A stretch of 64,000 nt of DNA, taken from positions 7,316,001 through 7,380,000 of the forward strand of contig JAWMAR010000030.1 of NCBI GenBank assembly GCA_036785375.1. The letters run 5' to 3'. Position numbers and translations under genes: made by a program. The DNA is from Leucoraja ocellata. Taxonomy: Eukaryota. The notes below the pieces were generated by a model. It searched no databases and had not been told where the DNA came from. It worked only from the letters and a program-made list of their open reading frames with translations. Each line of letters starts with the position of its first letter. The stretch's first letter is position 1. This document shows positions 1-64,000 of the stretch, piece by piece.

Positions 1-123
1 AATACCCTTTGGTGCTGCGGGATTATTTTGTTACACTTGGAATCTCGGATGTGTAATTCTCTTGTGTTCACAGTAATGTTTCAGAAGCTTGTTAGTTTAT
101 TCCTTTGTGTTCTGACATTGCAG

Positions 124-3116
124 AGTTGCATCGGAGTGAAAGTGTGCAGGAGAAGCAAGCGAAGGAGGCCAGGACAAAATGCAAGACCATCGCATCTCTC
201 CTCACCTCTGCACCAAATCCTCACTCAAAGGGGGTTCTTATGTTTAAGAAGCGCCGTCAAAGGGCAAAGAAGTACACCCTCGTTAGTTATGGAAGTGTAG
301 ACGAGGAGAAGCAGAGTATGGACGAGGACGGGGAACTGCTGCCTACCAGTGAGTCTGAATTTGACGAAGATGCGTTTTCTGATGCAAAAAGTTTGACAAA
401 TCAGTCAATGGGATCAGACTGGGACAGTTCTTACCTGGACATTGAAAAGCCCAAATCTGAGCCCCATGGTCTAACTGCAACCAAAGGGAAGGGCGTTATA
501 TTATTTGAACATCAGAGACAACGAGCAAAGGACTATGCATTGGAGGAACCTCCAATTCAGACACAACACAATTTACCAATGAAAGCCAAGCCAGAGGCTG
601 AAGTGATGAGGTGCAGCGCAATGAATGGAGTCCCTGCCTGGTCCAGGAGTACGACTGTGTGTGCTGGGAATCCAGCCTCGGACGCATTGAACTACTGCAC
701 AGAAATGAATCTGTCGCCAATAGTACGTGCAGAGACCAGTTACCCAAGGCCCAGTGAGCAGCACCATTCACAGCACACCGTACAAGGTCCCCCTAGCCTA
801 CCTGGGGTGGCAAATTGGACAGCAAGACCATTTACTCCAGGGTGTCAACAGAGCCATGTGAGTCCTGTACACTCTGTCTGTGCTCCAGTGCTGTATCGGC
901 AAGGTGCAGCAAATACAGCTCCTGTCAAACCCTGGGAACAAGCTGCTGTGCAAAACAAACCAACAAAACCTTTCTCACCTCCAGCAGCGGTAGTCTCCAG
1001 GCCAACTGTGAATGCCATCCCTCAACCTGAACTAATGAAAGCTTCAGTGCCAATGAGAATGGGAACACATTATTTGCCAGCAGCTGTTTTAATATCAGCA
1101 CCACCACCACCACCACCTGCTGTGATGCCACATCCACTTCTTGTGATGTCACCACCACCTGCTGTGATGTCACCTCCACCTGCTGTGATGTCACCTCCAC
1201 CTGCTGTGATGTCACCTCCACCTGCTGTGATGTCACCACCACCAGCTGTGATGTCAGCTCCACCTCTTGTGATGTCACCACCACCTGCTGTGATGTCACC
1301 ACCATCTGCTGTGATGTCACCACCATCTGCTGTGATGTCACCACCACCTGCTGTGATGTCACCACCTCCTGCTGTGATGTCACCACCTCCTGCTGTGATG
1401 TCACCACCACCTCCTGTGATGTCACCACCTCCTGTGATGTCACCACCTCCTGTGACGTCGCCTCCACCTTCTGTGATGTCACCACCTGCTGTGATGTCAC
1501 CTCCACCTGCTGTGATGTCACCACCAACCACAGTCATGTTACCATCGTCTACATCAATGACAACAGAATGCACAGCGATGCCAACAACGGCCGCGGTGAA
1601 CTCGCCAAAGCCAGCGGTGATGGTGTCATCAATCATAGCGATGTCACCACCATGCGCAGCAAGGTCAGCAGATTGTACCATGACATCACCACCAGCTGCA
1701 GTGATGTCACCACCACCGGCAATGATGTCGCCACCACCTGCAGTGATGTCACCACCACCATTGATGACGTCACTATTCACAGCAACTCCATATTCGCCAC
1801 CTCAGGCTCCGGTCATCAGCACCGCTACCTTTCGCGTTTCCTCAACACTGCTGCCACAGAAAAGGAGCGAAGCCCCTTCTGAAGCCGTAGTGAACGCCCC
1901 TTCCATTGCGAGCACATCATCAACAGCTTGGACATCCAACCAGCCATCTGAGAGCTTGGCCACAAGAGAGCAACGAATTTCAGTGCCTGCTTCTAAAACT
2001 GGCATCTTGCAAGAGTCACGCCGCAGAAGCACCAGGAAGCCGATGTTTACAAAGACTGAACAGAAAAAAACCTCACCAAACCCTGAACTTCTTTCTATGG
2101 TACAAAATCTGGATGAAAAGAAGCCAGATCACATTGGAGCAGGATTTGAATCAGGACCTGAAGAAGACTTTTTGAGTCTTGGTGCCGAAGCTTCTAACTT
2201 TATGCAGTCTCAGGCACGCAGGCAAAGTATACCTCCTCCTGTAGCCCCAAAGCCTCATTTAAAGCCTCAGTTAGTTGGCAGTTGTTATCCAGTGGTGAAT
2301 GGAACCAATACACCAGCAACCCTGCAGTTGAAAGGAAAAGGAGCAGAACTTTTTGCAAGGAGACAAAGTCGCATGGACAAATTTATTGTTGATTCAGTGC
2401 CAACCCACTCTTCCCAGCCAAGAGGACCATCTCCCACTCCTTCCCTCCCTGCCACGTGGAAATATTCTCCCAACATCCGGGCTCCACCACCAATTGGTTA
2501 TAACCCCATTTATTCCCCATCATATCCATTAGCAGCCAGCAAGTCCCAAACAATCCCTAAAGCAGAGAAGAAGTGGAGGCCAGGTGGGAACCAGAAGGTT
2601 GGAATAAAAGCCATTGATTTCATGAGACGTCAGCCTTATCAATTAAATCCGGCCATGTTCAGTTGCGATGAATCCACCGTGAGATCACAAGGGTGGTCAG
2701 GATGTGCTCCAACCACGCCACAAGGCCAACAATCCTTTATCTCCACAAAGCAGGTCCCTGTGAAGACAGCAAGAGCGTTCGAGATCAGACGCTTCTCAAC
2801 CCCAGTGCCGACTATCACTACCACAGTTATTGCCCCGCGGTCAGCCACCACACTCGCTGAACCCGTGTGGATGTCGGCGCCAAACTCCCCCCCACCGGTA
2901 TCAGCCAAAGTATCTTACAGCAATGGGCTGGCTCACCAACACTGGAGAGCAGCTGGAGACAGTTCGGAAGTGGCCTTTGAACCATCAGTTCTTCAATTCC
3001 CGTCCAGGGAAGATATGCAAAAGAAGCCATCGGTTCCCACCCCTAGACCGAGGTTCTCAGCTGTGAAAGGTGGAGGCGGTGGTCATACATGGAGACCTGG
3101 GTCAATCCAGGAATGA
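124..3116 (+). CDS. SYNPO2L: Synaptopodin 2-like (CHAP), last coding exon; upstream exons lie outside the window
   Basis: Acceptor tctgacattgcag|AG at 123/124 (phase 1), open to TGA 3114-3116. The translation has SYNPO2L-type motifs KCKTIASLLTSAPNPHSKGVLMFKKRRQRAKKYTLVS, SESEFDEDAFSDAKSLTNQ, ESGPEEDFLSLGAEASNF, KGAELFARRQSRMDKF, WKYSPNIRAPPPIGYNP and C-terminal PRPRFSA..HTWRPG. ASLL/NPHS/RRQRAKK favour SYNPO2L over SYNPO2, and the gene lies next to MYOZ1. Confidence 0.93.
1143..1763 (+). repeat. Coding minisatellite, 21-nt unit gtgatgtcaccaccacctgct = VMSPPPA
   Basis: About 19 tandem units at 1143-~1532 and about 4 more at ~1680-1763; a few units are 18 nt and the frame is kept throughout. 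Confidence 0.97.
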
Positions 3117-4017
3117 AAGAATGTTTGTGCATTCTTGATTCTGAGTGGATAGGTGAAGATTTTCCAACAGAAAGAGGACCCTGATCCTGAAAGAAAAGGA
3201 AGATTTACATTTATATAATCATTTCTCTGGACCTCATGACACCCCAAATTATTTGACAGTTTTGATGTGCGTCCCAGTGTAGTAAGTACCGCTGCCAACC
3301 TTTGTGCACAGCAAGCTCCCATGAGTAGCAATATGATGGTCACCAGATTATCTGGTTTTAGGTTTTAGTTGTGGGGTAGATTATTAGCTAGGGTGCCCAG
3401 GTTTTCCCCCCATGTTTTTTTTTTGTTTCAAATTGGCACCGTGCCCTCTTGAACATTCATCCAAGTGGGGCAAATGAGGTGGTCTCTGTAGGACCCCTGG
3501 TAGCGCAGAGCTGTTTCAGTCCTGCACTGGCTTCTGTTTTCATGCAGTCAAGTCTCTGAGAGGGACAAAGACTCACGCATTCAAGAACGCTGCCACTTAC
3601 ATCTAAAGAACTGCCATTCTAAATCTAAGCGATTTTTCATAGAGCTCTATAATAAGGATTTACGACCATATAATGTTGTTTAACATTTAATAGTTAATTT
3701 TTTTGCATTAACTGCAAGAATAGACCTCGTTATATCCAAAAAATACAGCGGAGATGGAGATGGGGGGTCATCTTGAGGTCTCACTATGCATTGCAATTCT
3801 TTATTAGAAGCTGTCAGAGTTTTGATTGATAAAACACAGTGGGTCACAGAATGAAATATCTTTCTTCCCAGAATATCTCCTTTGGAACACAAAGGAAGCA
3901 CGTTTTGCAATTAGCTGAATTTGTACCGTGTAGTGTGACATTGATATATTTATGAAATATTATTTTTCAGTGCACATGGAATTCCATTTTTTACTGTGTG
4001 ATAAACAATACATACAT

Positions 4018-4023
4018 ATTAAA
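4018..4023 (+). terminator. Candidate SYNPO2L polyadenylation signal ATTAAA
   Basis: ATTAAA about 900 nt after the stop, following an AU-rich UTR-like stretch; not verified. Confidence 0.4.
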
Positions 4024-6754
4024 TGTTTCAGCCGAACAAGCAGAAATTCCCAGAGCAATGGAAAAGGATTTCAAGAGTGAATGTTTTCAGAGGAATATAT
4101 GGATTTGGTTAAGTTCCTGGTGGTGGTGCCTTGCGCGAGTTATGAATGATCACACCAACAATCGCAGGCACGTGACAATAGAATTTAATTGTTATTACTG
4201 TTCTGCAGCAGACTGTGATTATGATGACATTTTGGGAGGTAAAGATAAACATCGGGAGATTCTCAGGAAAATCCAACACAAAATGGTTTCTCAGTCAAAT
4301 GCTGTATCTGCAATTGAGGAAACAGAACCAACTCCGGCGCGGTTGATTGTCAGTTTAGACTTGTTTCCAAATTAATCTTCCATTTATATAAAGGGTGACT
4401 GAGTTGTCAATGATCTGGCACCATCCTCTCAAGTGGAGTTGAGCTTTAATTTATCAATTGTGTAATACCAGTTAGCTCTTCAGGATAGGTGCAATGTCCA
4501 TCCACTCCACTACACGGACAAATTTCCCATTGTTGCCACCTTTAGATATTGTTTAATTGTCCAACTGGAATGAAGACGTCATCACCTGAGCACACACTGA
4601 GCTGATCAATCATGTGCCGTGCTTCAGATGTAAACACCACTCTATCAAAGGACAAAAATTGCTCCGATAAACTGCTCTGACACATTTCAGTGGGAAAATA
4701 CAAATTGTATTATTTATTCAAATCACGCAATTTGTTCCTAAGTCATACCCGGGCAGAGCCAAAATACCAACCGTAGATCTTATTATTGATAACAACGTAC
4801 TCTTAATGATAAAGCTAATTTTTGGATGCTAGAGTGCAAAATGTGCAGTGCTATTCTTAAACAAGTGATATAAAACTGACTGTATATGTTGCTAAACAAT
4901 TAAGATGAATGAAGACTGTGGTTACGTTGTGATGATATGAAGTAGCTATGGTCAGAAATTATGGAATCGATTGGAAATGCAAGGAAGAGTGGATCAGATG
5001 GGACATGGGTGATCTTGGTTTCTGTATGTAGAGATGGGAAGCAGAGTAAATGGAACTGGGGATTAGTTCAATGATTTGAGCTGGTTTAAGGTGTAATGTT
5101 CGATAATGCAAGGGTTAATAATTTGCAAAGATTAATAATTTGTAGATGTTTTCTTCATGCTATGGGTTTTGCCCAACCACTGAGACTTAACACATATTGG
5201 AGTTCAGTAGTGAAAATCTTCACTTTTTGCAATTTCACACAAAACTGATAAGTGCCTTGATTATTAGCATTGCCAAACTGAAGAGTTTAATATCAGTTTT
5301 GGCTTGCAAAGCTACTGTGATTTGAAAGCCGTAAATCTCACCTGCTTTACTGTAATTCTCCATCATCACTAATTTGCATTTAGCTTTGAAGAAAATGGGC
5401 TCAGGAGATTGACGGTAACTCGTGTTCTTGTTCGATTGCTCTCTTCATGTGTCCTAGTGAGACTCTACACAAAACATTCAGCAATGGATAAATACCAAAT
5501 CATTCAATAATTACCCGGAAATCAAAGGGAAAAAAATATTGGATCTGGAAATATGAAATAAAAACAAAAACTGCTTGAAATGCTCATTGGCATTAATTCT
5601 ATTCCTCATCACAAATAAACAATAACTCTGGATCAGGCTTTCGAGATGAAGTTCCATTGCCAAGCTGTTGACCTTAAATAGTTAATTGTTTTTTCCCCAG
5701 ATAAGCTGCCAGGCTTTCCCAGCACCTTTTGTCTTTAATTCTCAGTCATTTCCAGACACAGGCTCCTTTACAGGGTCTGAGTGCTTTGTTCGGAGTGTCT
5801 TTGGAGTGACAGATTTTCCATAAACGAATAACATGCATATCCCCTTATAGGTTTTAGAGCACTTTGGCTATTGTAAGTGAAGCAACACAGCTCTGCACTT
5901 TACGAAAACCAATAGATGTGTCTTATTCATTAGATGTTTAGCCTTACTTTGTGCAAATTATATGCATTTCTTGCAGTTTTAATGTTCAAACTGTGCTATG
6001 TATGCTGATGTAAAATAATAAAATGTGAATAATTGATACATTTGAAGGTGTTGTGAGAATGAATATGTGACTAGCAGGTGTGGAGTGGGTTACAACTGCA
6101 TCTTTGGAACAAACTAAGGTGGGCGATGATGGACATTGTTTGGCTCTTTTCAAAGGAGCTGGATCATTGTCGTCCCAGGAATATCGACATATCAAAACAC
6201 AAGCACAACTTTTGTTCTTTCTTGCTCTAAGTGTGAGTCTTCCAGGATGGTCCAGAATCTGCAGGAATTGCAATTCTACAAGAAATTGCTGGATGAAACG
6301 CTGGGAAAACAAATTTCAGGGACAACAAAAATATATAACAATGTAGGGCAAATAGATTGCTTGAAGAATGGAGATTATGCAAAGAAATCCCCAGGAATAT
6401 ATCTGTCCAGAACTGATAACTGATAATTTCCTTATTTGAAGAAAGTTTATTTGCTGCAAAGATGGGGACAATTTACCTTTTTCCTTTTTTTTAATTGGAT
6501 GTGGGCATTCCTTTTAATGACACATCCCTAATTATCCTAGAGAAGGCTTCTCAGAAATTGCTTTCTTGAGACCTTCTGATGAAGGTACACCATCATGCTG
6601 TTGGTTCAGTTCCAGCTTCTGTGGCAAAGTAGGGATGGGAATTATGTTTTCAAGTCTGAATAGTCTATGACTTGGAGTAGAAAACCTGCAACTGGTGGCA
6701 TTCTCTTACATCTATATGCTTCTACATAGCAAAGATTGCTATGTAGAAGCATAT

Positions 6755-7310
6755 TGGTGTTTAGAAGAATGAAGGCTTACCTTATTGCAACATATAAGGT
6801 CCCGGTGAACCCCTTACTTTAAAAAGAACATGGTAACATTGGAGGCTGTCCACAGGAGATTCCATGGACAGGATTGTCCTAGAAGAAAGGTTAAATGGTT
6901 TGGTTTCATTCCTTAGAGTTTAAAAAACTGAGGCATGACTTTTTCAAATCTAGAAGATCTTAAGGGGGCTTGGCAGGGTAGATATTGGGATGTTTTCACT
7001 AGTAGAGAGTCATGAACAAGGTTACAAGATAAGAGATCAATCATTTAAAAACTGAGATACAGGGAAATTCTTCTTTCAGAAGGTAGTGAATGTCTGGAAT
7101 TATTTTCTCCTATGATGGCCAGATATATTTTAGATATATTTATATAATATGATAAATATTGACAGATCAAGGAATTGAGGACTAAGGGGAATAGGTACAG
7201 AAGAGGAGCTGAGATCAGTATAGATCAGCCGTGGTTGTGTTGAATGGGGGGGGGGGGGGGGGGGGGGGCAAGTTTGGGACCTGATGGCCTACTTGTGCTT
7301 CTCTTTCCAT
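6755..7310 (+). mobile_element. Degenerate CR1-type LINE 3' fragment
   Basis: Decayed GLYSLEFRR/RNFFSQRVVNLWN-like remnants and CR1 tail (gatcagccgtggttgtgttgaatgg...gatggcctact), with an internal poly-G run at ~7245-7268. Confidence 0.7.
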
Positions 7311-9137
7311 GTGTCCTTGTAAGGGTTTTACTGAGGTCACCTTCACACACCGGGATGTCGGGTTCACTGAATTCTTAACGTGGTAGGTTCTGAACTCTTA
7401 CTTTCCTGTATTTTATGATTCCAATGAGCTGATCACAAAGTTGGCTACACGCCAAACTTGTAGATGGTGGAAGGGCTTTAAGGAGACTTGCCGGAGCCTT
7501 GATGACTGGGAATGAAGGGGAATTCCATCCACGACGGAGGGATTTGCTCGTCTGTTTTGGGCACAGCCTTTCCCATTGTGAGGTGACGGGGGCACAGCAG
7601 GGTCTTGTTTGTGCTGGCAATACTTCCAACAAGGCGCAGCAGGCAGACGGATATGTAGCAATCCATCGTCAGCTCGCAACTGCCAGGTTCCCTGCTGCCT
7701 CGGAGCAAGGTGACGTAAGGGATAAAATTACCTCCAGCGATGGACAGAATGAAATCAAAGTAGGAGTCAAACATGAAGGGAACTGCGAACCTGTCACAAA
7801 ACATACAAGTAATATTGACCGGGCAGCTGTCATGAATACCAACAGGGGCAGTAAACATACTCTAGCATTGAGCTCAAGGAGCAGGTTAGCACATCATATA
7901 ATAATATGAAGCGTTGCAACCCACCATGTGATAGTGCACCACTGACAGTATGTTGTATGAGACCACACCACTAGTGAACAGTGTGGCAGTGGACAGGATA
8001 CAACAGTGGATAGGACGTGTGACTGAACTGCCAGACAGTGTTCTGTGTGACAGTAGACAGGGTGGGAGGGTACACTGCCTGATGGTACATAAAGTGAGAG
8101 TGCACTCGCTGATGGTGTATAATGTGAGAATTAGCAGGGGGTGACGATAGATAGAGTTCCACCTAACAAGGGGACTGCCAGGCAGTGCTCGGCAAGGGAG
8201 TATGTCAAATACATTTCATGTCAGTACAGTGTGACAGAACACAATCTGATGGAGCAAACCCTGTATGAGGAGAGAATGAGTGTGACAGGGCACTTGTTTT
8301 GTGTCTAGAACAGGTGATATTATTCTGCTCAACGAATGCCAGGGCAACATGTGACAGTGCAATGTATGAAGGTGATGCACTGTTTAATTTGACCAAACAT
8401 CGAGTGACGATAAACATTGATTTGAAAATAAAAGTGTGTTTACATATTTACAATATATCCATTTCCATCAGAATATATACTGTATATAAATCAAATTAAA
8501 ATTAAAACACAAGCAATCTAGTGACGGTGCAGCTTTCAATACTAACAATAATAATTTCAATAATAAATGTTAGCATCAAGTGTGACAATGCACCTTGTGA
8601 AAGAAAGAGCATAACTTGTGCTGTGTAAAAATAATGTGAAAGTGCCACAGTGAAGCATGTGAGAGAACAAGAGAGCAAGATGTGACTGACGACAGGGCAG
8701 CCAAAAAGCTCTTGACAATCACATTGGTACAATGCATTATGTGATTTTGTAACAAGACGGTTTGCTGGAACAAAGTACGACAGTGTGATGTGTGACACTG
8801 CTGGGCATGGCTGTGGAATAATACAATGCGACTCGACAGCACAGCTTGCAACACTACAGGCTGATGGAGCAATGGGTTTCAGTGCGCCATTTGATAACAA
8901 AACAGTGGAACATGACAGGGCCACATAGGAACAAGCAGCATTTGAGAGAATAACATGTGATAATGCAACAGGTGACAACACAACATTCAATGGCATGACA
9001 TACATAACAGAATGCATGACAGCACAAAATATGGCAGCGAGATGTTTGTCAATGTGACAACACTGTATGCGACAATGGAACAAGTGGTCTGCTGCCCGGA
9101 CCTGTGAATGGCCACCCAACAGAAGGTTATATCAACT

Positions 9138-9265
9138 GCCTGAAGAAGGGTCCAGACCGAAAAATCGTTTGTCCATTTCCCTCCACAGATGCTGCCTGAC
9201 CTGCTGAGTTCCTCCAACAGTCTGTTTTTGTGCTCAAGATTCCAATATCTGCATTATCCAGTGTC
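9138..9265 (+). mobile_element. Penelope-derived terminal-repeat (pLTR-like) fragment
   Basis: ctgaagaagggtccagaccgaaa...cagatgctgcctgacctgctgagttcctcc matches the family whose GIY-YIG-linked copy is at 54103-54685. Confidence 0.7.
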
Positions 9266-9894
9266 TCCTTTGACCAACCTGCCCTCCTCAGGCACCTTAA
9301 AGGAGAGGAGCATGGAGCTGAAGTCCGACCAAACGTTGAAGAGAGCCTTTTTAAATACTTAAACTGGGGCTGAAACCTTTCACTTTCTATGTAAACACAG
9401 ACACAAACTCCTCCATACAACAAAAATATTTGAGGGGTTGGGAGTCCATGAACCAAATTAAACCCCCTGCAGAGCATCGCTCTGTGTAATTCTCTCCATC
9501 CCAAGTCTGTAAAGGGAGAGGGCACACATGGAGGAAGACCTTCACTGGGGCTCCATCCCCTTTAATACCTAATGGCAAAACAGTCTGAAAGGGCAGGTCC
9601 AGATTGCAGATAAGAGTAATGAATTGGAGAGTATGCAGGAGTAACCTGCACAGGAAATGCTTCTATGTGGTTTGGAAGAGCACAGTAGTACATTCATAGC
9701 TCATATTCAAAGGTTCAAAGGTTATTTTATTGGTCACATACACCTAGGTGTAGTGAAATGCTTCTTGCCAATGCAGCACATAAAGAAAGAATACAGACAT
9801 AACAGTAATAAAGAAATTTAAACATAAAAACTCCCTCCCACAATGGTTCCCATTATGAGGGAAGGCACTATGAATCATAAAGGAATATGAATAT

Positions 9895-10700
9895 TAGGAA
9901 ACATTCTCTTCAGCCGATCTCGTCCATGGTGACCAAGATACCCTAATCTTATTTTCCTGTTTTTGCCAATATGCCTCTAAATCTTTGCTATCCGTGTACC
10001 TGTCCAAATGTTTTTTAAACATTATAATTACACCTGTCTCTGTCACTTCATCTGGCAGCTCATTCCATAAACCCACCATCCTCTGTGTGAAAGACATGTC
10101 TCTCACATCTTATAGTCATAGTGATACAGTGTGGAAACAGGCCTTTCAGCCCACCTTGCCCACACCAGCCAACATATCCTAGCTACACTAATCCCACCTG
10201 CCCATGATTCGTCCATATCCCTCCAAACCTGTCCTATCCATGTACCTGGCACACTGTTTCTTAAAAGTTGGGATAGTCCCAGCCTCAACTACCTCCTCTG
10301 GCAGCTTGTTCCATGCACCCACCACCCTTTGTGTGAAAAAAGTTACCCCTCAGATTCCTATTAAATCTTTTCTCCTTCACCTTAAACCTATGTCTTCTGG
10401 TCCTCGATTCACTTACTCTGGGCAAGAGACTCTGTGCATCTACCCGATTTATTCCTCTCATGGTTTTATACACCTCTATAAGATCACCTCTCATCCTCCT
10501 GCATTCCAAGGAATAGAGTCCCAGCCTGCTCAACCTCTCCCTATAGCTCAGACCCTCCAGTCCTGGCAACTCGTAAACCCAATCATTCTAAATCTTCTCT
10601 GTACCCTTTCCATCTTCTTTAAATCCTTCCCCTCGCACCTAAACCTATGCCATCTAGTTTCCATCTGCCTACCATGGGGGAAAAAACAGTGACAATCTAC
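9895..10700 (-). mobile_element. Cluster of nested CR1/HER1-like LINE 3' fragments
   Basis: Minus-strand ORFs PGLEGLSYRERLSRLGLYSLECRRMRGDLIEVYK..RNLRGNFF (10285-10569) and FTQRMVGLWNELPDEV (9894-10106). Confidence 0.88.
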
Positions 10701-10953
10701 TGTGCTATCTATGATCTTCAGAATTTTTTAAACCTCTATATCACTCATAACCTTCTCCAAAGTCCATTTAGACGTTGCCTGCTGCCTTGCCCTCATGAAT
10801 CCTCTGTTACCTCCTCAAAAAACACAATCAATTTTGTGAGATATGGTTCCCCCACAAAGAAAGCCATGCTAACTATCACTAATCAGGCAAACGCAGATAA
10901 ATCCTGTCCCTCAGAATCCCTTGCAATAACTTACCCACCACTGATGTCCACCT

Positions 10954-11092
10954 AAGGTAGCCTGAAGAAGGGTCTCGACCCGAAACATCACCCATTCCTT
11001 CTTTTCAGAGATGCTGCCTGACCTGCTAAGTTGCACCAGCATTTTGTGTCTCTACCCTCGATTTAAACCAGCATCTGCAGTTCTGTCTTCCA
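10954..11092 (+). mobile_element. Penelope-derived short insertion with 15-bp TSD
   Basis: ctgaagaagggtctcgacccgaaac core; flanked by cactgatgtccacct (10939-10953) and cactgatgttcacct (11093-11107). Confidence 0.8.
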
Positions 11093-12429
11093 CACTGATG
11101 TTCACCTCACAGATCTGCAGTTCCCTGGCTTGCTCTTGCAAGTGGATCAATGGCCTCTTTCTATCCTGTCCAACACAAAATACAATGAAGCATCACGTGA
11201 CAGCAGCATACAGCAACATTAGATTGAGAGATAGTGCAATAGTGCAACATGTGAAAGCACAGCATGTAACAAGAGCCTGCTCAACCTGAGACCGTATTAG
11301 AGTCACTCTGTGGTGATATTTTGATTAATTGCAGGGCAACATAATTATCTGTCTCCAATCAGTACCACTTAAGCCCCGACTGTTGGCAGCAAACAGAACG
11401 CTAGAGAGCAAGTGGACTCGAGAAGGTCACAGCCGGGAACAGGTGCATGAAGCTGGATTCCAGAGCAGGAGATAGGTTGCTGGATAAGAATAATAACATT
11501 CTTTATTCCAGAAATACTGTATACTATTTGCATTTGGCTCCAATTTGGCTATTTTTGCCCATGAGATACCCGTTTTCATTTATTATTCTCCTGGTAGCAA
11601 GTTGCAGTGGAAAAGCAGTTGTTTGCATGCTATCCGATCAAATCACATTGTATATGAATATAATTAAGCCATACTCAGGCAGAAAAGATGAAGCAAAGAG
11701 AAAAATGCCAGAGGAGGAAAAATACAGTTGTGTGTTGCTCTGGTAAATAATACCTGGATTACAGTCCAAGTAGGAGAAGATGCGTAGATTTAAACATGAA
11801 GAAAGCAACAAACAATCTCCGCAGCTCCCCTTCATGAAGAGTGACACAAGGGCCACAAATATGATGCAGGCCCACCATCATTATGCAGGCTCTCAACAAG
11901 AGCGCCCCTCTTTCCTTCTCTCTCATAGCTCTGGAAACTATGACTTATTAAAATTGCCTTTGGAATTTTCCACTGAATTTCCTTTCATAGTTCCGTGACC
12001 TGGATCATTATAAATGGATAAACTTGTTCTCCTTGTCTCCCCTTTGGTTCTCGTACGAATCACCTAAAATCTGTGTTAGCTCCTAAGCTTCCAGTGTAGG
12101 CAATATTTCATTACCTTTCATTTCATCGTGCCTTTCCAATATGACTCTTTTATAATAATTGAACAACAAAATAAAGCATCAACGGAACCATGTTACAATT
12201 CATAACAATATTGTTATTTCAGTATGAGTGCTTGTTTGGAGAACATATGGAGCATGGAGTAGGCACATAATTATACGATATGTACTCCACCCCATACTAC
12301 CAAACGTCACTGCTCTCCCTCTCCCCGTCTCCATTTTTCCCAATATTGTCAATGCATCATCGTTTTCAATTTTCAATACGCAAAGAAATCTCTCCAAATG
12401 CCAACTTAAAATAAATTTCTACTTTACAC

Positions 12430-12760
12430 TTCCTCGTACTCTCGGTCCCTCACCTTTCCCTCTCGTTTTCATCCACCTTCTTTCTCTTCCTATCCACCCA
12501 CTTTTTCCTCACCCTCTCCTAACCTCTTTCGTTATTCTCTCGCTCTGTCCTTCTTCCTCCCTCGCTATCCCTGTCGCATGCACCATTCCCCAATCCCCAT
12601 CCCCTCTTCTCACTCTCCTTCCTTTCTCCTGATCTTTACCTTTCTCTCTACCTTTCTCTCTCTGCCCCCTCCGCATATCTATCCACATTTATCATGCCCT
12701 CTCTATCCTTCCTCCCGCTCCTTTCTCTTTTTTATTCCCCCTCCTCTCTCCTCTCTGTGT
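12430..12760 (+). repeat. Low-complexity polypyrimidine (CT-rich) tract
   Basis: About 330 bp dominated by C/T. Confidence 0.85.
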
Positions 12761-13179
12761 TTGTGCTTATTTTTAAAATATGTTTTATTTATTTATGTTA
12801 TTTTTATGGTACTTGACTGTAAGGAAAATCCATCTCGTTGTCTCTTATGAAATAATGACAATAAATTGAATACAATACAATACAATACAATCCCTTAAAA
12901 TTTCCCTTATTGCTACCTCATTCATTTTCCTCTGATACAGAGGGACATAAGAAATAAACCAGGGTAAGTCATATGGCTCAGTCCTCTGTACCATATTCCT
13001 CAAACAATCTTTGATTCCTTTAATATCCAAAATCCAACCTTCACTGTTTTGGACAGATATTGAAAGACTGAGCTTTTAGGTAGAGAATTACACACTCCAG
13101 AATAAAAAAAATGTCTTCCCATGTAAGTCCTGAATGCCTAATAAATAAAATCGATATATTAAAACATCAACTCTTAGTT

Positions 13180-13830
13180 CTTGTTTGAGAAGGAACTGCA
13201 GATGCTGGAAAAATCAAAGGTAGATAAAAATGCTGGAGAAACTCACCGGGTGAGGCAGCATCTATGGAGCGAAGGAATGGATGACGTTTTGGGTCGAGAC
13301 CCTTCTTCAGACTAATGTGGGGATGGTGGGGGCGGGAAAAAGAAAGGAAGAGGCCGAGGCAGTGGGCTGTGGGAGAGCTGGGAGGGGGAGGGGAAAGAGG
13401 GAGAAAGCAAGAACTACCTGAAATTGGAGGTCAATGTTGGCTGGGGTGTAAACTGCCAACGCGAAATATGAGGTCCTGCTCCTCCAACTTATGGTGGGAC
13501 TCACTCTGGCCATGGAGGAGAGGGAGGGGGAGAGAAAGCTAAAAGAGAGAAAGGGCTAGACAAAGTGTGACAGGCAATAGCTGAAACAGGCTAGGGCTTT
13601 TTTTGATAGGCGAATGGTTAGACATGAGATAAAAAATACTTGTGAGATGAAAAGATTAAGCAATTGCAACTGTGAATCCAGGGGAAGGTGCACTGTCGGT
13701 GGAGGGGAAGTGCAGAAATTGGTACACATCCAGGTGGGGCATGGAGTAGGGGGAGCAGTGAAAGATGGTCTCACAGACCTCCTGTCAGAGAAAGGAGGAG
13801 AACCTATTTAAAGTAAGCATATCTTGAGAT
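13180..13830 (-). mobile_element. Penelope-like retroelement fragments (pLTR plus decayed GIY-YIG region)
   Basis: Reverse complement of the pLTR at ~13183-13312, followed by sequence similar to the GIY-YIG C-terminus at 54330-54435 (gaggtcctgctcctccaactt, tcactctggccatggaggag). Confidence 0.8.
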
Positions 13831-14602
13831 GATTTATTTATTTATTTATTTAATCAGTAGTAGATCCTTCCTTGGGCAAAGAAACCGGATAAGTAACATT
13901 ATTCCAGGTAAGATCTCACCAGTGCCAAATGTAATTTGCAGTAAGACCTCTGGTACTCAACTCATATTACAATGAAGACCAATATACCATTTGCCTCTTA
14001 ATTTCATCTTATTTTACCTTTCATTTTACCATTACTACTGCAATTCACAGGAGGCTATTTTATTATATTAGGAAGTGACAGTAATTAAATTGATCATTTG
14101 TAAAGCCTTTCGCCCTGTACAAATTACTTAGTCTCTATCCCGACCAAACTACATCCTGACCCACTTAAGTTACCTCTGCCAGAATTACACCCCATCTCGT
14201 TTAAAGCTGACTGATCTTTATCTGAAATGTACTTACTTTACCTGAATTCATACTTCACCTGAATCACCCCACAAATTTACCCCCACTCACCCCACCACAC
14301 TTGAACTACAATGTACCGGCCAGATTTGAACTACATCTCATCCAAATGACATCCTGCCTTCACTACACCTGCTTCACTTGAATTGCATAATGTTCAAACT
14401 GGTCGGTATTCCATATGAATCATACCAACCCAAACCATATCCATCTTAAACTGCACCTCATCTAAAACACACCCAATTGTGCTTGAACTACACCTGCCCG
14501 AACCACTCAACCCATTTGAAGTAAACCTTGTCCAACTTCACCCTACCCCATTTAGTAAAGCCTGTCCAAAGTATATCCCATTCCATTAAAACAGTGCACT
14601 TC

Positions 14603-14740
14603 TGTGGGTGTGAGATTGCAACCTTCACGTGGTCCGCCCTGTTTCGACAAATGCAATCAACTTGGCGTGCACAATCGAGTAAGATCAAATAGAACAAGTT
14701 GTCCTGCAACTTTAGGCAGTGCACGCCATACGCAAGAAGA
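14603..14740 (+). mobile_element. ~140-bp short retroposon with AAG tail, 10-bp TSD
   Basis: TSD agtgcacttc at 14593-14602 and 14741-14750; a second copy lies at 41459-41596. Confidence 0.8.
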
Positions 14741-15224
14741 AGTGCACTTCCCAATCTACATCCCAACTCATTTGAACTACACCATGCTCAATTTGAAATA
14801 GGCACTGCCCAGGGTCTCGACACCAAACGTCACCTATTCCTTTTCTCCAGAGACGTTGCCTGACCCGCTGAGTTACTCCAGCATTTGTGTCTGTCGTCTG
14901 CCCAAACTATATCCTGCCTCACTTGAACCGTACCTTCCCAAAGAACACCCGGCCAGGCTCTGCCCAATTTACAATCTGCCTGATTTACACTCATCCAAAC
15001 TAAATCCCTCATGATTTAAAATTTGTTTGATTTATACTTTTCCTGACACTAGGTTTACACTTGCCTGATTTATACTGGGATTGTCGTTTGTTCTGCTCAG
15101 CCTATGTCAACGTTCAATGCGGGGAATGGTGTCCCTGGTGTAGACACAAAGAATGTGAACACTGTTAATTGGTGTGCTTTCTTGGCCATAGTTTCAATGT
15201 GACTGGTCCAGGACAAATTGTTGA

Positions 15225-15440
15225 AGAAAATCAACCATCTCTACTTCAGCACCATTAATGTCGACTGGGATGTGTGTACTGTTTCGCTTCCTGAAGTCAA
15301 TCACTATCTCCTTTGTCTTGCTGACATTGAGAGAGATGGTGTCATGGCACCAAGTTGCCAGCTTCTCAATCACCTTTCTGCACTCCATCTCACTGTTATT
15401 CGATATCCGGACCAATATGGTGGTGTACTGGCAGACTTGA
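15225..15440 (-). mobile_element. Rex1/Babar-type LINE RT fragment
   Basis: ORF 15194-15415 reads LATWCHDTISLNVSKTKEIVIDFRK..PVDINGAEVEMV, typical of the Rex1 RT C-terminal region. Confidence 0.85.
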
Positions 15441-15827
15441 TGTTAATCAATTGAGAAAATCAAACTTGATGTTAATTAAGGTCAATAACATTTCATCAGA
15501 ACATGTATTCTTTCCACGGATGCTGACTGACCTGCTGAGTGTTTCCATTTTTATTACCAAATACACACGTCTTGGTTGGAGGGAACAGACATTATCTGGG
15601 GCTAGACACCAGATACCTAGAAACATCAAAGATTTGAGAAAGATAGAGAAGGATAGACCTAGGTATCAATGGGCAACATGTCTTCCAATAATATGTTGCG
15701 GAGGGACAGAATATAAATGAGAAACAAGTGGTGACCAAGAATGGATTATTGTGAAGATTGTAAACGAGAGATTGAGAAAAAAAATAGTGATAGAATTTCC
15801 AACCCAGATAAAATTGTCCCCAGTGTT

Positions 15828-16448
15828 TCATAAAGGATTTGAGTATAGGAGCAGGGAGGTTCTATTGCAGTTGTACAGGGTCTTGGTGAGACCACACCTG
15901 GAGTATTGCGTACAGTTTTGGTCTCAAAATCTGAGGAAGGACATTATTGCCATAGAGGGAGTGCAGAGAAGGTTCACCAGACTGATTCCTGGGATGTCAG
16001 GACTTTCTTATGAAGAAAGACTGGATAGACTCGGCTTGTACTCGCTAGAATTTAGGAGATTGAGGGGGGATCTTATAGAAACTTACAACATTCTTAAGGG
16101 ATTGGACAGGCTAGATGCAGGAAGATTGTTCCCGATGTTGGGGAAGTCCAGGACAAGGGGTCACAGCTTAAGGATAGAGGGAAAATCCTTTAGGACCGAG
16201 ATGAGAAAAACATTTTTCACGCAGGGAGTGGTGAATCTCTGGAACTCTCTGCCACAGAAGGTAGTTGAGGCCAGTTCATTGGCTATATTTAAGAGGGAGT
16301 TAGATGTGGCCCTTGTGGCTAAAGGGTATGGAGAGAAGGCAGGTACGGGATACTGAGTTGGATGATCAGCCATGATCATATTGAATGGCGGTGCAGGCTC
16401 GAAGGGCCGAATGGCCTACTCCTGCACCTATTTTCTATGTTTCTATGT
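15828..16448 (+). mobile_element. 5'-truncated young CR1 (HER1-like) LINE
   Basis: KGFEYRSREVLLQLYRVLVRPHLEYCVQFW...GYGEKAGTGY*, followed by the 3' UTR and a (TTCTATGT)n tail; nearly identical to 19228-19860. Confidence 0.95.
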
Positions 16449-17213
16449 AGAGGCATGACAGAGAAGTTCTTGCTAGGATCCATGCATTCTGAAAGTCTGG
16501 GCTCGTGGTCTCCAATGGCCTTTTCTTGCATTCCATGGTGAGAAAAAGGATGTCCATAACAGTACATGAATGCTGGTTTACAGGATCAATGCAATCAGAT
16601 TGACATGTGGCTGCAGATCTTCAGTGGAGATGAATTGTTTACGCTAACATATGTAGTCAGGTGCCATCCCACTCTACCGGAGTTAAGGAATGGTAACTCT
16701 CTACGATGATTTAGCTCTTGCCTCAGCTGGGGCCAATGACACTTCCAATAACTCACTCACCCCCTGGGCAGCACCTGTTAACTTAGCACAGGGCAGCAAG
16801 CAAATATGTCAACTTCCTGGCTTCAATACTCAGTGCCATTGTACACGAGTCAGCAGGGGAGCAGCAAGACTTTGTTTTGTTACTTGAATAAAAAGCAACA
16901 CACATCTTGGAAATTCTGACCCCAGTTTACTGCTTTGCGACTGTATCACAAAAACAGTTCCTCGCCATTCTTCACACCTTCACTCCATTTTTGTTTGTTT
17001 GTTTCCACCTTAACATCCAAAGTTTGAAGACTGCTTACATACATGGTTTTATCTGGTGTCTCTGCTATCTGAGACCCTTGGTTCAATACTATATATATCT
17101 CAATGATGCACATGCGAGAAAAACATTTGGAATCAAATTCACTGCACTTTGCATCAGCACTTGGTGCTGTGCAGACACAACTCCAGTCTATCCTTTCTGC
17201 ACAATCTCTACAG

Positions 17214-17284
17214 TTTATCCCATGAAGACCTTGAGTTAGAAAGCTTGGAGGTGAGCCTGCAATATCCCAGCAGATTTTTAAAAG
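17214..17284 (+). other. MYOZ1: Candidate non-coding 5'-UTR exon of MYOZ1 (5' boundary uncertain)
   Basis: Perfect donor AAG|GTAAGT at 17284/5 (alternative GAG|GTGAGC at 17250/1), 412 nt upstream of the ATG-exon acceptor. Possible acceptor tctctacag at 17213, or a TSS after the TATA-like ctatatatat (17089-17098). E-boxes CAGCTG at 16724 and CACCTG at 16772. Confidence 0.5.
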
Positions 17285-17724
17285 GTAAGTCACCACAAAC
17301 ATCTTATAGTAAGATAATGTTGGATAGTCTTGGCAGTGGTTGCATCTCCCTGGATTTGTAAGGAGTAATGTATCTTTGGTTCAGATTTTATGTGGTTGAC
17401 CTAATATAAGGGCAACTGTTCTCTTTCAATATCTTTGCCAAATAAATGTTTGGCTGCAGAAAATAGGAATAAGACTGAACATTTTATTCACTTTCTTGCA
17501 TGCATTCCCTGCGGTGTTTTCAGTATGTGCTCAATATATCAAGATCAAAACATTTGTGTTTCTTAAATCACCAATTTTGGGGTACTTAATGAGAATTAGA
17601 CAAAATGTAAATGCTTTTGGCAGTAGTTAGTGGGAATGTTACCCCGGGTGTAAATGTAATTGCCAATGAGTGTGGTTTCTTTTCTTCACCCTCCAGTGGC
17701 AAGAAAGGATAGACTCCATCGACC

Positions 17725-17800
17725 ATGCCGTTAGCTGGGACACCCGCGCCCTCCAAGAGGAAAAAGTCGTCGAGAACCATTATAAAAACGTTGAAGGATG
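17725..17800 (+). CDS. MYOZ1: Myozenin-1 (calsarcin-2/FATZ) coding exon 1; the exon starts at 17697
   Basis: Acceptor ttcttcaccctccag at 17696; accATG; MPLAGTPAPSKRKKSSRTIIKTLKD (human MPLSGTPAPNKKRKSS); donor G|GTAGGT, phase 1. Confidence 0.92.
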
Positions 17801-18144
17801 GTAGGTCCTGGACATGAGAATCTCTCCACACACATCGAGGATCACAGCCCTCCCTATAAAGATACCAAGCTCTTCCAAAAAAAGCTGAAGCAGTTACTCG
17901 GATTACAGGGTCATTTATCTTGGTGCTTGAATTTATCCACAGCTGATTTGCAATGCGGTAAACTGTTAAATGGCCTTTCTGCCTAATGCCGGCATTTCTA
18001 TGATTAGTTGTGGTTGATATGAAGTAGCTGTGAGGAGTTTTGCAGGCTGCGTCTTATTAATAAACATCTAATTTCCCCCTAGATTAAAAATAAATCAGTC
18101 ACTGATTGATTGACACCCCGACAATGAAACATTGAATAATTTTG

Positions 18145-18240
18145 GAGGTAGACAAAAGTGCTGGAGAAACTCAGCGGGCGAGGCAGCATCTATGGAGCGA
18201 AGGAAATAGGCAACGTTTCGGGCCGAAACCCTTCTTCAGA
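18145..18240 (-). mobile_element. Penelope-derived pLTR fragment in MYOZ1 intron
   Basis: gctggagaaactcagcgggcgaggcagcatctatggagcgaaggaaataggcaacgtttcgggccgaaacccttcttcaga is the reverse complement of the family consensus. Confidence 0.85.
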
Positions 18241-18558
18241 TATCCTTTTAATCTGGATATCCTCTTAATCTAAGCTTCCTGCAAACTTTGATTTAAAAAA
18301 ACCCGTGCAGAGCCAGAGATCTCCCCTCTCCTCTCAGGAGTACACGTCAGTCCTTGGAGCTGGCGAATGCAAACAGCTGAAGATATGTGTGATTTACGGA
18401 GTGCAATGTCTGTAATATTTGCCACGCTGGCCTGTAATTTCAGCCTCCAAGGCGAGAGGAATTGGCGAGGCGCGCAGTTCAATAAATACCCAGCGCCAAA
18501 GGTGGGTCTCGCTGTCACTAATAATTATTTTACGATTTTAAACAATTTTCTGTAACAG

Positions 18559-18728
18559 CCGGGGCCGAGATTAACTTCGGGAAGAAGATCAGCATCCCTC
18601 GGGATGTGATGTTGGAGGAACTGTCCCTGATGAATAATAAAGGCTCGCAGATGTTTAAAGAGCGGCAGATCAGGGTCGAGAGGTTCATCTATGAGTCACA
18701 TCCCGACGTCTTTCACCCAGATTCGATG
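18559..18728 (+). CDS. MYOZ1: MYOZ1 coding exon 2
   Basis: tgtaacag| AGAEINFGKKISIPRDVMLEELSLMNNKGSQMFKERQIRVERFIYESHPDVFHPDSM |gtaggc; calsarcin N-terminal conserved block; phases 1 to 0. Confidence 0.96.
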
Positions 18729-18875
18729 GTAGGCATTTCTTCCTTCGGGATGTTACCAGTTAAAACCCAACCTCTAATGCTGCCTCTGAACACATCTTGA
18801 AACAACACGTTCCCACATATCCTTCCCACTCATGCTACCTCTCCATTTCTTCTTGTGTATTTTCTAATATTATCT

Positions 18876-19862
18876 AATATTAATGATCTGGATGAGGGAA
18901 TTGAAGGCAATATCTCCAAGTTTGCGGATGACACTAAGCTGGGGGGCAGTGTTAGCTGTGAGGAGGATGCTAGGAGACTGCAGGGTGACTTGGATAGGCT
19001 GGGTGAGTGGGCAAATGTTTGGCAGATGCAGTATAATGTGGATAAATGTGAGGTTATCCATTTTGGTGGCAAAAACAGGAAAGCAGACTATTATCTAAAT
19101 GGTGGCCGATTGGGAAAGGGGGAGATGCAGCGAGACCTGGGTGTCATGGTACACCAGTCATTGAAGGTAGGCATGCAGGTGCAGCAGGCAGTAAAGAAAG
19201 CGAATGGTTTGTTAGCTTTCATTGCAAAAGGATTTGAGTATAGGAGCAGAGAGGTTCTACTGCAGTTGTACAGGGTCTTGGTGAGACCACACCTGGAGTA
19301 TTGCGTACAGTTTTGGTCTCCAAATCTGAGGAAGGACATTATTGCCATAGAGGGAGTGCAGAGACGGTTCACCAGACTGATTCCTGGGATGTCAGGACTG
19401 TCTTATGAAGAAAGACTGGATAGACTTGGTTTATACTCTCTAGAATTTAGAAGATTGAGAGGGGATCTTATAGAAACTTACAAAATTCTTAAGGGGTTGG
19501 ACAGGCTAGATGCAGGAAGATTGTTCCCGATGTTAGGGAAGTCCAGGACAAGGGGTCACAGCTTAAGGATAAAGGGGAAATCCTTTAAAACCGAGATGAG
19601 AAGAACTTTTTTCACGCAGAGAGTGGTGAATCTCTGGAACTCTCTGCCACAGAGGGTAGTTGAGGCCAGTTCATTGGCTATATTTAAGAGGGAGTTAGAT
19701 GTGGCCCTTGTGGCTAAGGGGATCAGGGGGTATGGAGAGAAGGCAGGTACGGGATACTGAGTTGGATGATCAGCCATGATCATATTGAATGGCGGTGCAG
19801 GCTCAAAGGGCCGAATGGCCTACTCCTGCACCTAATTTCTATGTCTATGTTTCTATGTTTCT
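18876..19862 (+). mobile_element. 5'-truncated young CR1 (HER1-like) LINE with intact RT C-terminal ORF
   Basis: INDLDEGIEGNISKFADDTKLGG (RT FADD motif) through GYGEKAGTGY*, then the 3' UTR and ctatgt repeat tail. Confidence 0.96.
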
Positions 19863-20292
19863 AATGGCTGATAGCGAACATCTGCCATTTAAGATAAAGG
19901 GAATCCCAATACAAGATGTGGCCATTTATATGCTGGCGTGGAGTAGCCGCAGAATGTTATCATATCTCCAGCCTTACCCCAATGATATATACGCCTTCAT
20001 GGTTAAAAAAGAGAAACCTGAAACTACATTAACAAGAGGAATGGGAAGAATAGGATAGCCATTGGAAATAGCGACCAAATAGGGAACCTATCTCTATAAA
20101 GTGGACTGTATACACAAAGCAATTATAATATTATCTTCAGTGAGAGAGACATGTTCCAAGGCATACTGAATGAAAATAATACAAATTGGATATGGGATAT
20201 GTGCAAGTGATGAATAAAACTTGACTTGACTTGAATTTATATTGAATTGACTCCTTAGCTTTTGTAGCACCTGACAGCCTCTGCATTATATA

Positions 20293-20527
20293 TGTGTTCA
20301 AGAAGGAACTGCAGATGCTGGAAGATCGAAGGTACACAAAAATGCTGGAGAAACTCAGCGGGTGCAGCAGCATCCATGGAGCGAAGGAAATAGGCGACGT
20401 TTCGGGCCGAAACCCTTCTTCAGACTCAGACGTCTGAAGAAGGGTTTCGGCCCGAAACGTCGCCTATTTCCTTCGCTCCATAAATGTTGCTGCACCCGCT
20501 GAGTTTCTCCAGCATTTTTGTGTACCT
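20293..20527. mobile_element. Penelope-derived fold-back element with 13-bp TSD
   Basis: 98-bp inverted arms 20328-20425 / 20432-20529 (3 mismatches); TSD tctgcattatata at 20280-20292 and 20528-20540. Confidence 0.9.
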
Positions 20528-20799
20528 TCTGCATTATATACTTCACTCCTGATTTTAAGCCATGTTGAATGTTTTGCAAGCATACTTTACACAATGCCAA
20601 CTTGTATCACAATTTCAAACATACCAGATCTGCTCACGGTCTGATTTAATCCATCTGACTGATATTCAGCCTCATTTTTACCCATATCCAATTTGTATTA
20701 TATTCATTTTCTTTTCTCTTGAAGTTGATGCATAAATTAGTTTTATCACCATATTGGGTTTGGTCTAAATTAAAATGTATAGAATTTTAATCCAAGAAG

Positions 20800-21800
20800 A
20801 GGATTAGGCTGAGGGGAGACCGGATAGAAGTATATGAAATGATGAGTGACATACGTCGTCATGCAGATTGAATTAATAAAGTTGGAAAAAAAGAGTCAAG
20901 AGAATGAATTCATGGAGTGCATTTGGGATCATTTTTTAGAAGAATATATTGCAGAGCCAGCAAAAAACAGGTCACCTTGGATCTGATAATAAGTAATGTA
21001 GCAGGTTTTTAATTAATAACCACAGTGTAAAAGATCATAGTATGATAATATTTTGTAATTAATTTGGGAGGGAGAAATTTGGGTCAGAAACAGTTGTGTT
21101 TAACTTAAAGGAAGGAATTGCAATGAATGTGGATTTAATAGGCTATCGTTGACTGGACTGATAAATTAATGGGGAAGACAATTGATGATAAAGGCAAATG
21201 GGTAAGAAGGTAATTCATAACTACTCAGCAGATTAATCATAGTAAGGAGAAACATTTCCATGGAAAGGATGAACCAAGCAGAGCTAACCAAGAAATTGAA
21301 CAAAGGTATTTAAAGAGAAAACATATAGAGGCAAACATCAGCAATGGACTTGAAGACTGGAATACATTCGGCATCAGGCAAAGGAGGCCAATCATTATAA
21401 TAAATGGAGGAAATATACTATGAGAGTAAATATATGGGAGTGTAAACCTGGACAATAAGAGGTTCTTAAAGGAAGAATCAAGTCCCTGATCATTTGGCCC
21501 CTTACAAAATGAGCTTGTCAAATAGTTTTGAGGTAGAAAGACGTGGCAGATGAATTAAACGGAGACTTTGCACCCATTTTTATAGTGGGTATAAGATACT
21601 ACAACATTCCAATAATACTGAATGATGAAGGGAGAAATTAAATACCCTCACCATCACAAGAGATTTAGAATGAAGCCAACTAATGAGGTGAATGACTGAT
21701 TATTTCCTGGACCGATGGCTTTTATAATAGAATGCTAAAATGAATAGCTATTGAGGTAATGGATGCACTACTTACAGTATATCTTTCACAAATCCTTTTA
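20800..21800 (+). mobile_element. Old degenerate CR1 ORF2 fragment
   Basis: Decayed EFMECI..FLEEYIAEP..TLDLIISN-like endonuclease-end sequence and the downstream linker; many stops. Confidence 0.6.
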
Positions 21801-21850
21801 AAAGTTTAAAAGTTTATTGTTTTTTTTTCTTTGCTATTTTAATTTTCCAG

Positions 21851-22103
21851 GAAAACTTTCAGAAATACCTTCCTGGCTCTGGTGTTCTGCTGACGACTGG
21901 GCCAGGTGGTGTTCAGATAATGGACTCCAAATTCCAAAGTGGGTACAGCCACCATGGTACATATGGAAAGGGCACAGCACCAGCGCCATACCCCAAACCT
22001 CAGCATCTTGCTGCTGTCTCCGGGATCATTGGAAAACATGGAAGTGGCCAGGGAGAAGGAGGAAGCGGTGAGGCTGGAGGTGCAGCAGGAAGTGGGGTTC
22101 ATG
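21851..22103 (+). CDS. MYOZ1: MYOZ1 coding exon 3 (Gly-rich region)
   Basis: aattttccag| ENFQKYLPGSG...GSGQGEGGSGEAGGAAGSGVH G|gtaagc; phases 0 to 1; human has DHFQKFLP plus a Gly-rich segment here. Confidence 0.93.
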
Positions 22104-23769
22104 GTAAGCATGTGAACGAGATTCACCCCAACAAAACCAAATAGCTTTGCAGAAAGTGTCGAAGACCTGAGGAAATCACCCTTGAACCTTGTCAGTAAAC
22201 ATGTGAGGTTCTCTGAAGCTGTTCACCTGTCAGAGTCTAATTCAACTCATGATACATGTTTGAATTGGAGGGAGGGATTAATGGGGATAATAGATGGAAA
22301 AACCAAGGGGCAGTTTTGTTGTGTCTTGGAGTGAGAGAGGTCAATCTATCTCCGAAGAGTCACCATTCTAGTGACCCCACAGTCTACAGAAGGCTTGGAA
22401 ATGCCAATGAGAATGAGGCATCCATGTGGCTTGAGTATTAGATGACATGTCTACATTTTACACAGTGAGCAGAGCTGCTCAGAAAATAAAGATGCTAACC
22501 AATTTGAAAGTAATTTAAAACTTATATGAAGCTCAGGCACTGAATTAATTAAAATTGTATTTGTCTGGCCAAGAAACAGCAACAGTAATGTTAACCTAGA
22601 CCAATGTATGCAAAGTTAGGAAGTAAAATGGATCTTATGGTGTCTTTCAAAACTTCAAAATATCCCAGCAACAGTTTGCTGCCAATTAACTTATTTTGGA
22701 ATTGTTTCTTAGTTATGAATGGATTGAACTGCTTCATATATTTTCCAGAATTGCTTTTTTTTTTTGTCAGGATTTTCATAGAATTTGTTATTTGTGAAGA
22801 ACTTGGGAAAAGTGAAGCAATTCTTATCCTTCGACCAATTGGTAACAAAAAGGAAGCATATTTTTCTGGACATCGTTGGGAGTGTGACTGGCAGTGACAA
22901 TGGCATATTTAAATCCCTGCTGAACTATTGTGAAGACAATGTTGGGTCTTCAACTTGAGTCGAGCTGCTGCAGGCCAATCGACAGATGGGACTTGAGCAA
23001 GCTACCTGAAAAGGCTTCGCAACAACTCCAGATTTTGGTCCTTGGCCTCACTCTCTGAGGAAATGAATTATCAATCTACAGCTTGCTTATGATTGTATTT
23101 AGCTGCAGGCCCCCTCGGATAATTGGTCTCAAGTGTTCAGGGAGCCATATTGATGATTTGACTCATGAGTAGCAAATGAAATCAGACATAAAGTTGATAA
23201 GTCATAGGAGCAGAATTAGGTCATTCAGTCCATCGAGTCTACTCTGCCATTCAGTCCTAGTTGGTCTATCTTTCCCTCGCAACCCCATTCTGCTGCCTCC
23301 TCCACATAATCTTTGTCACCTTTACTAATCAAGAATCTGTCAATTGCCACTTTAAAAATACCCAATTACTTGGCCGCCTCATTTTAGATTCACCAAGGAA
23401 ACTGTTCCTATATCTATCATGTCAATCCCAGTCAGAATGTCCCACTTAAATCACATCTCATTTTTCTTAACACTGGCAAATCTTACTTAATCTTTCATCA
23501 TAAGGTAACTCCATCATTCCTGGAATCATATAACCTACTCCAACATCTAGTTCATGTTCTGTCCTTAAATGCCCAGGGACTGTGTAAATCCAATTGCACT
23601 GTGTAGAGTCACATTAATGGGTACTGGTAATCTTTCGTCTCTGGTCTCCTGGTGATCAGGATTATGTGAATGTTAAAGTGGCACGATCAGGAATGTTAAA
23701 CTGGCATCATGTTTAAATGCATGATTGCTCAGCTGCTCATGTTTTACTGTGCTGTTTGCTCCCTGACAG

Positions 23770-23959
23770 GTGGTGGTGGTGGTGAAGATGGGAAGGGAGC
23801 TGGAGCAGGAGGCAAAAAGCACACATCGGTAATCAAAACCTACTTATCACCCTGGGAACAGGCCATGGGGAATGATGCGGATCTGAAGTCCACCATGAAT
23901 CTGCACATGGCGTTACCAGGTTCTGCAACCAAACTTCATGCCTACAAGTGTTTCAACAG
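23770..23959 (+). CDS. MYOZ1: MYOZ1 coding exon 4
   Basis: ccctgacag| GGGGGEDGKGAGAGGKKHTSVIKTYLSPWEQAMG...YKCFN R|gtgaga; phases 1 to 2. Confidence 0.95.
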
Positions 23960-24247
23960 GTGAGATTCCTGACTTAAAGTGAACAGAAGGTGTAAGAATT
24001 AGTTACCCAGTAATTAAATCACATTGACGGAGATGTTTAACCTCTTCTCCTTTGGTTGATTATCTGTCCAATTGCAGGAAATGAAAACAAGGGAGTAGGA
24101 TATGGATAGAAAGGATGGGAGAGATGTGGGGGCAGATGTAGCATATGGGTATGAAATCCACTCTGTCTGAAGTGAAAATCCTCCCTGCTCAATCCCAGTT
24201 CTCGCTACTTCTATGTAATCCCACTTTCGCATCCACTCCCATATTAG

Positions 24248-24450
24248 GGACAATTTTACAAGAGGCCAATTAACCTACAAACCTACACATGTTTGGGATG
24301 TGGGAGGAAACCAGTGCGTGGGAAGGAAACCCACACAGTTACAGGGAAAACATGCTAACTCCACACAGACAGCACCAGAGGTCAGGATCGAACCCGGGTG
24401 TATGGCGCTGTGAGGCAAAAACGCTACCAGCTACGCTACTGTACCACCAT
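24248..24450 (-). mobile_element. tRNA-derived V-SINE (HE1-like)
   Basis: Minus strand reads ggtggtacagtagcgtagctggtagcg (A box), cccgggttcgatcctgacc (B box), then the V-domain gtgtggagttagcatgttttccctgt..ggtttcctcccacatcc. Confidence 0.85.
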
Positions 24451-24619
24451 GTGTGCATGAGGATAGTGATTTTGACCTACTTTTCACAGAATTTTGCAGA
24501 TATTTTACAAAACCCTACAAGGCAGATTGATTATAATGTGAATGACTACGTGGTCCAAAACAAATGGTGGCTCTTGGATTACATTTTTTTTTCAGTGGGA
24601 GAAAGGAAAGAGTATTAAA

Positions 24620-26045
24620 GCTTAAGTGACTGGGGGGCTGCAACAGAAAGATTTCACAGGGTTCCTTTGCCTTTGCAACATACATGGATATCTGGGATTT
24701 AAATGCAGAACTGTGATTGTGGACTTAGCCAATGATTCCAAAACAGGTAGTGGGGCTAATAGTGAAGAAGAATATCATAGAGATCATGAAAGTTTAATGG
24801 ATATAAAAGAGGCAAATGTAATTCAGTCAGGATTAGTGTAAAATAATGCCTGGGAATAGGGCAAACAACTAATGGGGTCACAATGAAAAATAGCATATAC
24901 AAAAAATAAGTTGAGAATAACTGGGATTTTGGGAGTGCACGTCAGCAGAAGGTAATAAAGTAGGGATTAGTGATACTTGCCTTAAGTGTTTCAGACAGAC
25001 AGTATAAGAGTAGAAAGGCAATGCTGGAACGGAAAAAAAAATACTTAGGATACAGTTAGGGTATTATGTACAATTCTGGTCCATGGTTCGCCAGTGACCA
25101 CATTGACACTCGCAATAGGGTGAACTCACATGGTTTAGTCCATTAGTGGTAAGCAAGTCCAGGACTCCATGGGGGCACTGCCCCTTGCCATCAGAGTGCA
25201 AGTGCGATGATGTTGGCAATCTCGGGCTTGTCCCAGCAGCTTAGGCCTGGTCTTTGAAGGAGGAAGTTTGGCGATTTCAGGCTTCTACCTGCAGTTCGCC
25301 CCTGCCTCGAGAGGAGCTGCTGATGGTACAGGATTCTTCCTGGCAGCTCAACGTTGGGTTTGGAGAGGCGACACTGGATTATTCCGGCAGCCAGTCTTTG
25401 CCTCTGTGTGTGTGTGTGGGCGCAATCCCTCGTTGTCTGTGGGCAGGTAGAGATTCTGGCAACTCAGGCTTGCCCTAGCCACTCAGTCTTAGCCACAGGT
25501 AGAGGTGATGGCTAATTAGGGCTTCTTTCCTGATGGTCTAATCTGAACTACACAGTGGCACTGGTGGTCTTGAGTCTGTCCCGTGGCTCAGTCTTCCTCG
25601 TATCTGCAACAGGAGAACACAACTGGGAGGGAGGCAGCCCACTTTGTTTCCCTTCCTCCCATCTTCCTTCTCCTTCTTCCACTTTCTCTTCTGCTTCCTC
25701 TCTCATCCTCTCCCTTGTCACAATCTCCCTCTCTGGCTTGAAATCCTGGGTTTGAAAGAGAGTAGCTAAAAAGTGGCCAACCGATAGCCATCATTCTTGG
25801 GATTGGTCTCTCTTGGTCAGTCAGCCTGTTAATGGGATCAGAGCTGCACCCAAGGGAGAGGGCGCTATCACAAAGGGTGCGATAGCTCAAGAGAAGAGTT
25901 CTGAGGAAATGTACTATGGTTTTACCAGGCTGGTATTAAAGAATTATAGTTACATGGGGAGACCAGTCAGGCCAGCATTGTTTACTTTGGAACTGAAGAG
26001 GTTGCGGCCCAGTTTAATTTGAGGTGTTCAAAGTCATGAGAAACT
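24620..26045 (+). mobile_element. Old CR1 RT fragment interrupted by an ~780-bp unclassified insertion (25083-25860)
   Basis: Decayed CR1 coding sequence runs to gtattatgtacaattctggtcc (YCVQFW-like) at ~25082 and resumes after ~25860. Confidence 0.6.
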
Positions 26046-26049
26046 ATTA

Positions 26050-26335
26050 GGCACAGTGGCACAGCTAGTTGACCCACAGCCTTAGCACCAGAGACCAGAT
26101 TCAATCCTGATCTTGCTTGCCATCCATGTGGAATTTGGATGTTCTCTTCTGACTACATGGGGTTTTCTCTGGTGCTTGGATTTTCTCCCACATCTTAATG
26201 ACATGCAAGTTGCGAGATTAATTAGATTAGATTAATGTGTAAGTTAGTGATAGAATCTGTTGTGCAAAATTGTGTGGTTAATGATCGGTATGGTCTCGAT
26301 GAGCTGAAGGATCTGCTCTGTGTGGTATCATTGCT
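26050..26335 (+). mobile_element. Degenerate tRNA-derived V-SINE
   Basis: ggcacagtggcacagctagtt..gattcaatcctga..gtggaatttggatgttctc..tctcccacatc, ending in a CR1-like tail. Confidence 0.75.
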
Positions 26336-26997
26336 CTAAGTTTAAAGGTACGTAAACGACTGAAGTTTTGTCTTCTCTCTCTTTTTCTTTATTTGCATCA
26401 TTTGGTTCCTTCCAAATTCTAACAGAATTTGTCCAGGCACCATGTGGTTTCTTATAGTGAATTCCTCCAAGAGGCTAGTATATGATTGTTTTTACATGCA
26501 TTGAGTTACCCAAGAGATTGAAGAAGTGACAGTGAACAAGTACAATATATACACATATGGACCTCCGAAAGGCACTTCATGAGTAACCAAAGTGCATGAG
26601 TAACCACATCAGAATTAATCAAAAAACTGAAACTTATGTTTTTAAAGAGATAACATGGCCACATAATTGTCTTGAGATAGGAGGCAATGATCATGGTGAT
26701 TTTATTTCTGAATGAAGTAAAATATGCATTGGAGTTTTCCTGGGATTAATAGTAGGACCAATGTTTTTTGTTTATTATTTGTGTTCAGAGAATTTAATTT
26801 CAAAGTTTACAGTTGATATGAATCTTGGTAATGTGAGCCAATATACAGTATGCAAATCAATGTGAAATGGTTCTCTTTGGGAATAACAACCTTGAGGAGC
26901 AGTGTAATTTGGTTTGATTTGAGCATGTGCTCGATCAGAGGACACCAGGGAATCAACGATACAACTCTTTGTGGATGCAGGGCAAGTTGATCAGGGT

Positions 26998-27171
26998 AGA
27001 AACAAGGAACTGCAGATGCTGGTTCACAAACAAGGACGCAAAGTGGAAGGGAATGAAAAAGGACTCAGCGGGTCAGGCAGCATCTCTGGAGAACATGAAT
27101 CTCTGGAGAATCTATCCATGTTCTCCAGAGTTGCTGCCTGACTCGCTGAGTTATTCCAGCACTTTGTACGG
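26998..27171. mobile_element. Penelope-derived fold-back element with 14-bp TSD
   Basis: TSD aagttgatcagggt at 26984-26997 and 27172-27185; internal inverted arms (actcagcgggtcaggcagcatctctggagaacatg / catgttctccagagttgctgcctgactcgctgagt). Confidence 0.85.
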
Positions 27172-27868
27172 AAGTTGATCAGGGTGGTTGGAAAAGTCCA
27201 TGGAATACTTATTTTGCATTGAATGTGAAAACAAAGCAACGCCACACTTTTATACATTGCTTCTTAGGTCATTGCTGAAATACTTGCTGCCAGACTTTAG
27301 GAAGCATGTCAGCTATATGGAGGAAATAAAGAGAATTATCAATGATGAAGTACTTTATCTGTTATCTATTTAGATGTGCCGGGACTGTTCTGCTCACAGC
27401 AGGAGGGAACATGGGTTCCAAATGGCAAAGAGCCGTGGTGCAATAAGGAAGTGAGAATTATTTTTTCTGCCAGTGTGGTGGTTAGCCAAAATGAACAGAT
27501 TAAAAACAATGGCAATGGGAATGGAGGGGATACTTCTTTACAATTAGGGCTTTGAAGATATGGATCCTTTGAGCTAGTCCCATACAAACTTTTAAAAGAA
27601 AAATTGATAGACACTGGAAGTAGATTGATATGCAGCTTTCTTTGGAAAAGGGTGGAAAGTGGGACTAAATTGTTTCTCATATGCGGTGGGGAAATTATGG
27701 GCTAAATGACCTCAGTCAAATTTAGAAACAGACAAACTGTGGAACCATTCAGCATGGTTCTCTCTGCTAATGTTTTCTGCACTTTCAATTTCAAAACCTC
27801 TTTCCATCCATTGAGAGCAGCATGAGGTCGTGTTCCCAGATCTGTAAAACCATTTCCTAATTCAGCGA

Positions 27869-28055
27869 TAGACACAAAATGCTGGAGTAACTCAGCGGGA
27901 CAGGCAGCATCTCTGGAGAGAAGGAATGAATGGGTGACGTTTCAGGTTAAGACCCTTCTTCAGACTTCATACATCAGAGATGCTGCCTGTCCCGCAGAGT
28001 TACTGAGCATTTTGAGCTTTGGTTTAAACCAGCATCTGCAGTTCCTTCATACACA
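27869..28055. mobile_element. Penelope-derived fold-back element with 14-bp TSD
   Basis: TSD tcctaattcagcga (27855-27868) / tcctaattcagtga (28056-28069); inverted arms. Confidence 0.85.
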
Positions 28056-29814
28056 TCCTAATTCAGTGACTACTCTTGGTCAAGTGACTAATATTTCACC
28101 AATTACCATCTGGGCAGGCAGCACATGCATAGTTATAACATAGGAAATACATATATCTTGTATATGGAAATAGGAGAAGACTGTATAGGCACTCAATTCT
28201 GACATTAAATATCATTCAACCACTTTTTTTGCCCAAATCAATATCCCTTGATCTCTTTGAAAATTGCATTCTGAATATTAACTAATAATTACTCTATGTG
28301 TAGCTGTACGCATCTATGATGGATGTTTTTACTCTTCATTACACCAGAGATGTTCAATCATTTAGAAATTGGCGATCTACCCTGTGGAGGTGTCCAGGGA
28401 ACAGGCTAAGGCTATTTCTGTTGGTATTTTCATTTAACATGCATGTGGAGTAAGCCGGTGTATTATAAATGTAGCCTAAGGTACATGTTCTATCTCCCTT
28501 GTTCCTCTACTTCTCCGTCTCAGACCTGGGTAGCCTGTTGTAAGTTATTTTCCAAGTAGAAAATGTCCAGAAAGAACTGCAGATGCTGGTTAAAATCAAA
28601 GATAGACACAAAATGCTGGAGTAACTCAGCAGGTGAGGCAACATCTCTGGAGAGACGTTTCGGGTCGAGACCCTTCTTCAGACCAGAATGGGGTACTCAA
28701 TTTTCTGACCCAAGAGCAATCCCTTGCCATAGCACTAAGTTCAGCATGGAACCACCAGATCCCAACCTTTCCACCACATTTTGACATTCTGCTGGTGCAG
28801 TTCATTCTACCCTGAAAATGAATGAAACACTGGATTGTGGAAAGAATGTGGAGCCACTGTTTTCTGAAGAAAGGATCCTGCTTTCAGGAATGTTTTCATA
28901 TTTCCCTTGACCTCTTTGAGCAAAACTAGGTAATATAATGTGAAGCCCTGTTTTGGGTGTCTACATTTGTATGAGCAACCAGAATTAGATCCGGGAATGG
29001 AGTGTGGAAACACATCAATATGGTAAACATTGCTAAATGCCAGTTGTTAGTTGACTGGTACATTTCTGTTACAAGGTATTAAGGATTGTCAAATATGAGG
29101 CTGTTGTCACAAGCCAGTCCTACTCTCACTGATTATCGGAAAGGTCTGAGAGGGTGAATGGCCTTCAGATCCAATGTGCACCTTGAAGGAGGTGCAGGTA
29201 GTTGCTAGAGATCATTCCAAGAAAATTGGTAGAGTGAAGGTGGTGGTAGTAGCGATGACGGCTTGGGTAAAAGACATTATGTGTGGAGAAAGTACTTGTG
29301 TCACAAGTCTTGTTGCTTCGAACAGTTGCCCAAATTGCACTGTCTTCTGCGACAAAGACCAGCTGGCCAATAACCAGTCCACTCTTCAACTAGAAGATGA
29401 TTAACAAATACAGGCTCAGAGTGAGCAGAGCTAATTTTGTAGCCACCAATGAATGTAGTGTAATAAGGACATGAAAGAACAGTTTTGCATGTAACCGTCG
29501 AAAAGATGATGAGAGTTTCAAAATTATACTGCCAGAAGTCTCTAATATCTGTGTGACCTGATCAGTATTCTTAAATTAGACTGTTGCCCTGTGACTTGAT
29601 ATAGCTGTGTCACTGGATATGGTGGCTTAGTTTTGAAATCCATCCACATTCTTCCAGTAGAGCTGCCTCACTTAAAGGACTTCAGACTCCTTGGAAAATA
29701 AAATAAATATCAAATGCATTTCTGCAAAAATGGCGCCATAGTGGGAAGTAGTGGTAGTACAGAATTAAATAAATGGATGACAATCCAATGGTTTACATTA
29801 ATAATCCAGAGAAA

Positions 29815-30065
29815 AAAAGACACAATGTGCTGATTCAACGGGACAGGCAATATCTCTGGAGAACATGGATAGGTGACATTTTGGGTTGGGATCCTTCTTC
29901 AGACAGCATTATTTATTCCTGCCTCTAATTTCCGTGTCTGAAGAAAAGCCCCAACCCAAAACACCACCTATCAATGTTCTCCAGAGATGCTGTCTGACCC
30001 GCTGAGTTATTCCAATACTTTGTGTCTTTTTTCGTAAACCGGCATCTGAAGTTCCTTATGTCTAC
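29815..30065. mobile_element. Penelope-derived inverted pair
   Basis: Minus-strand arm ending ccttcttcagac (~29904) and plus-strand arm starting gtctgaagaa (~29936). Confidence 0.8.
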
Positions 30066-30149
30066 ATTTTATTGCTCTAATGCAAACAATGTGTGCCCAC
30101 TTTGAAGAAGTTCTCATTTGTTTGAAGAAGGGGCCTCTTCTATCCTTAT

Positions 30150-30920
30150 TTCATACTTTTGATGTTTTCATCGCTGGCCTTTATCCAACCAACTGTCAAT
30201 CGAAACCGCCCTCACCTATAGCCATCTATCACATGTAGGAAAGAACTGCAGATACTGGTTTAAATCAAAGGTAGACACAAAATGCTGGAGTAACTCAGGC
30301 AGGACAGGCAGCATCTCTGGAGAGAAGTCTGAAGAAGGGTCTCGATCTGAAATGTCACCTATTCCTTCTCTCCAGAGATGGAATACTTACTCCAGCATTT
30401 TGTGTCTACCTTCCATCTATCACTTGCCAGGCCGTGTCCTGCCCCCATCTCTCTTCCAGCTTTCTTCCCCCTACGACAATCAGTCTAAAGGCCCAGATTG
30501 AGTGGATGTAGAAAGAATGTTTCCAGTAATGGGAGAGTCTAGAACCAGAGGGCACAGACTCAGAATAAAAAGACATACCTTTAGAATGGAGATGAAAGGC
30601 ATTTATTTAGCCGAAGGCTGGTGATTTGTGGAATTCATTGTCAGAAATGGCTGTGGACACCTAGAGATTTAAAGCAGAGATTGATAGGTTCTTGATTAGT
30701 AAGGGTATCAAAGGTTATTGGAAAAGGCAGGAGAATGTTGAGAGGGAAAAATAAATGAACTATGACTGAATAGCAGACTAGACTCGATGGGCCGAATGGC
30801 TTAATTCTGTTCCAATGTCTTTTGGTTGAAGAAGAGTTTTGTCCTGAAACATCACCTATCCACATTCTCCAGAGATGCTGCCTGACCTACTGAATCACTC
30901 CAGCACTTAGTGTCTTTTTG
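30150..30920. mobile_element. Nested cluster: Penelope-derived element interrupted by a fold-back copy (30233-30412) and a CR1 3' fragment (~30490-30820)
   Basis: TSD ccatctatcac at 30222-30232 and 30413-30423; CR1 tail gactcgatgggccgaatggcttaattctg; the pLTR resumes at ~30827. Confidence 0.8.
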
Positions 30921-32328
30921 TCATTAAAGTCAAGCCAGGAGATCAGCCTGGGTTCAGTAAAGAGAGTGGAAGGGTATGGCAGATATAGCACTAGGCATAC
31001 CATAGCGAATTGCCAACATGGCAAAGTTGCAACATGAATACCAAAAATATGGTCCAGTTGTCTTGTAAATAACAGCCAAACTCAACTCTCTGCAATCCTG
31101 CCTCTGTAAATGGTGTAAACCACTAACATTTAGCCATGGGAAACATTAATCAAAGGAAATTGCTCCATCATTTGGAGCCATACTTCTCCAGGAAGATGGC
31201 TTTAGTTGCTGTAAGATAATCATCACAGTCTCATGATTCCAATAAGATTGTACCCTCGGCACAATTATTTTCAGATGCTTCATTAGGAATGACCATCTCC
31301 AACGTGGGACAATCTAACCGCAACTTTGAAATCCAGTGACATTGCTATCACAGTTCTTCAGGATCAACAGCCTAGGGAATCACCATTTACTAGAAATTCA
31401 GCGAGACCACTCACATAAATGAAAAACAGATCTAAGGTTAAATGTCCTGTAGTGAATGAATCACATCCTGACTCCCAAAACCTTTCCGCCATCTGCAAAA
31501 CACAAGTCAGGAACATTGTGGAATATTTACAGATGAGGGTTGCTTAATCAACACCTGAGGAGCTCAATATTATCTCAGACAAAACAGGGTGTTGGATTGA
31601 CATATTATTATATAATCATTCCCTCCTTCCACCGCTGCCACCATTTTCAAAATGCAATGTAATTACTCAATTTGGTTACTTTGAACAGCATCTTATAAAT
31701 CTAATACCTCATCACCAATAATGACAAGGAACGTATTTACATAGCTATGTACAATATCGATACGTTCCCTTCCAAATGATAAACTGTTCTCATGGAAATA
31801 TTTTGTATGTTTTTCATTGCTACTGAAGTTTAAATGTTTCAATTCCATATTAAATGGTACTGTGGAAGTACTTTCATGATACAGCACATCAAGGTGATCC
31901 ACCATCTTGACTTAAGGGCAATTAGTGAAGGACAATAAGTGCTGACATTGTGTTAGCAATGGCCACTTTCAATGAATGGAGATATTAGAATCGTGGGGCA
32001 TCTGATTTTTTAATATGTTACATTTGTAAATGATGTACTTTTAAATCACTTTGCACCTATTTACCTTGAAGCTGCAATACAGGTGCTTCCTATTTGCTCC
32101 ATTGTATCCGTATAAGAACTTTATGCTCCAAATGAGCATCCTTTCACATTCATCCTGTTAATATTTCTGTTCATTATTTTTCTTGCCTGTTATTGTTGCT
32201 GACTTGTTTCCATTTCAAATGAGGACAGAATGTTATTATTCCTAAAGGATGAAAGAAAGATCAGGAGTCAATTTAAAATATTGTCCGATGTAATAATTAA
32301 ACTCAAACATGTTTAAAATCCCTTGCAG

Positions 32329-32560
32329 AACTGCAATGCCCTATGGAGGGTTTGATAAGGCAGCGAAACTGATGACGTTTCAGCTCCCAGAATTTGAGGC
32401 AGCTCTTCCAGAACTCGAGCCCATGGTTGTGTTCCACCAAGATATCAGCACTCGACCTAATTTTAACAGGACCCCTCTGGGCTGGACTCCAACAAGCACA
32501 GAGAATTTGGTTAACCTTGGAATAGATCTCGAGTTTAACGCTGAAACTGATGACTTGTAG
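32329..32560 (+). CDS. MYOZ1: MYOZ1 coding exon 5 (last)
   Basis: cccttgcag| (R)TAMPYGGFDKA...RPNFNRTPLGW...ETDDL*, ending in the calsarcin E[ST][DE][DE]L PDZ-binding motif. The spliced CDS is 76+170+253+190+232 = 921 nt, 306 aa plus stop. Confidence 0.96.
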
Positions 32561-32807
32561 AGGCCTTGGAAAAGTGCCTTGAAGCCATCTGTTTCAAGCA
32601 CTCAGTTGGTGAGTGCTCAGGAGCACTTGGAAAATATTGGATTAGAAGTGACACTTGGCTATAATCATCACCGCATAAAATGTGTATTCTTTAAAAGCTG
32701 GTTGCTTCGCCCCCCCATACATTATCAACACATTTTGTAAACTATACTGTACACTGATCTAGAACAACTTTTTGGGTTCCTGTGACACATGGGATCCACA
32801 TTATTTA

Positions 32808-32893
32808 AATAAAATCAAATATGGTGGATATACATTTATGCCTTACAGATGCCTCTATTTACTGTTGGGCAAATATTTTCTAAATGAAATAAA
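32808..32893 (+). terminator. Two AATAAA polyadenylation signals for MYOZ1 (32808-32813, 32888-32893)
   Basis: Canonical hexamers about 250 and 330 nt after the stop, with U-rich sequence downstream of the second. Confidence 0.7.
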
Positions 32894-33069
32894 ATGTTCA
32901 CAAAATCAGTCTATTATTTTTCTGTACAAATTCACTCAGGCTGTTTGAAGAACAGTTATAGGTTGTGATACTTTACATTGGAAGCAATTTTCCCAGTTTA
33001 TGGCTAGACCAATACTAGATCCTACCTTCTAGAAGAAAAATCACTGGCATGCCAGGTGTCGCTATTCTA

Positions 33070-34070
33070 TTTGCATAGTTGGAAAACTTACAACCCAACA
33101 GAATGAACATTGAATTCTCAAATTGTTGGTACCTACCCAACAGCCCCCCCCCCCCCCCACCCCTTTTCTCCCCCTTCCCCTCACTTCCCTGTGTCCCACC
33201 TAGATTCACACACATTTCTCCCCTCTCCGTCTCATTCCACCTGCAGTCGATCCTGTGGCTTCACAATTTACAACTCTTCAATCCTTATCTCGCACCTTTT
33301 GCATTTTCATCCATGACCTTTCTCCAACCATCTGCCTATCACAACCTCCTCACCTGTATCTCTTCTAACTTGCATCCCTCCCCACTAATGGGTAAGCCAT
33401 TTAGAATGGAGACAAGGAAACACTTTTTCACACAGTTGTGAGTCTGTGGAATTCTCTGCCAGAGGGCGGTGGAGGCCGGATCTCTGGATACTTTCAAGAG
33501 AAAGCTAAATTGGGCGAAGGCAGAAACAGGGTACTGATTGTGGATGATCAGCCACGATCACATTGAATGGCAGTGCTGGCTCAAAGGGCGGAATGGCCTA
33601 CTCCTGCATCTATTGTTTATTGTCTGTCTATAGTCTATAGTCCTGACCCAAAGCATCACCTTTCTATGTCACGCTAAAGTCTCAGCCTCAGACTGTTCCA
33701 GTATGGTTTTGCGCTATCACCCGCAACAAGTTCTCTGCAACTATGAAAAAATACAAAATATAACACGAAAGTGACCCTTTGTCTGTGTCACAGTCTGTGC
33801 TGAAAATGATGCAAACCACATCTAATCTATCTGCATGTGATCCATATCCCACCATTCCCTGTGTATTCACGTGTCCATCCAAGTCTCTCAACCACCAGTA
33901 TCATATCTGCTTTAACTACCATTCCCAGCAGCGCATTCCAGGCACTCACCACTGTCCCCGTGTAAAAAAAAAAACTTGCCGAGCACGCCTCCTTTAAACT
34001 TTGCCTCTCTCACCATTAAGCTAGCATTTGATATTTCCACCCTGAGAAAAAAAGGTTCTGACTGTCTACG
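33070..34070. mobile_element. Cluster of a Penelope 3' fragment (+), a CR1 3' end (+, ~33388-33630) and a CR1-tail fragment (-)
   Basis: LQPNRMNIEFSN (GIY-YIG end); RMETRKHFFTQ plus CR1 tail; minus-strand tail remnants. Confidence 0.75.
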
Positions 34071-35099
34071 CAAAATGTGCATTAATTTTATACAGTATAC
34101 ATTTTATACACTCAAATCACTACCAAAAGTTAATAGCTGTGGACAGAAAAATGGTCATCAATGAATAAGCTTCAAGAGCCAGAAAAAATATGATAAATAG
34201 TTAATGTGAATAGGCAGTGTGTTGTAACTGCACAGTTAAATTAAATGGTTAATCTCTCAAAACATTCACTCGCTGTAAATTGGTTCTACTGAGCATGTCA
34301 TGGGAAGGACCATTTCCATTGTGCAGAACTCAATGAACCTCAACTCTGTTGGTAAGTGAAATTAAAATGAGACCAAGGGAAGAGAGCCAAGGAAATTCAA
34401 CAGACATTAGAATATCCCATAGGATGCAGAGATGTTGAAGAGAGCTGGTGCTGATAAATCCCACATAGATCAGTGGTCCATAAACGGGGGACCTAACTTC
34501 AAATACTGACATAAAGGTCCATGTGATACATGTAGGTGCTTAAACCAGTTAATTCATGGTTCAATTTGATATTTGCACATTCTATTTAGTTAACCTCAAG
34601 AGTCAGTCATTTGTTCTTAAAAAATGATTCTCCAACAATAAAAGAAACGTATTGTGTTGAAGGAATCAGTTGTCAAGGTAACACTGTTGCAACACAGAAA
34701 TGTTGGACTTGCACAATTCAAACATTAACAAACAAGAGCTAAAATGGATACTGCCTGACCTTCAAGTCATTCCCACATTCCAATGAAAATAGCTACGAGC
34801 TTAGGTTTCAAGGCACTGTTAAAAAATATATAGAAGGAATTTTAACCAGAAAAGCTGTAATTTTGGCTGAGGGAATCTTTAAAAATAAGCAATGGAATTG
34901 ACTGCATAGTAAACACTCCAGCCCTTATACACATCCATAATATACCAGCTTAATACCAGCCATCCCACCCACACTTTACTGATCAGTCTGTTATAAGCCT
35001 GCCTATCATACACCTCTTGCATTACACCAGATCACTCAAGACCCATTTGTTACATATCCCTATTATGGATGGTGGTGGCTTGTTATAGATGGCGATAGT

Positions 35100-35585
35100 A
35101 TGGTTGTGCAGTCTCATGTCTTGTGGGATTGAGTGTGGCTCATGAGACCGCTGTGCGAGCCACATACGTTTGAGCAGTGGGGGCACAGGAAGGCTGCTGT
35201 TGGAGGATTTAGGCCTGCAGCCTTCCTCCTGCCACTGGCACGAACGAGTCAGCTTTGACGATTGTCTTCAAAACTGCTGACCTTCCTAGTGGTTGTACGC
35301 TAGCCAGTCCTGTCACTGGCACAGGATTTCAGTTATTTTGGGGGCTTTGCCTGCATGCTGGAGGTGGTCCTTGATGCAGTCTTTGAACCGTTTTATTGGG
35401 CGTCCTGGGTTCCTTTGACCCCGTGACAGAACTCTGTACAGGAGTTGACAAGACATGTGAGATTCATCCATCCGGATCACATGGCCTGTCCCATCGAAGC
35501 TAGGCCTTTATGATCATTGCTTCGATGCTTGTGAAGCCAGGCCGGTCCACCACTTCCTCGTAGATAACCCTGTGTTGCCAAACTG
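35100..35585 (-). mobile_element. RTE-clade LINE 3' fragment
   Basis: Minus-strand translation shows SIEAMII..LRW.GHVIRMDESH..QLLY..RNPGRPIKRFKDCIK and a terminal CPHC..C.SHSGLMSH Zn-knuckle-like end. Confidence 0.85.
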
Positions 35586-38399
35586 TGACATGGGTGGCCA
35601 AATTTGAAAGATATTAAATTATAACAAAATACCACAGCCTTAAAAATGGGCCTACATATGATCCTTTTGAGCTAATTTGTGATCAAAATCGACCAGAATT
35701 TGACCAAACTAATACTTTCAAAATTTGAAAAATAAACGAGAAAAAAGCATTATTTATAAATTTACATTTTCTTTTAATATACATAAATGAAGAAGAATAT
35801 AGTAACCTTTCATCAAATTCGATGTTAATTTACTCAAATTTTGCCCGTAACCAAAAGCATCTGTGTAGACAGGAGCATACTTTCGACGAGAGATGGCATT
35901 ATCTGGGACCAGATCACTTTCGATTCCCTTCGCTACATTGCACACACTTTACAACAACATAGCAACAAGCAATGAAAGTTTAACGGAATTTAAACATTTA
36001 TATAGTAAACAAGACGTAACATTTACTAGAAAAGAACGAAGTGCATAAGTGCAAAAAGATTTTTACTAACCAATGATTCCAAGCAAAAAAAAAGTGAACA
36101 CAGTGTTATTCAGAGCACAGTGTGCTCACTACGTCTCTTCTAAGCTCCCTTACAAAATGTCGGCACGTAACCCACCACGAGGCCCGTAGTTCAGGTCAGG
36201 GTTATTCCAATAAGGCCTTGGGTTTAACCAGATATGTTTTCAGGGAAATCACGTTCTCTCTCATCTCTTCATTGTTCCGCTAGGTTTGTTTCCAGCCCTA
36301 ATCTGTCTCACAGTTTAATTGCCGCAGGCAGATCTTCTGAACAATTCCCAATTCAGAATTCCATGATCAATCAATTTTAAACAACCAAATCCTTCAGATT
36401 AATTTTATGATCAGCCTCTGTCTTGATATTCCCTTCCCATTTTCAGAGGGCTTCACAGACCATTAACAACTCCTTTTTATGGCCAAGTCAAAACTTCTGT
36501 TAAGGCTGAAAACATTGTCGATTTTTCTATTTCATGATGGTTGATTTAACCTCAGACTTGTACACTGAGCAGTTCATTTGGCCTTTTCATTAAAACTGAT
36601 CCCAAACTTCTATTTCTAAAAATGCTGTCTAACCTATTGAGTGTCTCCAGCGCTTTCTGGCCTTATCGCTGGCACTCATGCACTGAATAGATGGAAAAGA
36701 TGGAATTTTCACTTAAACTGGTAAGTACAACCTTTTGAAGCATTTGTCGGCTGATGTTTGGAATGTTTGGTCCAGTGTTTTCTCGTGTCGTTGCTATTTC
36801 GATTGGAACAGCAGGGGGAGCTATTGATGGCTAATGGGCATTATTCACATTACAAAACCTGTTGGGTTGCAAATAATAAATTGACAATGCTTAGGAAACT
36901 TACACTTAAAAAAAGACATAACTAATTAGCTGCTAACACGACCTGCAAAATCTGGTCTTTTGGAAAGTTTGGAACTGAATTGTATTGGGCCTGACACTGC
37001 TACATATTATTTCCTCGGATTATTCAGTGGGATAAGGCAGCACGTTACAATAATGAAAATTTCCTCTCGTAACCAAATAGCATATATTAATTAACTGTGT
37101 TCCAAAAATTACTATTACTCTCCCAATATTATTTGGAATTCACTCTGTTACTGATTTATTAGAGACTTTAAAAAAAAGAGGACAAACGTAGACAAAAAAA
37201 TCCAGCTGCTAAAGGCTTCCAAAGTTAGGCAGGGAGTCTGTGTTCATTCCTAGTATTTTCACCAAATAATAAAGGCTGAAGCATCTGTATGCAAACAACA
37301 TTTATGCTCTATGAAACACTGGCACCGATCTTCCATCATTATTTTCATTCTTCTTTGACAGTCTGAACATATGACATGATGTATGAGTAGAATTAAGCCA
37401 TTCGGCCCATCGAGTCTACTCTGCCATTTGATCATGGCTGATCTATTTTTCCTTCTCAACACCATTCTCCTCATAATCTTTGACACTCTTACGAATCAAG
37501 AACCTATCAATCTCTGCTCTAAAAATAGCCAATGTATTAGCGTCCACGACCATCACAAGGTCGCTCAGCATTTGTAGCTGAGCTAAAGGGCTGCAATATT
37601 GTGCATTAGTACTTGGTCTAGCACCAAATCATTATTGATTAATCCACTGAAGTAAAGAACAGAATGGGCTTTGTACACAATATCTGCAAAGCAATGGTAC
37701 TCTACTAATATGCCACACTTTGACATCATGCCCTCTGTAAAAAAAAAGGTTCATGGTGAGACCCTGAAAATGAGGTACATTTCCCTTTCCTTGAGAGCCA
37801 CTTTTCAATGAAGGCAGTGGTGAATTTCATCATGTCTCCTTTACTGAAAGGTAGCATAGGAAGTGATTCTATATTATCAGGCACTAGCTGCCCCATCTGG
37901 GGTAAAGACTGCTGATCTCACATTGATCTCATCAGTTACCTTAGAATCCATTGTGAAACAAGTCACCCATGACCTTGAAAAAATGCCTAAGATGACCCAA
38001 AATCCTGCTGTGATTGGAAATAGTGATCACTGACATACAATTGCTTTCAGCCTCTTGCCTATAACACTTGCACTAAATCAAGCTGTATTCACAGCCTCTC
38101 CTCGGTCTATATCCCAGGCAAAAGAATACCTCCCGCAAAACTGCAGTCTCTTGTGGAGCATTCCCCCATGTCTCAAGAAGCCAAGCTTGGCAGCATTTGT
38201 GTCTCAAATTATCACATTATATGGTGAATCTAATTTCTCCTACACCCTAGATGCTATTCAGAGAAATATATTCGCTGAAAAAACACCCAGCCAGAGAAGA
38301 TATTTAGAGTTGATTAAATACTTGGTTAAAGAGGAGGAGTGTTAAAAAAGCTGTTAAAAGTTTCAGAGCAGTGGAGAGGTAAACTAGTCTGAGGACAGG

Positions 38400-38752
38400 A
38401 ATTGTAGGCTTTAACATCATTAAGCCTGTGGTCTCTAGTAAGAGGCCGACTTGGGAGCTCCATGCCGCGGAGAGAGTTTGAACAGCCCCGATGCAGGAGT
38501 TTCGATCACACCGGGAGCTTCGATCGTCGGCTCCAGGGGCTTTGATCTTCCCGACCGCAGAAGAACAAAGAGGAAGTAGATTGAACATGTATTGCCTTCC
38601 ATCACAGTGAGGAATGTGGAATTCATTGTGGTGGATGTTTATGTTAACTTTTATGTGATTGTGTGTCTTGTTGCTTTTCACTTAGTAGGGCAACCCAAAT
38701 ATCACTGTACCTTAATTGATACATGTGACAATAATCTGACCTTGACCTTGAA
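38400..38752 (+). mobile_element. GC-rich SINE-like element with LINE-derived tail (TGACCT)n
   Basis: CpG-rich body, gccttccatcacagtgaggaatgtg, catgtgacaataa and tgaccttgaccttga tail; related 3' ends at ~9708-9870 (-) and ~63028-63620 (-). Confidence 0.7.
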
Positions 38753-38894
38753 AGCAAAGCCACTAATGGTGGATTAACAAAGAATGGACTGGACACCATT
38801 TAGAGGGCCAGCAGGTTAACCTGATAAAGTTGTGGAAATCTTAAACATAACCCCTCGAAGGATATAAAAGCAAGGAAGAAAGACATCATTAGGA

Positions 38895-39220
38895 GACACC
38901 AAGAGACTGCAGATGCTAGAATATTGAGCAAAAACAGTGCGCTGGTTGAATTCAGGTTAGGCAGCATCTGAGAAAGGAAATTGACAGATGACATTTCAGG
39001 TCCCTTCTTCAGATTGATGGAGTAGGGGGGAAAAATATGGAAAAGAGATGTTGGGGTGGGGCAAAGGATAGATTAATACAGGCGAGGGGTGAGTGATTGG
39101 CAGATGGGTGTAGATACAGATAAAGGCAGAAGGCAAGGAGAAAAAAGCGGTCCGACAAGAAGAGTGAAAAGTAAAGCCAGAGGGAAGAGAATCCAGGTGG
39201 AAAGGGCACAGGAGAGGAGG
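38895..39220 (-). mobile_element. Degenerate Penelope-derived fragment
   Basis: gactgcagatgctagaat...gcagcatctg...cccttcttcagattgatgg followed by the purine-rich 3'-UTR region. Confidence 0.7.
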
Positions 39221-41458
39221 GATATGTTTAAAACAAACTTAGTCTTACTAGTAGCCAATGTATTTCAGTAGATATGGTGGGCATGGAGCAAAGAGGATAA
39301 TGCGAGACAGACTTTTAGATGAGTTTAAATCTATGGAAGTGGATAACGGGGTCAGCCAATAAAATACTAGAAAGGTTTATTCCAGAGAATCGAGAAAAAG
39401 GTGGAGATTTCAGCAGAACCGAGACAGGAATGGGCAGTTAACAATACAAGGGCAAAAAAACGTAGACATTGTGGTGGAGGCTAGTTCAAAAATACCCGAA
39501 ACCAGTTTGCAAATTTTATTAAAAACAAGGTAACCACGGTGAAACATTCCACGTGCGACTTGAAGAACTGTCTTAGACCCGAGTTTGGATTTCTTTATCT
39601 TTATTGCCAGAGTAGGAATAGATTGAATGTTTAATTTGCCTGATGTTAATTGACGAGTAACATTTACCTTGCAATATTAATGTGACAAAGAGTCTTGCAG
39701 GTTACAAAAAGTTGATTAGCGAGTAAAATGGTCGAGTATGTACTTAATACAGTAGTGTCTTGAATTGATTGCAAAGATTGATCTTAATGAAAATTCACAT
39801 ATAAATCAAGTACTAATGATTCATCAGTAGAATAATACAACTTCAGAGATAGTGAATGGAGTGAATTTCCCATCCATGAAAAACCCACGATCTGCAGTTG
39901 GAGTTACATTGAATTAAAATATCATTAGCTCAATATCATTTTATTTGAGTTCTCCGGTGTTTGATGACCAGCGTTTATAAAGAAGACATCCTCACTCAGT
40001 GAATAATGTTCAAGATATAATTACTGTGAGTTCATTGATTAAAAATTAATTCTTCATTCACTGGATAAAGAAGATGTGCAATGTGATGAAGACAAGGTAA
40101 TAGTTGGTTACTGGATAAGTTGATTAACAAATACAAATGCAGACATAAGAAACTAAAATAAAAACAGACGATGCAGAAAAGCATCAATAAAGCAAACACA
40201 TTAAAAACAGACCATCTGGCCATACCTCTCCTTCGTTATTTCCTGATTCTGTACCTCGTATCCGCTATGCTCCAAAATCCCAGTCTTAGACTCCCAAAGC
40301 GTCCAAAAATTTCCATCCCCAGTCTTGAATAGTTTCATTTCAGTCCTGAATTTCAAAGAGTCAAACCTATTTTTAAAATTAAGGCTATATGTTGTACAAG
40401 ATGCCCCTTTGCTTTGTCCTCGCTTACTTGAGGTTATACAAGTGAATCATCTAATTTATTCTGAACATAGCTATGGATGATTTACATGGAGTTACATGAA
40501 ATTGATAGATGAAGAACAGGCTATTTGACCCAAAGTTCATGCTCTATACATAAGCCTCCACCCGACACTCTTCAGTGCGTCCTTTCTATAGACCTATTTT
40601 TTTCTTCTTAATCATTTTGCCAAGAATGCAACTGTGTTATTTGCCAGAACCATTCTCTGTGGTCATGGATTCCACATTTCTCCCACATATTTGGGTGATA
40701 CAGACAAGAACAGATTAAATCAGCGGACCACAGCTGGGTAACGTCATGGCATTCACTGTCTGAACTCCTCCTTGAATAATGGGCCCTTTAAGTGATGAGC
40801 TATATACCACCAAGGAGTCAAGTACTACTTTATTTAAACAATTATATTTAAAGCTTAAGGACACCTGCCAAATTGTTACTTTGCCCCTGGAAGTGAATGT
40901 CTCAAATGAATATTATGTAAGAAGAACTTTGAAAAGGATCAAAGGAATTTTTTTCGCTCTGTGGTTTGATTGTGATTTGACCTTGCATCAAGACCCAAAA
41001 ACTTCCTGCAGCTTTGATCACAGAATAGTCAGAATCATGACAGAAGCTCTTTCAAACCAGACACAGAATGTGGTTTGTGACTGTGCCAAATGGAAGCTAA
41101 ACTCAGCCAGCATATCGAGTGAGAAGCTGAGTCAACAGAATAGAATCCACATTTAATTGCTAATGATGTACTTAAAAGAGTTGAATTTGTCATCATAGCG
41201 TTGTCAGGTGATACCAATAAAAAACAAACACGTGATTTAGTGTCAGGAATGGCTTTAATACAGTTGTTGAAGTTATATATTCCAACTCTGAGTTATGGCT
41301 AAGTACAAATTAATTCAAAACGGGTTAGAACTAGAGAAGCATTATAAACTTCAGCTCCCAACTTGACAGTGCCAATGCAGTCAGAGCAATTTAAAAACAT
41401 TATCCTAAAATTACAGTTTGTAACACAAATTTAAATAGATTAACATCTTGTAAAAGTG

Positions 41459-41596
41459 GGGTGGGAGATTACAACCTACATGTGGTCCACCCTGTTTCGA
41501 CTATCAACCCAAATGCAATCAACCCGACATGCACAAACAAATAGATAAAATAGAATAAGTTGACCCACAACTTTAGGTTGTGCACGCCTTCGCAAG
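41459..41596 (+). mobile_element. Second copy of the ~140-bp short retroposon, 14-bp TSD
   Basis: TSD atcttgtaaaagtg at 41445-41458 and 41597-41610. Confidence 0.82.
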
Positions 41597-42194
41597 ATCT
41601 TGTAAAAGTGCAGAGGCAGACTATAAAAGGGAACACAAACTTTGCACATTATTATTCAAAATCTTTTATGAGCTATAACTAAGTTTATCACAGCTGTAGA
41701 AATATATGTGTATATAGTTAAAATATTTATATTTATTAATAAATCAGTCCCAAATAAATCAATGTTAAGACGCCTAGGTTTCAGTTACTCAAGCACTTTG
41801 TGTCGTTTTCTGTAAACCAGTATCAGTAGTTCCTTGTTTCCACACTGAGAAGCACAGGTATAAAATGTACTCTAGTTGGGAGAGGTTTCCAAGCTCATCT
41901 CTAATTGTAACCCAGTAACAGCACTGATTACAAGCTGAAAGCCAGGGATGCCATGCTTTATTTAAAGCTCAGCAGAAGATGAAGAGTGTATGGTCGAAAA
42001 ACCTGAAAGCTAGAAATCAGAATTAAAACTTGAAAAGGATGAAAATAATCAACTGAAATTCTGTAAATGAAATGACAGGAGTAGTCAGAAACAGTGTGTC
42101 TGCTAGGGCAGTTCTGTTTATGGATTTTGAAAAGGTATTTCAGTGGGACAGGGTATGAAGAAGGGTCTTGACCTGAAACATCATCCATTAGGTT

Positions 42195-42960
42195 GTGTGA
42201 TAGGAGCAGAATTAGGCCAATCAGCCCATCAAGTCTACTCCGCCATTCAATCATGGCTGATCTATCTCTTCCTCCTAACCCCATTCTCCTGCCTTCATCC
42301 CATAGCCCTTGACACTCGTAATCAAGAATCTATCTATCTCTGCCTTAAAAATATCCATTGACTTGGCCTCCACAACCTTCTGGCAAAGAATTCCACAAAT
42401 TCACCACCATCTGACTAAAGAAATTCAGTTCAATTTAGTTTATTGCCACGTGAAATGCTTTTTGTTGCGTGCTAACCAGTCAGTAGAAAGACAATACATA
42501 GAAAATAGGTGCAGGAGTAGGCCATTCGGCCCTTCGAGACTGCACCGCCATTCAATATGATCATGGCTGATCATCCAACTCAGTTTCCTGTACCTGCATT
42601 CTCTCCATACACACCCACCCATCCCTTTAGCCACAAGGGCCACATCTAACTCCCTCTTAAATATAGCGAATGAACTGGCCTCATTGGCTATATTTAAGAG
42701 GGAGTTAGATGTGGCCCTTGGGATTACAATCAGTCCATTTACAGTGCACAGATACATGATAAGGGAATCTCCTCTTCTCTTTCCTAAAGCAACGTCCTTT
42801 AATTTTGAGGCTATGACATGACCTCTGGTTCTAGAGTAGACTCTCCCACTAGTGGAAACATCCTCTCCACGTCCACTCTTATCACTGGTCCTAGAGTAGA
42901 CTCTCCCACTAGTGGAAACATCCTTTCCACGTCCACGTCCACGTCCACTCTTATCACTGA
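42195..42960 (-). mobile_element. Triple-nested LINE fragments (CR1 > Rex1/L2-type tail > young HER1-like CR1 with 5' inversion) plus a 60-bp tandem duplication
   Basis: Outer CR1 ~42195-42422 resuming ~42767; middle element ~42423-42497 resuming ~42722; inner copy ~42497-42720; tandem units 42825-42884 and 42885-42957. Confidence 0.75.
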
Positions 42961-43067
42961 CTATTCGCCATTCCTATTTATGGCGAATTCGCCATTTCAC
43001 TGTGCATCCATTCATTCAAGAGATGCCGCTGATTTATTCCAGCACCTTGTGTCTCTGTCTCCATCGC

Positions 43068-43100
43068 TGTTGTAGTTGTAGTTGTAGTTGTTGTTGTTGT
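43068..43100 (+). repeat. (GTT/GTA)n microsatellite at the 5' edge of the CpG island
   Basis: gttgtagttgtagttgtagttgttgttgttgt. Confidence 0.9.
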
Positions 43101-43500
43101 GCGGCGGCGTTGTCCCCCTCGCATGGCTGCGACCGCCTCTCCCTCCCTCACGACGGTCCGCGCCGTCCGTCCGTCCGCGCCAAAGTTCTGTCCGCTCGCG
43201 AGAGGCGGGCGCCGCGCTGCGGGCCAACGGCCGCCACGTCTCGCGATGCTTTCCCCGCCGGTCCTGGCCATCGCATTCGCACAGTCGCTGCGGGCGGACG
43301 AACCGACCGGCGGAGCGCGTCCATCTTAACAGGTGAATACATACCTCAACGATCCGCTCGGTGACGGCGTGGTTCAGTATTCAGTGGCGTCAGGTGTCCG
43401 GAGACCCCGAGTGCCGCAGCGCCGGGGGCGGGGACCAGACGGACTGTCAAAGGCTGCGATCTGTGGGGACGGCAGGTATTGACCCTTGACCTGGCCGGAG
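43100..43500 (+). promoter_or_regulatory. CpG-island promoter / first non-coding exon (donor at 43332/3), probably of USP54
   Basis: The only strong CpG island in the window. Donor CAG|GTGAAT; CGCG (BANP-type TCTCGCGA) motifs at 43194-43203 and 43239-43248. Identity is inferred only from the known vertebrate same-strand order SYNPO2L-MYOZ1-USP54. Confidence 0.7.
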
Positions 43501-43963
43501 GAGGCAGTGGGCAGCAACAAACACCTCCCACCCTCAGCTACTCCTCTCTCAGCACCCTCTATCCGTCCCCAATCTTGCACCCACCCTACCCGTACAAACT
43601 CTACTACCCTCAGCCACCTTCCCACCCTCTCAATCCCCCTCGTATCCCATCAAATTCTCCCAAACCTTATCCGCCCGAAACGTTACATATCTCCTTCGCT
43701 CCATAGATGCTGCTGCACCCGCTGAGTTTCTCCAGCATTTTTGTGTACCCCCAAATCTCTCCATCTCCCTAACTCGGTCATCCTTCCCAACTGCTTCCCA
43801 CTTTTCCCATTCCCCTTCCCACTTACTGCCCAATGTTTCTCCCTCCACCTCTCATTCCCTTGTACCAGTTTCCCCCTTCTCCTCCTCTGTTCTTTCCATC
43901 CCATCCACCCACTGCCCCTGCCCCAGCCCCATCTGACCCTCACTTGGTCAGTATCCAACCTTC

Positions 43964-43994
<31 letters not shown>

Positions 43995-44598
43995 GCATCA
44001 TCACTCTGTTCCACTCCCCTCTCCATGCCCCCACTTCTTTACCCACAAATTGTATAGGTCTTTTGCTGCACTTGCAACCCCGACCCATTCCTCCCCAGCC
44101 CCTGCCGGCTCTCTGACCCCTTCCCCACCCCACCCTCTTCTGCCGAACCGACCCCTTCGTTCCCCCCCCCACTTGCCCGACCAACCCATTCAACATCTCT
44201 GCCCATCCAACTGATCCTTTCGTCTGTCCCCCGATTGACTGACCCCTTTCTTCCCCGTCTGCCCCCTGAACTCTTCCCCCCTCCTTGCTGGCCCCCTGAC
44301 CCCTTCCTGCCCAAGCCTGCCTCGATCATTTTCTCTCCCACCCCCTGGATCCTGACCCCTTCCTCCCCTCACACATCACCTGCGTCCCATGCCCGCCTGA
44401 CCCCTCCCAACCACGCATACCTGGCTCCACTGACTGCTCCATCCTCCCTGCCATCCTCTGCCCAGCTTGATCCCACATCCGCATCCAAACAGGTATATTG
44501 CTAGAAAAGATTTAAGGGTATATAGGTAAAATGCAGCATATGGGATAGTGTGGATGGGTATCAGACAGCATGGACAAATTGAGTGGAACTGCCTGTTT

Positions 44599-45190
44599 GA
44601 ATGAATGAATGAATCTCTTTATTGTCATTGCACATGGTACAACGAAATTTAAAAGTCAATCCCACGGTGCGATTCACAAGAGCAATTTTAAATATATAAG
44701 AAAAGGTAAAAATATATACATATTTTTAAAAAAAATTACAGATAAATAACAATAGCAGCTGAGGTAGAACCATTCAGTTGAATGAGTGTTATTTCTTATT
44801 TTGCATTGTTAAGTTCACGTATGGCTATGGGATAGAAGCTATCTCTGAGTCTGTTTGTGCGAGTTTTGAAAGACCTGTACCGTCTGCCAGAGGGCAGCAG
44901 GTGGAACAGGTTGTGTCCAGGGTGGGAAGGGTCCTTTAGGATGTTGGCTGCCCTGCCCTGCCAAGGCAGCGAGAGCTGAAGATGTCCTTCAGGGAAGGCA
45001 GTGGGCAGCCAGTGATTTTTTGTGCGGTGTTGATGACCCTTTGAAGGGCTCTCCTGTCCGCTGCAGAGCAGCTGGCATACCATGTGGTTATACAGTACGC
45101 CAGCACACTCTCAATGCCGCAGCGGTAGAAGGACACCAGCAGCTTCTCCTCCAGGTTGTTTTTCCTGAGGATCCTCAGAAAGTAGACTCT
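44599..45190 (-). mobile_element. Rex1/Babar-type LINE 3' fragment with (TTCA)n tail
   Basis: RVYFLRILRKNNL..SFYRCGIESVLAYCITTWY..LQRVINTAQKITG and ILKDPSHPGHNLFHLLPSGRRYRS..TNRLRDSFYP. Confidence 0.93.
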
Positions 45191-46024
45191 ACTCCATCCA
45201 GCCCATTCCTCCCCAAGCTCCACCTCTTCATAGTCGTGTGATTCGCAGAAAGTATTACATTGTTTTGACAGTTTTTCTTCTTTAGTACTTGAATGTTCAT
45301 GTTTGATTTGGTCCATACAAAAGGAAGAGACAAACACAAGTAATAAGCTGATCATGAAGTTATGAGGAGGGGAGGATGCACAGGCAAATGATATTTACAA
45401 AGGGGCTAATTTTTTATTGCTGAGTACAAATGATTAGAGATCTGCTGCTAATGTTTAAGTGGTTTTCTAGGCTTCTCTGAGGCAATCTTAATGCTTAAAT
45501 TTATGGTGCTGACTTTCAACAGTACAGCATTTCCAAGCTATATCTCCCCAGATGAAGATTTTAATTGTGGATATTGGGCTGAATGTGACATGAAGCTTTC
45601 ACCAAATATCAAAAGTGGTGTTGAAGAGTTCGCAGAGAGTATTGGCTTTATTTTTTACTGTTTGAAATTGAATGCCATATCGTTTGTAATTAATGTATTA
45701 CAGTAATTAATTGGATACCAGTGGTAATCTAGACTTTTTTTTAACCCTGTTGACCTGCCTTTAATTTTCTCTCTGGCTCCAAAATTTCAGTCCCTTAATT
45801 CCTAACCACAAATTAAAACACAAATTAAATTGTGTTTTGAACTATTTCTCTCTTCTCTCATTCCAAACTCTTGTATTTCATTCTTTCTAATCTGCTCATG
45901 TACTTTTCTGCTGTAGCCCTGAACGTAACCACCTTTAAATGGAAACCAATTCAATACTCAAACCCCTACCTTACTGTAAAATACTTAAGTTCTCCATTGA
46001 CTCATTCACACCAGCAATCAGTTC

Positions 46025-46190
46025 TGGGATAGGCAGCATCTCTGGAGAGAAGGAATGGGTGACATTTTGGGTCGAGCCCTTTTTTTAGACCCATTCCTTC
46101 TCTCCAGAGATGCTGCCTGTCCTGCTGAGTTACTCCAGCATGTTGTGTCTATCTTTGATTTAAACCAGCATCTGCAGTTCTTTACTACAC
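46025..46190. mobile_element. Penelope-derived fold-back element
   Basis: Inverted arms ggcagcatctctggagagaaggaatggg / cccattccttctctccagagatgctgcc; 8-bp TSD atcagttc at 46017-46024 and 46191-46198. Confidence 0.8.
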
Positions 46191-46589
46191 ATCAGTTCCT
46201 ACTTATTCCCTGCCTTACAGGAATTTGGGATATACAAAGCAATTTTGGTTCAAGACTGGCTCAAATACTAGACTGACACAGTATTTAACAGTATTTAATT
46301 ATACTCTTTTCCATCCTTTCATCTTCACGTGGTCTATTTCTGACTCTTCCATTCTTAAACCTTCAATTTCTGGGGAGAGGTTATTACTAATTATTGTTAG
46401 TCAATTGACTCCACAGCTTGACTGTTTTGATGGCTCTACTCCATATGTTGTTTTCCTATCTTTTTCACGTTTGTTTTTGGAATTCACTCTTCCACCAGAC
46501 CTTCCAAAATGCATTTCTTGTCTTCATCGAAGGACTCCACCCCATTGCGCTTGATGAGGTTTCCAAAAATCTATGAAATGTCTGTTCCA

Positions 46590-47130
46590 TTTCACGTATT
46601 TGACTGATGAAGATAAGGCAATGGATGTTGTATACATGGATTTTAGTATGGCTTTTGATAAAGTCCCTCATGGTCGGTTGATCCAGATGATTAAGATGCA
46701 CGGTATTCATGTTGACTTAGTCATATAGATTCAGAACTGGCATATTCATAAAAGTCAGAGGGTTGTGGTGATAGAAAATATTGTACCTCTATTTAAGAAG
46801 GGCTGCAAGGAGCCTGGGAACTATAGGCCAGTGAGTATAACATCTGTGGTCAGAAAGTTACTGGATAATATTCTGAGGGATAAATATATATGTGTTTAAT
46901 AGACAAGGGCTGATTAAGGATTGTGAGCACGGTTTTGTACGTGTGATCGTGTCTCTCAAATCTGATGGAGTCTTTTTAAGATGACCAAAAGGGCCGATGA
47001 GGGCGCGTACATGGACGGGATAGGTTTGGCAGGATACGGGCCAAGTGCAGGCAGGTGTGACTCGTGTAGATGGTTGGTCGGCATGGCAAGTTGTGTTGAA
47101 GGGCCCGTTTCCAAACTGCAGAACTCTATA
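46590..47130 (+). mobile_element. Rearranged CR1 RT fragments and tail
   Basis: DVVYMDFSMAFDKVPHGRL and PLFKKG..PGNYRPVS remnants in swapped order, then a CR1/SINE-type tail. Confidence 0.8.
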
Positions 47131-50100
47131 ACTAATTACTTTGCGTGAACCGTGTTTTGTATATTGCCAGCAAGAAATCTGCTATCCCTGAGGGTGTGAG
47201 CAGGTGGTAATCTTGTTTTAAAGTCAAACCTGAAACCAAAACAGCAAGGTTGTAAAGTTGCACCATGACACCAACAGGCAAAGTATGTATAATTAAAAAT
47301 TGACGCATTTTGGCTCTTTGGTGAGCTGTTATAATTTACCAGAAAAATGTTCGAAAATAATGAAATTTAAAAAGGGGTGCCTGCCGTTAATGGCTATTTC
47401 ATCAACTTAAACATTTCAAACAGTTTTAAATATGGTTTTGGAATGTGGACACTATTACATATAACTAATATGTGATATGTGAAGATGGCAATAAATGTAG
47501 CTGTAAATGTTAATTGACCGAAATTCAAAGTCTCAAGACGGGCATATTAGGCTGCCAGTAAACATGAAGTTGACCAGAGAGTATTAGAAACAAGGAACTG
47601 CAAATGCTGGTTTATATTTAAAAAAAAGACAGACACAAATACCTGAAATGTCACCTATTCATATCTCCAGAGATGCTATCTGACCTGCTGAGTTACTCCA
47701 GCACTTTGTGTCCCAAGAGTTTATGCTCTCTGCCTTAAACTTACAAAGCGTTACATCAAAGAGTTGGCTGTAACGAGTTGTTCTGCTGTAATATTTTTCT
47801 GAAGTTCAACTGGTTTGAAATCAGTTTCAATTTAAATATTATTTATTTGATTATCTTAATTCCTGCATTTGAACCACACCTCCCATTAAATAAAATTTTG
47901 TTTGTTTGGAAAGTACTGAATTTCCTGAAATATGAAATGGAGTTATTGAAATAATTTTATTCATGAGTGAAACTGCATTTAACTTAAACCTGGACAAATT
48001 CTATGGTATTATTTGATGCATTTGTGCTTATCAATGTAAACATAAGCATGTTGCCATTTGTCAGTCATTGTCCACAAATAATCCATCTTTGTTCTTCTAT
48101 GTGATGGTCACAGATTTATGAGAAGCATTTGATGTAATTTTGGCAAGTTGTTACAATATACTTCTTATTCAAGGTACACATTAGCAATGGCGTAGTGAAC
48201 ATTTAGGATAGACGGTTTGTTGCCAATCAATGGGATTGCTCTGACCTGGATGGGTGTGAACGTGTTATTGGTTGAGGGATATGCAAAATACTGCTAATGG
48301 GTCAAATGTGCAATATGCACAGAAAATGCAGAAAACAGTAAGTCAGGCAGAATCTGTTGAGAGCAAAAGCATTAATTAGTATTGACAGACGTCAGCACTT
48401 TATCTGTCCATTTTGACTGACTGGTCTATTCAGTATTTCAAACAATTTTAGTCTGCAGATGAATATATGCTCAGTGATACAAACAGTAAGTTTCAAAAGT
48501 AAACAAACCTCATAGAATATTGAATTCAATATAAGCCAGAGGAAATTTGCAATCTATAAATGCTATTCTGATCAGTCCAGAAACTCTGAAGCTGTGTCTA
48601 CTTCTGGTTAGGAAGAAACAAGACAGACAGAAAATGTAGTGCAGAGATGAACCAGAAGGCTGATTGGGGAGTATAAACAACAGCTTGTATTTATATGGTA
48701 CCTTTCGCATTACAAAACATCTCAAGGTACTTCACAGGAATGTAACAGAACAAACAAAGACACTGAGCCAAACAAAAAGTAAAGCAAAGTTTTGACAAGG
48801 GGTATGAAAGGAAGTGATGCAGAAAGTTTAATGGAAATAATTCAAAAACTAAGAGTCCAGACAACTGAGGAAACGATAACTGTGAAGAGGAAAGAGGATG
48901 AATAAAAGTCGGAGGAAATCATGCAATTTGTTCTTTACAACTACAGGAAGCCAAAGATAAGGGGGCTGAAATCATGGAGATATTTTAACATGAAGAAGGG
49001 TTTTATTTAGAATTCAGGCATTGATTGGCAAGAAAACCATTTGTGGTGTGTTCTTGTTTATTGAATTAGATTGAAATTGAGTTGCTATTCACTTGCCATT
49101 CAGGCAAAAGCTTTGAAATAGTTCTGACAAACTGAAAGGGCTTGAATTTCACAGGCTGGAAAAGAGAAATTAGCTTACATTTAAGATGATGCTGTGGAAA
49201 TTGTTGATTTGAAGTGAAACATTGGGAATTGGTCCATATTAGTTGCTTCATCTTGCCAACACATTTATAGAAATTTTAGAATTTGGCAATTGTAACCTGT
49301 CATTTTTGTGTCTGTATGGATAAGTCATATATATCCATTGCATACCACATAGAGGATGTAGATAATTGTTTTCTAATTTTCCATGTTCGATTCCGAAAAT
49401 TTCCCTTCTGATGCAAATTTCAAAACAACAGCTCTGTGAAGAGTGATTGTTGAGTTTTGTATTTGATTGTTAATTGAAAAAGATTCGATACAACAGTTCC
49501 GCCATGGTGAATTTTCAATAATTTTTATAGTGGGTTCCGCACTAAAATTGGAGGCAAGTTAATTAAATCAACTCGCTGCCAATTTTCTATTTACCTTCTC
49601 TGCTGGATCTCCTCATTGAGCTTCTCTCCTCTCGTACTGCAACTTGATAACAATTATTTATGTTGGCATTTGACGGACAATTTGAGTCATGTTGTGTGGC
49701 AACAGCGCTAACTGCAGCGTGTTGGTGCAACCGTAGTGCTGTTACCACACATTGCCAGTGACTTGGGTTCGATTCTGACCTTGGGTCAACTTGGAGTTTG
49801 CACCTGTTTCCTGGGAGCTCTGGGTTCCTCTGACAAGTTAATGGGGTACAGTAAATTATCTCTAGTTAGCTGAATGGGAGCAACATTTTCACGTATCATG
49901 CTCCTGTCATCTTAATTTGCTCAAGATTGTTCTGTTACATAATATAGAAAACATGTAGAATGTTTTACTATAAAGCCAAAATAATTGAAGTGGCAACCAA
50001 TGAAGAACTATTTAACTATTTTATCATTATTAAATCAAAACTATTTGAAATACTAGTAAGAATTTAGTTTATGCATGTAACTTCTCAACCAACTATTAGG

Positions 50101-52341
50101 TACATGAATATATTTTTCCCCATCTAAAGCCTGTGTTTGCACATGGCATATGGCCAGCTCAATCTTCACAGTCAGTTGTTTATGTTTGTAAAACACAATA
50201 AATCAATAATAACTCATGCTGAAAAAGTAGTGCAATTCTGTTATAGGAGAATGGAATCCAGCATAACTTATTTAAATATTTATAAATAACTTAAAGGTAA
50301 TTAATTGTAATTTCCTTTTAAAAAAAAAAATCATGAATATGAAAGTGAGCTGTATTTTTTTTGTGCAGTTTCAGGATATAATTTATTTAAAAGAAATTCT
50401 GCTTCGAACATTGATTTAGTTTGCATGATGACTAATCACAGAACCATTTCATGTGCCTTTTATTATGCATATTCCATTAAAAATATATTTCAAACACCAA
50501 AAGTTAAGGTTTATCCAGCTAAATTTAAATGTATGTTCACGTGCTGCTAAAAGTATATTTGAAATGTTTTTATTGTTTGCTTTATTGAGATTGGCTTGGC
50601 CAGTGCCCTTTTATATAGTGGTAAAGTCCAGGAAGAATTATTGAACAGTAACCACGCGATAGTCTGTGAACTAAAGGATGTGTAGAGTCTGAAAAGAGTG
50701 TGTGGCTCTCTTTAACTTCTCTACACAACCATGGCCGTTAATCCACCATCATTAATGGCTGAAAGCCACTCACTTCTATTTTTGGCAAAATATGATATGA
50801 AGTTTAAAAAGTAGAGTTGTATCTTTCTTGACTTTTAGAACAGTCTGAGTGACATGTTTATGGCTTAAATGATGAATAGGGAAAGCAGCCCTGCTGCTTT
50901 GCTGGCATGAGTTATGGCCAAAAGTCATTCCTGCAGAATCCAAGCAAAGGATTTAATATGGCATGAATGGGAATGTTTAATTTTCTTTATGCATGCTTGA
51001 TTATTTGATCCCGTTTAAAATTGGTGAGATTTTGTCACGAGTTGAATCAACCAGGCTTTTGGACAAAATTCAATGTGAATGCAGAGGAATGTTTGTAGGT
51101 TTCCCAGATTGAGTTTACTGAAGAACTGATATATTTTTCATATATCCAAAGCAGGAAAGTTAACATTTCAGATTAATTATGTATCTCACCTTATAGATGT
51201 TGTCAGCATCTTCAGCATTTTCTTCTTTTATTTCAGAAATCCAGTATTTGCAATTTTTTTCTTTTTGCCTTTAGACTTCATGAACCTGACCTGATGCACT
51301 TGTATTTTCCTATTTGACCCAAAAGCTGAGCTTTAAATGCCGTCTATTTATATTTAATACCATGTGTTTCACACTGTGTTCACTTTCACTTTTGGCCCCT
51401 CCTAAACTCATCATTAGCTTCCAATTCCTTACAGTGTCCTTAATATATATTTGTGACATTTTGAGGGGAAATGGTTGAAGATGGAATGAAAGCTATGGAA
51501 AGTTTTTGTGCTTTAGAGCTGGGAGACATTCAAATTCTGCGTGGGGTATCACTTAGCATGGAAGCCAGGAAAATAAATTGGCGATCAGTAATTTGATGGA
51601 AATGTGCTTCAGAGACCAAATGTTAGCTCTAATGTGTTGAACTGGTAGTGAATACGGGGGCAAAAATGGAAATAACAGTTCATGGCTAGAACACTTTTTG
51701 TTGGGTGTAAAAATGAATCTTAGAGTTTCAGAAGCATTTGAAAGAATGTTATCTGGTTGGTGAGGAAGAAATTCATCAACTTACTCCATTGTTATCGGTA
51801 AGTGGAGAAATAGATAAACTAAATGTAAATACTTTTAAGAGTAGGAGACATGTATCCACCTCTGCAAATAGTCTGAAGAAGGGTCCTGACCAAAATGTCT
51901 CCTATTCATGTTCTCCAGGGATGCTGCCTCGCCTGCTTAGTTACTCCAGCATTTTGTGTTTTTCCTTGGTAAATGGACATCTGTAGCTCCTTGGTTCTCC
52001 AAGTAGAATATAGTATAGAGAAGCGATCTCAAGATGTTTTGACTTTCTAGAATGATTTTGGAGTAGTTGGTAGAGTGGGGGGGGGCAAGCAGAAACAAGT
52101 TCCAGGAGAATTTGGTGTAATTGAGACAGAGCTGGGGATGGAAGTCAATGTTCCAGACATGCCACAAAGTAAAATACAGAATGCAGTGAAAGTAAAACAT
52201 CAAGGAGTAAGAGGAGATTTGTAGAAACAATGAACTGCAGATGCTGGTTTACAGAAAAGGAGTAATTCAGCAGGTTAGGCTGCATCAGATTTTGAGATTA
52301 TGTATTTTGGGAGTTTTACTTGTTTGTTGTCTTACAAGCAG

Positions 52342-52751
52342 GAAAAACAAAATACAATCTTAAAACAAAGTGATGCTCGGTCAGCAGTTTGAGGACCGTT
52401 GCACCGAGATCTCATGTTTAAAAAGCAAGTGGAAATGAAGGGTACACGAGAAACCACATTGGCAGCAGTTTTTGAGAATAACTGGAGTGCAAACAGAACT
52501 AATTTAGCATGGAGACTGATGCACAGTTTGAGGAAATCATTAAGTGCAAAAGACATGCTGAGAAGTGCAGCCGGTTTAGATAAATGGTGTTTCGATAAGT
52601 ACCTTCCATAGTAGAAGAAGGTTCCCTTCAGTGAATGTTCTGCGGAATATCCCCATAGGTGATTCAAAAATAGTATACGTTTATTGTAGCAAGGTCGTAA
52701 TGCTCTGAATTCTGCGTATGTTGGTTATTTTTCAAGAAGTGATAATTCTTG
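52342..52751 (+). other. Candidate 5'-UTR exon (probably USP54) containing uORFs
   Basis: U-rich tract with a tandem acceptor ttacAAG CAG (52338/52341) and a strong donor TTG|GTGAGT at 52751/2; unique, non-repeat sequence. Confidence 0.5.
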
Positions 52752-54102
52752 GTGAGTATTGTAATAATTTAATTAAATATGTAGCGCTGAAAAGACTGGA
52801 CTAGATTTTATAGTAAATGCAACCCATGCAACAACAAAGGAAATTGAAATGAAAAATATTCTGATGAAAGTAAATGCCTTTGTTAATTGTGTATTATTTC
52901 TTGGGTTGACTTGGTAATGTTCTATGTTGGTGTTTTCCATGTAGTATGTGGTGGACATACTGGTCTTGCGATCTTTCTCATTGGTACCACTCGGAGGAGA
53001 AAATTGGTGTTTTAAAGAAGAAGTTTATATAATACTTTATGCAAGACCAGTTCCACAAAAAATAAATTGGGATAACTATTGCAGCATTAAAATCTGTAAT
53101 AAATGATTTATTGGCGTTTAGCTAATGCAGTAATATAACCTGTAGTCAGCAGGAATAATTTTCATTGAAAGACAAATTAAAACAGTTCAAGATTGCATTA
53201 ATTCTGAACAAACGTTCATTTCTATAAATGTCATTTGCTGTGGATTTGCATGTGAAGGAACCAAAGTAAAAAGATCATCTAGAATTATTTGAAACATATT
53301 TCTGTAAATTGATGAGAATGTTTATGATTTGGTGCAAATTTGCTGCTGCAAGATTATGAATGTCAATTGATCGGAAGATGGCATTCTTTGTAACTATGAA
53401 AGATAGCACCTATATTTAATCAGTTGGATAAATTTGACCTGAGTTTTCCAATTTTGAAAAATAATCTTAAGTAATTCACAGATTTTATTTATTTTGCTGA
53501 GTCTCCGATGCAATATTTCTAGCTATCCTTGAATCATATTTGGTAAGTTGGAATTTGATGAAAATTAAAATGGTTTGTTATTGTCACGTGTACCGAGGTA
53601 TAGTATAAAGCTTTTGTGGCATTTATTCCAGTTGAAGAAAAGACTATGTAATTACAATCAAGTCATCCGCAGTGTACAGATAAAGAGTACAACATTTAGA
53701 TAAAGTCCGATTAAAGATAGTTCAAATGTTTCTAATGAAGTAGATGGGAATTTTGATGAAAGTTTCTGTAACTGAGATTTCCCTTTAAAGTTAAAGGAAT
53801 ATTAAAGTATTTTGAAATCAATAATGAGCCACATTTTCTTCTTTGAGAATTATTTAATTGTGTGAATTGCTAAGTTGCATATGGGTGTTTCCAGTACAGA
53901 GGCAATTATAGTAAATAATTATTAAAAATCAAGGAATTCCTGCCCAACTGGTACTATAACCTTGCATAAGGGTTCTGTGTCAGTACAAAGAGGCATTTCA
54001 CCACTGCTGAGACCAATTAAGAATAAACAAGAAATGCAATTAACATTGATCTTCCTAGATCTCATCAAAGAACATAACAAAGGTTATGATGGAAGAAATC
54101 AG

Positions 54103-54685
54103 TTCCAGGTGTGACAAAGGTTCACCTGCATCTCCTCCAACCTCATCTACTGCATCCTCCGCTCAAGGTGTCAGCTGATTTACATCGGGGAGACTAAGCG
54201 TAGGTTGGGCGATCGTTTCGCCGAACACCTCCGCTCAGTCCGCAATAACCAACCTGACCTCCTGGTGGCTCAGCACTTCAACTCCCCCTCCCATTCCCAA
54301 TCCGACCTCTCTGTCCTGGGTCTCCTCCATTGCCAGAGTGAGCAACAGCGGAAATTGGAGGAACAGCACTTCATATTCCGCCTGGGGACCTTGTGTCCGG
54401 ATGGCATTAACATTGAATTCTCCCAATTTTGCTAGCCCTTGCTGTCTCCTCCCCTTCCTTAACCCTCTAGCTGTCTCCTCCCACCCTCCTATCCGCCCGC
54501 CCTCGGGCTCCTCCTCCTCCCCTTTTCCTTCCTTCTCCCCCCCCCACCCCCCATCAGTCTGAAGAAGGGTTTCGGCCCGAAACGTCGCCTATTTCCTTCG
54601 CTCCATAGATGCTGCTGCACCCGCTGAGTTTCTCCAGCAATTTTGTGTACCTTCGATCTTCCAGCATCTGCAGTTCCTCCTTGGA
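54103..54685 (+). mobile_element. Penelope-like retroelement 3' end: GIY-YIG endonuclease remnant plus terminal repeat
   Basis: FTCISSNLIYCILRSRCQLIYIGETKRRLGDRFAEH..VAQHFN..RKLEEQHFIFRLGTLCPDGINIEF* (GIY-YIG), a C-rich spacer, then the pLTR at ~54556-54685. Confidence 0.93.
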
Positions 54686-54909
54686 CAGATTTGGAGAAAA
54701 TGGTTTCTAATTCCTAGATATCTAACCAAGCAATGTATCCTTCAAATTTTGAGGATGTTGACAGAACTTGAGAGTCTGTGCTACAGAGAGAGGTTAGGCA
54801 GGCTAGGACTTTATTCCTTGGAGTGCAATAGGATGAAGGGTGAACTTATAGAGATGTATAAGATCACCTCTCAAAGGGTGAAGGTAATAGATTGGGTAAG
54901 TGAACAGAT

Positions 54910-55048
54910 ACCCTTTAATAAAATCTGATAAATTGCACTTTAACCACATGTGATTTTTTTCTATTATATATCTCAAATTGTGGAGTACAGAGGCAAATTA
55001 ATAAATGATAAATATAAATAAAGTCCCAAACATTATGGAGGGCACTAT
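54910..55048. mobile_element. Tc1/mariner-like DNA transposon end
   Basis: Ends gtcccaaacattatggagggcactata; its reverse complement resembles a TA-flanked CAGTG-type terminal inverted repeat. Confidence 0.55.
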
Positions 55049-55172
55049 ACATGTCCCGATGTCTTTTACATTAACAAAAATGTGTATTTTTGAAGTAGCT
55101 TGAAATGACATGATGATTACCAGCCTACATCCAAAAACTTTTTTTTCTCCTCTAAGCTACTTTGAAATAATG

Positions 55173-55384
55173 TGTAGGAAAGAACTACAGATGTTGGTTT
55201 AAATCGAAGATAGACATAAAATGCTGGAGTAACTCAGCGGGACAGGCAGCATCTCTAGAGAGAAGGAATGGGTGACGTTTTGGGTTGAGTTTGGGGTCTG
55301 AAGAAGGGTCTTGACCCAAACATCACTCATTCCTTCTCTCCAAAGATGCTGCCTGTCTTGCTGAGTTAATCCATCTTTTTGTGC
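55173..55384. mobile_element. Penelope-derived fold-back element with 16-bp TSD
   Basis: Exact TSD ctactttgaaataatg at 55157-55172 and 55385-55400; inverted arms with a ctgaagaagggtcttgaccc core. Confidence 0.88.
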
Positions 55385-57211
55385 CTACTTTGAAATAATG
55401 ATCTTTTAAGTTGCAGGAATTGTTTTTACACCAGTGCATGCCATATTGGGTGTGTACTATTCGGTGCCTGCTGCTGCACTGCTGTGAAGGTGAGAAGTGA
55501 ATGGGATAATTAAAAGAAAGTTGGTCTGTTTATAGAATTGTATAACAGTTTCTAGCTGAAATCTTGCAAAACTGATGTTTTTACTGATTAATTTATCAAA
55601 GTGTAGTATCACCATCTGTTAAAGTAGCTAATTGAAATGTAATTTTTCAATCTGTTTGAGAAGCACAATATTGACTAATACAGAAAGTACCCTTTCATAA
55701 AATCTTGGTGTAAACATGTAAGAAGGAAATCAAGAGAGGACAGCAAATGATAAATTAACCGTATGGAGCAGCAGCCAAAAAAGGCATATTTAATAAAGAA
55801 ATTCAATTGAAAATGAATTAAATTATCTGAATGGCAATGATTAGTATCAGCAATAAAATAAGGGAGATGGAGAAAATGTATGATGAACATACAGTTGGAC
55901 AATGCGACAGTAGTAAAAAAAGAGATGGCCATAAGGAAATCAAAATAGAATCCACTTGGAGAGAAAATTAAACAAAGATTTGATTCTACAGGTAGTGGAA
56001 GAGATGTGGAGGAAGACATTTGGACAGATTATTAAAAAAAATAGAAGGTTAATAATTTCAACTCGCCCAACATTGATTAGACTGAAGAAATAGTTATTGG
56101 GAGTAAGGGAATGAAGATCTCACATTATATAAAGAACTCTTTATATAACACTCAAGAGTGTTTAATTGTCATATGCACTGGGAATGGAACAATGAAATTC
56201 TTGCAACTATCTTCGGGAAATAGACACAGAAGCCTGAGAGTTTTTACCTTTAGGTTCAAGATTAGCTTCTTCCCATCAACCATCAAGTTATTGAACCATG
56301 CCGTACAATCCTAACCATAACACCACCACAGCATTGAACTACGAAGAGCTTTTAAGGGTTGAACAACTAAATTTGGCCTGCAATATTGTGGTCCTGTGAC
56401 CCAATATAACTGATAATTTATTATATTATTATTCATTACATATTTTTACCTAGTTGTGTTAATATGACTTTGCATTTTGTTTCCTAAATAGAGCTGTGGA
56501 ATTTTTCCAGGCCCTTGTTTTCAACTGAGCTATTTATAATGTCCAATTTGAAATGTTTGCTTTGAGCTCTTTTGATGCAATTGTAACTTGATAACATTGT
56601 GGGAAGCAGTGATATGGATAAAGGAAAAGATCATTATTGTTTTGGTAATTATTTACATAATGATTGATAAAAAATACCACATAAAATGTGGCTTAATGTT
56701 ACCACTTTGTGATCAGTTTAGAGCTTTAAAATATGTTAATGTGTTCACGTTATTTTGTGTTTTCCAACTTGCATGCTTTGGATCAGTGGTTTTTAAGAAA
56801 ACGTTTTTTATTTTGGATTAAGTCACTGTAAACATTTTCTGTCTCTTAATTTTTTTTGGTTTCTGTTAACATTTTCCAACTGTTGACATTTTTTGGCCCT
56901 GTTAACATTCTCATGGTCTGTTAACACTCTTGCGCTCTGTTTGGCATAAGTCAAATGTGGTGACAAATTCATCTTGAATCACACTGTGAGTATATATGAC
57001 ACCTAACTAATTTTCTGCACCAGAGAGTCAACTTCCTTTTACCAGAAATACTACTTTGGTGATCTATTCATTCCAGATTGTTAAAATATCAGTAAATTTG
57101 TTATGCTGTACTATGGAATCTTGATTTTGAGAATTATATTTAAATTGGCCAAATTCACGGAAGATGTTTAAGTGAGAGATCTTTTAAAATCTGAAAGGAA
57201 AGATCTCAAGC

Positions 57212-57480
57212 TTGTATGGCAACTGCTCTGCTTTTGACCAACACAACCAACAGAGATTGAAGAGCAGAGCCCAGTCCATCACAGGCTCAGCATTTCATTT
57301 CTTCCAGACTATCTTTACATTGCATTGGACCAGAAAGATGGAAGTCAAGGATGCCTATTACCTTGGCTTATTTAGTTTTCTCTTTTCTACTTCTGGTAGA
57401 AGATACAAAAGTTTGAAAGCTTGGACAAACAGACCTAAGAACAGCTTCTCCCAAACACGGTCGGTCTATTGAACCAACCT
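57212..57480 (+). mobile_element. Rex1-type LINE 3' fragment
   Basis: YGNCSAFD..QR..RAQSITG..SGRRYKSLKAWTNRPKNSF. Confidence 0.85.
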
Positions 57481-59344
57481 CTTCTATTATACCTACGTCA
57501 TAGAGGTGTTGCAATGTAATTCTAACTCATTTGGTTATTCTGTCATTGCGACAGCAAGTTGTTGAATTGTAGAGAATTGTAGCTGATGAAATGCATCTGC
57601 ACCGTAATGAGAAAATTACCATATTTGTAAGTAAATTGCATTACAGCACCTCAAAATGCCTCAATTTAGTGTGGCTATAGGTAGGCAGTTTGCTTTGTAA
57701 AATCATCAATGTTGAGTACTTTTTAAATATATTTTCCCTTTGGGTTATGAATACTGTCAGAATAGTCTTGCGCAATAAACTTATTTTTGCATGAATCAAA
57801 TTCTTGAAAAGAATTAAAACGGCAATTCATAATGGTCTCATCATCTTTCCCTAGATTCTTAACAATTTTATGCTGCGTATTTTGCTGTGATCGATTTGTT
57901 CTCTTTGAATAACTTCGACCTGAATATCCTTTAATGGCTGCTATGTAATTTCTTTGAGAAATGTGGATTGATGGGTGTCGGGGACAAGTGCCTCCACTAC
58001 TCATATGCTTTGGCTTTGTATGTTTGTTTCTGTGGCAACTGTGTGTGTTGTGCAGAAACTTAGTCATTTGGAACAAAGTTATGGCCAGTATATTCCATTG
58101 GGCAATATAATGATCCAGTCTGTCCAATATTAGATTTTTATATACTAGAACATACACTGTAAATATTTGGCTTATTAAATATAAAGCATACACAAACTGA
58201 AGCTACGGAGAACATTTGTATTGACTCAGGAAAATTTATTTCTCACTGTGATTTGCATTATTCTGCTTGGTAAAAATGTATTTAAACTATTACATTTTAC
58301 CGTATTTGATTAATATAACAATGTACCAAGCAAAATTAAACATTATTGTCCTGCGTCTCCCTGTTCTAACACCCCTCACAGCCATCACCTTGTAGCTTCC
58401 CACCTATTGCAAACATTCCCCTTTGTATTTGTCTTGTGTTCCTGCCTTTCTCATGAAATGATAACAAAAAATCCTCCATTTCTAATGGGAGGTCATTGAT
58501 CTGAAGTATTAAGGCAGAGTTCTCTCACCCTGATCTGCTGTCTTATTATATTTCAAGCTCTATTTGTTTTAATTTTAAATATCATGGGGCTGAATAACTG
58601 TGGACTTAATTACCTTGTTTCTATTCTCCATTTCTATACGGATGCAATGCTGGTGCCTTATCTCATTTATTCACTAATTTCATCTTTAAAAAAAGCACAA
58701 TCAAATAAAATATCTAACATATATAATGGTTGATAAAATTGAAAAGATGATTCAGTGATGTCAAAATGGGCTTTTTTGTTTGCAAGTCATTTTAATTGTT
58801 GGAAAATATTAATATTTACCAGATTTAACTCATTTAAAATCTGACATTAAATCATGTCTTGTTCCATTTGGTTTTTGACTGCTAATGAGATGGGTAAAAA
58901 TCTAAGGCTGGTGACAGATAATCACTCATCAAGGATTTGTCCAGAGAGCTTATTTTTATTGTTCGACATATTAAGCTTATTGACCAAAATCATCAGTTAA
59001 TTGTACTTTACAGTAATGTTATTGCAGCACCTGCTAATGCTTTAAATAACTGTCAATGCACATGGAGAAAACAACATTTACGTTCAAAATCCTTCACAAT
59101 TTTGGTTAGTGAAGATACAATTGAACTATAAGATAATAATTTCAGCTCACGATTGCTGGTAAGATTGGATAGATAGGCTCCTTGTTAAGATTCTGGGCAA
59201 AGAAATGCAAATCGGCTAAGATTTCTGGGTGTTGCAGCTGGTTTGGTGAATGCTGAGTGAAGCTGTTTTGTAAAAATTAAGTGTTGACAATATATTTCAT
59301 TATAATGGCCTTTGGACAATTAAATATCTTGAGGTTCACAATTG

Positions 59345-59745
59345 TCAACTTGGGCCTAGTCGAGTTTATTGTCATGCACAAACAAGTATGATGAGAGATA
59401 ATAAAAAATCTTGCAGCATTACAGGCATGTAGACTCAGACAAACACACCAAAACAAATTATACATAAATGATACATTACGCATACAATTTCTAAAAAATA
59501 AAGAAGACTATGCAAATAAAAAATAAGACATCAATGCAAAACTGTAATTAGAAAAAAATGTCTGCAGTAGTCAAGAGGCGGATCACAGTGCTTGATTGAA
59601 GAGATAGGATTAGGTCTGTGCAGATTGGTTAAGAACCTGATAGTTGTAGAAAGATAGCTGCTTTTGAACCATGGTGCTGTCCTTCCTGCCCGGTGATAAC
59701 AGTGAGTATAAGGTTTGATCTGAACGGTGAGCTCAATGCTGCGCC
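59345..59745 (-). mobile_element. Degenerate Rex1/L2-type LINE 3' end
   Basis: gagtttattgtcatgcac tail region and ggttaagaacctgatagttgtagaaagatagctg..ccttcctgcccggtg, antisense of the LLPSG..NSFFPTTIRLLN-type end; parallels 44599-44960. Confidence 0.7.
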
Positions 59746-60869
59746 TTCACCGCTTCATCGTGCCACCAGAAGTCCGTAAACTTGCACTTGCGTAAACAAT
59801 TCTCAACCAATGGTTCAGTTTCCTGAATGACCTGAGTTATCGCAACGGGAGGATTGTGAGGGCTTCCCGCAATCTTCAAAGATATAAATGAATCCCTCGG
59901 ACTTGCTGCTCTTCCAGTTCCGGCCTCTACCAGTGCCACACAGGGACGCGGAACTAGAACGAGGGCCGTTTTCCCGGCAGAGTCACCGATATTTTCCACA
60001 AGGTGCATCCGCAAGCCTTTTTTCACCAGTTGCCACACCATCCAGTTGACATAGCTGTTGTTGTGGCTCACATTGTGACCCTTGGTTACCACAGTCCTCA
60101 ATGCCCCACTTGAAATAATAATATGGAAGAAATCTATCTTACCAGTTAACCATAAATTGTGAAATGATTTTGTGTAATACATTGTACAAAAAGATCAACT
60201 GGGGTACCTGAATTACCTTTGAATCGAGGGTAAGGAGATTCACACTGTCAATGTTTGTACTGCTAATTCTCATCCAGTTATCTCACCCGGAAGAAAATAA
60301 TGACCTTGGCTTTCCATAAGTACTCTGTTGTGTCTGCATTTAGTAAATGAAGTTCTTAGTACACTGCAATTAGATTTCAAGCTGGGACATGGAGATGGAG
60401 CAATTGCTGGTGTTCCTGTATTTACTTGTAGATGACAGCAAATTGATCTCACAACAACATATGGAAATTTGCCCTGCCAGTTTGGGCAATGCAGAATTCA
60501 AAAGCACAATGTCACTGGAAATTTACTTCCTTGAGACACATTTATGAAGCACAATGCAAGTATACAAAATCACAACAAACAAAGCGCAGCTTACATTGGT
60601 ACAGTATCCTTACTGTGCATAGAAAACTACAGTAATCTATGACGTTTTAAAAACAGCACTTGGATGTCTTGTTAACAAATAAAATGTTGTTATTTTATGG
60701 GTACGAACTGTAAGCATTACATAGATAACAAAGCACCAACAATAGATATTAAAATGATCAATAATTTTATTTCGTATTTGTTGGAAAAATATGGAGCAGA
60801 ACAATGGAGTAATACATTGTTGTTAATGCAATGCTCTGGGATGTTTCCTCTAGACATTCGCATGGAATT

Positions 60870-61600
60870 AGGGATAACTTAATTCCATTCTGGCATTGAG
60901 AGTTCTGAGGTACGAATGAGACCAATGTAGGAATTGTTGACTCTTCTAAAGATTGGGCAAAAGATGGCTGATAGGACAGGCAAGTGCCTGGGTCTGTAAG
61001 ATGATGTGCAGTCTCTACGATATGCACAGGACTTCTGTGTGTTCCTGATGCATGCTCTTGAGATTCTATAAACCATCTCGAGTGTCCCTTTTCCATTTTA
61101 AGCAGCCATGATTCAGAAGTTTCCAGGAACCAATGGAGATGTTGCATGCCTTCAAAGAATACTTGATAACTCTTAAATCTTTTTCTCTATCCACCCAGTA
61201 ATTTGCTCAGGATAGAGCTATCTGTTTCAAAAGTCTGGTGTGTAGTATGCAAATTACATGGCCATCTCAACCTTGCCGACTGAAAGAAACAAGGTGCAAA
61301 ATGATTAGAATGTTGGTTTGAAAGAGGACACCGAGGTTGATTTATTTGCCCTTCCAGCAAATTTGGAGGATTATGTGAAGATAACAATGGTGGTATTTGT
61401 TTAGTGCCTTCTGCATGTTGTTCTGGTCTCACCAGCAGATAAGAGAGCAGTGAATACAGTTGCCCCCTCGGCCACGAGTTTTATGCAAAGTCGGCGGTCT
61501 TGGTGATCAAATGCCCTTTTCCTCAATTGACGAGAGACTCTGCTGAATCATTGAATGCTCTGGTGAATTTCATCATTGATCTTTGGGTATAGTGTATACC
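60870..61600 (-). mobile_element. RTE-clade LINE 3' fragment
   Basis: Minus strand INDEIHQSIQ..RQLRKRAFDHQD..LLSAGET..KYHHCYLHIILQICW..GHVIC..RKRFK..CPIFRRVNNSYIGLI; multiple stops. Confidence 0.85.
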
Positions 61601-62856
61601 TAAATGGCTCGAACAGATTGTGTTTTGCAAAAAGGCTGTATACTAGAATGTGTAAAGAATGTTATTTTTTACATGTTTGTATCTAAAGTAAGGATTTTTT
61701 GAAGATGTTACAACCTCCATTCAGAAAAGAAGTCAGAGAGGGGAAAAGTATTAATATAACCATAGATAAATGGGAGTGTGTGGGGAAAAAAACACATTTT
61801 CATATATGCTATCTCTCATGACATTCTGTATGATGGATTATATGAAAGATAATTATTGTTTCAATGTAAATGACTGCACAAAACGATCCTACAATTATCA
61901 GTTGATTGAGTAACGTATTTCTGATGATGTTTGTGAGGGAGAGATGTGGTTGAGATAGTAATCCCACGCAAGTTATCTATTACTGACTATGTCTGACTTT
62001 TTAAAAAGTCGTTCTTTCATCTTGAAGCAGACGTATGGCTTGGATGCTGCTATGACTCATTTGGAAACTGACAAAGCAGTTTCACTGTAAACGGGTGTAT
62101 TTTGTGCATTATTAAGCTTGAATGTGTATGTTTGCAATAGCACCAAACCGAAATTGGTAGTATAATTCAAGTTTAAGATATGAAATCTCAATATAAATTA
62201 CTAATGAGAACTAGGTGATTTCATCTTAGCATTTGGTGCATCCTTAAGAATTGTTTCACAAGTATTAACATTTTAATCGACCTTCAGGCGACAACATGGA
62301 GGGAAAACAGCAGAGCTACACTTTGTTTAAGTGGTACATTATGAGTAAAGCATTGTTTACAAACTGCACTCTTTTTGGTACCGTGTCTGTATGTACCCAC
62401 AGTTTTAAAATTCATCTAAGCATTCCATTGCATGACATGTGAGACTGTTACTGTATTTGATGACTACATGTTCTACTGCAGAAGATACTGGTGGTTTGGG
62501 GGAAAAAATACATACCACTTGGCCTACTGTACACTGGAGAGTACAATTTTTGACTTCATTAATTATTAATAATTTAAAACATTTTTTAGTGTGTAATTAC
62601 AGCATTCTATAGTTCATACTTCAGCAATTTGCTGCTCAGATATCAAAAAACGTTGGTTTGCTGCTGTGTGCAATTTCACTGCAACTGTGCAGGATATTGG
62701 ATTTTGAAATAGTTAAGCTGGAGGAAAAAAAGGGCGAAGAAATAGCATTTTCTTTTTATGATTCCAGCTCGACTGACATTTTCAATGTTTTTTTTGTTTT
62801 TTTTTAGGCTGAGGAATAAGTAATTGTGTGACACGGAAACCACAACTATTAGAATT

Positions 62857-62920
62857 ATTTAAATGATCACAGGCTTACACTGTTTCATATGAAACTGTGT
62901 AAGCCTGTGATCATTTAAAT
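62857..62920. repeat. 64-bp near-perfect palindrome
   Basis: atttaaatgatcacaggcttacac-t-gtttcat|atgaaac-t-gtgtaagcctgtgatcatttaaat; a single T.T mismatch and no spacer. Confidence 0.95.
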
Positions 62921-63027
62921 CGTTAAATATGCTGGCAGTCTAGTGATTCAAAGTGATTATGTTAATGAATCACAGAACTTTATGTTCATCTTCATTACAA
63001 AGAAAGTGCTATATCTGTTTTATAGAA

Positions 63028-63620
63028 AGTCAAAGTCAAAGCCAATTTTATTCGTCACATGCACCCGAAGGTGCAGTGAAATGAATTTGCCAGCAGTGAT
63101 ACACTTAAAAAGTACACACAATACACAATAGAATTGAACCCAAACATTCTTCACTGTGGTGGAAGGCAAGAAAGTTCAGTCAGTCCTCCTCCTTTGTTCA
63201 TCCGTGGTCGGGGCCATGAACCATGCGTAGTCGCCGCACACTTGGAGTGCCCGAATCGGCACTCTGCAGACCACAACCCCATGATGTCAAAGTCACCAGG
63301 CCAGCGATCGGAGCACTTGTTTCGGGCGATCCCGGCCAGGGTTCGCCCGCTCCACGATGGAAAAGTCCACGCTGTGCTCGCTGCTGAGCTCCAGGCACGT
63401 CTCCGGGAAAGGCCGCTCTATTCCAATATGTTAGGCTGCGAGGGAGGCGACATGGAAAAAGTTGCCTCTCCGTTGAGGAGGCGACCAAAAGCAGCCCCCC
63501 CCCCCACCCCCACTACTCCCCACACAAGACGCACCAAGAGACACCAAAACTAACATTTAGATGCACCAAAAAAAAAGTCGAAATAACGAACACACTGCCG
63601 GCAGGGAAGCCGACACGCAG
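63028..63620 (-). mobile_element. GC/CpG-rich SINE-like element with (TGACTT)n tail
   Basis: aagtcaaagtcaaag..ttttattcgtcacatg tail and cactgtggtggaaggca motif shared (antisense) with 38400-38752. Confidence 0.7.
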
Positions 63621-63659
63621 TACCCCCACCAACCTAACAATGTTAGATTCGAAGAGCAA

Positions 63660-63990
63660 TACTGCTTTGGACATAACAGTATGTGTTGGCCTTGGAGGTC
63701 ATACAGCACTGATTTATGAGAATAATCCTGGGCCTTAACGGTTCACTTGTGAATGAAGGTGACTAATACTTGTATTCTCATGAATTTAGAATGTTGGGAG
63801 GTGATCTAATACAGCTTTTTCAAATAATGAAATGATTTATTAGAATGGACATTGGTAAGTGTTTCCTCTTGTGGGGAGAAACCAGAACAAGGAAACAAAG
63901 CCTTAACATTGGATCTATTATTCTGAGGATGAGATTAGGAAGTTTGATTTCAGCAAGGGGTAGTACAAATTTGGAAATTCCCCACCTCCC
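63660..63990 (+). mobile_element. Degenerate CR1 3' fragment
   Basis: LYSHEFRMLGGDLIQLFQIM..LVGRTRTR-like remnants. Confidence 0.7.
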
Positions 63991-64000
63991 CCTTGTATTA

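Follow-up and report, generated by a model that had tools for sequence, protein, structure and literature searches.

Stub copies of a hammerhead-bearing Penelope-like element in Leucoraja ocellata begin and end at positions that suggest copying from uncut RNA

Minimal hammerhead ribozymes occur in the pLTRs of metazoan Penelope-like elements (PLEs), for which Cervera and de la Pena put forward a circular-template model (PMC4209133). In PLEs of the EN+ type, a CX2-5CxxC linker between the reverse transcriptase (RT) and the endonuclease (EN) marks the Neptune and Nematis clades (PMC8557442). The Penelope element of D. virilis has an internal promoter (PMC2377424), rotifer pLTRs carry an Inr-like TCACT, and self-priming fold-back has been proposed for PLEs (both PMC3846280). 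The protein of the Anolis element PAc extends both strands and primes internally, 111–118 nt past stem II, at two sites downstream of the hammerhead; uncut RNA serves as the template, the hammerhead cuts only with protein, and the steps that follow priming in PLEs are described there as still unvalidated (PMC11167929).

The locus described here lies in a 64,000-nt stretch of Leucoraja ocellata DNA (the window; all coordinates refer to it unless stated otherwise). The letters at 54559–54586 (+), read from the window as CTGAAGA-A-GGGT-TTCG-GCCC-GAAA-CG-TC, are exactly those of the preliminary description of this DNA, and they lie within a young, 5′-truncated element copy (Table 1). Compared with a long copy, the focal copy begins 465 bp before the core; no clear target-site duplication (TSD) was found for 54094–54688. 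A genome search with the focal copy returned 3415 candidates, the best 40 of which, as scored, were 96–100% identical; 38 other scored copies among these candidates shared 96–98% identity with it over ∼540 bp, and the 3′ end TTGAACA was common to 30 loci. The window also contains an older long lineage (13188–13521, −), 73% identical to the focal copy, which has a GIY-YIG end of its own.

Table 1. Coordinates of the focal copy, its parts and selected relatives in the window
Feature	Position	Strand	Remarks
Solo ∼95-bp GUU-subfamily copy	18146..18240	-	begins at 5′ wall
Head-to-head pair, focal subfamily	20292..20529	.	exact core in each arm; one arm tailed; flanked by 13-bp direct repeat
5′-truncated young EN+ Penelope-like retrotransposon copy	54094..54688	+	endonuclease end, 3′ UTR, pLTR head and tail
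C-terminal GIY-YIG endonuclease remnant	54121..54435	+	open to native stop; PF01541
3′ UTR, pyrimidine-rich	54436..54553	+	differs in every lineage
TCAGT, presumably Inr-like; 5′ wall of solo copies; 5′ strand of 2-bp stem I	54554..54558	+	5/5 columns invariant in 7 lineages
Minimal type I hammerhead core	54559..54586	+	24/28 columns invariant in 7 lineages; predicted cut after 54586
Stem I 3′ strand; also complementary to core (predicted inactivating helix)	54587..54599	+	folding, pair counts
Conserved hairpin region up to first 3′ terminus; putative RT priming site 1	54600..54654	+	3′ ends cluster 54646-54654
Optional ∼35-bp tail up to second 3′ terminus; putative priming site 2	54655..54688	+	3′ ends cluster 54676-54688
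Older head-to-head pair	55174..55390	.	16-bp flanking direct repeat; cores decayed

The GIY-YIG remnant reported upstream of the core is real, with a match to PF01541 (E 9e-4, 20 bits) that lies under the 22.6 cut-off, but it does not directly adjoin the core as had been stated: it ends at 54435, about 120 bp before it. In longer copies (L011, L023 and L029) the same frame is joined to an RT with a YIDD motif and a CX4CxxC linker; the open frame of L011 is 499 aa, and the RT of longer copies matches RVT_1 (E 7e-8). RT and C-terminal GIY-YIG thus share one ORF, as in EN+ PLEs, and the CX4CxxC directly before the endonuclease conforms to the CX2-5CxxC of Neptune and Nematis. Judged by this linker motif, the parent would be a Neptune/Nematis-type PLE, a label that spans both clades. 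Two full-length copies (L082 and L081) measure ∼4 kb, and a truncated copy ahead of each forms the pLTR; the notion that L081 is an element starting at the core was rejected, as this is a pLTR split by a later insertion. A pLTR formed by partial tandem, an inverted truncated copy, an optional tail and TSDs are all seen in the parent family. By structure this is a young, autonomous family, of which the focal copy is a dead end piece. In full-length copies, an out-of-frame ATG (54609, +54), invariant in seven lineages, opens a 41-codon uORF over the main ATG (+167); the latter, in the L082 and L081 leader after the tail, sits in a splice-donor-like AAG/GTATG.

Conservation was assessed on seven lineage consensuses, two of nine clusters (three copies each) having been dropped as copies nested in other repeats. 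Upstream of TCAGT only 4 of 55 columns are invariant. By the Inr consensus, and by analogy with the TCACT of rotifer pLTRs, we take TCAGT at 54554–54558 to be Inr-like. Conservation is not specific to the ribozyme, as 29 of 38 columns in the downstream hairpin region (+48..+85) are invariant too, about like the core.

The length of stem I aside, every anatomical feature listed for minimal PLE hammerheads is present, in agreement with the initial assignment to a minimal type I hammerhead of this kind. The core consists of CUGAAGA, an extra A, a 4-bp stem II (GGGU/GCCC) with the loop UUCG, GAAA, the palindromic ACGU and GUC. The CUGANGA and GAAA boxes are invariant in the seven consensuses, and position 17 (H17, the NUH site) is C in 76, U in 25 and G in 1 of 102 copies. 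Stem II is opened by G10.1-C11.1 after the extra base and is paired in 86–89% of 220 in-register copies at each of its four positions; its variant stays paired (U-A/U-G). The covariation check on this stem showed one-sided change only, with no two-sided compensation among common pair types. The tiny palindromic stem III (15.2-16.2) is ACGU in all seven lineages. Stem I is weak, with 2 bp at the core, a 2×2 mismatch and then two weaker pairs, so that pairs 1–6 are formed in 90, 92, 8, 3, 82 and 66% of 61 long copies, and the outer two pairs (82% and 66%) exist only in read-through RNA. The paired stem II variant and the weakness of stem I had been noted from the letters before, and both hold in the larger sample.

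In the window, the near-exact core was matched seven times at ≤3 mismatches, three times exactly, and none of 100 shuffled windows held any such match; the loose CTGANGA..GAAA pattern gave 17 matches against 7.4 expected. A profile search found 30 units, only six of which keep the strict core (both boxes, paired stem II and ACGT-H). The eleven further positions listed previously are all copies, but several of them (9140, 10962, 13290, 30329, 51873 and 55298) have lost G12 or the ACGT palindrome. None of the 15 Rfam hits at E ≤ 10 belongs to a hammerhead family; the miRNA matches were rejected as hairpins, several being head-to-head pairs, all under the gathering score. Across 1.374 Mb of fetched genome sequence we counted 701 arms, which cover 4.0% of it; 52 of the 701 keep the strict core. 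The first 774 kb (323 arms, window included) were chosen before the density was seen, and later stretches were partly picked for density. At ∼500 arms per Mb, extrapolation to the 3.44-Gb assembly gives roughly 1.4–1.7 million arms. The window region is present a second time, inverted, on the same contig (C30:5.96-6.00 Mb) at 99.8% identity, so copy counts are somewhat inflated; other genes and repeats are likewise doubled (also C88 and C10 pairs), which is probably haplotype duplication in the assembly.

Young copies (at least 88% identical to the focal copy; n = 84) comprise eight that extend upstream, 33 solos and 43 arms of inverted pairs, so that 76 of 84 are stubs without ORF sequence. 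The preliminary description had read the repeats as a ribozyme-bearing non-autonomous family. A self-standing family of this sort is unsupported: the focal copy is the truncated end of an autonomous RT + GIY-YIG family with parents in the genome, and the short copies, which share no 5′ module of their own, show the same core variants as seven long lineages linked to upstream sequence. They are better read as stubs that several autonomous lineages would have made. If they were instead a self-propagating SINE- or retrozyme-like family, transcribed and cut alone, this would suit the fixed position of both their ends, their TSDs and their very large number, as well as the dominance of the GUU lineage among young short copies (47 of 58), which share a second diagnostic base absent from the focal lineage. 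However, long UTR-linked GUU copies also exist, so the GUU diagnostics can come from another autonomous lineage; the core variants are covered by the seven long lineages, inspection revealed no tRNA- or 5S-like head, and direct tandem arrangement is rare among core-bearing copies (3 of 278). We regard a self-propagating family as improbable, more so than the circular template considered below. An origin of GUU by CpG decay was rejected because C17 is kept in 19% of copies, as compared with 85–95% for the other six CpG Cs. The scarcity of direct tandems also means that cis dimers are rare. Tandem arrays of a ∼54-bp unit from the post-CUGANGA part, found in the C10 block near 45,000, 71,500, 87,900 and 98,300, contain no intact ribozyme and constitute a PLE-derived minisatellite.

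The stubs have a fixed 5′ boundary. Among the 33 young solos, 17 start at 54556–54561 and none in the 11 nt upstream (54545–54555), while 11 start further inside the core, one at the cut and four beyond it. The peak at this wall has a Poisson p of 1.5e-11; within ±2 of the cut, one start was observed and 1.2 were expected. Truncation is not confined to the wall, since the remaining 16 of the 33 begin further in. Among 121 solos irrespective of age, 94 match the element upstream through the T of AGT; 69 of these 94 continue through G, 47 of the 69 through A, and 24 of the 47 reach C. Sixteen of the 24 continue as TCAGT and probably represent long copies that went unrecognised; without them the count is 8 of 31. 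Exact TSDs of at least 10 bp (10–18 bp) adjoin the stub in 16 usable cases among 379 examined (5 of 21 calls were dropped as minisatellite units), and in 13 of the 16 the end of the TSD falls at −7 to +3 relative to the first C of the core, with no shared extra exon. At the other end, the 3′ termini fall into two clusters ∼35 bp apart, with TSD-defined ends at C3+89-95 and C3+119-135. Both boundaries together suggest that uncut RNA, starting three bases before the ribozyme, was the likely template of the stubs.

The polypyrimidine tract followed by CAG at the wall also resembles a splice acceptor. The wall could then be a 3′ splice site (CAG/UCUGA), or else an RT stop, with the core kept mainly as a promoter or protein-binding sequence and no longer as a catalyst. 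The pyrimidine tract precedes TCAG in all lineages, the modal wall start is the T of AGT (6 of the 17 solos), the GUU lineage has spread well, sequence downstream is conserved as much as the core, and an intron in D. virilis ends at helix I (PMC4209133). Yet the G and A before the T are matched far above chance, the TSDs adjoin the stub without exon-1 sequence, and structure-induced stops would be expected 3′ of the hairpin, not 5′. In addition, both boxes, the ACGU palindrome, the NUH site and the G-C pair beside the extra base have all been kept. A splice site or RT stop is the least probable of the alternatives that we weighed.

Adjacent arms stand head-to-head in 125 cases and tail-to-tail in five. 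The 101 complete head-to-head pairs carry one tail in 78 cases, none in 21 and two in 2, whereas 48.7 one-tail and 16.6 two-tail pairs would be expected under independence (p 1.5e-9; the tail probe matches 10 of 2000 random 50-mers). Flanking repeats of at least 9 bp were found for 31 of the 101 pairs and for two in controls. Copying from uncut RNA with priming at two sites, one per strand, would give such pairs. The untailed arm reaches further 5′ more often than the tailed one (37 vs 19, p 0.02), and since this was not predicted it weakens the two-site model. Self-priming fold-back is an alternative for the pairs, and it fits the eleven inverted junctions that lie inside a near-perfect palindrome of stem II and GAAAC.

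Folding and decay bear on whether the hammerhead cuts. In the predicted folds, bases after the cut fold back onto GAAGAAGGG(U) and the probability of stem II is ∼0 in all seven lineages. A catalytic dimer was calculated at −7.3 kcal/mol and two monomers at −21.2 kcal/mol, which places the dimer 14 kcal/mol above, in models that leave out tertiary and protein contacts; the stability of the whole strand was unremarkable (z −0.25). In 25 young long copies (5 of 30 loci were dropped as duplicates) there was no excess conservation of the core, with changes at 3 of 248 non-CpG sites in the core and 99 of 10,822 in the flank (Fisher p 0.50), as expected because inserted copies are dead. The weak stem I, the competing helix in every predicted fold and the neutral decay of young copies bear out the earlier caution that activity is uncertain. 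As a ribozyme the hammerhead is likely weak and dependent on protein or on dimer formation, and it would stay mostly uncut while the element is copied.

RNA reads were available from two related species (A and C), not from the sequenced individual, as poly(A) and 3′ single-cell libraries, and they derive mostly from passive copies. Raw reads cover the stub deeply, with no pile-up of molecule starts or ends among the loose ends listed; among the same ends no RNA end lay at the GUC cut and no template-switch adaptor at AGT. These reads neither confirm the RNA start nor show cleavage. In the single-cell 3′ libraries of species A (X22, X23; L041:3660-3780, L082:4101-5400), antisense reads exceed sense reads ∼4-7 fold, which could mean that oligo-dT primed internally on A-rich stretches of antisense sequence or that transcripts are depleted of sense copies. 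Six reads from X23 join the leader back to AGT-CTGAAG (L082:4789 to 4590), a ∼200-nt head-to-tail junction that corresponds to a genomic tandem, a circle or a template switch.

If tandem transcripts were cut by the hammerhead into unit-length circular RNA templates, with long copies and pLTRs arising from reading round the circle, partial-tandem full-length copies such as L082 would be accounted for. The NUH triplet is kept, a re-ligated circle would be scarless, so that long copies cannot speak against it, and the two pairs gained by stem I on read-through (82% and 66% of 61 long copies) would make the 3′ copy the better ribozyme. Cut RNA, however, should give stubs from 54587, where one of the 33 solos and three of the 43 inverted arms begin. 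Nor would a circle account for the wall at AGT; the RNA ends listed for the related species include none at the cut, and the calculated energies disfavour the catalytic dimer. The circular template thus seems rather unlikely to us, if the least so of the three alternatives.

Taken as a whole, the reading that we think fairly probable is that of a pLTR-borne minimal hammerhead, weak and mostly uncut, with RNA starting at AGT, two-site priming and an off-state helix. Element RNA would start at A54556 of TCAGT, 3 nt before the core, and run through the ORF into the second repeat copy, making it terminally redundant. The RT-endonuclease would prime at two internal sites, ∼95 and 130 nt from the RNA start. 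Long truncated copies, the focal one among them, would come from priming on the 3′ repeat; when the 5′ repeat is primed instead, synthesis would run off the RNA end and leave 95/130-bp stubs. When both nicked strands are primed, one per site, head-to-head pairs with one tail would result. In free RNA, the post-cut bases may pair back onto the core and hold the ribozyme off; an AGU start has room for no more than 2 bp of stem I, in keeping with how few stubs start at the cut. A more specific conjunction is tentative and, with all its parts together, unlikely: that about a million stubs record Penelope integration, that the hammerhead, which a conserved anti-core helix keeps inactive and which begins 3 bases after the RNA start, works as a decapping switch, triggered by protein and placed 31 nt from the cap, and that a single RT-endonuclease dimer uses two sites of the same RNA to prime both strands, hence exactly one tail per double-ended insertion.

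Nothing points to a role in host genes, within small numbers: sense and antisense copies were 6:6 and 5:6 in the two gene spans checked, with no enrichment or depletion. Sense copies had been placed in introns of MYOZ1 and the next gene. MYOZ1 was confirmed, with exons at 18555–32557 (+) and batoid and shark myozenin-1 as best matches. It is followed by USP54, the first coding exon of which begins ∼3 kb past the window end, so the focal copy is not between its coding exons. It would lie in a USP54 5′-UTR intron only if the CpG-rich stretch at 42000–44000 (GC 0.52, o/e 0.68) is the USP54 promoter, which is possible.

A minimal hammerhead borne by the pLTR of a PLE is of a published kind, and the focal motif is ordinary in kind. 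No description of the family in cartilaginous fish, or of a 5′ wall before the core, was found in the main texts searched (supplements, Repbase and Dfam lay outside the search), and the family has likely been named before. Cartilaginous fish are not named in the part of PMC4209133 used here. The genome offers very many insertion junctions, and the value of the family is statistical and is carried by these junctions rather than by the ribozyme: the 5′ wall, the few cut-site starts and the one-tail-per-pair rule directly constrain priming models and the role of the ribozyme. At about 4% of sampled DNA, the family is also relevant to the annotation of repeats and to spurious miRNA or ribozyme calls in cartilaginous fish.

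The minimal hammerheads of metazoan PLEs (PMC4209133) share with this one the same boxes, the extra base between 9 and 10.1, G10.1-C11.1, the palindromic 15.2-16.2 without loop 3 and the position in the pLTR, and they likewise occur mostly as solitary truncated copies and close opposite-strand pairs. Stem II has 4 bp here and 7–8 in Schistosoma; stem I has 2 bp and a 2×2 mismatch here, against 4–5 bp typically and 2 bp in D. virilis. Strict motifs would number ∼130,000 (extrapolated from 52 in 1.37 Mb), far more than the 4,000 in coelacanth and 9,000 in Xenopus (same source). Neptune and Nematis EN+ PLEs (PMC8557442, PMC3846280) show the same order of RT and GIY-YIG, the CX2-5CxxC linker, strong 5′ truncation, partial tandem pLTRs with an Inr-like motif, inverted 5′-truncated copies, TSDs and a 30–40 bp tail, often at one end only; in contrast to those described, ORF-less stubs dominate here. 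Non-LTR retrozymes (bioRxiv 10.64898/2026.07.22.740005) have the same PLE origin, type I hammerhead, non-coding character and occurrence in a cartilaginous fish, but form head-to-tail arrays with at least two hammerhead units, whereas the present copies are solos or head-to-head pairs (125 such pairs against three direct tandems). Poseidon PAc of Anolis (PMC11167929) has the same two internal 3′ termini past the hammerhead, uncut RNA as the apparent template and likewise no RNA-seq ends at the cut site. It belongs to a different clade and its ORF starts at stem II, whereas the first in-frame ATG here is at +167 under the uORF.
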